64,000 nucleotides of DNA from a virus, in the IMG/VR virus record IMGVR_UViG_3300043449_002204, positions 1 to 64,000 of that record. One strand, written 5' to 3'. This document shows positions 1 through 64,000 of this stretch, piece after piece (the first letter of the stretch is position 1; each line of letters opens with the position of its first letter). The notes beneath the pieces are model-generated. The model saw nothing but the letters and a program-made list of their open reading frames with translations, was not told where the DNA came from and searched no databases. The translations under genes were made by a program, and so were the position numbers.

Positions 1-1
1 C

Positions 2-3000
2 AATCACGTCAACACCAAGGCAACTCCAAGTCCTTTCCCATCAAGAACTCCAAGTAATACACCAACCTCAACTATAACTCCCACAATTACCTTAACACCA
101 ACAAATAGTGGATTGTCTACTCAAACTCCAACATCAACTCAAACACCTACCAATACTCCTACGTTAACTGAAACCCCTACTAACACTGTAACACCAACTG
201 TAACCACAACTGAAACTCCTACTAACACTGTTACACAAACTGTTACACCTACTAATACTATTACTTCCACTTCAACTGAAACACCTACCAATACACCTAC
301 TCAAACATCAACTAACACCCCTACTAATACTATAACCTCAACTCCAACTAATACTATAAGCGAAACTCCAACTAATACTCCAACTAATACAGTTACACCA
401 ACTGAAACTCCAACTAATACTGTCACACCAACTGAAACTGTTACATCTACTCCTACAACAACTCAAACTGCCACACCAACTGAAACTGTTACATCTACTC
501 CTACAACAACTCAAACTGCCGGTTCAACAAGTACTCCAACTAATACCCCAACTTCAACAATAACTGAAACACCAACAAGTACTCCAACTCAAACAAATAC
601 AATAACCCCAACTTCAACAATAACTGAAACACCAACTAATACAGTTACTCCTACCGAAACAAAAACACCTACTCCGACAAAAACACCAATAAGTTGTAAT
701 TGTATTGAATTTTTAGCGGCTTCAGGTCTTGCAATTATTAGTTATACAAAATGTGATGGTACTATTGTAACTAATTTACCAATTCCTTTAGGTCAAACAT
801 TTAAAGATTGTATTACTAATAATGAATATACTGTTTCATTTGGTACAGTTGTTACAAATTTTGGTTCTTGTATTGATAATTCATGTCCGACACCAACTCC
901 GACCCCAACTACAACTGAGACTCCTACACCAACACCAACTATAACTGAGACTCCTACTAATACGGTAACCCCAACAGAAACCGTTACATCTACCCCAACT
1001 ACAACTGAGACTCCTACTAATACGGTAACGATAACCCCAACTGCAACTATTACCCCAACTAAAACAGAATATAAACCATCAAGTAAATGGTTTAGTGGAT
1101 GTTGTCAACCAAATCAAATTATTAGAATATATGAAATTCCAGGAGAACTCGCTTCATTCATTATTGAAGGTGATGTTTATTATATTGAATCTTCCGGTTT
1201 TGTTGGTTGTGCTACAAATATAATAGAAACTGAGACCTCTTTAGAATATCTATTTGTCAATATAGAATCTAAGACTAACTGTGTAGATTGCACCACGGAA
1301 AACCCTTGTCCCACTCAGACCCCTACCGCAACACCAACCTCTACCCCAACTGAAACTCCAACTGAAACACCAACCGCAACACCAACAACAACTAACACCC
1401 CTACATTAACTGAAACACCAACAAGTACTGAAACTCCAACAAGTACTGAAACTCCAACAAGTACCTTAACTGTAACACCAACAAATACTGTAACCACTAC
1501 AGAAACCCCAACAAGTACTGTGACTGTAACTAGTACCCCAACAAATACTGTAACAACAACACCAACTCAAACCGTTACTCAAACTGTTACTATTACAGAA
1601 ACATCAACTAGTACTCCAACTCAAACAAGTACACTTACAAATACACCAACTTCAACTGAAACTAATACTCCTACGGTTACTTCAACTGAAACACCAACAC
1701 CGACTGCAACCCCAACTCCAACTAACACGCCAACTGTAACTTCAACATCGACTCAAACTCCAACTGTTACTCCAACTAATACAGTTACCGTAACTCCTTC
1801 GACTATATTCTGTGTTGATTGTGTTGAGTCAGGGTACACCTATGTTTTCCAATGCGCTCCAACTCCGTCAATAACAAAAACACCAAGTGTAACTCCAACG
1901 AATACTTATACTCCAACCATAACACCAACAAATACCTCAACAACTACTAATACTCCGACAAATACTAATACCTCAACAACAACTCAAACCCCTACTACAA
2001 CTAATACCCCAACAACCACAGTAACTCCAACAAATACATCAACAGTCACCATAACAAATACTGTGACTGAAACACCAACTAATACCGTAACACAAACCCC
2101 AACAAATACTGTTACTGAAACACCAACTAATACCGTAACACAAACACCAACTAATACAGTAACCTCAACAGTAACTGAAACACCAACTAATACAGTAACA
2201 CAAACACCAACTAATACAGAAACACCAACATCCACGCCAACACCAACTCCAACTATAACAGAATTTAAACCATCATTCAAACATTTTAGTGCTTGTTGTT
2301 CCCCTAACGAAGTATTCAGAGTTTTTGAGATACCCGGATTAACAGCAAACACTATCGTTGAAAATAATGTTTACTATATTGAGACTGGTGTGTTTAGTGG
2401 TTGTGCGGTAAATATATCCGAAACATTCACATCCAACAATTATATATTCTTAGGTATCACCGCTCAAACTAGTTGTAGCGGTTGTACATCATCAAATCCT
2501 TGCCCAACACCAACTCCAACCGTAACTCCAACCTCAACATCGACCCCAACACCAACTCAAACACCTACTAGTACTCCGACAAATACTAATACCCCTACAA
2601 ATACAATCACATCTACTCCTACAGTAACTGTAACACCAACTGAAACTGTAACACAAACTCCAACAAATACTATAACCCCAACTCAAACTTCAACTATAAC
2701 TGCAACATTAACTTCAACACCAACTAAAACTTCAGCACCGGCTTGTGACATTCTGATTAGTTTAGTTGATTGTGGTGGTACCGTTTTAGCGAGTGCAACT
2801 CCTCCAACAAGTATAATCAACTTAGACCGCGTAAATGATTCATCATATACCATTAATGGTACTATATTCCACAGTCCGTTTAATTTAAATGGTACTAGCC
2901 CTGGAAATATATATTTGGCGGTTTCTACCACTCAACCTGTATGGAGAAATAGTTCATCAATTAATGGCCCTCTAAACAGAAGTGCAATATGGTCATTAAC

Positions 3001-4306
3001 AGATTTTCCAACTGACACATGGTTAGGGTTTAGTGTTTGTATAACAGTTCCTGAAACTAAAACATATTGGGTTGGTTTAGGAGCCGATAACAATTTTAGA
3101 TTTGTTTTAGATGGTGTTGAGCAAGTAAACACAGTTGGTGGTCCTTATGATTATGCAACTTGTAGTTGCAATCTCGCATTCATATATTGGCATGTATACC
3201 CTATAACAATAACTGCGGGTAATCACATAGTTGATTTATATGGTTTAAATAATGGCAGTATTGCTGGTTTTGGTTGTGAAATTTATAATAATACTATAGA
3301 AGAATTAACGGGAGCTACCCAAGTTTCTGATTTAAATATTATTTTCTCATCTGGAGACCAATTAAGCGCTACCACAATACAGAATTTATCAGGTCAGTAC
3401 TTATCGAGTGGTTATACTTGTCCTGAAGGATATATTTTCGACCCATGTAATTTAGCTTGTTACATGGAATTACCTGAGTGTTCTCCTACACCAACACCAA
3501 CTAAAACTACAACACCTACAATTACACCAACTAATACTTTAACTCAAACTAATACTCAAACTCCTACAATTACTCAAACATCAACTAATACTAAAACACC
3601 TACAATAACACCTACTACAACTCAAACACTAACTAATACTAACACTCCAACACCTACCCCAACTAGATTAATTGGTGGTAGCGCCTTATTTGCACCTAAT
3701 GAAGGTGATTTCATGAGTGTAACTGGTAGTACATCATTTGCGGTTGGTACTGGTGATTTTACAGTTGAGTGGTTCCAATATCAAAATAACCAAGGTAACG
3801 AAAACTACCTATTTAGTTATGGTGCAGATACAAATAACTTCGCCGTTTCAGTTCAATCGGGTGGTAATAGATTAAGATTCTACATGGGAGGTGCGTTACT
3901 AGATAATCCAATAGTAGCAAATGATGCAAATACTTGGTATCATATTGCGATATCAAGAAATTCTGGAGTTTATAATGGATATTTCAATGGTACTAGAGTA
4001 TTAACAATTGCCGATTCTACAAATATAACAGATACAACATCTTTATTCTACATTGGATATGACGGTTCAGGAAATACTGGTAGAATATTCCCTGGTAACA
4101 TAACAAACTTCAGATTTATTAAGGGAACCGCACTTTATACAAATTCTACATTGACTATTCCAACAGAACCTTTAACAAGTGTTACAGGTACTGAATTGTT
4201 GTTATGTGTTTTCTCAGAAGATAGACTTACCGAAGATACAAGTGGAACAAATAAAATTATATCGAATAATGGTGCGACATACAGCACATTCACACCATTT
4301 ATATAA
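2..4306 (+). CDS. Giant Thr/Pro-rich modular virion/adhesin-like protein, 5' truncated. It has (T-x)n linkers, Cys-rich modules, a PA14/jelly-roll-like domain (~2740-3480) and a C-terminal ConA/LamG-like lectin domain (~3670-4303).
   Basis: The frame of ORF 113..4306 is open from base 2, so the TTG at 113 is unlikely to be the start. The C-terminus has the LamG-type motifs [25 protein letters not shown] and [15 protein letters not shown]. The middle domain has [12 protein letters not shown]...[12 protein letters not shown]. Confidence 0.85.
425..520 (+). repeat. Perfect 48-nt tandem duplication ([16 protein letters not shown] x2)
   Basis: acaccaactgaaactgttacatctactcctacaacaactcaaactgcc occurs twice in tandem. 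Confidence 0.9.
1793..1899 (+). repeat. Dispersed near-identical repeat, copy 1 ([31 protein letters not shown])
   Basis: Matches ~4633-4739 in the next gene at DNA and protein level. Confidence 0.9.
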
Positions 4307-4320
4307 TTATTGAAAAAGAA

Positions 4321-7300
4321 ATGCAGACAGCACTAATAAACTCAGTTAATTTTACAGGACAGGTTGCAGTAATAACATTCTATCCTCAAACTGGTGGTAC
4401 TGTCAACATAGGTAGTCAAACAATTCCTTTTTATTATGCCGCTGATTACGTATGTGGTTTATATAATTTATATTTTCCATATTACAATACAACTTGTACT
4501 TATGAATTATTATGTCCAACCCCAACACCTACCGCGACAATCACCCAAACCCCAACAAATACTCAAACTCCAACCACAACATCCACTATTACTTTAACCC
4601 CAACAATAACTCCAACTAATACCTTAACACCAACTCCTTCAATTATATTTTGTGTTGATTGTGTCGAATCAGGTTATACGTATGTATTTGAGTGTGCTCC
4701 AACTCCTTCAATAACAAAAACACCAAGTGTAACTCCAACAATAACTTACACCCCAACTCAAACTTCTACAAATACCCCAACTATTACAAAAACTCCAACA
4801 TCAACACCTACCATAACTCAAACTCCAACTAATACAGTTACACAAACACCTACTAGAACAATTACTCCAACTCCTACCAAACTAATTAATGTACCAGAAT
4901 GTGCAGTAATATTTAATTCCGGACAAAATGTATATTTCTATGAAGTGGACACAAATACCACAACTCAATTAACTGTACCTGACGTTCCTTCATTTACAAC
5001 AAATGACATTGCACACACCACCACAAAATTATGGATGGCGGGTAGTAATAGTATTTATGAATGGAATATAACGTTAAGTCCATTTACTGCGGTATTTAAT
5101 ACGATAATTACAATACCAACTATATTTATTGGTCCTGGATTAGGGTCAATAAATAACACGACATTAATTGCGGTTGATGAAAGTATCAATCCGGCATCAG
5201 TAATAACTTTGGACGTATCTTCGTCGCCTGCAGTTATAACATATCAATTTGATATGTTACCAAATAGATATGTTTCAGGTGACATATTATTAACAACAAC
5301 AAATAAAGTTTTAATTACAAATTATAGTTACGTACCACCGTTTGAACAATATATAACACAATATAACTATTTAACAGGTGAACCTGAGGTTGACATTCAA
5401 ATTTCCCCAACTATAAGCGCCCCTTGGGGTATTTTTGAGGATAATAATGAAATTTACATTATGAACGGTAGTTCGTCAAATAATGTTTTTCATATTAACA
5501 GAAATTATCCATACACAATAACATTAACTGGTGATACTGGATATCCGGTATATGGTGCATCTCAAGTACCGAGTTGTTTAACAGTTGATTTTATACCTCA
5601 AATTACACCAACTCCAACTAATACACCTACTAGTACACCGACAAATACAATAACATCAACCCCTACTGTAACTTCAACAAAAACCCCAACCCCTACTAAA
5701 ACACCAGTTACATGTGAATGTTTTGTAATAGAAGCGGTTGGCGCAAATGCGGTGATTGAATATTTTAAATGTGGTAGTGGTGGTCAATTTGAAACAAAAT
5801 TAGTTGAACTAAACAGACCTTTTAGAGTTTGTTTAGAGAATAGTGGTGTTACGGCAACTGCCGGTATAATACAAGTATCTAATTTTGGTAACTGTGTTGA
5901 TGGTCAGTGCTCAAGTCCAACTCCAACTCCAACTGTTACTCAGACTCCAACTAACACTCAAACCCAAACTCAAACTCCTACTAATACTCAAACACAAACT
6001 ATAACCTCAACATTAACATTAACACCAACAACAACTGAAACCCCAACAAATACCACCACACCAACAACAACTGAAACCCCAACAAATACCACAACGGTTA
6101 CTCCTACCGCAACAACAACTATAACTGTAACTCCAACTAATACTGAAACTCAAACTCCAACAGCAACTGAAACTCCGACTCCAACTAATACACCTACCTT
6201 AACCGAAACTCCAACTAATACAGTTACACAAACACCTACTGAAACTCCAACTAACACACCTACAATAACCCCAACACCATTTTGTATTGACACATGTTCA
6301 ATTTTATATGTTGACGCGTCATCAATTATTTATGAGTATGATTATGTGACTGAAACCTCAATTCAGGTATTAGATACAAAACTTAGACTTGTCGACATAG
6401 CACATTCAAGTAGCAAACTTTTTGCAAATACTAGTAATATTATATACAGATACGATTTAACATTTTGTCCATTAACAATAACACCTATTGACTCAATAAA
6501 CAGAAGTTTCTTGGGGGACGGTTTATTCGCAATTGATGACGATACTTTAATAATAATTAACACTCAAAGCATTACTCAGCAAACGGTTCAACAATTAACC
6601 TACTCAACAAACACAATAACACCTAAATTTTCTTTACCCGAAACATTATCTATTAGGGGTGACTTTATCCTAACAACAACAAATAAGTTTATCATATCAA
6701 TGTTTAGTGGGATTAATAACTATATTTTACAATACGATTATACCACAGGTGAACAGGAAGTGTTTTTCCAAGTATCTCAACCTATATCAGGTTTCTTTGA
6801 GTATGGTAGTTCAATATACGCAGTTAATACCGCTGGTGTAATTTTTGAAGTTATTTTAGATTCTCCTTGGGGTTTATCTCCAACATCACTAGACCCATTT
6901 GTTTATTTAGGTATCGTAAAGGGTATTTCTCAAGTGCAGTCTTGTTTACCTATAAGCTTTTCAAAAGTAACCCCTACACCTACTTCAACCCCTACACCTA
7001 CTCCTACACCAACGACTACTGAAACACCAACTAATACTGTTACTCCTACAACTACTGAAAGTTCTACTCCAACACAAACACCTACCACAACTGAAACCCC
7101 AACAAATACTGTAACAACTACTGAAACCCCAACAAATACTGTAACAACTACTGAAACCCCAACAAATACTGCAACACCAACTCCAACACCAACCACAGAT
7201 TGTTTTTGTTATACGTTTGTAAATACCGACCCATCTGATAAACATAATGTTAGCGGTAAAGATTGTAACAATGTTAACTTCGCATATTCTTTACAACCCG

Positions 7301-10300
7301 CCGGCTCTGAAGGCGATACCGTAAGTTTATGTGCGTCTTCGAGTTTAGTTTTTGACCCAGAAGTTGCAATATTTAATAATGGTATTTGCGAAGGTTTCTG
7401 CGGTACTCCAACCCCTACACCTACTAGCACTGAAACACCTACCCCAACAATTACGGAAACTCCAACACAAACTCCAACTGAAACTCCTACTAGCACTGTA
7501 ACTCCAACTGAAACTCCTACTAGCACTGTAACTCCAACTGAAACTCCTACAAATACAGTGACAGTGACACCAACTAGTACAGTAACTATGACACCAACTG
7601 TAACTTCAACTCCTACACCAACAATAACAGAATATAAGCCAGCAATAAGAACATTTAGCGGATGTTGTTTCCCATACGAAATTTTTAAACTTTACGAAAT
7701 ACCAGGATTAACTGCAGATACAATTGTTGAAAATACTGTTTACTATGTTGAATCTCCCGTATTTAGTGGATGTGCTACTAATATCTCAGATACATTTACA
7801 CAAAATAATTACTTATTTAATGGTATAACTGCTCAAACTAGTTGTAGTGGTTGTACATCATCTGTTCCTTGTCCAAGTTCAACTCCGACACCTACCGTTA
7901 CATCAACTCCGACACCTACACCAACTGTAACTGAGACTCCAACAAATACTGTAACTCCAACTGTAACTGAGACTCCAACAAATACCACAACGGTTACTAC
8001 TACCGTAACACCAACAGAAACTCCGACATCAACTCAAACTCCAACCCAAACTCCAACTAATACAAGAACATTAACACCAACAAGAACGCCAATAATTTGT
8101 GTATGTTACTCGGTAACTAATTTATCCCCATTTTTTAGTAGTTATACAGGATTACTTTGTAATGGTTCGCCCGCAGGTGGTATACCTATTGGTCCAAATG
8201 CAACTATCACCAATTGTTATGCAAAAGATTCACTTATAGACCTTAGCGGTTCTGGTAATATAATATTTATCGAAAACGGAGAATGTGATGGTAGTATAGT
8301 TTGCCCAACTAGAACTCCGACCCCAACAAGAACTTCCACACCAACTCCAACTCCAACAAATACTGAAACTCCAACAGTAACTCCAACTCCAACAAATACT
8401 GAAACTCCAACAAATACCGTAACGACAACTGAAACACCTACAAATACTACAACACCCACAAATACTGAAACCCAAACTCCAACAATGACTCCAACTCCAA
8501 CAGAAACACTTTGTTGCACATCTTGGACATTATATGGTGATTATGGTAATTTAGTTGATTCGGGGTTTGTTTTTTCAAAACCTCCAATTGTTGCGGGGTC
8601 TACTTCAATAGTTATACCTCAAGGTACACTTTCCCCATCAACCAATTTGGTTGGAATGATATTACAACTAACAAGTGTGAATCCACCATTACCTGTTGAA
8701 TTTGTAACAATTCAAACATCAACATACAATTCACTTAATTTTACTTTTAATTTAACATTTACACCACCATTAAATAACACTTTAGGTGGTAGTGTTAATA
8801 GCGTATCATATGTAATTTACGAATCTCAAACTGAATTTTTAATTAATAATTGTGATGGTAGTAATTCAACAATTTATTTAGGTATAAACCAAACGTATGT
8901 TGCACTTTGTGCTTATAATGTTCAAGTAATTGGTGGTTTAGGATATTCTGAATCAGACCCAAGTTGTATATGTTTAACTCAAACTCCAACTAACACTCCT
9001 ACGCCAACTCAAACTCCAACTAATACTGTAACTTCAACACCTACACAAACACTACCAATATGTATTGAAGGTTGTAATCCAATATTTCGTAATAACCTTA
9101 ATGGTAACCTTTACTTATACAATATGTTAACGGATACCTCTACAATTTTACCAGGGTCTTCAACTACAGGTAGTATTGCAACAGGTAATCCTAATTTTTA
9201 CTGGACATTAAACGGACTAACAATAACTCAATATGACTTAACTTTATGTCCATTTACAGGAATAACACAAACGAATCAATTTGACATTAATGTCAATTTG
9301 AATGCAATGACATCAAGTGGAAATACCATATTAATCGGAGCAATTAACACAGTACCGGTATCAATCTACCAATATGATATTAGTGGTCCAACTCCGATAA
9401 CCACATTAATGTTTACATTACCTTTAGGTAATCCGCAATATTCGGTATCGTCAATTTATTTAACTAATACAGGTAAATTAATTGTCGCATTGGGTCAACA
9501 AAATTTTGCTTTAGGAGTTTTCACATATTCATTGATACAATTAAGTTACCCTGATGGTACTCCTGAACTAACAATAAGTTTACCTTCACTAAACTCATCA
9601 GGTCCTAATGGGATTACAAGTATATTCACATATAATAATCAAATTTACATAACTAGAGGTGTAACAGGTGAAATATATTCAATATCATTAAGTAGTCCTT
9701 ATAATTTAAATCTATACAACGATACCGGATTATCCGCATCCAATTTATTACAATCTATGGATTGTAGAAATGTTAATTTTATACCAGAAACCCCCACCCC
9801 AACTCCTACTAAAACAAGTACTCAGACTCCAACAAAAACTCCAACAAATAGTCCTACTAATACCGTAACTCAAACTAAAACTCCTACTAACACAAGAACT
9901 CAAACTCCTACTAATACCCCAACAACAACTGAAACTCCAACAAATACCCCAACAACAACTGAAACTCCAACTAGTACAGTGACAATAACACCTACCAGTA
10001 CATTAACTATAACACCAACTAAAACACCACCACCATGTTTTTCAAGTTGTGATGTGGTATTACTAGATAATGTTGGTAGGGTTTATTTTTATAATAACAT
10101 AACTAATACAATTTTCTTTACAGGTATAGACGCACCTGCCGGTTCCGACATTGCTCACACTAACAACAGAATTTGGATTAATAACGGAACTAATCTTTTC
10201 CAATACGATATAACACTATGTCCATTTAGTGTAATATCCGCAACGACTATCTCAGTTAGTCCAACGACATTAGGGGCTGGTTTATTCGCAATTAATGATA

Positions 10301-13300
10301 CAACATTAATCGCAAACACAGGTATTATCCCTACTAACTCAATTATTGAAATTGATGTTTCAGACCCACTATCCCCTGTAATAACCACCAAATTTCCTTT
10401 GATAAGTGGAAGAAGGGTTGCTGGTGATTATGTGTTAACTAATACAGGTAAATTAATTGTATCTAATTTTAATAGTAGTAATACTCAATACATAACCCAA
10501 TATAACTACATAACAAGTGTAACTCCTCCTATAGATAACAATATTGATATTGTTATATCACCAACTATAACAACACCTTATGGTTTATACCAATATGGTA
10601 GTGATTTTTATATTCTTAACTCTACCGGAACTCAATACATTATTGGTTTAACAGAACCTTACACATTAACTCAAGTGCAAACAATTCCTTTACCAAGCGG
10701 TGTAATAAATCCATCCTATTTTGGAGCTTCCCAATTATATGGTTGTATTACAGACTCTATTGTTGCGGTAACCCCGACTCCAACACAAACTCCAACTCAA
10801 ACCGCAACACCTACTCTTACATCAACACCGACAGTTACAATAACACCAACAACAACTGAAACACCAACCTCAACACAAACACCAACAAATACTGAAACTC
10901 CAACCTCAACACAAACACCAACAAATACTGAAACTACAACTAACACTCCAACAAATACTGAAACTCCAACTAACACTCCAACAAATACTGAAACTCCAAC
11001 TAACACTCCAACGGTAACTCCAACAAAAACTTATTATCCACCTTCAAGATTATGGTTTAGTGCATGTTGTAGCAATGAAATATTTGAAATATACAATATT
11101 CCTGGTATAATTGCAGCAGGAATAAATATAGGTGATACTTTATATGTAAATTCTGAATCAGGGACTCCTCAATATGTTGATAATGGTAATTATAGTATTA
11201 ATACCCCTACGGGTAGCATATTCTTAAATATAAGTGATTTTGTTGGTGCTGATAGTAGTTATTTTACTGTTGGTACAATACTGACCGGTCCTGGTAGTGG
11301 ATTAGTTACCACTGCAACTATTATTAGTTTTGATATTGAGACCGGAGTTATTACAACTAATGTTGGTTTAGATTATAGTAATTTAATACCAATACCTGTA
11401 ACTATTTTAATTAACGTATCAACTTATTACAGTAGTGGAATAGGATTTACAGGTTGTGCAACAGTAATAAATCAAACTGAAACAAATAACGTTTATCATT
11501 ATATAGTATTTGTACCACAAACAGATTGCCCAACTTGTTTTAATTCATATCCTTGTCCAAGTTCAACACCAACACCTACCGTAACATCAACTCCAACTGT
11601 GACACCTACACCAACACAAACTGAAACTCCAACTCAAACTCCCACATCAACCATTACTTCAACACCTACAATAACCTCAACACCTACAATAACCTCAACT
11701 AGTACACCAACCGTAACATCTACAGGTACATTAACACCAACCGTAACATCTACAGGTACATTAACACCAACCGTAACTCCGTCACCATTTACTTGTAATT
11801 GTTTTACATTCTTTAATACCTCGAATTCTCAAAATGGTACAGTAAATTATACCGGTTGTACCGGAATAGCCGGTGTTACAACAGTTGCTGCCGGTGATTA
11901 TACTCAATTATGTGTTAGAGCAAGTGCATATACGCTTTCCGCTCCAATAACAATAGTTTACCTAAATGGTGATTGTTCAACAGGAATTTGTCCTGAAATA
12001 ACTATTAATCCATGTTACCCATACATACTTCATGGTGTAAATAGACTTGTTTATACTTATGACCCAGTTACAAATACTCAAATACCTTTACCTATTAGTA
12101 TTTTATCCACAAATTTATTTGATATTGCAACTAACGATAATTATTTATGGATTTTTGGTGAATTCCAAATTGGGGGTATTGGTATCAAAGAATACACTAT
12201 AAGTACATCACCCTTTACCGCATCTCTAAATAGATTTATAACCACAACATCTCCTCTTTTCACCGCACAAGGTGTGTTAGCGGCAATTAATAATGGAACT
12301 CTATTATCAACAAGTGGTAACTCTAATAGTTTAGTTACATTAGATATCTCAAATCCGCTAACTACTTCAGTAACTCCTCAATTTTTATTTAACACCGCAC
12401 CTAATAGAGTGGTAAGAGGTGATTTAATTTATACTAATACAAATAAAATTATCGCGTCAACTTATACCGCCAGTACACCAGCTCAATCATTTATAACTCA
12501 ATATGATTTTAACGGTAATGTTGAATTAGAAATACAATTTGGTAATGTTTCTAACGGATTTAGTTACTACATATTTGGTTCTCAATTTTATTTAATTAGT
12601 AATTCAACAACTGTAAATTCTCAAAGATTTTTGAGGAATTTAACGGAGCCTTACGCTCAAACAAGTTTAAGTTCTTTAACAATTCCAATAATTGGTATAG
12701 CACAATCAGTAAATTGTTTAGATGAAAACTTTATACCTCCGTCGCCAACGCCTACAAAAACACCTACACCAACTCCGACACCAACAAGAACTTCAACTCA
12801 AACACCAACAAAAACTTCAACTCAAACATCTACACCAACAATTACTCAGACTCCAACAACTACTCAGACTCCAACAATTACCGTTACTAATACTCAAACT
12901 CCAACTAATACTCAGACCCCAACTAACACTGTCACAATAACATCAACATCAACTCAAACTCCAACAATTACAAGAACATCAACCCAAACTCCAACAATTA
13001 CAAGAACATCAACCCAAACTAACACACCAACTCAAACGCAAACCGCAACAGTTACCATAACTTTGACGACCACACCAACACCTACAAATACACCTAATTT
13101 ATTATCATGTACTTGTTATAATTTCTTTAACAACACAACCACAAATGGTTCAGTTCAATATTACGATTGTAATGGGATTTATAATAATATAACAATAACC
13201 GGAGCGTCTTATGCTCAACTTTGTGTATCAGGTAATCCAACCAATCCACAATACACCGCAACAACTCAAATTGGTATAATATATCAATTAGGAGATTGCA

Positions 13301-22027: not shown

Positions 22028-24997
22028 TTATACTGAAATATTGGACACACCACAATTTGTGCATCCACTTATTGTCAAATTGGTTAATATAAAGTCATCA
22101 ATTGCGTCTCCAACATAACACTTATCAATGCTATTTTTAGTTATAGTAGTACTAGTATTTAATGAAAGTGTGTCTCTATTAGTGTAACTAATCGATGACC
22201 ACGTTTCGGTTCTACCAGTCGTATATATTATTTTTTGTTGACAACCCGAATTTGTATTTAATGTAGTTCCTGTTTCAGACACTACAGTATTTGCACTGTA
22301 ATTAACAGAATTTTTCTTTAATAGTGTATTGTTATTAAATGTTGCAGCAGTTGTTGCCGGTGATGATTTAAAGTTACTAGTATGAATTAAATCAAATAAT
22401 ATTACAACCCCATCAGGTAAACTTGGTGTCACGTTTATTGTTGAAGTAAATTGTCTTGTTGTTACATTTTGTCCACTTCTAGGTGTGGTACTTGTTGTTT
22501 GAAGTGACACTTGGTAGATGGTTGGTCTTGCTGGTGCAATTAAAACTACTGATTGTGTATAAGTGCTTCCTGAAGAATCTTTTATTACCGTATTATACGT
22601 ACCAGGTCCTAACTTACTAAATAATGGTATACTTTTAAAAGTTAAACCCCCATCTATTGAATATTGATAAGGTGGGAATCCTCCCGAAGCCCTTAATGTA
22701 ATGTTCCCGTTATTAATAATTCCGTTATTTTCTGCGGTTGTAGTGGCACTTCTTGTTGATGAACCTGTTACATTAGAAACACAACTATCCCCTAAAATAT
22801 CCAAACAATTATTTGTTATGGTTCCACCTCCACTTGAACCTTGTAATGATTGACATGGTTCTTCGTAAACACCACCACTAACAGTTGTTCCAACCAGTCT
22901 ACAAATACATGCTCTTGAATTTATTCCAGTACCTCCCGGTACCGCAATTTGGGCCGGATTACCATCACAATCGGTATAAAACGCAGTACCAGGATAAGAT
23001 GATATTGTTCTCACCGCAATACATTCACATTGATTGGGTTCCGCCTCGATTCGTTCTGAATTATCCACAGGAGCATCTGTAAAGGGCACATTACCCGTTG
23101 AGGGATTATTAACAACAACTCCTCCAACTACCGGTTCACTTGTACAACAATTACCCAATAATTGTATAAAAGCAGTTCCCTCTGTTAAGGTAGGAGCGGT
23201 TTCGGAACATATTTCTAAAGAATTACCTCTGAAGTTTGTCCATCCGTAAGCCGCGGCTCTAATAGTTTCTAATAATCCAGTATCACAATTTATTATATTT
23301 AAAAACGTTAATGGTACCGTATCTTGGAAATTTGTTAAACTCCAATTAAAACATCCGCACCCAGCTGCGGGTCCTGAACTTGTTCCAGTATTAGTATTTC
23401 CACCCAAATTTGCATTTGCAGTTGTTGTAGGAGTACAATTACCGTTATATACAACTATATAATCACCAGGTTGTGAGCCAGGTTGTTGCCATCCTGAAAT
23501 AGGTGGAACTGCCGGATTTGTATTAATTACATTATAATAATAAGGATTAGTAGTAAAATTAACAGTCCATCTATTGTAAGTTGAATTCCAAGATAAAATA
23601 TATGACCCATTAGATGATTGCCATGATGGTTGACCATTTACCATTCCACTATAAAATAATGTTACAGTATTTTGTCTGACCTCATTACCTTCTTTACTTT
23701 GGGAATATGTTAGACATAAATTACCGTAAGAGGGGCATTCTCCCAAATTACCAGTAACATTACCATCCAAAATTTGTGTATTTGTAAATACCCAATCATC
23801 TATTGGTGGTATTGCAATATTGTAATTTTCAATTTTTCCTCCCACAACCGGTCCTCCAATTACCCACCCATTTGGTAAAATTGAAGTGCTCCAATTTATA
23901 TTGTAAGCACCTCCAACATATTGAGGCATACTATTAATAATAACTCCAGAATAAGTGAAATATTGTTGTATTGTTTGAGTTGGAGTACCAACTGACATAG
24001 TTAAACAAAATGATGGGTAATTTTCATCGGGAGTTGGTGTTATTGTCGGTGTAACAGTTGGTGTATTTGTTATTCTTGTTTCTGTAGGTATTGGAGTTGG
24101 AGCAGTTAATGTACATTGGGTATATGCCGTAAAATCACCATAAAAATCTACTACAGTAGAGCTATAAGTTCCAACCCCTAAGTTAGTTAAAAACATACCG
24201 TTGCCTCCCGTACTCCATGTTATTGAATATGGGGGTGTTCCTCCTGTAATTATCAAAGATAGAGTACCATCAGGAATTGTAGTTAAAGTAGGATTAGTAC
24301 CCGTACACTGTACTCCCATCGGGAATATCACGATTGGGTCACATTCATTTCTTTTTAAGATATTATCACCACATCTTGTATCTGAACTATAGTAAATGGT
24401 TGGTGTTGGAGTTGGAGTTACATAACATCCTTTAGTTGATGCAGTACATGATGTACAGTTTTGATAATTTTCATAGGTATATGGTATATCTTGATAGAGT
24501 ATGATACCACTAGGTAATCCTACTGAACTTACAACTGTAGTACAGGCAGAAACAGAACCAATACCAACATAATAAATTCCACCTAACTGAAAAATATTTG
24601 ATTCAGTTAAAATTCCAAAATAATCATCTTCGGGTCTATCTTGTTGTGGACAACAGTATTTAAAATATACATATTCTTGTTGTACAGGACATGGGTGAGC
24701 ATCTAAACATCCAGAAGTCGTAGGATAAATACCCGATATTGGGTTCAAACTAAAACTTGTGTACACCGGATATACCGGGGTCGTACCTGAGGATATAAAT
24801 TTAAAACATCCTGATATTTCTGATGGAGTTCCATTGCAGTTTGTAACACAATTTGTTATTTGAGTAAAATAAAAAGAATAACCTATAGAACTAGGTGCGA
24901 GACTTATGTTACCTTGAGCACCTGAAACTCCAATATAATTAGAATTAACACATTCTGCTGAAAAATTATAATATATTGTTGGTGTGGGTATTGCCAT
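22028..24997 (-). CDS. Cys-rich modular fibre/adhesin protein with two SprB-like repeats, a tandem duplicated domain and Cys modules shared with the giant + strand proteins
   Basis: SprB-like ITGGTPPYSITWSTG..LTNLGVGTY and ASGGFPPYQYSIDGG..LGPGTY. Duplicated CLT...YSG...W...PPIxxW...GxC. It also has CGC/CEC modules and short TP linkers. Confidence 0.75.
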   Translation of the reverse strand: MAIPTPTIYYNFSAECVNSNYIGVSGAQGNISLAPSSIGYSFYFTQITNCVTNCNGTPSEISGCFKFISSGTTPVYPVYTSFSLNPISGIYPTTSGCLDAHPCPVQQEYVYFKYCCPQQDRPEDDYFGILTESNIFQLGGIYYVGIGSVSACTTVVSSVGLPSGIILYQDIPYTYENYQNCTSCTASTKGCYVTPTPTPTIYYSSDTRCGDNILKRNECDPIVIFPMGVQCTGTNPTLTTIPDGTLSLIITGGTPPYSITWSTGGNGMFLTNLGVGTYSSTVVDFYGDFTAYTQCTLTAPTPIPTETRITNTPTVTPTITPTPDENYPSFCLTMSVGTPTQTIQQYFTYSGVIINSMPQYVGGAYNINWSTSILPNGWVIGGPVVGGKIENYNIAIPPIDDWVFTNTQILDGNVTGNLGECPSYGNLCLTYSQSKEGNEVRQNTVTLFYSGMVNGQPSWQSSNGSYILSWNSTYNRWTVNFTTNPYYYNVINTNPAVPPISGWQQPGSQPGDYIVVYNGNCTPTTTANANLGGNTNTGTSSGPAAGCGCFNWSLTNFQDTVPLTFLNIINCDTGLLETIRAAAYGWTNFRGNSLEICSETAPTLTEGTAFIQLLGNCCTSEPVVGGVVVNNPSTGNVPFTDAPVDNSERIEAEPNQCECIAVRTISSYPGTAFYTDCDGNPAQIAVPGGTGINSRACICRLVGTTVSGGVYEEPCQSLQGSSGGGTITNNCLDILGDSCVSNVTGSSTRSATTTAENNGIINNGNITLRASGGFPPYQYSIDGGLTFKSIPLFSKLGPGTYNTVIKDSSGSTYTQSVVLIAPARPTIYQVSLQTTSTTPRSGQNVTTRQFTSTINVTPSLPDGVVILFDLIHTSNFKSSPATTAATFNNNTLLKKNSVNYSANTVVSETGTTLNTNSGCQQKIIYTTGRTETWSSISYTNRDTLSLNTSTTITKNSIDKCYVGDAIDDFILTNLTISGCTNCGVSNISV

Positions 24998-25009
24998 TTT
25001 TTTATTTTA

Positions 25010-28000
25010 TTATATTTGATTTATACAACCCATGTTTAAATCCCCTCCTCCACCAACTGGTGTTGCAACATATATAATGATATCAACATACGTTGGTGAT
25101 GATAATGTTTTTGTGAATTGTAATTGGATATCAGTACTACATGCCTTAGCAGCTGGTGAAGGATAATTAGGTACAACACCTAATTGATTACCAACTGAAC
25201 CAAAAAGTCTTTGCGGGGTTAAAGGAGCCACATCGTTAGCGGTGAAGTTTAATTCTATCAATCCATTAGTAGTCCAGTTATTATTAGGGAACGCTGTTGT
25301 TGCATTTCCGGTTCCAGGTGTATAAATAAAACTATTCCACTGAGTAAATCCAATTATTTGATTAATTGATGCGTCTAAAGCCGCTTGTGTTTCATCACCA
25401 GTTAAGAATAATGAATCTGCAACTATATTATTGTTCCAAACTATTTGATATCTAGTGTTAATGCCTCCATTTATTGTTAATAATGCGTTACCAGTTCCAG
25501 AACCTAATTCTACTCTTTGTGTGAAATACCCTCCTACTTCAGGTGTAGAAATGTTTACATAATTAGTACTGTCATCAATTCCGCATGGTAAGTTTGGCAG
25601 TTCAAATACAGGTTCAAAACAAGTATTAACTTGATATAAACTTAAAACTATTGATGCACCTCCTATTGAGCCAAACGGAATAACACCAAACGGTGATGAT
25701 AAGGTAATCTGATAAATATTAGCCGAAGAATCAACCAAATATACTAAACCACTAAACACTTCGGGGTTGAAGAATAATCCTGATGGGGTACCAACAACAA
25801 CAGGAGTTAAATTAAAAATATAGAAGGTCGTATAATCAACCGAATTTACTAACTTTAAATAATATTCAACGAATGGGGCATTCAAAGTATTTTGAATTAA
25901 AACATACAATGTTCCGTTATTGTCATTAACAATACTTCCAATAACCTCATCAAATAAGCTCAAATAAGACTTATTTGTTATCACCGGTGTTAGTGTTGAA
26001 ATGTCAATTTCAACAAACCTATGTGGTGTTACTTCAGTATTTGTTGTTATAAGTACGTTACCTGTTTTGACTCCAATCGCGGCTCCGATTGCAAAATTTA
26101 AATTATAAACTCTATTAAATACTGCGGTAAATGGGTTCAAAGTTATACTCCATTCTCTAATTGTTGTTGACCCTGCCGATGTTGTATAACCCCACATTTT
26201 ATCATTAGTAAATGCAATACTTAAAGAATCAAAATTATAACCATCAACACTAAGTACCGTACTAGTATCGGATGAATAAACGTAATTATACATCTGCAGG
26301 GATGAATCTATGTAAATCATATCACAACTATTAAATGATGGTCCAGGTATAGGTTCAATCTTACAAACACAAGAAATATCATAAGATATTTTAAAATCAA
26401 CTCTAATTTCTGCGTTACTTAATGATAATGCTTGGTCATTACAACTACTCTGAACTGTTATACTATTTTCGGTTGGGTTAATTATAACATTACCAATAAC
26501 TGAAAATGATTCTAACATGGATTCTATGGTGTCAAACCAAAGATTATCCGAAGGGTAATTACCCAAACTATTTGTTGTATAAAATTCTTGTTCTACCTCA
26601 TTACCATCTACCGTAACTACTGCAGTAAATATAGCTTCATTTAAAATACAGTTAGTCTCACCTGATGTTAAATCATAAAAACCCTCCAAAAACATTTGTT
26701 GAGGTTTTTTAAGTATTGTTAAACCTTCTGAAATAAATTCAGATTGACAATAGTTATAAATCTCATATCCTCCCTTATTATTATATCCTAATAATGTTAT
26801 TTCTCTACCTAATTGACATCCGTTTGCATCAGTTACTAAAACGGTATAAGTTCCGGCAGATAAATTAGTTAAATTAGTACCTGTTTGGCCATTAACATTA
26901 CTACTCCACATAATTTCATAAGGAGCAGGCCCTTCAGTAATATAAAGTTGTATAGTACCATTATTAAAACCTGTTAAATTTGTTCCAACTAATGAAAAAT
27001 CAACACTGTCAGTCGCATTAACAGTCACCGTTTGTATTTGAGAACAAGATTGAGCATCTGTAACCGTAACTTGATAAATCCCTGCAAATAAATTATTAAA
27101 CGTAACAGCAGTTTGAGTTGTGTTACTAATCGTTGGTTGTCCTGTAACTTGGTATGTAACAGGGTATGTGGCCCCGCTAGAGATTCTTAATGAGATTGAC
27201 CCATTACTTCCTTGACAGGTTGTTCCTGTTGTTGAAGTGGTTAATGTATATTTTTCAATATTATTAATCGTATATGTATTTGTAAAAATACAAGGTCCAT
27301 TGGCTATTGTTAGGGTATAGGTACCGGCGGATAACCCTTGGAATTGATTTGAAAAACCGTTAACCGTCTGTTGTATTGAGTTACCTGAAGGGTATGTTAG
27401 AGTATAAACAAATGGGGGTGAACCGCCTAATAAAGTTATCGGACTTAAAGCCCCTGATGAATTATTACAGGTAGAATTTACAACACCAACATTAAGAATT
27501 GTAAAACCATTAGGAGGTGTTAAAGCCTGTGATACTGTTGCAGTACATAATGCCGCATCGGTTACTGTTATTATATAATTATTTGAAGATAGGCCAGTTA
27601 GTGTAAATGTTTCACTAAATGTAATAAGGCTTTGTCCATTACTTCCTTGGTAGTAGTATGGTGCGGTTCCTCCAGTAACCACTACCGTAATTTGTCCATC
27701 GGCACCAAAGCAACTTGGCGTTACAGTAATAACTTCCGCAAATCCAACCTGTGGTACAGTTCCAACTATAACATTTTTAGATACTTGACATCCTGTTGAA
27801 TCTATAACCGTAACTGAGTAAATTCCACTAGTTAATCCAGATATTGATGACTGCAAACTCCCTGTATTCCAAGAATAACTATACGGTGCATAACCTGTTA
27901 ATCCTGTTATAAATACCTTACCAGCTCCATTTGTACACGTAGAATCATCAACAACATAGAATCCATAATCAAATTGTGTTGAGGGTTTAATAATACAACT

Positions 28001-28507
28001 TTCAGACCTACCCGTACACCCTCCGCCATCATTTACCGTAACATAATACGTCCCCGCAGATAAGTTATTAAACACAAAATCATCCTGAGTTGACGAACCC
28101 GAATTTATTAATCCTCTTGTAGTTTCATATAAGAAAAAATCAGTACTCTGTAAATTATTATCAGTTCTAGCGGTTAACGAACCGTTCGCCAAACCACATG
28201 TTGTGTTTATATGACTAGGTAATGACACACAAACTCCATCAGATATGATAACATTAACAACACTCTGTAAAGGTGTGGCACAACTATCAAAAAGAATAAA
28301 TGTATATGTATTAGGTGTTAAATTTGTTCTTGTAAACGCAGTGACACCGGCACCCAACGCAACCGGAATTGGGTCGTCAAATGGTGATAAAAATTGATAA
28401 TAATATGGTGGGGTGGTTCCGCTAATATTAATAGTAAAAGCACCCAATCCACTATTGGTACAATCACCACTTATCGATAAACCATATCTTAAAGAACAAA
28501 CTGCCAT
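25010..28507 (-). CDS. SprB-repeat fibre/adhesin protein: about seven SprB-like repeats, a docking-like domain, one propeller-like repeat and a C-terminal beta domain
   Basis: Repeated TC/SC..xG.I...TGG..PY.Y.W....xxL.AG.Y.VTVTDxxxC units in the N-terminal ~570 aa. The segment ~25610-26330 matches the propeller repeats of the 4033-aa protein (IREWSITLNPFTAVFNR). Confidence 0.8.
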   Translation of the reverse strand: MAVCSLRYGLSISGDCTNSGLGAFTINISGTTPPYYYQFLSPFDDPIPVALGAGVTAFTRTNLTPNTYTFILFDSCATPLQSVVNVIISDGVCVSLPSHINTTCGLANGSLTARTDNNLQSTDFFLYETTRGLINSGSSTQDDFVFNNLSAGTYYVTVNDGGGCTGRSESCIIKPSTQFDYGFYVVDDSTCTNGAGKVFITGLTGYAPYSYSWNTGSLQSSISGLTSGIYSVTVIDSTGCQVSKNVIVGTVPQVGFAEVITVTPSCFGADGQITVVVTGGTAPYYYQGSNGQSLITFSETFTLTGLSSNNYIITVTDAALCTATVSQALTPPNGFTILNVGVVNSTCNNSSGALSPITLLGGSPPFVYTLTYPSGNSIQQTVNGFSNQFQGLSAGTYTLTIANGPCIFTNTYTINNIEKYTLTTSTTGTTCQGSNGSISLRISSGATYPVTYQVTGQPTISNTTQTAVTFNNLFAGIYQVTVTDAQSCSQIQTVTVNATDSVDFSLVGTNLTGFNNGTIQLYITEGPAPYEIMWSSNVNGQTGTNLTNLSAGTYTVLVTDANGCQLGREITLLGYNNKGGYEIYNYCQSEFISEGLTILKKPQQMFLEGFYDLTSGETNCILNEAIFTAVVTVDGNEVEQEFYTTNSLGNYPSDNLWFDTIESMLESFSVIGNVIINPTENSITVQSSCNDQALSLSNAEIRVDFKISYDISCVCKIEPIPGPSFNSCDMIYIDSSLQMYNYVYSSDTSTVLSVDGYNFDSLSIAFTNDKMWGYTTSAGSTTIREWSITLNPFTAVFNRVYNLNFAIGAAIGVKTGNVLITTNTEVTPHRFVEIDISTLTPVITNKSYLSLFDEVIGSIVNDNNGTLYVLIQNTLNAPFVEYYLKLVNSVDYTTFYIFNLTPVVVGTPSGLFFNPEVFSGLVYLVDSSANIYQITLSSPFGVIPFGSIGGASIVLSLYQVNTCFEPVFELPNLPCGIDDSTNYVNISTPEVGGYFTQRVELGSGTGNALLTINGGINTRYQIVWNNNIVADSLFLTGDETQAALDASINQIIGFTQWNSFIYTPGTGNATTAFPNNNWTTNGLIELNFTANDVAPLTPQRLFGSVGNQLGVVPNYPSPAAKACSTDIQLQFTKTLSSPTYVDIIIYVATPVGGGGDLNMGCINQI

Positions 28508-31500
28508 TAACTACAACTTATAGTAAAATCAATACCAACGTTTATTTCAAATATTATCCCACTACTATTTAAGGAACATACATTGTTTATTACAACAACT
28601 TTATCGTCATCTGTTAAATAGTAACCATATCCATAATTAGATAAAGATAACATAGCTTCATTTATTGCATTGTACCATTCAGAGTTAGATGGATAGCTTA
28701 AACCATCTAAATTATAACCAACACCAGTGTAAAATGGATATTGGATTAATAAAAGTCCGTTTAATCTAATATCCACATACCAAGTAGAATTTATACTATC
28801 CGAAATACAAGTATTAAAACTTAAATTATTATCACTTAAATACTTATTAACCAAATTTCCTAAAATAGCCGCAAAACTTTGTATTGTCGATGTTGGACTC
28901 CAAGGATATAAATTACAGGTGGCTGTTTGAACAGGGCAATCATCACTAAATATATTATCAGTTACCGTACAAGGTTTACAAGGTACCGCAACTAATTGAC
29001 AACCAGCTTGTCGTCTCCAAACATATTTCTGTCTGTGGAAAATTGAGTTTTCATATTTGACGCCAGTGTTCCACAATGTAGTTGCTGGTATCATTTGCTC
29101 AACTAATCTAATCCAATAATCACCCATACCCTGAACATACTCCATCATACTTTGATAGTTGTAATTATTGTTAGATATTCCAGCGATTTCTTCGGATTGT
29201 AGATATCTCCAGTAAATTGATTCTAAGGTTGGGTAGGACCCAAAGTATTGTCTGTTTCTAACATTGATTGTATTTTGCCAAAATGTTTGAGCAAACTCAA
29301 AAAATGTTTTTTGTCTAGGTTGTGGATTAATCTCAGTCCAGTCAACTCCATCTCTACTTGGATACATTGAATAAGGGTCCGGATTACATCTTGTGGGTTG
29401 TACCCAATTTAATCCTTGGTTTGGTATAGGATAATTATACTGACGAGACATCTCCCAGACATCGTATAATAAACCTTGACCCGGATTCATAAATAAATCA
29501 ATATTCTTGGCATTAAGTACTAATTTTTCATTGTCCGCATAATAACGGGCATTAAAATTACCATCCAAGTTTTCTCTTAATCCAATCTCCGTATCTGTCC
29601 AACTTTTGTTATTATCAGGTGTTTGAGTTAATTTGAATCCCATATCCATGTACGGGAATTTTCTATACCTATCCAAATAAATTTGACCGTATGTGTAAGG
29701 TATCAAACTAGTTTGATAATTTGGATTACTACCTGTAAAAACACTTGTATTTAAATTAGGTTGAGCCGGTGACCTATGTTTTGGTGTTGATTCAAACCAA
29801 CCACTACCTATTTGGAAGAAATAATTTTCGGTGTCGTCAGGTGAAACAGGATACCCTTCATCGTCAACTGGGTAGGCTCCAGCACCAATATTAACATCAT
29901 CAATTATAAAATTAGTTGTAAACCCTGTGTATTGTACACCAAATATGGAAAATATATCAGTTGGGTCTAATACCGCCGATGATTCTAAATACGTACCACC
30001 TGATATATTAGCAAACTTTGTATTAAACTGACTTAACTTAATTTTTTGGTCTGCAACATACACATATTCATTAAAGTCAACCAAAGCATCAGGCGCTCCA
30101 ATTAATCTCATTAATACCTCAATCGCCTTTCTAGTCCCTTTAGATTTGAATAAAAAGGCGGCATTTAAACATAAATTCCTATAGTATTGATAATTTAATT
30201 GGTCCGGTGTTTGTTGTGTTGCAACACCCGTAAAGTTTGATTGGTCTGAATTTTTTTGTCCGAAAACAGAATCTAAAAATCCTGATTCTGTTATTGGTGA
30301 TATATCTGTATTAAATCCTAGTGTTTGGGCTAAATTCTTTAAAAGTTGTGATGGTATATCGTTTCCGATGTTATAGTTAACGGAATTCATAAAACCAAGT
30401 GCCGTAATATATTTCTTGGTTTCATCAAAACTCCTACCGTATATCTGTAAAATTTTTTCAACTTTGTGGCTATCCGTGTCAAAATCTTTAAATGCACCAG
30501 TAACCAAAAATCTACTTACCAAATTAGTTAGATACCCATCAAAATTACTACTCGCTTCGCCAATAGTTTCTATGTAGTTTGTGAAGTTAGGAGTTCTAAT
30601 ATCTAAATTCCATTTACCATCTAAAGTCCATGTTATATTCTGTGTTGCAACATAAAATCTTCCGTCATTTGCTTCGAGCGGTACTTTAAAGGCTGCGGTA
30701 TAAATAGGACTAATGTTTCTATTTAATAAAAAGTTTTCTACCTCATCTAAATCTTCGTTAAATACTTTTTCAACTTGTTGGTCATTTGGTCGAATAATTA
30801 AAGAACTAAATGTTTCGGTTAAACCAGTAAATGGTTCTCCCTCTACATAAACTTTTAATACACCTGTGGATAAACTATCTGTAGGTATTATTCTTTTAAC
30901 GTTATACCCAACTCCGTTAACATATAGTGAATAATTCGCATATTCAACTGTCATATTTCTCAACTGTGAAACCTGCATTTCTTTTAATTGCAAATTTCTG
31001 GTAGCGTTTACGGTAAAATCAACCCCAAATGGGTTTCTCATTTTAGGAATTGATATTTCAAAACTTGTTTGATTATCAATTGGGTAATAAACTATATTAT
31101 ATGCGGTCGCACTATCCGTATAATCTAACCCTAATTTAGTAACTTCAATAGCCGCAGGAAACTTACTGATAATTGTTGTAATCGATGTTGACATTCTTTT
31201 TGACATCGAACCATACTGAACAAAATTAGTAATCTGAGATAAATCAAAATTTGGATATACTTTAAAATTATTTTCAAAAATTAATTTTGATTGGTCTACC
31301 GAACCTACACCTAACGAATCTAAACTTATCGGGTCTGAAAAAGTACCAGTATTAAAAGTTCTATTAACCTTTTCAACAACACCTGTGGTAAATTCAAAGT
31401 TTCCTTGCGTAAGTCCTCCACCCGAGGTTAATTGAAACCCTACGAGATTGTCGGAAAAACTACCTTGAGCGGATGCCTGTGGTGGACAAGTAAACTTTTT

Positions 31501-31509
31501 TATCGCCAT
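28507..31509 (-). CDS. Baseplate wedge-like protein (P2 gpI/T4 gp7-like core)
   Basis: LLKNLAQTLG and LFKSKGTRKAIEVLMRLIG motifs. It lies downstream of the gp25- and gp6-like genes and overlaps its neighbours at TAATG junctions. Confidence 0.55.
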   Translation of the reverse strand: MAIKKFTCPPQASAQGSFSDNLVGFQLTSGGGLTQGNFEFTTGVVEKVNRTFNTGTFSDPISLDSLGVGSVDQSKLIFENNFKVYPNFDLSQITNFVQYGSMSKRMSTSITTIISKFPAAIEVTKLGLDYTDSATAYNIVYYPIDNQTSFEISIPKMRNPFGVDFTVNATRNLQLKEMQVSQLRNMTVEYANYSLYVNGVGYNVKRIIPTDSLSTGVLKVYVEGEPFTGLTETFSSLIIRPNDQQVEKVFNEDLDEVENFLLNRNISPIYTAAFKVPLEANDGRFYVATQNITWTLDGKWNLDIRTPNFTNYIETIGEASSNFDGYLTNLVSRFLVTGAFKDFDTDSHKVEKILQIYGRSFDETKKYITALGFMNSVNYNIGNDIPSQLLKNLAQTLGFNTDISPITESGFLDSVFGQKNSDQSNFTGVATQQTPDQLNYQYYRNLCLNAAFLFKSKGTRKAIEVLMRLIGAPDALVDFNEYVYVADQKIKLSQFNTKFANISGGTYLESSAVLDPTDIFSIFGVQYTGFTTNFIIDDVNIGAGAYPVDDEGYPVSPDDTENYFFQIGSGWFESTPKHRSPAQPNLNTSVFTGSNPNYQTSLIPYTYGQIYLDRYRKFPYMDMGFKLTQTPDNNKSWTDTEIGLRENLDGNFNARYYADNEKLVLNAKNIDLFMNPGQGLLYDVWEMSRQYNYPIPNQGLNWVQPTRCNPDPYSMYPSRDGVDWTEINPQPRQKTFFEFAQTFWQNTINVRNRQYFGSYPTLESIYWRYLQSEEIAGISNNNYNYQSMMEYVQGMGDYWIRLVEQMIPATTLWNTGVKYENSIFHRQKYVWRRQAGCQLVAVPCKPCTVTDNIFSDDCPVQTATCNLYPWSPTSTIQSFAAILGNLVNKYLSDNNLSFNTCISDSINSTWYVDIRLNGLLLIQYPFYTGVGYNLDGLSYPSNSEWYNAINEAMLSLSNYGYGYYLTDDDKVVVINNVCSLNSSGIIFEINVGIDFTISCS

Positions 31510-32417
31510 TAAGATGTTATATTTGAGAAGTTTTTACTAAAATCAATATTATTACCTCTATCTTCCCTAACCTCAAACAACAACTCATTGAATTGGTCTC
31601 TAACTTCATATAAGTTGTATTGTTTGTAGATGTTATTGGATGTGTCATACATTGTGTATATACCATCATCGATAGATTTAGTTTGATTACCAAATAGAGC
31701 AATTGCAAGTGTTGAAAAGTCGTGTTCAGCAACTTCAACATCTAAGGTAATCGGATTAAAAAATGTATTTGTTACAATTATGTTTTGATTTGGTTGACCT
31801 ATATAAGGAACCGCATTTGGTTTGTTGGTTGGTGAAGATGATGGTGTTAGTGTACAGAATATCAAATTTGTATTCGTGTCTGTATACCTATATCTAATAG
31901 CCTTTTGTGATGAGTTTGTAAGATTTTGTATTACAGGTTCACAAAAGAACGATGAAGTAATAATTCTAAAAAAGTTTGGTATTTTTGTTCCGTCAGAGTT
32001 TAAATATTCAACCCTAAATCCAACTAAACCTTGATTAACAAATTTGTTTCTATATTGTGAAGGTACAGAATTTAAATCAATTATTAAACCCCTAACATTA
32101 GGTAGAGCGGATAAAACACCACAATCTAAAATAGTAGTCCTTATTTGGACCGGTCTGATATAAATTGTGTATATCCCTATTTTATTAAATGTATCTGAAG
32201 GTAGAGTTAGATTATACATACCTCCTAAGACTTCAATACCCGAATTACCACCTGTTTCATCATTACAAAAATACGGTTTTAAAATCGCAGCCGAGTCTAA
32301 TTTAGTTAATGTAAAATTATCTGTGTCGTCTCTCGAGGGTGTGTAATTTAGTATTATTTCCACATCTTCGGGGCTAACATCTGCTGGTCGTATAGTTCCG
32401 TAAGTTCCTGTTGCCAT
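31509..32417 (-). CDS. Hypothetical virion (baseplate region) protein
   Basis: 302-aa ORF translationally coupled within the tail operon. Confidence 0.7.
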   Translation of the reverse strand: MATGTYGTIRPADVSPEDVEIILNYTPSRDDTDNFTLTKLDSAAILKPYFCNDETGGNSGIEVLGGMYNLTLPSDTFNKIGIYTIYIRPVQIRTTILDCGVLSALPNVRGLIIDLNSVPSQYRNKFVNQGLVGFRVEYLNSDGTKIPNFFRIITSSFFCEPVIQNLTNSSQKAIRYRYTDTNTNLIFCTLTPSSSPTNKPNAVPYIGQPNQNIIVTNTFFNPITLDVEVAEHDFSTLAIALFGNQTKSIDDGIYTMYDTSNNIYKQYNLYEVRDQFNELLFEVREDRGNNIDFSKNFSNITS

Positions 32418-32418
32418 A

Positions 32419-33567
32419 TTATTGAGTTTTTATCGTAAAATACTTATATCCATAATTTTTTAAGTCACCAAAAGTAGCCACCTCTCCCAATCTTTGTATT
32501 TGTTCGAGAGCGGTATTCTTACCTCTCTCTATAAATACATTAGATACAATTTCTGGCTCACTTATCACATTAATTAATGCCTCATCTTTTGTGGTTGCAG
32601 AACAAACCAATGAATCTGTACAACCTGATGAATAAACAGTAAATATTGTTTTACCATCAGGGTAATCTCGATATTCAATATCATTAATTGTATATGCAGT
32701 AAAAGCGTTATTTGCCGCAACCCCTCTGTAAACCGCAACGGTGCCTGAAGCACCAGTTATTTTTTGGTCAATTCTATATTTTGTAGGACCGTATAATTCA
32801 ACTTGAGATAAAGAAGATGTTGTATATCCTGTAACAACAAATGGTATACTTATAAATTCACAGCAAGGATTTTCTGTTTCGCAATATTCGTCATAATGAT
32901 AAATGTAATCATATGATATTGGTGTCGCCGACCAATTGCCTCCCGCCGGTATAAAAAACGCCTCACCATTTGGATTATCAATTGTTACGTTTGTAAAAGG
33001 TGTGTATACTTTTTTCTTAACTATATTAACACCCCAAGGACTAAGTCCTGACATACTAATCTCAAACACACCATTTGAAGCGTAAGTGTGAGTATATGGT
33101 GTTGGTGCGGTTGAATTAACTACCTCTGAAGGGGAACCATCTCCCCAATCAATTCTATAATCAGCAAATTTTAAATATCTTTTAAATTCTTTATCAGACG
33201 TATTATAAAAACTGTAAGTATATGGTGCGGCCAAACTAGATGTAAAAAGAAAATTCACCATAGTGTCCTGTTGGGTCGCCAACCCATCAAATGCAGTATA
33301 ATATCCAAAATCAACTGTATTTTCACTTAAAAATATTGGTACCGTAATATTCAAAATTGAATTTCCGCTATCTCCTGATACTATCTCAGTCATTGATGAA
33401 TAAACATATACGGTCCCTGATGTCGCCCCTGTTAATGGTAGAGGGTCATCACAGCAAGAATCTTTTGGCCTTGGAAAACTATAACCACCTGAAGTAAAAT
33501 TTTTTGGAAATATTTTATGACTTATTACTTCGGGTGATATTCTAATATTATAAATCCTATCTTGCAT
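32419..33567 (-). CDS. PKD-domain (Ig-like) virion protein
   Basis: PKD signature IDWGDGS...YTHTYASNGVFEISMSG. Confidence 0.7.
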   Translation of the reverse strand: MQDRIYNIRISPEVISHKIFPKNFTSGGYSFPRPKDSCCDDPLPLTGATSGTVYVYSSMTEIVSGDSGNSILNITVPIFLSENTVDFGYYTAFDGLATQQDTMVNFLFTSSLAAPYTYSFYNTSDKEFKRYLKFADYRIDWGDGSPSEVVNSTAPTPYTHTYASNGVFEISMSGLSPWGVNIVKKKVYTPFTNVTIDNPNGEAFFIPAGGNWSATPISYDYIYHYDEYCETENPCCEFISIPFVVTGYTTSSLSQVELYGPTKYRIDQKITGASGTVAVYRGVAANNAFTAYTINDIEYRDYPDGKTIFTVYSSGCTDSLVCSATTKDEALINVISEPEIVSNVFIERGKNTALEQIQRLGEVATFGDLKNYGYKYFTIKTQ

Positions 33568-34349
33568 TATGATGGGTTAATATATTCATACCAGTTGATG
33601 GGTGTCCCCGTGCCAATTCTTGTACCTCCGTAATTGTATATTTTATAGGTATAAGTATTATAATCCAATACGACTTTGTGATAAAAATATCTTGCAGTAT
33701 CAAATGAAGTTGGGTCTGGTAATGTACTTGGATTAGCATTCATCATTCTTACAAAAATTCCCAATTTTGCATCGAAGAATTTGACTGTCATATAAAAAGT
33801 ATCCAAATTCAAAAACTTCTTATCTCTCATCCAATACATAAAAAATCCTTCTCTATTTTTTGTATAATCCAATATAAATTCAGGTCTTTCTACTGACACG
33901 TTTGGTAAATAAGGACTAATAGAAACAGAATCTTCTTCTCCTGTTTGTAAAGGTAAAATCACCGTAAAATAAATTGTTTGATTTTGATTCTCCGTTGAAT
34001 TATAAAAATCTAATTTGAAAAAAGATTTTTCAAAACTATTACTTATATAATAATTTTCTTCGGTTGTAAACCCTTCAGCTTGGTAATTATTTTCCCATGT
34101 TGTGGTATTTTCATCATAAAAGTAAAATTTGTAATTAACTCTTGTTTGTTGGTCGGTTCCATACTCATCGTGAGCAAATCTTAAAATATCAAAATCTTTT
34201 GCAAGTCCAATGACTTCCACTATCGCATTTTCCTCCCATAACTCAATACTTTCGCTCTGACCGTAGTTGTCCCAATTTATTTCAATTGGCAACTCAATGG
34301 CTTTGGTTCCAGTAGGTATTGTAAAATAATATTTATTATTCGCAGCCAT
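33567..34349 (-). CDS. Hypothetical virion protein
   Basis: 260-aa aromatic-rich ORF overlapping its neighbours in the operon. Confidence 0.7.
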   Translation of the reverse strand: MAANNKYYFTIPTGTKAIELPIEINWDNYGQSESIELWEENAIVEVIGLAKDFDILRFAHDEYGTDQQTRVNYKFYFYDENTTTWENNYQAEGFTTEENYYISNSFEKSFFKLDFYNSTENQNQTIYFTVILPLQTGEEDSVSISPYLPNVSVERPEFILDYTKNREGFFMYWMRDKKFLNLDTFYMTVKFFDAKLGIFVRMMNANPSTLPDPTSFDTARYFYHKVVLDYNTYTYKIYNYGGTRIGTGTPINWYEYINPS

Positions 34350-36117
34350 CTATAATCATTGTTTGAGTTGTTGCATTATTAAAACTATACTCCTTATAAT
34401 TACTACCTTCAGGTATTATTCTAAATATGATGTTTCTAAATGTGTGATGTCTCCCGTTCATAAATGGCCAATTGGTCCCAATATTTTCACTATCAATATA
34501 TCCATAGTCATATAAATCTCTCCAAATGAAAACATTTCTATTTTCAGAAAAATATGCGTAATCAGGAATACCAACAGTATTTTTTGGTCCGGCCTCTTCT
34601 AAATAATCTGAATAATCTCTTAAATTAATTCCAAAATGAGGTTGATAATAATAACCAAACGGATTGTTAGGTTGTCCCGCCGAAGTATTAAATGTTAATT
34701 CATTAAATCTTATTTTATGATAATGTGTTGCAACTTCATATTCTTTTTGTTCATAATCATTCCATTCACATAAATCACCATCTAAAACATCTCCAACATT
34801 TGGTGTATTTGTATATATAAAATTGTATGGTCCTCCTAATGGATTTGTACCAAAAGGTGGAGGTACATTATATGTACTAGTTGGTAATCCTGTGTTTGAT
34901 GCCGAATTACTATCTTGCCACCAATTTGTTGGTAATCCTGTAAACGGGTCCAATGGTAAATTAAATTCCCAACCTTGTTTTAAACTCTTAGTCCAACCAA
35001 AATACCCTCTCCAAATTGTAGTATAGTACAATTTAGTCACAGGTCGTCTTTGATTATCAACCAAATTATTTATATCAACATCAGAATTAAATGATAAAGT
35101 ATAACTTTGGGAACCCTCCTTTGTTGATATTCTTTCAAATTGATTTGGGGTATAAGGTTCCCTTTCTAATTTTGCTGTTGTTTTGAAAATATTTTGTTCA
35201 TATCCCGAGTTAACTAAAACAGATGCTGATGGTGGTGTTAAAACCTTATGTTTTCTAACGTAATATTCTGAAGTGGTTTCATTTTGATTATTTTGTAATA
35301 CAACACGTTTAAATGTTGATTTTAATCCAGTTGAAATTGTTGTAAACCCAGGGTCTTGTATGTTTACCACATACTCATCACTACCAACTGTTTCATTACC
35401 TAGTGAATATACCGAGAAAAAATCAATATTATTAAAATTAAATGGTGATTTAAATTTTACAAATTCACCAGGAGACATTCCATGTTTTATAGGACACCAT
35501 AACTGTATTACTTTTAAACCTCGTAATGTTGTTAACTTTACCACAAACGGTATTCCGTCAGAAACTGTCCAACTTATGTTTTGAGTTCCTGATACACCAG
35601 GAATTAAAAATGTTGCGCTCATGTTTTGTGTTGTATCGTTTTCATATGCGTAAGTCATACAAAAACTCCAATTATATTTTGCAACATCTTTTGGTCTAAA
35701 TATTAAATGTTGGTCAGGTGGTTGAGTATAATATGGTTGATTAAAATCATTACGAATAAAATCAAATTCATTATATTGTGGTAATCCAATCCAAGTTGCG
35801 GGGTCACCAGCACAGGCTGCCGCTGCCGCAACATCAGCATTTAAATAATAAAGATTATTAATAAAAGGAGTATAAGTAGAATAACCAGAATAAGCGTTTT
35901 GAAATAACAGGGTGTATTTAGCAACCGGTCTAATTAATGTGGATTTTTGTCTTTCATCATCAAACACCTGTTGTAAACTAATATCCGCACTCCTATCAAA
36001 TTCAATTAGTAATTTTTGACTTTGAACGAAAGGTACTTTTAATCCTATATCAGTGTCAGGAGCTGACTGATATCTTAAAGAACCTAATATTACTCGCGTA
36101 TCATTAATATTTCCCAT
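34336..36117 (-). CDS. Hypothetical virion protein
   Basis: 593-aa ORF, tightly packed in the operon. Confidence 0.72.
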   Translation of the reverse strand: MGNINDTRVILGSLRYQSAPDTDIGLKVPFVQSQKLLIEFDRSADISLQQVFDDERQKSTLIRPVAKYTLLFQNAYSGYSTYTPFINNLYYLNADVAAAAACAGDPATWIGLPQYNEFDFIRNDFNQPYYTQPPDQHLIFRPKDVAKYNWSFCMTYAYENDTTQNMSATFLIPGVSGTQNISWTVSDGIPFVVKLTTLRGLKVIQLWCPIKHGMSPGEFVKFKSPFNFNNIDFFSVYSLGNETVGSDEYVVNIQDPGFTTISTGLKSTFKRVVLQNNQNETTSEYYVRKHKVLTPPSASVLVNSGYEQNIFKTTAKLEREPYTPNQFERISTKEGSQSYTLSFNSDVDINNLVDNQRRPVTKLYYTTIWRGYFGWTKSLKQGWEFNLPLDPFTGLPTNWWQDSNSASNTGLPTSTYNVPPPFGTNPLGGPYNFIYTNTPNVGDVLDGDLCEWNDYEQKEYEVATHYHKIRFNELTFNTSAGQPNNPFGYYYQPHFGINLRDYSDYLEEAGPKNTVGIPDYAYFSENRNVFIWRDLYDYGYIDSENIGTNWPFMNGRHHTFRNIIFRIIPEGSNYKEYSFNNATTQTMIIDGCE

Positions 36118-36119
36118 TT

Positions 36120-39100
36120 TTAAAATACGATAGTATCAGTTTGTACCCATTTTACCAAGAATCTATCAAAGGCACTAGCTCCTTTGGTTAACCCAAAATA
36201 AAAATAAAATGGTGCAGTATTGTTTATTTTTCTATCGATTGGTCCAGATGGTGGTGGTGTATAATTAGGATATGAAAAGTCAACTTGTCCTCCAACTACA
36301 TTATATATGTATCCTTTAAAATTTGATTCTGATGATGGGTCATTAGGTATCATGGTTCTAGAACCAATCGGCATTGAATCATCAATTCTATCTATACTTT
36401 GATACCTAATATGGTTAAATTCTCCGGAAATCGGTATAGTATACCATTCATTTTTTTGGTCTCCAAAAATACTATCTTCTGCAGCCCCTTCCGAATTTTG
36501 TTTTATATTCCATAAATACATAGGTATGTCCTGTGAAAACACTGGAAATTCATCAAAAGTACAAGTAAAATTTGGGTCAGAACCTGGAGAAACTATTGTT
36601 CTTTTTGGTGATAACCAATCTCTGATTTGTGTGTTTGCAGAAAAAGCAACTCCGAATACGTTACTGTCAGATTCTGCACTATTAAAGAAAATATCATTTG
36701 GGTCCTCATATACAGTACTATCGTAAGGTATTACCCCTATTTGAGAATTTATGGCCCCCATTTGAGCATAATCGGCATCAATTTTATTATTATCTCGTGA
36801 GAAAAATCTTTTAACAGGGTCATTAGCCAATCCTAAACGAGCCGCATCTTTTATAGTATCTCGAATACTTCCACTGACCATTCTTGATGTTATAAATAAA
36901 TTCAATAATTCGTCAGTATCTTGGAATGAAGTTGCCGCGAGTCTATTTACTACATACCCTTGAAACTCATCGCTGTAAGATAATTCGTCCATATAATCAT
37001 TTCTTGGTCCCAAATCCATTATTGTTGTGGGAAACATTAAATCTTTTTGGTTGCCTTTAAGATTTGTATTTAAAATTCCTCTTGGGTTATCTCTACCAAT
37101 ATATCCAAATGATTCTGAATATGGCGCAACTCTATAGTAGAAAGTATTAGTTTTAGGGTCTAAGAAAATTAAATGTTTACATGAACATGAATATGGTTGA
37201 TTTGGCCCTAAACTGTTCGGGTTATTAGGGTCAATACCTGGACTTGTATATCTTGTCTCGTTTTGGAATGGGAATGCATATAATGTACCATTAATCCATT
37301 GATTTGTAAAAATATGTCCGAAAACATTTCTACAAGCGGCAAAACTAATTTTCATTCGTAACATCCACTCAAACATTAAATACAAATCGACTTTTAATGA
37401 TTTTAAAGGTTTTGTAACCAATTTATAACATCCATTTACTAATATTTTTTCACCTGATACATAATTAAAATTACCCCAACCTCCATTTGTATAACAATTA
37501 TCTCCAGATGGTCTAACGTACACAAATCCACTGGTTGGGTCTACATAATAACACTCAAGTGGTACTAGTCCTTCACAAGAATATGTACTTGCAATACCAC
37601 CATTCGATACTGCCGGATTTGTATTTAAAGAATCTTGATTGTCCTGTCCATTACCCTCACCTATAGTTAATGTCGCAGTTCCTGCAGTAACATTAGTAGT
37701 TAAACCGTCATCTGGTATTGGATAGAATGATAATAGTGTGTTACTCATTAAAGGTAAACTATAATCGATGGGGTTATTTGTATTCGTTTGTCCGTCTTTT
37801 GGAGTGTTTGACATTGGAAGTCTATCTGACCTCATTATAATTTGTCTATCATCATCACCTAACACCATGCTCATAGCTGTTTCTGGGTATCTTTGTGAGA
37901 AAAACCAATTTACAGGTACGGAATTAAATTGTGGTGCGGCTGTTAATGGATTAGGATTAATAAGTCCTAAAACAGATACCGATACCTCATATCTTTGGCC
38001 AGCGGCTCCCGCCTCTATTCCAAAAACAGAACCTCCCTCAACTATTTCATTTTTAAAATAACCTCTATTTCTTCCATTTAGTGGTGTATTATATCTATTT
38101 TCATCACCGGTTAATGCCCCTCCACTTAATGTGGGATTATAATACACCACAGAATCAAGGGGTAATAAAGGTGCGGTTAAAATCGTGGAATTGGTATTAT
38201 ACCATAATTCCCTTGAATAGTCGTTGTTATTATTAATTGTCACAGTGGAGTCTCCTCCTCCGCCTCCATTAATTACTTGGTTAATAGTTAAATCAGGAAT
38301 ACCATTAGACCCGTTTAAGTTTAATGCGTCTAAACTAGAATAAAAAGAAGGTTTGGTGCTGGTAAATGGTATAAATATTGTAGGGTCTGGTTTGAAAGCA
38401 AAAGATTTATGATATAACTTTTGTGATGAATAAACAGTATCAGTGGCATCACTTGATGATAAATTATGTCTAACACATCTAATTCCAGGTTGTATTGGTA
38501 TATTTAATTTAGCCTTGTTAATTGTGACTGTTTTACCGGGTTCTCCAAAATTATATCCAAATATACGACTTAAATCATAGGTACATCTTGTTCTTGTTGA
38601 GTTAGGGTCAACTCCTCTAACCATGAAAATAACTTTAAAATCACTGAATCCTGAAATACATTCAATTGGGGTTAAAATTTCATTATTATATTGTTGGAGT
38701 ATGTCTGGATTATTAGGTATATCAACTCTATTGGTTATTACTCTTACTCCTCCATTTAAGTATCTATGAGCAAAACAATTAGGTGCCAATGAAACCGAAT
38801 TACTTTCCGCGATAACATCGGCAACGGTTCCTGAATAAATCACTTGGAAATATTCTTGGTCCATAGGAAATTTAGCATATTTACCGTCATCTCCTGATGT
38901 CCTTATTTGGTAATTAGCAGATAATGAAGAAGGTTGACCCGGAGTTATATCAGGGTTAGCATACTCTAATGTGACAAAAGATTGATAAACTACATTAACA
39001 ACTCCATCAGGTCCAACAAAAGATATAGGCGAACCTACTGGAGTGCCAGTTATTGATTCTGTTCCATATTGATTTATAGTAGATGTAAATGCGGTTAAAT

Positions 39101-41402
39101 TAGGGTCACTATTATCAAATCTTTTTGTAAATGTAAAAAGAGAACCACCACTTATTGGAAAATCGGTTGCAGAGTCAAGTACAAGTGCAACAATATTATC
39201 ATAGTGAAATTCATTAGGATTATTATCAATATTGAATGTTACTTTTATTCTATTTACGCCGCCACCAGGATTTGTGCTACCATATTGGTCAAAATATTTT
39301 GCCTTAGTATTAAATAAATTAATTTTTTCAGAAAAAGGTAAACTAAATGAAAAACTTTTACAATCATTTTCTATTAATCCTGATGGTCCGACATTAGCAG
39401 ATTCTGATTGTGGTACTGTTGTTAAACCACTAAAATTTAAAGTACTTCCTGTATATCTCAAATTTTGATACTCAACAGTTTGTGTGAATGAACCGTCTTG
39501 AATATTTAAAGTATTTAGTCCTGACTGTCCTGGAAAACTACCAGGGTCAACAGGTGTTGTTGTTGGGGTCGCACAATCACATAATTCACAGTCAGGATAT
39601 GTGAGTGCGGGTAAATTCATAACTTGATTTTCACATTTATCTTCCCATTCATTACAAACTCCCTTCATTTTATCACAAAAATCAGAATTAGGGAAAAATT
39701 TACATACGAATCTTTTAATACTACATAAAAAATCCGCTAATAAACAGACTATCTTCGCAACAATATGTTTTATAAAAATGACCGCAATTAAAATTGGTAT
39801 GGCAATGAGTGATAATATTTTAAATAAAAGATATAATATATCAAATTGAAACTGCCCATCATTAAAAGGAAATGGATTTGTAGTACTTTCGCAAGTATCA
39901 TCTAAAATATCTCTAATTGCCAAAAATTTCTTATTACCACTACTTGCACGATATTCTGTCAAAAGTTGTGAAACAGTATAAACTTTATTATACTTCATTT
40001 CATAAAACCTATCTTCGCAATTAACCGCCTCTTGTACCATACGTTGACCTAATGTTGTTAAAACACCCGCATTTGTCTGTCCATAGTCTTTCCAATCTAA
40101 ACTAAACGCATATGATGCGGCAACTGCCTTAAAATTAATGTCATTCCAATCATTCGGATTAGGAGCGATGCAATTTACATAGTCTGTTGTGTTAAAATAA
40201 GAAGGGTCATCGGTTGTACTTGACCATCCCCATTCTTTTATATTAGGTACCAAAAAGGTTGCTCTTTTAACAGGTCCACTTAGAGTTGCCGGTTGCTCCC
40301 ATTTTATTTTAAATCGATATTTTGCCTTTGTTGGTACACCAATTTTTGGGTCATTAGAAAATGTTCTTTCTCCAAATTCATTAGTATAAACAAAATCTAA
40401 ATTCATCGGAACATCAATAAGCCAAGTTCCATTATCATCAATAACCTTACCTCCTTCGTCTAATTGATATACCTCTAATACAGGATATCCGAGGGAGTCA
40501 ATCGCAATTGTTTGTCTAATTGCTAATATCTCACCAGGACCTGAAGTAAGTGTACATAAGTTACCTAATTTTCTATTTACCTTACATTTTTTCTTAACCG
40601 CTCTTTTATCTTCATTTGATATCAAAGAACCCATAAAAATAGCAGCAGGTTGTATCGTAATACCTGCCTCTTTAACTAAGTCAAAATCAGTTCTTGTGAT
40701 TCCTAATTCACAAACCTCTGGTTGACCCCACAATGGATAAACCTCAATAACCCTATTAAAACTTAATAACTGTGGTAAACTATCAAGATTTGATGATGAA
40801 TTAAATAATAAACCAGAAACCTGATTTTCTGTCGCAACACCAATTCTAACTAAATCTTGCGGTGACATTGAAAATTCTCCAATATCAGACAAATCTATAT
40901 CGACATGTACTGTTTGACTACCAAGTGGTACTCCAAAAAGCATGAAGTCTCCGCTATCATTTGTTTTGGCAGTGAATTTAAAATACCTATCATAAATCTC
41001 TATTAAAGTAGGATTGGTTAATACATCTTTTCTAGATGGAAATGTTCCTGTAGGAGTGTGCCCTCCGTGAGATTTAGTATATGGTAATAAATTATATCTA
41101 TAACCTTCATCATTAACATCATCTAATGTTTTATAAGGATATAATTCCGAAATAACGGGATTCAATTCGTCCTCATCAGTTAGAGGTACAAAAATAGAAA
41201 CCTTGCAGTTTGGTAATCCTAATCCATTATTTGCAGTTATTCTACCTACAACAACTCCATAGTCAGCACAAATTCGACTATATATGTCACTTTGTAGTAT
41301 TTTTAACGACAATATTTCGAGAGATTCGAAGTCCTGTTCTAATTGTACTTTAATAGCTTTATCTTTACCGACTTCAGTCCTAACTCTATATGATTTTGGC
41401 AT
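36120..41402 (-). CDS. 1760-aa baseplate-region protein with an N-terminal carboxypeptidase-regulatory/prealbumin-like domain and an internal hydrophobic helix
   Basis: YGVVVGRITANNGLGLPNCKVSIF...TAKTNDSGDFMLFGVPLGSQTV; hydrophobic segment ILYLLFKILSLIAIPILIAVIFI. Confidence 0.7.
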   Translation of the reverse strand: MPKSYRVRTEVGKDKAIKVQLEQDFESLEILSLKILQSDIYSRICADYGVVVGRITANNGLGLPNCKVSIFVPLTDEDELNPVISELYPYKTLDDVNDEGYRYNLLPYTKSHGGHTPTGTFPSRKDVLTNPTLIEIYDRYFKFTAKTNDSGDFMLFGVPLGSQTVHVDIDLSDIGEFSMSPQDLVRIGVATENQVSGLLFNSSSNLDSLPQLLSFNRVIEVYPLWGQPEVCELGITRTDFDLVKEAGITIQPAAIFMGSLISNEDKRAVKKKCKVNRKLGNLCTLTSGPGEILAIRQTIAIDSLGYPVLEVYQLDEGGKVIDDNGTWLIDVPMNLDFVYTNEFGERTFSNDPKIGVPTKAKYRFKIKWEQPATLSGPVKRATFLVPNIKEWGWSSTTDDPSYFNTTDYVNCIAPNPNDWNDINFKAVAASYAFSLDWKDYGQTNAGVLTTLGQRMVQEAVNCEDRFYEMKYNKVYTVSQLLTEYRASSGNKKFLAIRDILDDTCESTTNPFPFNDGQFQFDILYLLFKILSLIAIPILIAVIFIKHIVAKIVCLLADFLCSIKRFVCKFFPNSDFCDKMKGVCNEWEDKCENQVMNLPALTYPDCELCDCATPTTTPVDPGSFPGQSGLNTLNIQDGSFTQTVEYQNLRYTGSTLNFSGLTTVPQSESANVGPSGLIENDCKSFSFSLPFSEKINLFNTKAKYFDQYGSTNPGGGVNRIKVTFNIDNNPNEFHYDNIVALVLDSATDFPISGGSLFTFTKRFDNSDPNLTAFTSTINQYGTESITGTPVGSPISFVGPDGVVNVVYQSFVTLEYANPDITPGQPSSLSANYQIRTSGDDGKYAKFPMDQEYFQVIYSGTVADVIAESNSVSLAPNCFAHRYLNGGVRVITNRVDIPNNPDILQQYNNEILTPIECISGFSDFKVIFMVRGVDPNSTRTRCTYDLSRIFGYNFGEPGKTVTINKAKLNIPIQPGIRCVRHNLSSSDATDTVYSSQKLYHKSFAFKPDPTIFIPFTSTKPSFYSSLDALNLNGSNGIPDLTINQVINGGGGGDSTVTINNNNDYSRELWYNTNSTILTAPLLPLDSVVYYNPTLSGGALTGDENRYNTPLNGRNRGYFKNEIVEGGSVFGIEAGAAGQRYEVSVSVLGLINPNPLTAAPQFNSVPVNWFFSQRYPETAMSMVLGDDDRQIIMRSDRLPMSNTPKDGQTNTNNPIDYSLPLMSNTLLSFYPIPDDGLTTNVTAGTATLTIGEGNGQDNQDSLNTNPAVSNGGIASTYSCEGLVPLECYYVDPTSGFVYVRPSGDNCYTNGGWGNFNYVSGEKILVNGCYKLVTKPLKSLKVDLYLMFEWMLRMKISFAACRNVFGHIFTNQWINGTLYAFPFQNETRYTSPGIDPNNPNSLGPNQPYSCSCKHLIFLDPKTNTFYYRVAPYSESFGYIGRDNPRGILNTNLKGNQKDLMFPTTIMDLGPRNDYMDELSYSDEFQGYVVNRLAATSFQDTDELLNLFITSRMVSGSIRDTIKDAARLGLANDPVKRFFSRDNNKIDADYAQMGAINSQIGVIPYDSTVYEDPNDIFFNSAESDSNVFGVAFSANTQIRDWLSPKRTIVSPGSDPNFTCTFDEFPVFSQDIPMYLWNIKQNSEGAAEDSIFGDQKNEWYTIPISGEFNHIRYQSIDRIDDSMPIGSRTMIPNDPSSESNFKGYIYNVVGGQVDFSYPNYTPPPSGPIDRKINNTAPFYFYFGLTKGASAFDRFLVKWVQTDTIVF

Positions 41403-41421
41403 TACTTGCTCTATTTTTTAA

Positions 41422-41428
41422 ATAAATA
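41422..41428 (-). promoter_or_regulatory. TATTTAT motif, putative phage late promoter
   Basis: About 20 nt upstream of the ATG at 41402. Confidence 0.45.
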
Positions 41429-41478
41429 GTTTATTGTCTATTTTCAAAAGATAGAGTAAATCTGATTAAAATAAATTA

Positions 41479-43317
41479 TCACGAAAAATTGACTGATTTA
41501 AAGTTCTTAACTCTAACTGTAATATCTTTACCAGGAAATCTAACCTGATATGTTTGATTTGGTTCGGCAAAAATTGTATCATCAATTAACTCAATTTCAC
41601 GAGTTTCAGCGTTAGAATATCTCTGTGAAGTTTGAGATGATGAATATTGACCACCGACCAAATTATAAAATGTAATATTTGCCAAGGTAATAACACCGTT
41701 TTCATTTTGTATTTGTCTACGTAACTCAGAGATATACACATTCTCACCCATTTGTCGGTTTAATGGACTGAAAAAATCTGTGACAATATTAATAACTTGC
41801 GAAATCAAAGCTCCTTGGTTTTGACTACTATCTAAAACAACTTCAATAACTGTAGATAAATCAATAACATTTGCTGACATTATTGATATATAGTCATTTA
41901 ACATTCTATAATTTGATAGATAATTTGCAACATTACTTTTCAATGTATTAGATACAACCTCTGTTAGTTTTCCTGTTTCATCGTAAGCCAACATTTGTAT
42001 CTTAATCTTATTATTTTCTTCCGTGATTGCAACTTTTGCCGGCGCTCCGAATTGTGATGGCATCGTTCTAATAATTGAATCGTAATCATTCACAGTTACC
42101 GCTCTATTTTGAGCGGCGAAATTAAATGACACCAGGTTTCTAACTTCTTCAGTTGTTGGTATGTTTGCCCCTCCAATTGCCGCAGTAACATTGTTACACT
42201 TTAGTGAATTAATAACACTAGTATTAATAGAAGATGAAGGTCCATTTACATAAAAGGATATCGTACCTATTTGTGTTATAACATTAACACCTACATTACT
42301 ACTTAAACCACCACCCACTCTGTATTGTACAAATAAAGTAGTGTTCGCTTTTAAAGTACTACCCAAAGCAAAGTTATTTGAATACTTATATAAATCTAAT
42401 TTATACCCGTTTCTCGCAAACTCTTTTAATTGTTCGTCGGCAGATTGACTACCTCCACCAAAAGTTATCTTCATATAACCTTCAGGTGTAAATTCAGTTA
42501 TAAACTTATTTGATGTTGTTATATATTTTCCTACTTTAATACCTGGCGAATCAGAGGTTTTAGTTGGGTCTTCAACAAATACCCTATCTTGTGCAAGTGC
42601 CTGAACTTCATACCATCTGTTATCTAATCCTAAAAATTCTTGGGTTGATGGTACATTTGCATATTGAGTACCGTCCTTTAATAAAACACTTGTAACACCT
42701 AGTACATTTTTTTCAGGTAAGAATAATTCAAAAAATGGTTTTACATCATTAGGAGTTATTACCCTTTTGAATACTTTTGTAACCCCGTTAACTACAGTCT
42801 CCCTCTTAACTATTGTGTAATTTATTAAGATATTATTTGAATCAAAATTAGGTATCACTAATCTATTTGGAGCACCTTCGGCATTAACTGCGGAAGAAAA
42901 ATCAATATCGTATACTGTCTCAAAAATTTGTCCTGCTCCGTTAACCTGAGAACCTCGTCTTAAAATACCACAATATCTTAAATCCTCCTTATCACCAAAC
43001 GCAGGAACTGTAATTGCCAAATCGACTAATGCTACCGAAGGTCTTTGACCTGGAACTTTTAATCCGTAAGTTCTCGCAATATTATATATTGATGACCTTT
43101 GTTGTGCATATTGTAATACTGTTTCTTGGATACTCCTATCAATGTTGAATTGTAGGTTATCAGTAACCGCGGCATTTAAATCTAATAACACCGAGAAAAC
43201 CGAAGCGTCATTAACATTGTCAATTAAATCAGGATAATACGTTCTTGTAAAATTTACTAGTTCAGCCCTTATCGCTTCAAAATCTCGGGTGGTATATGAT
43301 ATCTTTTTGTTTGCCAT
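41479..43317 (-). CDS. Baseplate wedge subunit (T4 gp6/baseplate J-like)
   Basis: N-terminal ISYTTRDFEAIRAELVNF, IYNIARTYG, YRVGGG and QNRAVTVNDY; directly follows a gp25-like gene. Confidence 0.85.
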   Translation of the reverse strand: MANKKISYTTRDFEAIRAELVNFTRTYYPDLIDNVNDASVFSVLLDLNAAVTDNLQFNIDRSIQETVLQYAQQRSSIYNIARTYGLKVPGQRPSVALVDLAITVPAFGDKEDLRYCGILRRGSQVNGAGQIFETVYDIDFSSAVNAEGAPNRLVIPNFDSNNILINYTIVKRETVVNGVTKVFKRVITPNDVKPFFELFLPEKNVLGVTSVLLKDGTQYANVPSTQEFLGLDNRWYEVQALAQDRVFVEDPTKTSDSPGIKVGKYITTSNKFITEFTPEGYMKITFGGGSQSADEQLKEFARNGYKLDLYKYSNNFALGSTLKANTTLFVQYRVGGGLSSNVGVNVITQIGTISFYVNGPSSSINTSVINSLKCNNVTAAIGGANIPTTEEVRNLVSFNFAAQNRAVTVNDYDSIIRTMPSQFGAPAKVAITEENNKIKIQMLAYDETGKLTEVVSNTLKSNVANYLSNYRMLNDYISIMSANVIDLSTVIEVVLDSSQNQGALISQVINIVTDFFSPLNRQMGENVYISELRRQIQNENGVITLANITFYNLVGGQYSSSQTSQRYSNAETREIELIDDTIFAEPNQTYQVRFPGKDITVRVKNFKSVNFS

Positions 43318-43323
43318 GTATTA

Positions 43324-43782
43324 TTAAATATTAATTATAACAAAATCACTACTATTAAAAACACTATCTGTAATTACATAGTCGATTCTTACAACTGCCG
43401 TATGTTCCATTTGTCCAATACCAGGTACTCTATAAACTTTTTCACCATCGTCATTAACATACTCACCTTTACCTTCCTCACCTTCAGATGCCGCTTTAAC
43501 AGAAATACTTGTTAAAGTTAGGTTAGGTAGATACTGTTGTACAGACTCTCGTATTTCCGCTTCTATTTCAGAAAAAGTTGGTCCATCTAATGGTTCGAAA
43601 ATAAATTCATATAACCTTGTTCCAAAATCAGGTAAAAAATACCTTGAGCCCTTTCTAGTTAATAAAAGATGAATTAAATCTGTTCTTATTTCTTCATCCG
43701 CAGTTTGAGATAATGACAAATATTTACCCGTTTTAGAATCAACGAATGGGAAATTTATACCGTATGTATTACCTAATGCCAT
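43324..43782 (-). CDS. Baseplate wedge subunit/sheath initiator (T4 gp25/GPW-like)
   Basis: GINFPF...LIHLLLTRKGSRYFLPDFGTRLYEFIFEP signature. Confidence 0.9.
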   Translation of the reverse strand: MALGNTYGINFPFVDSKTGKYLSLSQTADEEIRTDLIHLLLTRKGSRYFLPDFGTRLYEFIFEPLDGPTFSEIEAEIRESVQQYLPNLTLTSISVKAASEGEEGKGEYVNDDGEKVYRVPGIGQMEHTAVVRIDYVITDSVFNSSDFVIINI

Positions 43783-43786
43783 TTGT

Positions 43787-43794
43787 TATAAATA
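43787..43794 (-). promoter_or_regulatory. TATTTATA motif, putative phage late promoter
   Basis: 4 nt upstream of the gp25-like ATG at 43782, where the structural genes resume. Confidence 0.5.
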
Positions 43795-44418
43795 TTACTC
43801 TATCTCATTTATATTATAATAGTAGCAATCACCGTCCTCAGCGACCCACCTATCAGATAAAGTTTCAACCGAAGGTAAATCAGTATCCACTTTTATTTCT
43901 TTTGGTTCTATTGGAAACTTATTTGTTACCCAATTTGAGTCCTTCCAAAATATTCTATTATTTGGTTGACATAATAGATATCCATCATCAGCAATTAATA
44001 TATGACCACACTTATAATCTGATGGTTCGTCAGAATATGAATTTCTATACCAATCAACAGTCATTAAATATGTTGCCCAAATTTTTGACCCATCTCTTAA
44101 AACAACCTGACATCTTTTTTCATATAGATATTCATAAGTTGTAACTGCAACGTTTTCAGAAAAACAATCCCAAAGTTGTTTAAAATGAAAAGGTATATCA
44201 TTATCAGGTTCTTTGATGAATATTTCAGAAATAGGAACCCTTGACCTTAACATACCGTAATCGGTCATTATATGAAATGTCAAAATTTTACCGGCAATGG
44301 ATTGAATTGCAAAAGCGTACGCTTTATGAAATTTATTATCATCTTCAGGATTTTTTGTAAAATGTGAGACTCTAACCAAACACTTAAACAATTCAATGTT
44401 TTCATTATATACTGCCAT
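43795..44418 (-). CDS. Conserved-looking phage hypothetical protein (207 aa; start moved to MAVYNE at 44418)
   Basis: The longer call (44499) would overlap nrdA and run through its terminator. The ATG at 44418 follows a TATTTAT motif. Motifs include QLWDCFS and QPNNRIFW. Confidence 0.75.
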   Translation of the reverse strand: MAVYNENIELFKCLVRVSHFTKNPEDDNKFHKAYAFAIQSIAGKILTFHIMTDYGMLRSRVPISEIFIKEPDNDIPFHFKQLWDCFSENVAVTTYEYLYEKRCQVVLRDGSKIWATYLMTVDWYRNSYSDEPSDYKCGHILIADDGYLLCQPNNRIFWKDSNWVTNKFPIEPKEIKVDTDLPSVETLSDRWVAEDGDCYYYNINEIE

Positions 44419-44422
44419 ATTA

Positions 44423-44429
44423 ATAAATA
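44423..44429 (-). promoter_or_regulatory. TATTTAT motif, putative phage late promoter
   Basis: Between the nrdA terminator and the ATG at 44418. Confidence 0.5.
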
Positions 44430-44437
44430 TCTTAAAC

Positions 44438-44464
44438 AAAAAAATCCCGATTTCTCGGGATTTT
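44438..44464 (-). terminator. Intrinsic terminator after nrdA
   Basis: Inverted repeat AAAATCCCGA-tttc-TCGGGATTTT with a U-tract on the - strand, 4 nt after the nrdA stop. Confidence 0.75.
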
Positions 44465-44467
44465 ATT

Positions 44468-46900
44468 TTATGAGGAACATCCAAAACAATCAAATTCACT
44501 ATTTGCCGGTTTTGGTGGTAAATTCATATGACTATAATCAACCTTTGGTGGTTCAGGTGTTACATTTGGTTTTGATGTTTTTGATATATCTACCGCCAAG
44601 TGTTTTGCCCCTGTTGAAATCGCCTTTGTTCTAACATAATAACAAAGTGTTTTCAATCCTTTTTCCCAACCATAAAAGTGTGATGATGAAATCTTTGATA
44701 GAGTTGGATTAGACATATAGATATTCATTGACTGTGATTGGTCAATAAACGGAGCTCTATCGGCCGCCATCTCAATTAATTCCTTTTGTGAAATTTCCCA
44801 AATTGTTTTGTACTTAGGAATTAAGTGTTCGATTCTTTTAACTTTTTTATTGTATTGTTTATCTTCCGCGTCGAGATAATTGTTAAAATTAATTCCTTGT
44901 ACCGAACCTTCATTAAGAATGATTTCATTCTTTAAGTCCTCACACCAGATTCCAATCTTTTCAAAGTCATTAATCAAATACTTGTTAACAATCATAATCT
45001 CACCTCCAACCACACGTCGATTAAATATAGCCGAGTGAGCCGGTTCTGTCATTTCATATGAACCTGTAATTTTGGCTGATGAAGCGACAGGCATTTGAGC
45101 AGTGAATAAAGAGTTACAAACACCATAATCTTTAACTTCTTCCTTTAATGAGTTCCAATCCCATCTTCCTGATAAATCACCTTCATTGAGTCCCCACATA
45201 TCAAATTGGAATATTCCTTCTGACATTGGCGAGCCATTAAAGAAATCATATGGTTTATATTCTTCTGACTTACATAAACGACAACTTTCAGTAATTGCCG
45301 CAAAATAAATTGTTTCAAATATTTCTTTATTCAGTTTCTTAGCCTCTTCTGATGTGAATATATAATCCATCAAATAGAAAACATCGGCAAGTCCTTGAGT
45401 TCCAATGGCAATTGCTCTTTGTTCACGACCACCCTTGTTTCCTTTTTCAGTTGAGTAGTTGTTAATGTCTACAACTTTGTTGAGGGCTCTAACAACTTTA
45501 CGAGTTTCTTCATATAACAACTGGTGGTCAAATGTTCCATCTTTAATGAAGTTCTTTAATACCATAGATGACAACGTACAAATCGCAGTTGTGTTCTCAT
45601 CTGTATATTGGTAAATCTCATTACAAAGATTTGACTGTTTGATTACACCAATATTTTGGTGGTTTGTCTTTTTGTTTGCATTGTCCTTTGAGCAAAGATA
45701 TGGGACGCCAGTTTCAATTTGTGACTCAATAATCTTTGACCAAATTTCTTGTGCCTTAACTTTTTTACCAAGTCCTAATTGAACTGCTTTATTATAGTTT
45801 TCTTCGTATTCATCACCGTAACATTCTTGGAGAGGTTTGACACCAGCTTTCTTAATATCATTAGGACAGAACAAATACCAATCACCGTTGTTTTTAACAG
45901 CTCTCATAAAGTTATCAGGAATCCAAAGTGCGGTAAATAAGTCACGGGCTCTTAACTCTTCTGCCCCTGTATTCTTTTTAATATCCAAAAGGTCAAAAAT
46001 ATCTTTGTGCCAAGGTTCCAAATAAATTGCGGCTGAACCTGGTCTGCGTCCTTGTTGATTAAAGAATCGAAGTGATTCATTAACAATTTTTAAATATTTT
46101 AAAAGTCCACCAGCATATCCACCTGAAGATGAAATACGACTTTCTTTACTGCGAATATTCGACATAGAAAGACCAATACCCGCAGCATCTGATGAGTAGG
46201 TTGAAATATCCCTCATCGTATTCAATAGTCCTTCTCGTGAATCTGAATCATTATAATGAAGAACACAAGATGCAAGTTGTGGAACTTTTGTGCCGGCATT
46301 AATCATAATCGGTGTTGCCGGTGAAATAAGCTGACTTGATAATGACTTATAATATTCAACCGCCTCATCAAATGATTTAGTAACCCAAATCGCAACACGC
46401 ATATACATATGTTGTGGACGTTCAACTGTTTTACCATCTGGTAATTTTAAAAGATACATCTCTTGTAATGACCTCCAAGCAAAGTAATCAAAATTATAAT
46501 CATTGTCATGATTAATAACCTCATCGATGTTTGATGGGCCGTAACTCTCAATCATTTCCATAAATTTATCATTTACAATACCATCCACATGTAACGCGTG
46601 CATTGTGTTTGAAAAACTTGGGTTGGTTTCTTTATGGTATGATGATATTGCAACCGATGAAGCAAGACGAGAATAATCGTGATGACTACCTGTATAAGCC
46701 GCAGCTATCTCATAGACTAATTTGTCCAATTCTTTTGTGGTAATTTCTCCTTCAGTCGGTACCGAAGTAATCACCTTAATAAAGATTTCATCTGAATTTA
46801 CATTCAGACCTTTTGCCGCCCTTTTAATACGGTGATATATTTTCTGTGGGTTAAAAGACGCATCTTCCCCACCTCTTTTTTTAATTTTTAGTGACATCAT
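44468..46900 (-). CDS. nrdA: Ribonucleotide reductase class Ia alpha subunit with ATP cone
   Basis: N-terminal ATP cone, ATPIMINAG, LASC, SNLCNEI, TLCYYVR and C-terminal CFGC. Confidence 0.97.
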   Translation of the reverse strand: MMSLKIKKRGGEDASFNPQKIYHRIKRAAKGLNVNSDEIFIKVITSVPTEGEITTKELDKLVYEIAAAYTGSHHDYSRLASSVAISSYHKETNPSFSNTMHALHVDGIVNDKFMEMIESYGPSNIDEVINHDNDYNFDYFAWRSLQEMYLLKLPDGKTVERPQHMYMRVAIWVTKSFDEAVEYYKSLSSQLISPATPIMINAGTKVPQLASCVLHYNDSDSREGLLNTMRDISTYSSDAAGIGLSMSNIRSKESRISSSGGYAGGLLKYLKIVNESLRFFNQQGRRPGSAAIYLEPWHKDIFDLLDIKKNTGAEELRARDLFTALWIPDNFMRAVKNNGDWYLFCPNDIKKAGVKPLQECYGDEYEENYNKAVQLGLGKKVKAQEIWSKIIESQIETGVPYLCSKDNANKKTNHQNIGVIKQSNLCNEIYQYTDENTTAICTLSSMVLKNFIKDGTFDHQLLYEETRKVVRALNKVVDINNYSTEKGNKGGREQRAIAIGTQGLADVFYLMDYIFTSEEAKKLNKEIFETIYFAAITESCRLCKSEEYKPYDFFNGSPMSEGIFQFDMWGLNEGDLSGRWDWNSLKEEVKDYGVCNSLFTAQMPVASSAKITGSYEMTEPAHSAIFNRRVVGGEIMIVNKYLINDFEKIGIWCEDLKNEIILNEGSVQGINFNNYLDAEDKQYNKKVKRIEHLIPKYKTIWEISQKELIEMAADRAPFIDQSQSMNIYMSNPTLSKISSSHFYGWEKGLKTLCYYVRTKAISTGAKHLAVDISKTSKPNVTPEPPKVDYSHMNLPPKPANSEFDCFGCSS

Positions 46901-46919
46901 AGTTTATAAAAATAACAAA

Positions 46920-47867
46920 TTAAAAGTCATCGGTAAAGGACAAAGTTTCATTCAACTTTGCTTTTTGATATTCAACTGTTCTTGATTCAAAGAAATTACC
47001 TTTGGTCTCAACGGCAATTTGTTCCATGAATTTAAATGGTTGCTCAACATTAAATTGTTTCTTACAACCCAACTTAACTAATAATCCATCAACAACAAAT
47101 TCAAGGTATTGTTTCATTAAGTTTGAATTCATTCCAATTAGTGAAACAGGAAGTGACTCTGTGATAAATTCCTTCTCGATTTCAAGGGCCGACAATAGAA
47201 TTTCTTTGATTCTCTTTTCACTTGGTTTGTCCTCACAGTGATTATTCAAAAGGTGAATTGCGAAATCACAGTGAAGGTTCTCATCTTTAAAGATAAGTGA
47301 ATTAGCATTACACAAACCTTGCATAAGTCCTCGTGATTTTAACCAAAATATCGAACAAAATGACCCTGAAAAGAATATTCCTTCAACCGCGGCAAATGCC
47401 ACAAGTCTTTCTTGGAATGATGCATTGGTAATCCAATCAAGTGCCCACTTTGCTTTTTTCTGAACTGCGGGAAGTCTATCAATTGCATTGAAACATTCGT
47501 CTTTTTCTTTTGGATTTGACACATATGTATCAATCAAAAGTGAATACATTAAACTGTGAATGTTCTCCATCGCTAGTTGCATTCCGTAAAAGAATTTAGC
47601 TTCGGGATATTGTACTTCTCGGTAGAAATTTTCTGCCAAGTTTTCATTAACAATACCGTCCGATGCGGCGAAGAATGATAAAACATTCTTTACAAAGAAT
47701 TGTTCGTTTTCAGATAAGTTTTCCCAATCTCGGATATCTCCCGACAAATCAACTTCCTCAGCTGTCCAAAATGCCGCTTGGTGCATTTTATAATATTCCC
47801 ATATATCGTTATGTTCGATAGGAAATATCACAAACCTATTAGGGTTCTCTACTAAAATCTTTTCCAT
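46920..47867 (-). CDS. nrdB: Ribonucleotide reductase class Ia beta subunit
   Basis: [30 protein letters not shown] (radical Tyr), [15 protein letters not shown] and NFFE.R..EY. Confidence 0.97.
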
Positions 47868-47872
47868 ATTAA

Positions 47873-49255
47873 TTAATTATTTTGTTGTTCTCTTTGTTTT
47901 CTTTTTTCGAGCAAATCTTTGATTCGCTGTCTGTTGTTTTCCTCTTTTTGTTCTTCAAGTCCCAAGAATGTTACGGAACTTTCGGTATCAATCTCTAACA
48001 TACCGTTATCGAACTTACAATTTTCAAACACAATACCATCGTCACCAATTCTTGATTTGGTTATTGCAATTGTGGCGAGTTTCATCTCTTTTTGTTGTAG
48101 TGTTTTTGCAACAGAGATAATAACGTGACCAACTTGGGCTTTTTTAATTGACCCACCCATTTGGTCTGTTGTTACAACCTCTGATGATATAGAACTTCTA
48201 TTACCCTGTGTTGCCGTCCACCCAACTAGATTCAACTCGTGACACATCGCCTCAAACCCTCTCATAACTGAACCTTCACTTTTCCACTCATCACCCAAAT
48301 TCTTATCGGGAACTATACAATCAATGTAATCCAAAACTATCATGTCTAATTTAACTCCATCTGCAATCATCTTACGAATTTGGTTTTTGATTTGCAGTAT
48401 TGTTAAAGTATCAGATGGTAGTTTCTTTAAAATGAGACGGTTTTCCATCTTACTCTGTACCTCTCTAACCTTATCCATTACCTCATCTTTCTTATTTGAT
48501 AACTCATCAGGGTGGACTTTTGTCCAAAGTGTGATGTGTTTACGTTGGATAATTTTTGGATTATCCTCAAAGAATATTTGAAGTACATTGTATCCCAAAT
48601 TAAATGCGTGGTTTGATATTTTGGTTAAGAATGTAGACTTACCTACTCCTGTGGGGGCTAAGATAACACCTAATTCTCCTTTTGCCAAACCTCCCTTTAA
48701 CAATCTGTCAATACCAGGTATTCCCATTGGGATTGGATGACGATAGTCTTCGTTAAGTACATCGTCCAAATTAGAAAATACATCTGACATACCATCTTCA
48801 CGTTCTCCAACTTGTAGCGCTTCTCTAACTAGTTCTTCGAGTTTATCGTAACTCTCAAACTCACCCCCATCAATAACTTTTTGAGCCTTTGTAATTGCTT
48901 TTTGAAGTTCTTGTTGTTTGCAGAATTTAAGTGCCTTTTCTTGTACAAATTGAGAACCTTCAATTGGACATTCTTTAATTTTTGTAATTGTATCTAATAC
49001 AATTTTGGATGCTAGTTCTTGCTGTAATTCTGATTTGGTTATTTGCTCTAACGTATCGAATGTTGGTACGTGTTCGTATTTTGAATGGTACTCCTTAATC
49101 ATTTGCAAGATGATTTTGAAGTACTTATTTTCAAAATATTGTTGTTCTATAACGTCAATTATTGACCTTCCAAAATCCTTGTCAACGATGATTTGGTTTA
49201 TTAGTTGTACCTGAAATGAAGAACCCAAATAATCGAAATTTTTGTTTGACGCCAT
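47873..49255 (-). CDS. dnaB: Replicative DnaB-like (T4 gp41-type) DNA helicase
   Basis: Walker [10 protein letters not shown], Walker [16 protein letters not shown] and KSR finger. Confidence 0.9.
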
Positions 49256-49277
49256 AAGAAATAAATTGTTGTGTTAG

Positions 49278-49284
49278 ATAAATA
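49278..49284 (-). promoter_or_regulatory. TATTTAT motif upstream of the helicase
   Basis: About 22 nt upstream of the ATG at 49255. Confidence 0.4.
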
Positions 49285-49737
49285 TTAGGGTTTCAGAGTA
49301 ATTCCAGCGTACTCGTAAGTTAAATTTTTCGACGAAAAAATGTCAGTCAAAGTCGAAAGCAAACTTTTTATGTGAGGACGGATGTCTACGGTGTATCTTA
49401 TTTTAGGTGGGAAAATTTTAGCGTCGATATGATGCTGACAAATTGTCATATCGCCTTGTCTAATAAAGATGTTGAAATGCTCTGGACCGTCAGTATATGA
49501 CGTGTCGAGGAGTGAAGGATTACTTTGAATCTCATAAGAATTTTCAAGCATGTAATCAATTGTTTTCATCTTCAACTGATTAAGGAACATACCTTTAAAC
49601 TCGTTGAGATACTCCAACAATTCCGCCGAATACTTCGCGTCATAATTGTAATCTCTAACATTAAAAAATCTCTGAACGATGATGTTATCATTAACCATCA
49701 TCAAAAACTCCAACTTGGTTGAATCTTGCTCTTTCAT
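49285..49737 (-). CDS. Hypothetical protein in the replication cassette
   Basis: 150-aa ORF filling the gap between the exonuclease and helicase genes. Confidence 0.7.
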   Translation of the reverse strand: MKEQDSTKLEFLMMVNDNIIVQRFFNVRDYNYDAKYSAELLEYLNEFKGMFLNQLKMKTIDYMLENSYEIQSNPSLLDTSYTDGPEHFNIFIRQGDMTICQHHIDAKIFPPKIRYTVDIRPHIKSLLSTLTDIFSSKNLTYEYAGITLKP

Positions 49738-49743
49738 AAAAAT

Positions 49744-50748
49744 TTACTTTTTGGTTTTAAATTGCTTTTTTTCTTTTCTTGTTAATTTCATAAACGGTTT
49801 TACGAAGTTTACCCACGCTTCGTCGTGTTTTGGGAGAAATTTAAAGAACCCATCATCCATCATCATTCGGATTAGGTTTCTGTGTCCTCTTCCCTCAGGG
49901 TCTAATGTTTCACTATAATATAATTTAACGATTTCCTTACCTTCCTCTGTGATTAACGGATTAGACAAATCCACGATTTTGTTGTTAATCTCAAAAAATT
50001 CATTTCCATAGATACCTGATTTTGTTTTACCTGAAAGTAAGTTTTGTAAAATTTTGTTTTCTTTGTCCTCGGTTAATAATACCTCGGCTCTTGTTAAAAT
50101 ATCGTTAAAAGAAACCTCACGGTCAAGTATCTCAGGAAATAATTTAACTAAAGTTTTTTCACCCAAATAATAGATACCATCAATGTTATCTGATTTATCA
50201 CCTGATATTATCTTATACGTTTTAACATTATAGTGGGGTATCTCAACCTCGTGTAGTTTGATAAAATCACCTTTTTTATAGGTTAATCTTTTACTAGGTG
50301 AGTATATAGACACGTTTTGTGATATAAGCTGTGTTAGGTCTTTATCACTCGAGAAAATGGTTATAATCTCGTCGTTTGCAATCTGACAATAATACGCAAT
50401 AAGGTCATCCGCCTCATTGTTATTAATATCAACCTGACGAACAAACATCTCTTCAAGATATTGTTTTACTCTATGCTTTTGTTCGTAAAACGATTCTTCT
50501 TTAAAGTCATAACCAGGTTTTCTGTTCTCCTTGTATTGGGGGTAAATTATTTTTCTTGTGAGGGAACTACCTTCACCATCCCAAAACACAACTACTTTAT
50601 CAAAGTTTTCTTCTTCGATAAATCGTCGGGTAGTATTTAGAAAATGCCAAATACCCCCAACGTGTTTACCTTCGTGAAATAAATCTTTCACACCGTGAAA
50701 TCCAATTTTTAATAAATTGTTTCCGTCAATTAATAATGTTTTGGTCAC
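49744..50748 (-). CDS. 5'-3' exonuclease/flap endonuclease (T4 RNase H/Pol I N-terminal type)
   Basis: LLIDGNNL, VFWDG, YKENR, EADDLIA, SSDKDLTQL and GDKSDNIDG; GTG start. Confidence 0.93.
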   Translation of the reverse strand: MTKTLLIDGNNLLKIGFHGVKDLFHEGKHVGGIWHFLNTTRRFIEEENFDKVVVFWDGEGSSLTRKIIYPQYKENRKPGYDFKEESFYEQKHRVKQYLEEMFVRQVDINNNEADDLIAYYCQIANDEIITIFSSDKDLTQLISQNVSIYSPSKRLTYKKGDFIKLHEVEIPHYNVKTYKIISGDKSDNIDGIYYLGEKTLVKLFPEILDREVSFNDILTRAEVLLTEDKENKILQNLLSGKTKSGIYGNEFFEINNKIVDLSNPLITEEGKEIVKLYYSETLDPEGRGHRNLIRMMMDDGFFKFLPKHDEAWVNFVKPFMKLTRKEKKQFKTKK

Positions 50749-50759
50749 CTTTTATTTGG

Positions 50760-51770
50760 TTAAGGTTCTACTTCTTCTTTCAAATCAAAATCTAAGTCAG
50801 ACACGCCCAAAATATCTTTCCAATATTCAGCATGTTCTTTTTTGTAATTTTCAATGGATGCCTTTTCTTCGGCAGGTTCTTTACCTGCCATAAATCCATG
50901 TGGTGTTACAATAATTTTACCATCCTCATACCCCAAACCATTGATGTGGTTTTTTAGTACAGATATTTTAGTACGAGTTGCAAACTTAACAGTTCTCTTA
51001 TCTTTTGTGGCGGTAATCTTTGTGGTACCAGCACCTTTTTGATTACCAAACAAAAACACCAAAGATGAGTTCAACCAAATTGCTTCACCACCTTTTGCCT
51101 TAATTTTTGGTTGACCAAAAGGATTATCAGGTAATTCAACCCAAGGCTGATTAACAATTACAAGTGTATTCTCAAATTTCGAGTCCGCTTTACGACTACC
51201 TGAGATTCGTTGGTTAATACCCATACCAATCTTGTCGGCAAGAACCGAAGCGTTGTGTTGTTTACCACCTTTACCTTCAAAAGTCATCTTACAAGGAACT
51301 GAACCAACTGAATCCCAAAGGAAAAGCAAACTGTAATCCAATTCACCTTTTTCCTGAGCGTCCAACAAGTTGTTGATATATTCTGTAATTTGTTCGATAT
51401 AATCGAAGTTATTGTTAAATAGATAAAATCCATCCCAATCAATTTCACCTGTTGATTCATCAACAACTTCTTCACACTGAAACCCCATAATACGAGCGTG
51501 TTCAAATGACCACTTTTGTTCGGTAATAATGAACACAGGAAGAATTCCTTTTTTCTGAGCATCAACTGCCGCCTTTACAAGTGCAGTAGTTTTACCCGTA
51601 TCAGAGTGACCCAAGAACATATTAATATGTCCTATTGCCGGCCCTGGTATTCCAACCGCATCCAAAAATTCTGTACCCAAGTCAAAATATCTTTGAGGTT
51701 TATATTTTGCCGAAGTAGAGAATTTAGATTTGATTGAATCTAAACCTAATTCTTTTTTCTTAATTGCCAT
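50760..51770 (-). CDS. recA: RecA/UvsX-like recombinase
   Basis: Walker A GHSDTGKTT, FLWDSVGS, IVNQ, KGGEAI and KNHING; adjacent to an SSB gene. Confidence 0.88.
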   Translation of the reverse strand: MAIKKKELGLDSIKSKFSTSAKYKPQRYFDLGTEFLDAVGIPGPAIGHINMFLGHSDTGKTTALVKAAVDAQKKGILPVFIITEQKWSFEHARIMGFQCEEVVDESTGEIDWDGFYLFNNNFDYIEQITEYINNLLDAQEKGELDYSLLFLWDSVGSVPCKMTFEGKGGKQHNASVLADKIGMGINQRISGSRKADSKFENTLVIVNQPWVELPDNPFGQPKIKAKGGEAIWLNSSLVFLFGNQKGAGTTKITATKDKRTVKFATRTKISVLKNHINGLGYEDGKIIVTPHGFMAGKEPAEEKASIENYKKEHAEYWKDILGVSDLDFDLKEEVEP

Positions 51771-51984
51771 TGTTATCGATTTTAATTAGTGCTTGGATGA
51801 TTTCCAATTTGTCTTTTGCATTGGCATACTTATCCAAAAATTTATCCATTTCTTCCAAGTGTTGTGGATGTTCTCCGATACCAACAGGATTGTTAAAATA
51901 GATTAATAATGTTGCTTCCGCCTCTGCGATTTCAGCCTCATATTTTTTTACGAGAGCTTTAAACATACTTTCCGCAATTTTCAT
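51760..51984 (-). CDS. Small helical phage protein with a GIGEHP motif
   Basis: 74 aa, NPVGIGEHPQHLEEMDK; overlaps the recA start. Confidence 0.75.
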   Translation of the reverse strand: MKIAESMFKALVKKYEAEIAEAEATLLIYFNNPVGIGEHPQHLEEMDKFLDKYANAKDKLEIIQALIKIDNNGN

Positions 51985-51998
51985 AAAATAAAAGTTTT

Positions 51999-52037
51999 AA
52001 AAAAGCGTGGACACTATGTCTTTTCTAGTGTCCACGC
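51999..52037 (-). terminator. Intrinsic terminator after ssb
   Basis: Perfect 12-bp stem GCGTGGACACTA/TAGTGTCCACGC (52005-52037) followed by six U on the - strand. Confidence 0.85.
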
Positions 52038-52046
52038 CAAAGTTTA

Positions 52047-52892
52047 TTAGAATGGTAAATCACCATCGGGTTCGTCTTCGGATTGTGGGTCAGAAATTCC
52101 ACCACCAACAGACATAGTTTCTTCAACTGAATTGCCGTAAACATATTTTCCAGCGTCTGAATCCCAACGTGGAGTTTCACCACGAGCGATTGCTTCCAAA
52201 TAATCTACCGGCTTTTTAGAATATACATCAGCCCAAGTAAGTTCATCATTAACCCAAGAATCAGAAATCTTCTTATCTTCATGTACCGCACTTGGGTCAT
52301 CATACATAATCGTTTGGATTACTGTATAAGTCGCACCCTTTGGGGTTTTTGCTTTGGTCATTTCAAGAATAATGTCACGACCTTTATCAGGGTCAGTAAT
52401 ATCACCTTTTGCTCTCCAAATCGGAATGATTTTGTCGAGAATACCCTCGTTCTTGTAATTGTGTTTGAAACGCCAGAACTTAACACCATCCTGTTCGTTA
52501 TCACGGTCAATAACTTTTACAATATAAAACTTACGTGGCTTATATTGTTTTGCAAGTTCTTTGTCCGCTTCTTTACCAGTTGACATAAGTTCTTCATAAA
52601 CTTCAGTCAAAGGAGAACGCTCGTTATCGTTTTTTCCAGGGTCGTAGATTTTATTCCACTTACCATCAACTTGAACTTCATGATACCATACTTCTTTGAA
52701 TGGTGAGCTTCCGTCTTTTGTTGGAAGAATTCGGAGTCGTTTTTGACCTTGTTTTTCGCTGTCTTTGAGAATCGCAGCGAAATACTTTTTCATTCTTTCA
52801 TCTTGTGACATTTTTGAGGTGTTAGATGAACCACCTTGACTTGCTTTTTCATACTGTGCAAGTACAGCATCTAAGGAATTGTTTGTCGCCAT
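52047..52892 (-). CDS. ssb: Single-stranded DNA-binding protein (T4 gp32-like)
   Basis: LRILP, YIVKVIDR and DITDPDKGRDI motifs, plus an acidic tail ending DGDLPF. Confidence 0.85.
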   Translation of the reverse strand: MATNNSLDAVLAQYEKASQGGSSNTSKMSQDERMKKYFAAILKDSEKQGQKRLRILPTKDGSSPFKEVWYHEVQVDGKWNKIYDPGKNDNERSPLTEVYEELMSTGKEADKELAKQYKPRKFYIVKVIDRDNEQDGVKFWRFKHNYKNEGILDKIIPIWRAKGDITDPDKGRDIILEMTKAKTPKGATYTVIQTIMYDDPSAVHEDKKISDSWVNDELTWADVYSKKPVDYLEAIARGETPRWDSDAGKYVYGNSVEETMSVGGGISDPQSEDEPDGDLPF

Positions 52893-52916
52893 AATATAAA
52901 AATTTAAATTGTTTAC

Positions 52917-52948
52917 TAAATATAAGTGTCAGCCGTAGTGTAGTCAAA
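52917..52948 (-). promoter_or_regulatory. Host-RNAP-type early/middle promoter upstream of ssb
   Basis: The - strand reads TTGACT-N17-TATATT (52947-52919). It can also be read as Bacteroidota-type TTTG-N20-TATATTTA (consensus TAnnTTTG). It sits just after a terminator. Confidence 0.65.
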
Positions 52949-52951
52949 TGT

Positions 52952-52977
52952 AAAAGGGGTCTTTTAAACCCCTTTTT
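52952..52977. terminator. Intrinsic (potentially bidirectional) terminator separating structural genes from the replication cassette
   Basis: AAAAGGGGT-cttttaa-ACCCCTTTT, immediately after the stop of 52979..53677. Confidence 0.8.
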
Positions 52978-52978
52978 A

Positions 52979-53677
52979 TTATCTAATTTGTTTAAAATCT
53001 TGTATGCCATTTTCATTCTCATCATCAAAGTTTCTAAAACTTTTTTTGATTTCATTTGGGGAATACCCTTCAACTTCATCCGAAGTTAGAACATAGTCAT
53101 TTTTCCCTGTTTTTTCAAGCTCCTCTTGTTTGTCATCAAAAAACTGCGATAGCTTTTGATTGAATGGACCTGAATCTAAACTTCTAAGTTCCAATTTTTC
53201 TTCAGGAGTTTTTGGTCTATACTTTTCAACTTTCATCTCCAAGTCATTCAATTTACTAACAATTGAATCCATATTACCAAGTTTTGATTCTAAGTCTTCA
53301 AGATGTTTGAATAGGTTATCAAAATATTCTTCTTGTTTTTTCTCAACGTTTTGTTGTGACTTAACAAGGTCTGTTATTTCGAGTTCTTTACTACCTTTAT
53401 CTTTCTCACCACCAACTTTTTCAACATCAGGGTCTGCCTCAACATCTACAGGTTGTGGTTCAGCCGCGGCTGCCGGTGGTGCTGGTGGAGCTCCTGCAGC
53501 TGCAGGGTCACCAGGAGGTGGAGGTAATGCCGCCCCCGCCGCTGGGTCGCCGGGAGGGGGTGGTAATGCCGCGGCCGGGTCTTCCGCCGGAGGTGGTGGA
53601 ACATCTTGTTCCATTATATATCGATTGATATTATTATACCTTTTAATTTCTTCTAAAATTTTATTATCGATTGACAT
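52979..53677 (-). CDS. Acidic coiled-coil protein with a Pro/Ala-rich insert; possible head/scaffold-type protein
   Basis: 232 aa; ILEEIKRYNNINRYIMEQ N-terminus, LPPPPGDPAA repeats and a heptad-like segment. Confidence 0.7.
   Translation of the reverse strand: MSIDNKILEEIKRYNNINRYIMEQDVPPPPAEDPAAALPPPPGDPAAGAALPPPPGDPAAAGAPPAPPAAAAEPQPVDVEADPDVEKVGGEKDKGSKELEITDLVKSQQNVEKKQEEYFDNLFKHLEDLESKLGNMDSIVSKLNDLEMKVEKYRPKTPEEKLELRSLDSGPFNQKLSQFFDDKQEELEKTGKNDYVLTSDEVEGYSPNEIKKSFRNFDDENENGIQDFKQIR
53461..53600 (-). repeat. GC-rich Pro/Ala low-complexity repeat (LPPPPGDPAA x2 plus variants)
   Basis: Visibly GC-rich island within the 232-aa ORF. Confidence 0.8.
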
Positions 53678-53681
53678 GTTA

Positions 53682-53906
53682 TTAACCGTTTAAAAGTTGT
53701 TTAACTCCGGTCATAGTTTCGACCTGAATTTTTTTATTTTGTTTCATTGTGTTGTCGACTCTTTCAATCAAACCATCTTTCATTCTTAAAGTGTAACACT
53801 CACCAGTGTCCAAATCACAAACTTCTTTATAACCATTACCGGTTTCTTTTTCTGTGATACGAGTATTTTTACCCAAATATCTGTCTAATACTTCTTTTGT
53901 GCTCAT
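53682..53906 (-). CDS. Small hypothetical protein (CDLDTGEC motif)
   Basis: 74-aa ORF preceded by TATTTATA. Confidence 0.7.
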   Translation of the reverse strand: MSTKEVLDRYLGKNTRITEKETGNGYKEVCDLDTGECYTLRMKDGLIERVDNTMKQNKKIQVETMTGVKQLLNG

Positions 53907-53918
53907 AGTATTTTTATT

Positions 53919-53926
53919 TATAAATA
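53919..53926 (-). promoter_or_regulatory. TATTTATA motif, putative phage late promoter
   Basis: 12 nt upstream of the ATG at 53906. Confidence 0.5.
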
Positions 53927-53934
53927 TCTAATTG

Positions 53935-56900
53935 TTAAATAAAAACAGTACTTGTTACTAATTCAGTTTTTCCTGTTCTTGAGGTGTCGGGACTTCCATC
54001 AGCAAATACCGGTACCAAATCAATGTTAAACCTAATTTTTTCTACCAAATCATCACAATCTATGTCAAACTGAATTTCTTCAAGTGATATGAATGTTTCT
54101 TGTACATTACTACCAATTGGTGGGTCAAATATTCTAAGATTGGATTCTGTAGGCCCGAAAGCACAACTTGCCGGGGCGAGGACTCTATATGTAATTAAAT
54201 ATATTGCCCATTTCTGTCCTGTTGTATCGTTAATCCTTACATCCCATCCTCTTTCGCCAGTAGTTCTTTGTGTTAATGTTACTATAGATGGTGGTTGAGT
54301 TGGTGCCTGTGGATTTAATTGACCAATTACTTGCTTGTATTGAGATATCGCGTCTTTAATTTTTACTTCCAAGTTACTTAAATCAGCTGGTGGGTAAGAA
54401 TTATACACACTTTCTCTACCCGAAGTGTTACTAGCAAAATTAATAATCCAAAACTTAGCAATTTCTTTTTCAGTAGAGTTGTCAGGTAAACTCACCATTC
54501 TATTTTTCCATCTTTCAACTAAAAATAAAATACTATTATCAATATTATCAAAAGTTGCATATGGTTTATTTTCCGATGTACAGAAAAACGATTTTCTAAA
54601 ATATGGACTATCACCCCAATTTTCTTCGATATTTAAACCTATAAAATTATTATTGTTTGACTTAAATCCTGTTCCATTATATGATGTTAGATATATTGAT
54701 GAGAATACAGTCAATGACAAATTAACTTGTTGTGTACTGGTTATGTTAGTTGTCTTAACGTATGAATTAATTTTATCAATAATAGTTCTAAGTGTTTCTG
54801 AAGTACTCCTAACATCCTCCTTAACAAATGTTGAATAGTTAGTATTTGCGGTACATGATTGATTTGCAGATGCGGTACTTGCAGTTTTATCTTTTGAATC
54901 TGAATTTGTTTGGTTTTGTTGTGATTTAACATTTTCTGCCTCTTTTTGAGCTTTGTCAACCGCCTCTTTTTGTCTTTTACTTTCCTCAATTATTGAATTT
55001 AATAAATTAGTTTTCAGTATCTGTAAAAAATTATCAATCTTTGGTAACGATGCCGTTGGTTGTCTAATACCCTCAATAATTGTTTCAAAACTACCAGGAT
55101 TTATTGTATGATTTACTTTTAAAATCATATACGGACCACTAAACATAGGTACGTGTCTCAAATTAAAATACATTGTAGGTTGTATCATAGCATTACCCAT
55201 CATACTTATCGTACAAGCATAACTTCTATTTTTATACAAATTATATAAAGATAGATTTTGTGTTGCAACCGCTCTATTACCCGCCTGATTTGCCATTTGA
55301 TTTAAAATCTCTAAAGACTCAGCAGTACTTTGACTATTACCTTGGTTGACATTAAATCCATAAAATATGGATTGATTTTGTGGACCTATATCAACACTAA
55401 AACCAACGACTTTATTTGACTTATCCCAATCTTCCTTACCTATTTGATTTTCCGACAAAGGATTACTCGATGATTTGGTAATCTCAAATGCATCATCCCT
55501 AAATCTAAAATCAACATTATCTTTAATGTCAACAATTTCACTAGGTTTACCCCCATAAAAACAAACCATTTTTGCCGATGAATCACGATAATCGACATTC
55601 ATAAATGTACCGAACAAATTATTTGCAAAATCTGAAGTACTATCTAATCTTGGTTTAGCGTTCTTTTGAGCATCTTGAATATTATAGAAATTAACGTAAG
55701 ATGGTATGTTCATTACCACAAAATTATTTTCAACCAATATAGAGCTTACAAAATCAAGCATATTTTTGGTGGGGTCTATTGTCATAAGTCTATTTCTTAG
55801 TTTGTAAATGTCACATAAAACAACATCTCCAATATTTCTACTTGCTCTGTCTAATAATAGGACATCCTCGAACAATGTTTTTTGTTTAAAGTCATTACCA
55901 GCAATCCACTTATCATTAATTGCCTTAAATGTTTCCCAAAGGTCCACTTTACTTTGTGGTCCCTCAAGCGCAGAATCTACTACTACTTCAGATTTAATAC
56001 TAACATCAGGTAATTTATTTCGTAACTTAATAAATAAACTATCAAGTATTTTATTTTGGAATTCATCTATCGTTCTTGTATATGCGTCAAATGAAGTTGA
56101 TAATTTAGTCTTACTCCACTTACCTTGTGGATTAGGTGTTGACGGATATTGAGGTACTGGTGCGGTATATCTATCTATGATTGGGGGGTCCTCAAGTCCT
56201 TGAGTTGTATATATCTCAAATAAAGCCTCATTTACTAGTCCTATATTACCCGCAGTTTTACTTATTTTTTCTCCTGTCCAAATATTTTCGTTATTTTCAT
56301 TTACAAAAACTGCAAATTTTCTTGGCCCTGGTGGACCATAAATAATAACTTTACTTCCACCTGAAAAAGTAAATATTTCTAGTATATTTTCATTAACTGG
56401 TTGTGTTGATGGTAATACAGGAGGTATCGGGTCAACTTGGAATTGATTTAATTTTTGTGTTACATAAATTTTAATTACGGTTGCTAAATTCTTAATATTG
56501 TTCTCGGTAAACGCAACATCAAAATCTATAAAAAAATCTGTTATATAAGAACCATTGTCTGAATAAGATACGCTAGATATATCCGAGAATCCAACATACG
56601 TTTCCAAGGCTTTCCAAGCATCAGGATAATTTGCCTTGGATTCTGTTACGGTAACGTCTCCACCACTAGACGGTAATGCGTTTGGTGTTTTTTCTTTATA
56701 ACTTTCCCAAGTATATGGGTCTTGAATTTTTGTAGATGTAAATGAATAAAAAAGTTTTTTATCATAGTTTGTTGGATTACCAAATTTGAATGCCGTGTCG
56801 TAAGTTAAAAATTTAGTTAGTACATTACCAATATTTGATGTTTGTCTATTTTGTACCTCAACAATAATTTGGTCTCCTGTAAATCCAGTTACTTTTGGTA

Positions 56901-59900
56901 CTGTCATTAAACTAGTAAACAACGTTTGGAAGTTTTTAAAATTTGAATTAAGTGCTCCGTCAATGTTAGTTTGTTGGGTGGTTGAGGTGGTCGCAGTAGT
57001 TGCAGTTGAGGTACTTTGATTAGCTTGTTGACTAAAATTATCCGTCATTGCCATTGGTTTAATTAAACCACTATCAACATAATCGTATTTACAAACTGAA
57101 AAATTTAAAAACTCTTCTTCAAATTTATCTAAAACTTCTTTTTCAAAAACTGAAAAAATATCGCTAATTTTTGTATATGTTGGTGTCGCATTTAACGTAA
57201 AATGATTTTGTTCTTCTTGATTTATAAAGATTGTTTTTAAATATTCTTCAGGTGAAGGTTTTATTAAATTATCTAAATCAAAATACCCATAATTAGGTGC
57301 CGCCCAAAACATTCTAACGGAGCCATTATACATTGCGGTATTATTATTAACTTCCTTGACAATCTTCCCATTTTTAAAACATTCATCCTGTGTTTGATTA
57401 TAAGTCGAACCCTGTGATGGAAATACAAATTGATTAACTCTATTTTTATCCTCAACTAAAATACTCCAAGGTATAATTCTCAAATCACGTAAAAGATTTG
57501 TATCATCAAAACCTTCAGCATAATCAATTAAAGATTCTTGTGAATAATTTAAACTAAGCCCTTTTAATAAGGCATCTTGTACTGATTGGTCACTATATGG
57601 AACATTATTTGCGTTAGAGATTGTAAATGAAACGTTACTAACATTTTGATTTGTTGTAATTAAATAAGTACCAGGTCCACCAGGTAATCCACTAGTTTGT
57701 GATAAAATTTGAGTTCCACCATTAATACCGTTTCCTAAAAATTCATAACCTGTTTGTAACGAGTTATGATTTACTGTTAATACTGTCAAAACATTATCAA
57801 CAATACTACAAGTACCATTAATAGTTTCACTTGTATCAATAATATTATATCCTTGGAAAAACACATTAAAATCATTAATCAATTTTGGATAAAATCCTGT
57901 ATTAATTAACGACGATGTTTCTGCTCCAAATACTGTATCTTTTTGAAGTGTAATATCGAATGGGGCCCCGTTTAAAATTAATCCGTAATTTCTTGCAGGA
58001 TTTGAATTCAATGGGTCAAAGTTTTGGCTAGAATTAAAATTTGCCCAAGATACGGATAATATATCGGTTCCTTTATCAACGTACTCTTTATATCTATGCC
58101 ATATTGACCCTATTTTTAAAATCCAAGGATATGGTACTCTATGTAATGCCCCAAATTTCTTTAATGATGCGAATATATAATTTAACGATGTACTAAAAAC
58201 TCCTTCATCATTTGATGTTTCAAATGTTTGATATTTTTCTCGTAGTGTTGGTAATGGTAGTGAATTTAAAAATAAATAAGCCGGTACTTTATATGGATGT
58301 TTATCAAAATTCCTAAATTTATCAACCCCCTCAACTATTGAATTGACAAAAAACGGAGTATTAAATATTGAGGTGGTTTGAGCACTTAACACCAATCCAT
58401 TATAGTCAGTATAGTTAACATTACCTTCAGTAACTAATTGTTTTTTTGGTGTTCTTCCACCATAAAATGTAACAATATTTTCACCATTTACAGTTGGTAC
58501 TTTATTATTCTTGTAAATAAAGTTAGTAACTAATCTTTTTTGGTCTTGAGTTGTCGCGTCTAAAAAATTTGTAATTATTTTTTTAGTAGTATTAAATGTT
58601 AATACTTTACCTGTTGAAAAAGCCTGTTTTGCATCTGAAGCTGATTGTCCATTTGCCAAACCTTGTTTACACCAAACATTACTTGTAAATGGATATATAT
58701 CAGTTAAATCAAAAACATTTGATAAAGATTGACTAGATATAAAATCAACCATATCTTGTTCTTTTTCTAAACTTAATAATGGTTCTGATATTGGTGCTAA
58801 TAATGTTCCTAAATCTAAAAATTCAAATTCAGAATTTGTAGTTAAATTCTTAATATAACTAGTATTGAATATTGCTCTTAAATAATTTTGCCAGCTTTGT
58901 CCTGTACCATCATTAGAAAAATGTCTCAATGTCTGTAAATAATTTGCAGAGTTAAACCCGTAGTTTTTTAATTTTTCTAACAAAAATGGATTATTCGTTC
59001 CTAAACTTTTTGTGATATTTTCAGTTTCAGCATCTGCAATTAAATCTACTATCTTGTCTAACTCTGATAAAGAGTCGATACTTCTTGATAACTTTGAATA
59101 ATTTGAAGTGAGGAATACTCTTTCATAAATTTCAAAAAAGAATTTTATCTCTTCTTTATTAAAGAAAACTCCATTGTTGATTGGGAATTCAATCGCATTA
59201 AATGATATTCTTTTTGGTTCAGTTAATTCATTAAAATTAGTTACCTGATTTTGCGGTGGTTGAGTTCTTTCAACGTATCCTTTAATAAATTCTTCCTCGA
59301 ATTCTATTTCAGGCCACACATCGTATAAGAAACCTTGTGTTCTTTGTATCACATCTCCATCACCAGGATATTTGATTTGATATTGTTCTTGACCTTTATC
59401 TCCTGTTGTTGCAATCAAAAATTGTGGCCAAGGGTAAACAGGTGTTTCGTTATCTACACCAGGATTTAACGCGTCTTGTGAAGCGCTTTCAACCTGTTTA
59501 TCAAATATGGCGTTTTTTCTTGCGGGGTGATTCCTTTGATTCCAAGCTTCTCTATGAGTATCATCCATTAATCTAATAAACGCCTCACCATTCGCAAAAA
59601 CAACCGCTAAAACATTCCTAATTGTTGGTACAAATCCAATACCGTTATTTGAATTTTGTAATAAATTAGATAAAGCCTTAGTTAGTTCTTCCTCTATTTG
59701 AATTTTAAAGGCCTTTAGTTTTTTTTCTAACTGGTCTATTTCTCCAAAAAAAGTTGGGTCCAAAAAATTAGAAACATTATTTATAATTTCATTGGTATTA
59801 TTTTCAAATGCAAAATATTGATAAACTATTTTAGGTTGTCCATCTTTTAATGTCGTATCCGAAGCGTTAAATAAGTTTCTTTTTGCAAAATCGGCCTTTA

Positions 59901-61320
59901 GTTCATTAATTTGGGTCGCCCCTGTTGCGGGAAAACCTTTTATTGTTCTAAACGTTTCTTCGAAATCTATCTCATTTTCACTTTGGAATGTTCTTAAAAA
60001 AGTTTTATCATATGTTATTTTAACGGGTATAGCCGAGCGTACTTCATTATTATCTATCTTATACGAACCCTTTTCACCTAATGTTTCATTTGCCTTTAAT
60101 TTACCATTGTATTTATCAATAAGGCTTTTAAGTTCCGCAATTGCGTTTTGTTTTTGTTCTGCGTTTAAATTAGATTTAAACGAATATATTTTAGTTTTAA
60201 ATCCGTTAGCTAATATAAATGGAGCGGTGGTATCCATGTATTTATTAAACCATGAAACCGATTGAGCATTATAAACATCTCTAGTATAATCATTAATTGT
60301 TCTTTGATATGTTTCGATGTCAGTTAACGGATTTAAATTTTGTTTTGTAAAATTATCTAAAACATTTTTAACAAAATTTTCAATTCTATATTGTAGTTGT
60401 ATTAATGTTATTTCAGGAAAATCATCTGAAATTAATCCTTTTGATTTATATTCGGAATATAGTTCTTTAACTTTTTCATACCCTATTTCGGCAAAACTTT
60501 GTTTGACTGGTGAGGTTGACGAACCACCACTTTCCAATGTTTTAACTTGTACACTAGATTTAAACATATGGGGAGTTGCCAATAACATACCCATTGATAT
60601 TTCAGTTAACATAGTGTATTTGTATGTGTAAAATACCAATGAAACTTCAAAATTACTAGTACTTGTATCGTATCGAGTGTTAAAGTTTTGAAGCATTAAT
60701 TCTAACCTAACCGCTTTACCATAATATCCTTTTAGGGTTAAGGTAAACTTTGGATATGGCAAATTAAAAAACGCGGCGTATGGTGAGTTATTACCTGATT
60801 CAAACATCGCTCGTCCTTTAATATCAACAAGCTGAACCGATATTACAGGTAAAAATGATGTATCTAACTTAACTGTTATATTTGTAATCCCAAGTAATCC
60901 GTTATCAACCGAGCCAGGTTTTCCTCCTGAACTTATTGTCTGTCTTACATAAAAATCATTACTTTTATTCGGATTAGATATTGCATTTTTCTTTGGTTGA
61001 TTAACTCCTTCACCTTTTACGGTATCTTTTCCTGTTATCTCATCTGTATATGAATTATCTAAAAATGTTTTGTCACCAGGTTTTAAAAAGTTGATTGATG
61101 CAATCGATACTGTCTGTATACTATCATTGTTTGCAACCCCTAAAGCGAGTTTTGTTCTTGGTAACATTTTACATTCCAAGTTGGCATAAAATACCAAGTC
61201 CTCTTGATTTACATATCTTTCTTTAACTTTACCTTCTTCGTCAACAACTTTATTTGGGTCAACTATGGTAATATTATTATAATCAAATTCCGTTAAAATA
61301 TTTTCTGGTTTACCTACCAT
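53935..61320 (-). CDS. 2461-aa giant baseplate hub-like protein (gp27/GPD-like ends) with a C-terminal lysozyme-like region
   Basis: N-terminal LGITNITVK..LPVISVQLVD...KGYYG and late ISMMGNAMIQPTMYFNL..VPMFSGPYMILKVNHTI..FETIIEGIR; follows a gp53-like gene. Confidence 0.65.
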   Translation of the reverse strand: MVGKPENILTEFDYNNITIVDPNKVVDEEGKVKERYVNQEDLVFYANLECKMLPRTKLALGVANNDSIQTVSIASINFLKPGDKTFLDNSYTDEITGKDTVKGEGVNQPKKNAISNPNKSNDFYVRQTISSGGKPGSVDNGLLGITNITVKLDTSFLPVISVQLVDIKGRAMFESGNNSPYAAFFNLPYPKFTLTLKGYYGKAVRLELMLQNFNTRYDTSTSNFEVSLVFYTYKYTMLTEISMGMLLATPHMFKSSVQVKTLESGGSSTSPVKQSFAEIGYEKVKELYSEYKSKGLISDDFPEITLIQLQYRIENFVKNVLDNFTKQNLNPLTDIETYQRTINDYTRDVYNAQSVSWFNKYMDTTAPFILANGFKTKIYSFKSNLNAEQKQNAIAELKSLIDKYNGKLKANETLGEKGSYKIDNNEVRSAIPVKITYDKTFLRTFQSENEIDFEETFRTIKGFPATGATQINELKADFAKRNLFNASDTTLKDGQPKIVYQYFAFENNTNEIINNVSNFLDPTFFGEIDQLEKKLKAFKIQIEEELTKALSNLLQNSNNGIGFVPTIRNVLAVVFANGEAFIRLMDDTHREAWNQRNHPARKNAIFDKQVESASQDALNPGVDNETPVYPWPQFLIATTGDKGQEQYQIKYPGDGDVIQRTQGFLYDVWPEIEFEEEFIKGYVERTQPPQNQVTNFNELTEPKRISFNAIEFPINNGVFFNKEEIKFFFEIYERVFLTSNYSKLSRSIDSLSELDKIVDLIADAETENITKSLGTNNPFLLEKLKNYGFNSANYLQTLRHFSNDGTGQSWQNYLRAIFNTSYIKNLTTNSEFEFLDLGTLLAPISEPLLSLEKEQDMVDFISSQSLSNVFDLTDIYPFTSNVWCKQGLANGQSASDAKQAFSTGKVLTFNTTKKIITNFLDATTQDQKRLVTNFIYKNNKVPTVNGENIVTFYGGRTPKKQLVTEGNVNYTDYNGLVLSAQTTSIFNTPFFVNSIVEGVDKFRNFDKHPYKVPAYLFLNSLPLPTLREKYQTFETSNDEGVFSTSLNYIFASLKKFGALHRVPYPWILKIGSIWHRYKEYVDKGTDILSVSWANFNSSQNFDPLNSNPARNYGLILNGAPFDITLQKDTVFGAETSSLINTGFYPKLINDFNVFFQGYNIIDTSETINGTCSIVDNVLTVLTVNHNSLQTGYEFLGNGINGGTQILSQTSGLPGGPGTYLITTNQNVSNVSFTISNANNVPYSDQSVQDALLKGLSLNYSQESLIDYAEGFDDTNLLRDLRIIPWSILVEDKNRVNQFVFPSQGSTYNQTQDECFKNGKIVKEVNNNTAMYNGSVRMFWAAPNYGYFDLDNLIKPSPEEYLKTIFINQEEQNHFTLNATPTYTKISDIFSVFEKEVLDKFEEEFLNFSVCKYDYVDSGLIKPMAMTDNFSQQANQSTSTATTATTSTTQQTNIDGALNSNFKNFQTLFTSLMTVPKVTGFTGDQIIVEVQNRQTSNIGNVLTKFLTYDTAFKFGNPTNYDKKLFYSFTSTKIQDPYTWESYKEKTPNALPSSGGDVTVTESKANYPDAWKALETYVGFSDISSVSYSDNGSYITDFFIDFDVAFTENNIKNLATVIKIYVTQKLNQFQVDPIPPVLPSTQPVNENILEIFTFSGGSKVIIYGPPGPRKFAVFVNENNENIWTGEKISKTAGNIGLVNEALFEIYTTQGLEDPPIIDRYTAPVPQYPSTPNPQGKWSKTKLSTSFDAYTRTIDEFQNKILDSLFIKLRNKLPDVSIKSEVVVDSALEGPQSKVDLWETFKAINDKWIAGNDFKQKTLFEDVLLLDRASRNIGDVVLCDIYKLRNRLMTIDPTKNMLDFVSSILVENNFVVMNIPSYVNFYNIQDAQKNAKPRLDSTSDFANNLFGTFMNVDYRDSSAKMVCFYGGKPSEIVDIKDNVDFRFRDDAFEITKSSSNPLSENQIGKEDWDKSNKVVGFSVDIGPQNQSIFYGFNVNQGNSQSTAESLEILNQMANQAGNRAVATQNLSLYNLYKNRSYACTISMMGNAMIQPTMYFNLRHVPMFSGPYMILKVNHTINPGSFETIIEGIRQPTASLPKIDNFLQILKTNLLNSIIEESKRQKEAVDKAQKEAENVKSQQNQTNSDSKDKTASTASANQSCTANTNYSTFVKEDVRSTSETLRTIIDKINSYVKTTNITSTQQVNLSLTVFSSIYLTSYNGTGFKSNNNNFIGLNIEENWGDSPYFRKSFFCTSENKPYATFDNIDNSILFLVERWKNRMVSLPDNSTEKEIAKFWIINFASNTSGRESVYNSYPPADLSNLEVKIKDAISQYKQVIGQLNPQAPTQPPSIVTLTQRTTGERGWDVRINDTTGQKWAIYLITYRVLAPASCAFGPTESNLRIFDPPIGSNVQETFISLEEIQFDIDCDDLVEKIRFNIDLVPVFADGSPDTSRTGKTELVTSTVFI

Positions 61321-61636
61321 AGTAGAAGAAATGGTTTTCTAATGCGTTTTTATAGTCTTGTAATGAAGCTACTAAAGGAAAAGGAATTGTCAATATAGAA
61401 CCATCGGCAATATTCCATTCTTGTCCTCCGTATATTGGGTTGGCCATCAATATTAACCATCCAAAATATGGAGCGCCATAGTACTGTTGTGATATTTTAT
61501 CCAATCTAGTCTGACCTATTTTATATATAAATCTTTTATCGGTAGATTTACTAGGTAAATTAACATAAGGTACAACAGTCTGTTGTCCATTAATAACAAA
61601 ATTGTTATATCTATTATAATATTGTCTGCCGGCCAT
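61310..61636 (-). CDS. Baseplate wedge protein, gp53/LysM-like
   Basis: RLDKISQQYYGAPYFGWLILMANP...GSILTIP signature. Confidence 0.8.
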   Translation of the reverse strand: MAGRQYYNRYNNFVINGQQTVVPYVNLPSKSTDKRFIYKIGQTRLDKISQQYYGAPYFGWLILMANPIYGGQEWNIADGSILTIPFPLVASLQDYKNALENHFFYYGR

Positions 61637-61638
61637 CT

Positions 61639-63999
61639 TTATTTAAATTTAAATGGATTTAAATATAAGTCTTTAATTTTTTCACCATTTGCCTGAACAT
61701 CGGCATTTGGTGTTGTATTATAATCACATTTTCTTAACTTACCTTTGACATATAATTTTTCATCTAAACCATCAACAAAACCTTTATATTCAGAATCTCT
61801 TTTTAAATCTTTAAAGTATTTTTCTTCATCCCTCTTTTCTTTTTTATACCTATCGCCAACATCGTCAACAATTCTTCTAACCCTTCTTGCTAATTGATTG
61901 TCTCCTTCAACACCCTTTAAAAGGGCGGTGTTAAATTCATCTAGTTTTGTATTATTTGTCAATATATCGGCTATTACAATATAAAAATATTTATCATACT
62001 CATCAATTAATTCACTATTAGAGAATGGTTGTTCAAAATCACCATCATAATAAGTATTAGTAAATACCGCATATGTTACCGTCATTAAATCATCAAAATC
62101 AGGTAATAAATCTATGAAGCTTTGAAAATCTTCTCTTAACTCATCTAAGGTATCGGCTGGTGCGGTTTCGCTAGCCGCTGAAACCTCACTAGTTCCTGAA
62201 ATATTATATACTCTTGGTACATTACCTGATAATAATTTACCATCGATTGCTTGTGAAACTAAACTAACTTTTCTAACTGTTTGATAAAAATCTTGTTGGA
62301 AAATTGTAATTCCTTGTACTATCGTAGATACGTTATTAGAAAATGTAGGTTGTAATGCCTTTAAATAATTATTTAAATTATTTTTAAGATTATCTAAAAT
62401 AATACCGCTATACGAACTTCCGTGTTTAACAACAAACTCACTAATAATTGGATTGTATTCTTCATTAACTGATTCAATGTTTGATTGAAATAATGAATTT
62501 ATACTTGTTTCATAGTCAGATGGGTTACCGTATATTTTTACAACATTATCGTCTCCTCCATTTTTAGTTGGTAAATCAGTGCTTGATGAATTAATATCTC
62601 TTCTATCATTAAGTAATGTTAATAATCCATAGTTATTTTGTAGTACTACTTTTTCTAATTGATTAACTATTGTTGTAAAATAATCTTTGGTATTATCATA
62701 CAATTTATCCATAATATCTTTATATCCAATCTCACCTGTTTGCCCACTAGCAACAGGAATATTAGTTATAATAGTACCAATAGTAGAACCACCATCATTT
62801 GGTTGTTGGTTATTAACGTCTGCGGCTGTTGCCGGTTGTTCTCCGTCTAATACACCTTGTACTAATGTTTTGTCTAAAGCTGAAGTATCTTCAGTAAATA
62901 CCGCTCTTTCATCATAAACTTCAGTATTACCATAATAGTTAAATGATAATGCGTTTTGTAATTGCTCAACAGGTTTAGCAATACCTTGTCCTCCAATTAT
63001 ATTAAAGGACATTGATATGTTTGCTAACATAGGTTGTACTCCAATTCCCTCAGGATTTAAGTCAAACACTAAAGGTTCATAACCAATCTGCAAACTTGTC
63101 GGTATTATCTTGGTATGAAAAAAGTCACCAATTCTTAATATAAGAACAGGTGGAGCACCAAATGAAGTATTAACCGCATCATTATATTTTGGATTACCGT
63201 CAGTGCCAATTACAGGTATTGTTTCACCAGGTCTAACACATTGATTTAAAAATGTTAATCGAGCATTTAATCCTTCAGGTGTCATCGAGTGAAATGCCGG
63301 ATTAAAGTATTTTACTTTTTCCTGTATTGAATCGTACACAAACGGGTTAGTCTCTTTAATAACCTCAAAATAATCACATTCAGAAAATAATTGTCTTAAT
63401 ATTTTTTTACCAATACCATCTTTTAATTTTTTAACAATATCTACAGTTGGTTGTGGTTGTGGCGGATATTGGGTTATTGTGGTCGCGGAAGTTCTAGTTT
63501 CAGTAGTCTTTACAGGAGTTGGGTCAGGTTTAGGTGGTGGTGGGGGTGGTGGTGATGGTACAACATTTATATTAGATATTCTAACTCTTCTGCAAGCCAT
63601 TGCACTAACAGAGTATGTTTGTGAATTAGTAGTTACTTTATTATTTTTATCTTTGATATCCTCAGTACAATTTACAGACCCTTGAGTTCCTGAATCCCTG
63701 CTTTGTTCAGTTGTTGTTCCGGTTGTTACTTCACTGGAATATTGAGGTATCGTGATTGATTCGCCAGCACCTTGTTCAGATATTATTTTAAAAGTTTGGT
63801 CATCTAAGTATTGTCCAAATCGATTATTTCTAAAATAATTTTTTATAGAATCAATTCGTCTTTTTGATAATGCTTCGTTATATTGAGGACTCGCCGTTGC
63901 TGAGGCCGAACCAACCATAGTAATACTAATAGTTCCTTTTTTATTTTCTAAAATATCTAAAGCTTCAGGTATAAATCCTGTTTGTATTGTTCTATAATT
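61639..63999 (-). CDS. Tail/baseplate protein, 5' truncated: an OmpA-C-like domain fused to a tail-tube-initiator-like domain
   Basis: The frame stays open to the window end. OmpA-like GSAS..YNEALSKRRIDSIKNYF..GES..RRVRI; tube-initiator-like APPVLILRIGDF..KIIPTSLQIGY..QPMLANISMSF. Confidence 0.65.
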   Translation of the reverse strand, partial: NYRTIQTGFIPEALDILENKKGTISITMVGSASATASPQYNEALSKRRIDSIKNYFRNNRFGQYLDDQTFKIISEQGAGESITIPQYSSEVTTGTTTEQSRDSGTQGSVNCTEDIKDKNNKVTTNSQTYSVSAMACRRVRISNINVVPSPPPPPPPKPDPTPVKTTETRTSATTITQYPPQPQPTVDIVKKLKDGIGKKILRQLFSECDYFEVIKETNPFVYDSIQEKVKYFNPAFHSMTPEGLNARLTFLNQCVRPGETIPVIGTDGNPKYNDAVNTSFGAPPVLILRIGDFFHTKIIPTSLQIGYEPLVFDLNPEGIGVQPMLANISMSFNIIGGQGIAKPVEQLQNALSFNYYGNTEVYDERAVFTEDTSALDKTLVQGVLDGEQPATAADVNNQQPNDGGSTIGTIITNIPVASGQTGEIGYKDIMDKLYDNTKDYFTTIVNQLEKVVLQNNYGLLTLLNDRRDINSSSTDLPTKNGGDDNVVKIYGNPSDYETSINSLFQSNIESVNEEYNPIISEFVVKHGSSYSGIILDNLKNNLNNYLKALQPTFSNNVSTIVQGITIFQQDFYQTVRKVSLVSQAIDGKLLSGNVPRVYNISGTSEVSAASETAPADTLDELREDFQSFIDLLPDFDDLMTVTYAVFTNTYYDGDFEQPFSNSELIDEYDKYFYIVIADILTNNTKLDEFNTALLKGVEGDNQLARRVRRIVDDVGDRYKKEKRDEEKYFKDLKRDSEYKGFVDGLDEKLYVKGKLRKCDYNTTPNADVQANGEKIKDLYLNPFKFK

Positions 64000-64000
64000 G

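Follow-up and report, generated by a model that had tools for sequence, protein, structure and literature searches.

Putative disulfide staples in the five-bladed propeller repeats of a giant tail-fibre-like protein from a freshwater jumbo phage

Genes and repeats at the locus

The window, i.e., the whole stretch of DNA analysed here, comprises 64,000 nucleotides (positions 1 to 64,000 of the IMG/VR record IMGVR_UViG_3300043449_002204). The complete record (77.7 kb) is a fragment, 26% complete, of freshwater metagenome origin, and its source is an uncultured freshwater jumbo phage. No match was found among 50,697 phage records, either by megablast with 20 kb of the window or by tblastn with the fourth of the repeats described below (R4). 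A tblastn search with the baseplate wedge protein recovered only relatives with less than 30% identity, namely Flavobacterium phages, a Microcystis phage, and a 484-kb uncultured phage.

The features of interest are mostly carried by a giant ORF encoding a 4033-aa protein (P0001; Table 1). This protein is arranged as beads on a string, with Pro/Thr linkers, eight repeats of about 240 aa, and nine minidomains of six Cys each, six of the CxC type and three of the CC type. No Pfam family was detected in it at E ≤ 0.1, and a match to PHROG 15511 (function unknown) covered mainly its linker and minidomain parts. When all six frames of the complete 77.7-kb record were scanned with an HMM, exactly nine copies of the ~240-aa domain were identified: eight in the giant ORF and one in a 1165-aa ORF (P0002; 25010-28507, minus strand), which also contains SprB repeats. 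These SprB repeats do no more than hint at a host among the Bacteroidota. Neither P0001 nor P0002 exhibited a signal peptide in a crude hydrophobicity check. The 4033-aa protein appears to be a giant tail-fibre-like adhesin or fibre protein.

Table 1. Location of the giant ORF, the propeller repeats, and the Cys-rich minidomains in the window.
Feature	Coordinates	Strand	Residues (aa)	Cysteines	Remark
Giant ORF	4321..16422	+	4033 in total	81	
R1	4873..5607	+	185-429	two: Cys194, 419	
R2	6271..6975	+	651-885	four: Cys655, 659, 716, 875	
R3	9043..9795	+	1575-1825	four: Cys1581, 1585, 1643, 1815	
R4	10030..10776	+	1904-2152	four: Cys1906, 1910, 1967, 2142	modelled repeat
R5	11998..12747	+	2560-2809	two	CxC minidomain fused directly
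R6	13318..14103	+	3000-3261	two	CxC minidomain fused
R7	14554..15303	+	3412-3661	two	CxC minidomain fused
R8	15652..16419	+	3778-4033	both terminal Cys absent (Ala/Val)	C-terminal domain
Ninth copy	25610..26347	-	721-966 of P0002 (1165 aa)	two	
CxC-type minidomain 1	5692..5931	+		six	
CxC-type minidomain 2	7189-7416			six	
CxC-type minidomain 3	8086-8319			six	
CxC-type minidomain 4	11782-12006			six	
CxC-type minidomain 5	13096-13326			six	
CxC-type minidomain 6	14338-14559			six	
CC-type module 1	7618..7884	+		six	
CC-type module 2	8500-8988			six	
CC-type module 3	11029-11568			six	

Translation and alignment of the nine copies bore out the distribution of cysteines described in the original prediction. 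Four Cys were found in each of R2 (CIDTC/LTFCP), R3 (CIEGC/LTLCP), and R4 (CFSSC/ITLCP). R1, R5, R6, R7, and the ninth copy exhibited one N-terminal Cys, a Ser or Asn in the turn, and a C-terminal Cys following Qxxx, and R8 lacked both terminal Cys (LGVAAL ... QPQQV). The probability that the same three of nine repeats carry both extra Cys by chance is 1/84, if relatedness is ignored. A close relative encodes an orthologous protein of 3791 aa, in which the pattern was the same. R8 also contains a single, unrelated Cys (Cys3831, in the motif DIACTTT), which had not been mentioned previously.

Each large module of the 4033-aa protein contained an even number of Cys, R8 excepted, and about 40 disulfides could potentially form per chain. 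Among the six CxC minidomains, the only invariant columns were the six Cys; searches of Pfam, NCBIfam, and PDB profiles with the minidomains returned nothing useful. Moreover, four Cys-rich proteins adjoin the giant ORF, and the Cys content of peripheral fibre-like proteins ranged from 2 to 3.8%, versus 0 to 0.5% in the baseplate core.

Predicted fold of the repeat

The AF2 model of R4 was all-beta (pLDDT 94.3, pTM 0.91), with 19 strands and one additional weak strand, and its N-terminal tail, which carries two of the Cys, was placed confidently (pLDDT 92 for residues 1-10). A two-domain model of R5 with its minidomain gave a pLDDT of 92.5 and a pTM of 0.91. The best structural matches of the R4 model (VIA-align) were five-bladed propellers, with Z scores of 12.8-14.5 over 190-211 aligned residues; these included YjiK (3qqz, Z 14.5), SCAN (2h2n), glutaminyl cyclase (3mbr), and olfactomedins, as well as the receptor-binding protein (RBP) of phage phi11 (5efv; Z 12.8, 205 residues, 9% identity). 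The domain consensus consisted of a four-strand motif occurring five times. As modelled, the ~240-aa repeat is thus a small five-bladed beta-propeller. Olfactomedin, bacterial glutaminyl cyclase, YjiK, and SCAN are the best overall fold matches (Z 12-14.5), but they have no detectable sequence similarity to the repeat and their functions are unrelated. The repeat is not a Hemopexin domain (PF00045), as it has no Pfam match at E ≤ 0.1 and five blades in the model. Searches of Pfam, NCBIfam, and PDB profiles with the propeller yielded no useful named family, the best PDB profile match being a designed protein (E = 0.025), and the ESM Atlas returned only unnamed or weak clusters.

In R4, the inner-strand motif falls on the last strand (residues 231-235), and the N-terminal strands are those at residues 10-14, 18-23, and 28-35; from this strand order, we infer that the N- and C-terminal strands share one blade. 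The last strand, with its ...GASQ... motif, would be the innermost of that blade and the N-terminus would provide the other three, in a "1+3 Velcro" closure. One conserved Cys precedes the first strand by two residues and the other follows the last strand by five, and this terminal pair would occupy the position of the A-B hairpin turn in the other four blades. A disulfide at this point would stand in for the peptide connection that is absent here, and the ring would be closed covalently; because the strand order would put the N- and C-terminal Cys at the hairpin position of the other blades, such a bond is well supported, but only indirectly. In R2-R4, a second staple could connect the Cys located four residues further upstream with the Cys of the LxCP C-D hairpin turn in the next blade, so that the N-terminal tail, together with the linker leading into it, would be held against the same propeller face. 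For R4, the predicted pairs are Cys1910-Cys2142 and Cys1906-Cys1967, and for R5 the predicted pair is Cys2565-Cys2799.

Cysteine pairs in the homologue family

The propeller family comprised 577 representative proteins at E ≤ 1e-3; in the best 150 of these, no signal peptide was detected by a crude hydrophobicity check. A set of 144 full-length domains from 152 proteins was assembled, of which 135 were external and 9 belonged to this phage. Both terminal Cys were present in about 130 of the 144 domains and neither in 13. The pairing proposed for the nine copies therefore persisted, rather than vanishing, in a larger alignment: among the external domains, columns 9 and 235 were both Cys in 121 out of 135 and neither was Cys in 13 out of 135, and in one the N-terminal Cys had moved to column 11. 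The extra pair was also observed outside this phage, as all external domains with Cys69 had Cys5 too (6/6); one domain had Cys5 and lacked Cys69. Joint gain or loss of both Cys across homologues, the behaviour of a structural pair, was observed. In a 192-domain alignment, pairs 9-235 and 5-69 ranked 2nd and 22nd, respectively, out of 28,680 pairs by MI-APC. Moreover, P0054 and P0056 (CFANC/TLCPF) were 55-59% identical to P0053, which has Cys at neither site; this is a clean coupled change at columns 5 and 69.

When the terminal Cys were replaced, the substitutes were S..Y (five domains), T..K (three domains), S/G..F, or S..L. Natural Cys-less variants show that the bonds are dispensable for the fold. 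The family also tolerates free thiols, because the number of Cys was odd in 54 of the 144 domains; a lone Cys at column 91, found in 28 domains, is one example.

These substitutions are relevant to another reading, in which the paired Cys touch but stay reduced, packed against or hydrogen-bonded to each other at the Velcro seam and interchangeable with Ser/Tyr or Thr/Lys, with no disulfide in the virion. Non-covalent pairs indeed substitute for the Cys in 13 domains, unpaired Cys occur in many domains, and the protein is synthesized in the cytoplasm, with reductants encoded by relatives. We nevertheless regard a permanently reduced pair as unlikely. The two terminal Cys are about 90% conserved at a mean family identity of 33%, Cys counts are even in nearly all modules, and the minidomains have six Cys as their sole invariants, a combination typical of disulfide-stabilised extracellular modules; in addition, adjacent thiols in an exposed virion protein would be expected to oxidise in oxic water anyway.

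Clusters of Cys in the cytoplasm usually serve as metal sites. The four Cys of R2-R4, which would gather at one corner of the domain, could accordingly be read as a tetrahedral metal site, e.g., Zn(Cys)4, suited to a reducing cytoplasm. We consider this very unlikely. The ancestral and commonest state has two Cys only, and the top conserved columns include no His, Asp, or Cys that could partner them, so that state cannot be a metal site. The extra Cys come and go pairwise on top of it, and their CxxxC spacing is unlike that of a classical zinc knuckle.

Shared ancestry and independent change

The co-occurrence of Cys could also be no more than a legacy of common descent within a few repeat subtypes, with no structural meaning. 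The Cys-less domains mostly clustered together, and constraining the 4-Cys domains to a single origin on the careful maximum-likelihood tree cost 61.9 lnL (AU p = 0.128), so that, from the sequences, one evolutionary origin of this subtype is not rejected. None of the sign tests on paired changes reached 0.05 on this tree. The same tree required nine changes at column 5 and eight at column 69; on well-supported branches, four independent paired changes and none in the opposite direction were counted for these two columns. For pair 9/235, one independent event was counted on the starred branches of the careful tree and four overall.

Ancestry as the sole explanation has, in our view, very little probability. 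Mean identity was 31% among 4-Cys domains and 30% between 4-Cys and 2-Cys domains, the closest relatives of 4-Cys domains being mostly 2-Cys or Cys-less, and both partners of a pair persisted down to about 20-30% identity. The coupled change between domains with 55-59% identity, the replacement residues, which are paired too, and the covariation ranks also argue against it.

Redox genes and route of oxidation

The original prediction had raised the possibility of a redox pathway encoded by the phage, and proposed a search for its genes. No match to Erv1/Alr (PF04777) or DsbA (PF01323) was found in the 77.7-kb record or in five related records, all of them fragments (21-73% complete for the relatives). 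Thioredoxin and glutaredoxin were not found in the 77.7-kb fragment; they were present in relatives, in which the only such genes found encoded a WCGPC thioredoxin and a CPFC/CPYC glutaredoxin. These are classical reductants, of the kind that phages carry beside ribonucleotide reductase. Nor was there any sign of a periplasmic Dsb route, given the lack of a DsbA gene in the five relatives and of a signal peptide. A phage redox pathway is thus without support in the six records. One ORF (43795-44499, minus strand) matched a PHROG annotated as "ferredoxin" and was considered as a redox candidate, but it gave no match in Pfam, NCBIfam, or PDB, contained neither a CxxC nor an Fe-S motif, and was dropped.

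An oxidase gene might lie in the missing DNA, or its family might be an undescribed one, as the record represents 26% of its genome and the most complete relative at most 73%. A dedicated pathway might then form the disulfides while the phage is still within its host cell, either with a phage oxidase of an unknown family encoded in the three quarters of the genome that lack sequence, or because the phage makes host thiol reduction collapse or rewires it, with the phage thioredoxin perhaps serving as oxidant. The load would be extreme, with the ~40 potential disulfides of the 4033-aa chain and its four Cys-rich neighbours. We judge such a pathway improbable: Erv1/Alr and DsbA are absent from all six records, the thioredoxin and glutaredoxin active sites are canonical and reducing, and the propeller, according to its Cys-less natural variants, folds without the bonds. 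Most likely, the Cys are oxidised once lysis has brought the virions into oxic fresh water.

Discussion

Our analysis favours, as the probable reading, propeller beads with a ring-closing staple and, in some, a second one, oxidised after release of the virion and without a phage oxidase. Each ~240-aa repeat would be a five-bladed bead of a Pro/Thr-linked phage adhesin or fibre. The bonds would form spontaneously once virions reach oxic fresh water and would harden the exposed beads, with no part played by a phage-encoded oxidase. Strand order, blade motifs, and covariation would place the paired Cys side by side, and they probably form ring-closing disulfide staples. The analysis shows the Cys pattern, its covariation throughout the family, the fold, and the lack of oxidase genes in the available DNA; we infer that the Cys are neighbours in space, that they are oxidised, and when the bonds form. 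The original idea of two structural disulfides, one of which closes the ring, is thereby supported indirectly, by the five-bladed fold, the covariation, the paired replacements, and the position at the seam.

The reducing cytoplasm had been presented as a paradox. [quoted passage not shown] The evidence in Pam3 came from cryo-EM, MS, and DTT, and for these phages taken together from cryo-EM, MS, and sensitivity to DTT or TCEP (PMC9942802; PMC13576161). The protein described here resembles theirs in being a structural protein made in the cytoplasm, but its disulfides are predicted, whereas theirs have been shown. Moreover, their bonds are mostly inter-subunit and located in the baseplate, sheath, tube, or capsid, in contrast to the intradomain staples predicted for the 4033-aa protein, of which there would be about 40 disulfides per chain. 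Poxviruses and other NCLDV face the same problem of disulfides in virions assembled in the cytoplasm and use an Erv1/Alr (E10R-type) pathway, with mimivirus R596 (PMC3509050) as an example; no homologue was found in the fragment or the five relatives.

Closure of a small propeller by a disulfide is likewise known. In the hemopexin propeller, the terminal blades are tethered by one disulfide (PMC3045013), and the hemopexin-like domain of MMPs, hemopexin, and vitronectin shares this principle with the phage repeat. However, that domain has four blades and is eukaryotic, secreted, and oxidised in the ER, whereas the phage repeat has five blades and no sequence relation to it, with a bond predicted at the A-B turn of a 1+3 Velcro blade and an optional second staple. 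The phage repeat is therefore an analogue of the hemopexin domain, not a member. Among phages, Gp45 of the Staphylococcus phage phi11 contains a five-bladed propeller "platform" in its host-recognition device (PMC4901313). Each chain of the trimeric RBP Gp45 (5efv) contributes a single propeller, in contrast to the eight beads and Pro/Thr linkers found here.

Phage virion disulfides and disulfide-closed propellers being already known, the beads are a new example of a known trick, with no evidence of a new phage redox system. The analysis also defines a populous domain family (577 cluster representatives), unnamed in Pfam, NCBIfam, and PDB sequence searches. Its members seem to occur exclusively in phage proteins that lack a signal peptide, and the domain is a five-bladed propeller for which a covalent Velcro clasp is predicted. 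We think it distinctly unlikely that this abundant lineage of freshwater jumbo phages relies on mass oxidative maturation, through an undiscovered cytoplasmic oxidase encoded in the unsequenced part of the genome or a redox switch acting after release. The ~40 disulfides per adhesin chain, with more in the four neighbouring Cys-rich fibre proteins, would be its substrate, and a redox switch would arm the adhesins only after release. If true, this would provide a natural model of cytoplasmically built virions gaining disulfide-rich modules of extracellular type.

In practical terms, oxidising conditions or strains are advised for expression of the beads, and a DTT-sensitive stability or adsorption is predicted. 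In one lineage of phages, the adhesin modules that are exposed would have the build of extracellular disulfide-rich proteins despite their cytoplasmic synthesis, and their heavy load of about 40 disulfides per chain would make them a test case for when and how phage virion disulfides arise.

Cysteine pattern of the repeats and of their family

The giant protein, which lacks a signal peptide, was divided by a simple composition scan into Pro/Thr linkers and globular modules, namely eight repeats of about 240 aa (R1 to R8), six 'CxC' minidomains of about 70 aa and three 'CC' modules, the last two types with six Cys each. A six-frame HMM scan found exactly nine copies of the large repeat in the whole 77.7-kb record, the ninth (R9) being carried by another protein (see table). 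The nine copies were aligned, then projected onto a 245-position profile, in which four columns were of interest: those of the N-terminal Cys (column 9), of an extra Cys four residues further upstream (column 5), of the LxCP-turn Cys (column 69) and of the C-terminal Qxxx-Cys (column 235). R2, R3 and R4 exhibited Cys at all four columns (4-Cys type). R1, R5, R6, R7 and R9 had Cys only at columns 9 and 235 (2-Cys type), column 69 being occupied by Ser or Asn, and R8 had none of the four but a single unrelated Cys. Alignment and projection bore out every Cys motif that the original prediction had listed. Within the giant protein, the Cys count was odd only in R8 and in two small N-terminal pieces, which might be paired with each other or across chains.

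When 1.84 billion cluster representatives were searched with a profile, 577 proteins matched at E ≤ 1e-3 (216 at E ≤ 1e-30). The best 150 of the 577, together with the two window proteins, gave 207 domain instances, 144 of them full length. Many of these 150 homologues shared Pro/Thr linkers and an N-terminal module like that of the giant protein; none (0/150) showed a signal-peptide-like N-terminus in a crude hydrophobicity check.

Among the 135 external full-length domains, 121 had Cys at both columns 9 and 235, 13 had neither, and one had its N-terminal Cys shifted by two columns. Cys-less domains carried paired substitutes at the two sites (Ser..Tyr, five times; Thr..Lys, three times; Ser/Gly..Phe; Ser..Leu). 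Both columns were about 90% conserved in a family with a mean pairwise identity of 33%, and the pair ranked 2nd of 28,680 column pairs by APC-corrected mutual information. Pair 5/69 ranked 22nd; Cys5 was present in all six external domains with Cys69, and one domain had Cys5 alone. The co-variation noticed in the nine repeats therefore persists in the larger homologue set. In two groups of columns without Cys (43/228/137 and 132/150/162/174), covariation was as strong as in the Cys pairs; these columns may border the central channel. Rarer candidate Cys pairs were observed at columns 159/181-182, 109/127 and 148/197-198. Many family domains had an odd Cys count, including 28 with a lone Cys at column 91.

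Overall, the proposed pair of structural disulfides in the propeller beads is well supported, although indirectly; a rival reading is that the paired Cys touch but stay reduced.

Phylogenetic test of shared ancestry

The original prediction had raised the possibility that the pattern reflects shared descent only. Three further 4-Cys domains were found in relatives. Mean identity was 31% among 4-Cys domains versus 30% to 2-Cys domains, and the nearest neighbours of 4-Cys domains were mostly of other types. In P0054 and P0056 (CFANC ... TLCPF), both sites had changed together relative to the 55-59% identical P0053 (NLATC ... TLSPF). In trees inferred with the four Cys columns masked, the careful ML tree required nine changes at column 5, eight at column 69, and four each at columns 9 and 235. 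Well-supported branches offered four independent contrasts for pair 5/69 and only one for pair 9/235, too few for significance; none ran the opposite way. Constraining all nine 4-Cys domains to one clade cost 61.9 lnL, but this topology was not rejected (AU p = 0.128). Because contrasts were few and the single clade survived the AU test, pure ancestry is disfavoured rather than formally rejected for pair 5/69; for pair 9/235, the stronger argument comes from the paired substitutes and from its place in the covariation ranking.

Predicted fold and position of the cysteines

An AF2 model of R4 (44 aligned sequences) was all-beta, with a mean pLDDT of 94.3 and a pTM of 0.91. Foldseek matched it to propellers generally, and five-bladed propellers ranked top in an exhaustive VIA-align search: the YjiK C-terminal domain (Z 14.5), SCAN nucleotidase, bacterial glutaminyl cyclases, olfactomedins and the Staphylococcus phage phi11 receptor-binding protein (Z 12.8). 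The best BFVD match was an uncharacterised protein of 'Virus NIOZ-UU157' (TM 0.78). The repeat matched no Pfam or NCBIfam family, and a PDB profile search detected no solved structure by sequence.

The sequence contains five copies of a four-strand motif (inner strand, tight turn, two long strands with a tight turn between them, longer loop), with small-residue inner strands DIAH, GLxAI, GDxxLT, YGLF and GASQ. In the fifth copy, which is split, the domain's last strand (model residues 231-235) serves as the inner strand and its first three (10-14, 18-23, 28-35) as the others. Judging from DSSP and these motifs, the Cys before strand 1 (residue 8) and that after the last strand (240) would lie at the A-B hairpin-turn site of the closing blade; on the same face, the LxCP Cys (65) would fall at the C-D hairpin turn of the next blade. 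For 4-Cys beads, a Zn(Cys)4 site is a rival to two disulfides.

A CxC minidomain and R5 gave a confident joint model (pLDDT 92.5, pTM 0.91), in which the minidomain, a small beta module of six strands, packs against the propeller, and the two are predicted to form a single rigid two-domain unit. In R5-R7, the minidomain abuts the propeller without a Pro/Thr linker.

Coordinates of the features described
Feature	Position	Strand	Remarks
Giant protein	4321-16422	+	4033 aa
Two small N-terminal pieces	4321-4737 (aa 1-139)	+	3 Cys each (45/59/65; 111/114/125), Pro/Thr linker between
CxC minidomain + R5	11782-12747	+
Ninth repeat copy	aa 721-966 of 1165-aa ORF 25010-28507	-	profile projection
Cys-rich neighbour	2-4306	+	32 Cys; shared Pro/Thr linkers; Laminin_G_3 domain
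Cys-rich neighbour	16460-16789	+	7 Cys
Cys-rich neighbour	19596-22001	-	22 Cys
Cys-rich neighbour	22028-24997	-	38 Cys; SprB repeats
Baseplate wedge protein	41479-43317	-	relatives at loci L001-L080
PHROG 3704 match	43795-44499	-	234 aa
Orthologue of giant protein	L095, G004:C1:30000-46000		3791 aa
Thioredoxin/glutaredoxin loci in relatives	L081, G004:C1:6008-6500; L082/L083, G001:C1:138271-138748

Genomic context and redox genes

Cys content was 2.0-3.8% in the fibre-like proteins of the cluster versus 0-0.5% in baseplate core proteins, and reached 6.4% among four Cys-rich neighbours. The orthologue in a relative showed the same Cys pattern, with seven propellers versus eight in the window protein, the R3 equivalent being absent. 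Its Cys-less last repeat (aa 3553-3790) had Cys at columns 46 and 101, R8 only at 46.

The record, whose first 64 kb make up the window, is 26% complete according to CheckV. Since genes for T4-type baseplate wedge subunits, class I ribonucleotide reductase, a DnaB-like helicase, a UvsX-like recombinase, SSB and a RuvC-like resolvase are recognisable, it is a piece of a large myophage genome, perhaps of about 300 kb. The baseplate wedge protein was less than 30% identical to those of the nearest cultured phages. It was encoded on at least 592 IMG/VR contigs, with 81-94% identity for the best 80 of these. The lineage is abundant, uncultured and without a close cultured relative; the DNA came from freshwater metagenomes, and the lineage is apparently freshwater. 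Two neighbouring proteins contain SprB repeats, a hint of a Bacteroidota host.

No Erv1/Alr, thioredoxin or glutaredoxin gene was found in the 77.7-kb record, and neither Erv1/Alr nor DsbA in five related records (21-73% complete). As all records searched are fragments, the absence of an oxidase is provisional; formation of the disulfides by a hidden oxidase is among the rival readings. Two of the five carried adjacent thioredoxin (WCGPC) and glutaredoxin (CPFC or CPYC) genes, among them the closest relative, which also encodes the 3791-aa orthologue; there, the two genes lie about 25 kb past the giant gene, in DNA absent from the window's contig. T4-like phages carry these classical reductants together with ribonucleotide reductase, and those of the relatives are likewise reductants, not an oxidative folding system. 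The phage-encoded redox pathway suggested in the original prediction found no support in these fragmentary records. An ORF located between the baseplate genes and those for ribonucleotide reductase matched PHROG 3704, annotated 'ferredoxin' (E 8e-36). It lacks Fe-S and CxxC motifs and matched nothing in Pfam, NCBIfam or PDB, so that this label looks unreliable.

Interpretation

The most economical reading is cytoplasmic folding followed by oxidation after lysis. The beads would fold in the cytoplasm, independently of disulfides, since natural Cys-less variants exist; after lysis, in oxic fresh water, juxtaposed thiols would form disulfide staples, the first shutting the propeller ring and the second, in some beads, pinning the N-terminal tail. 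For Pam3, cryo-EM, MS and the loss of fibres under DTT have demonstrated virion disulfides despite cytoplasmic assembly (PMC9942802); a 2026 siphovirus tail tube paper also describes virion disulfides, and cites Q-beta and Milano (PMC13576161). In the hemopexin domain, the textbook case, a disulfide between terminal blades likewise tethers the propeller ring (PMC3045013); here the disulfide is predicted. The phi11 receptor-binding protein, Gp45, likewise contains a five-bladed propeller (PMC4901313).

The novelty lies in the combination: a populous, unnamed family of five-bladed propellers restricted to phages, for which a Velcro-seam disulfide and, optionally, a second staple are predicted, and whose propeller is strung eight times on one chain with about 40 potential disulfides. 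The analogy with phi11 Gp45 and the location beside genes for baseplate and fibre-like proteins make it probable that the beads bind carbohydrates or surfaces, as modules of a multivalent adhesin.
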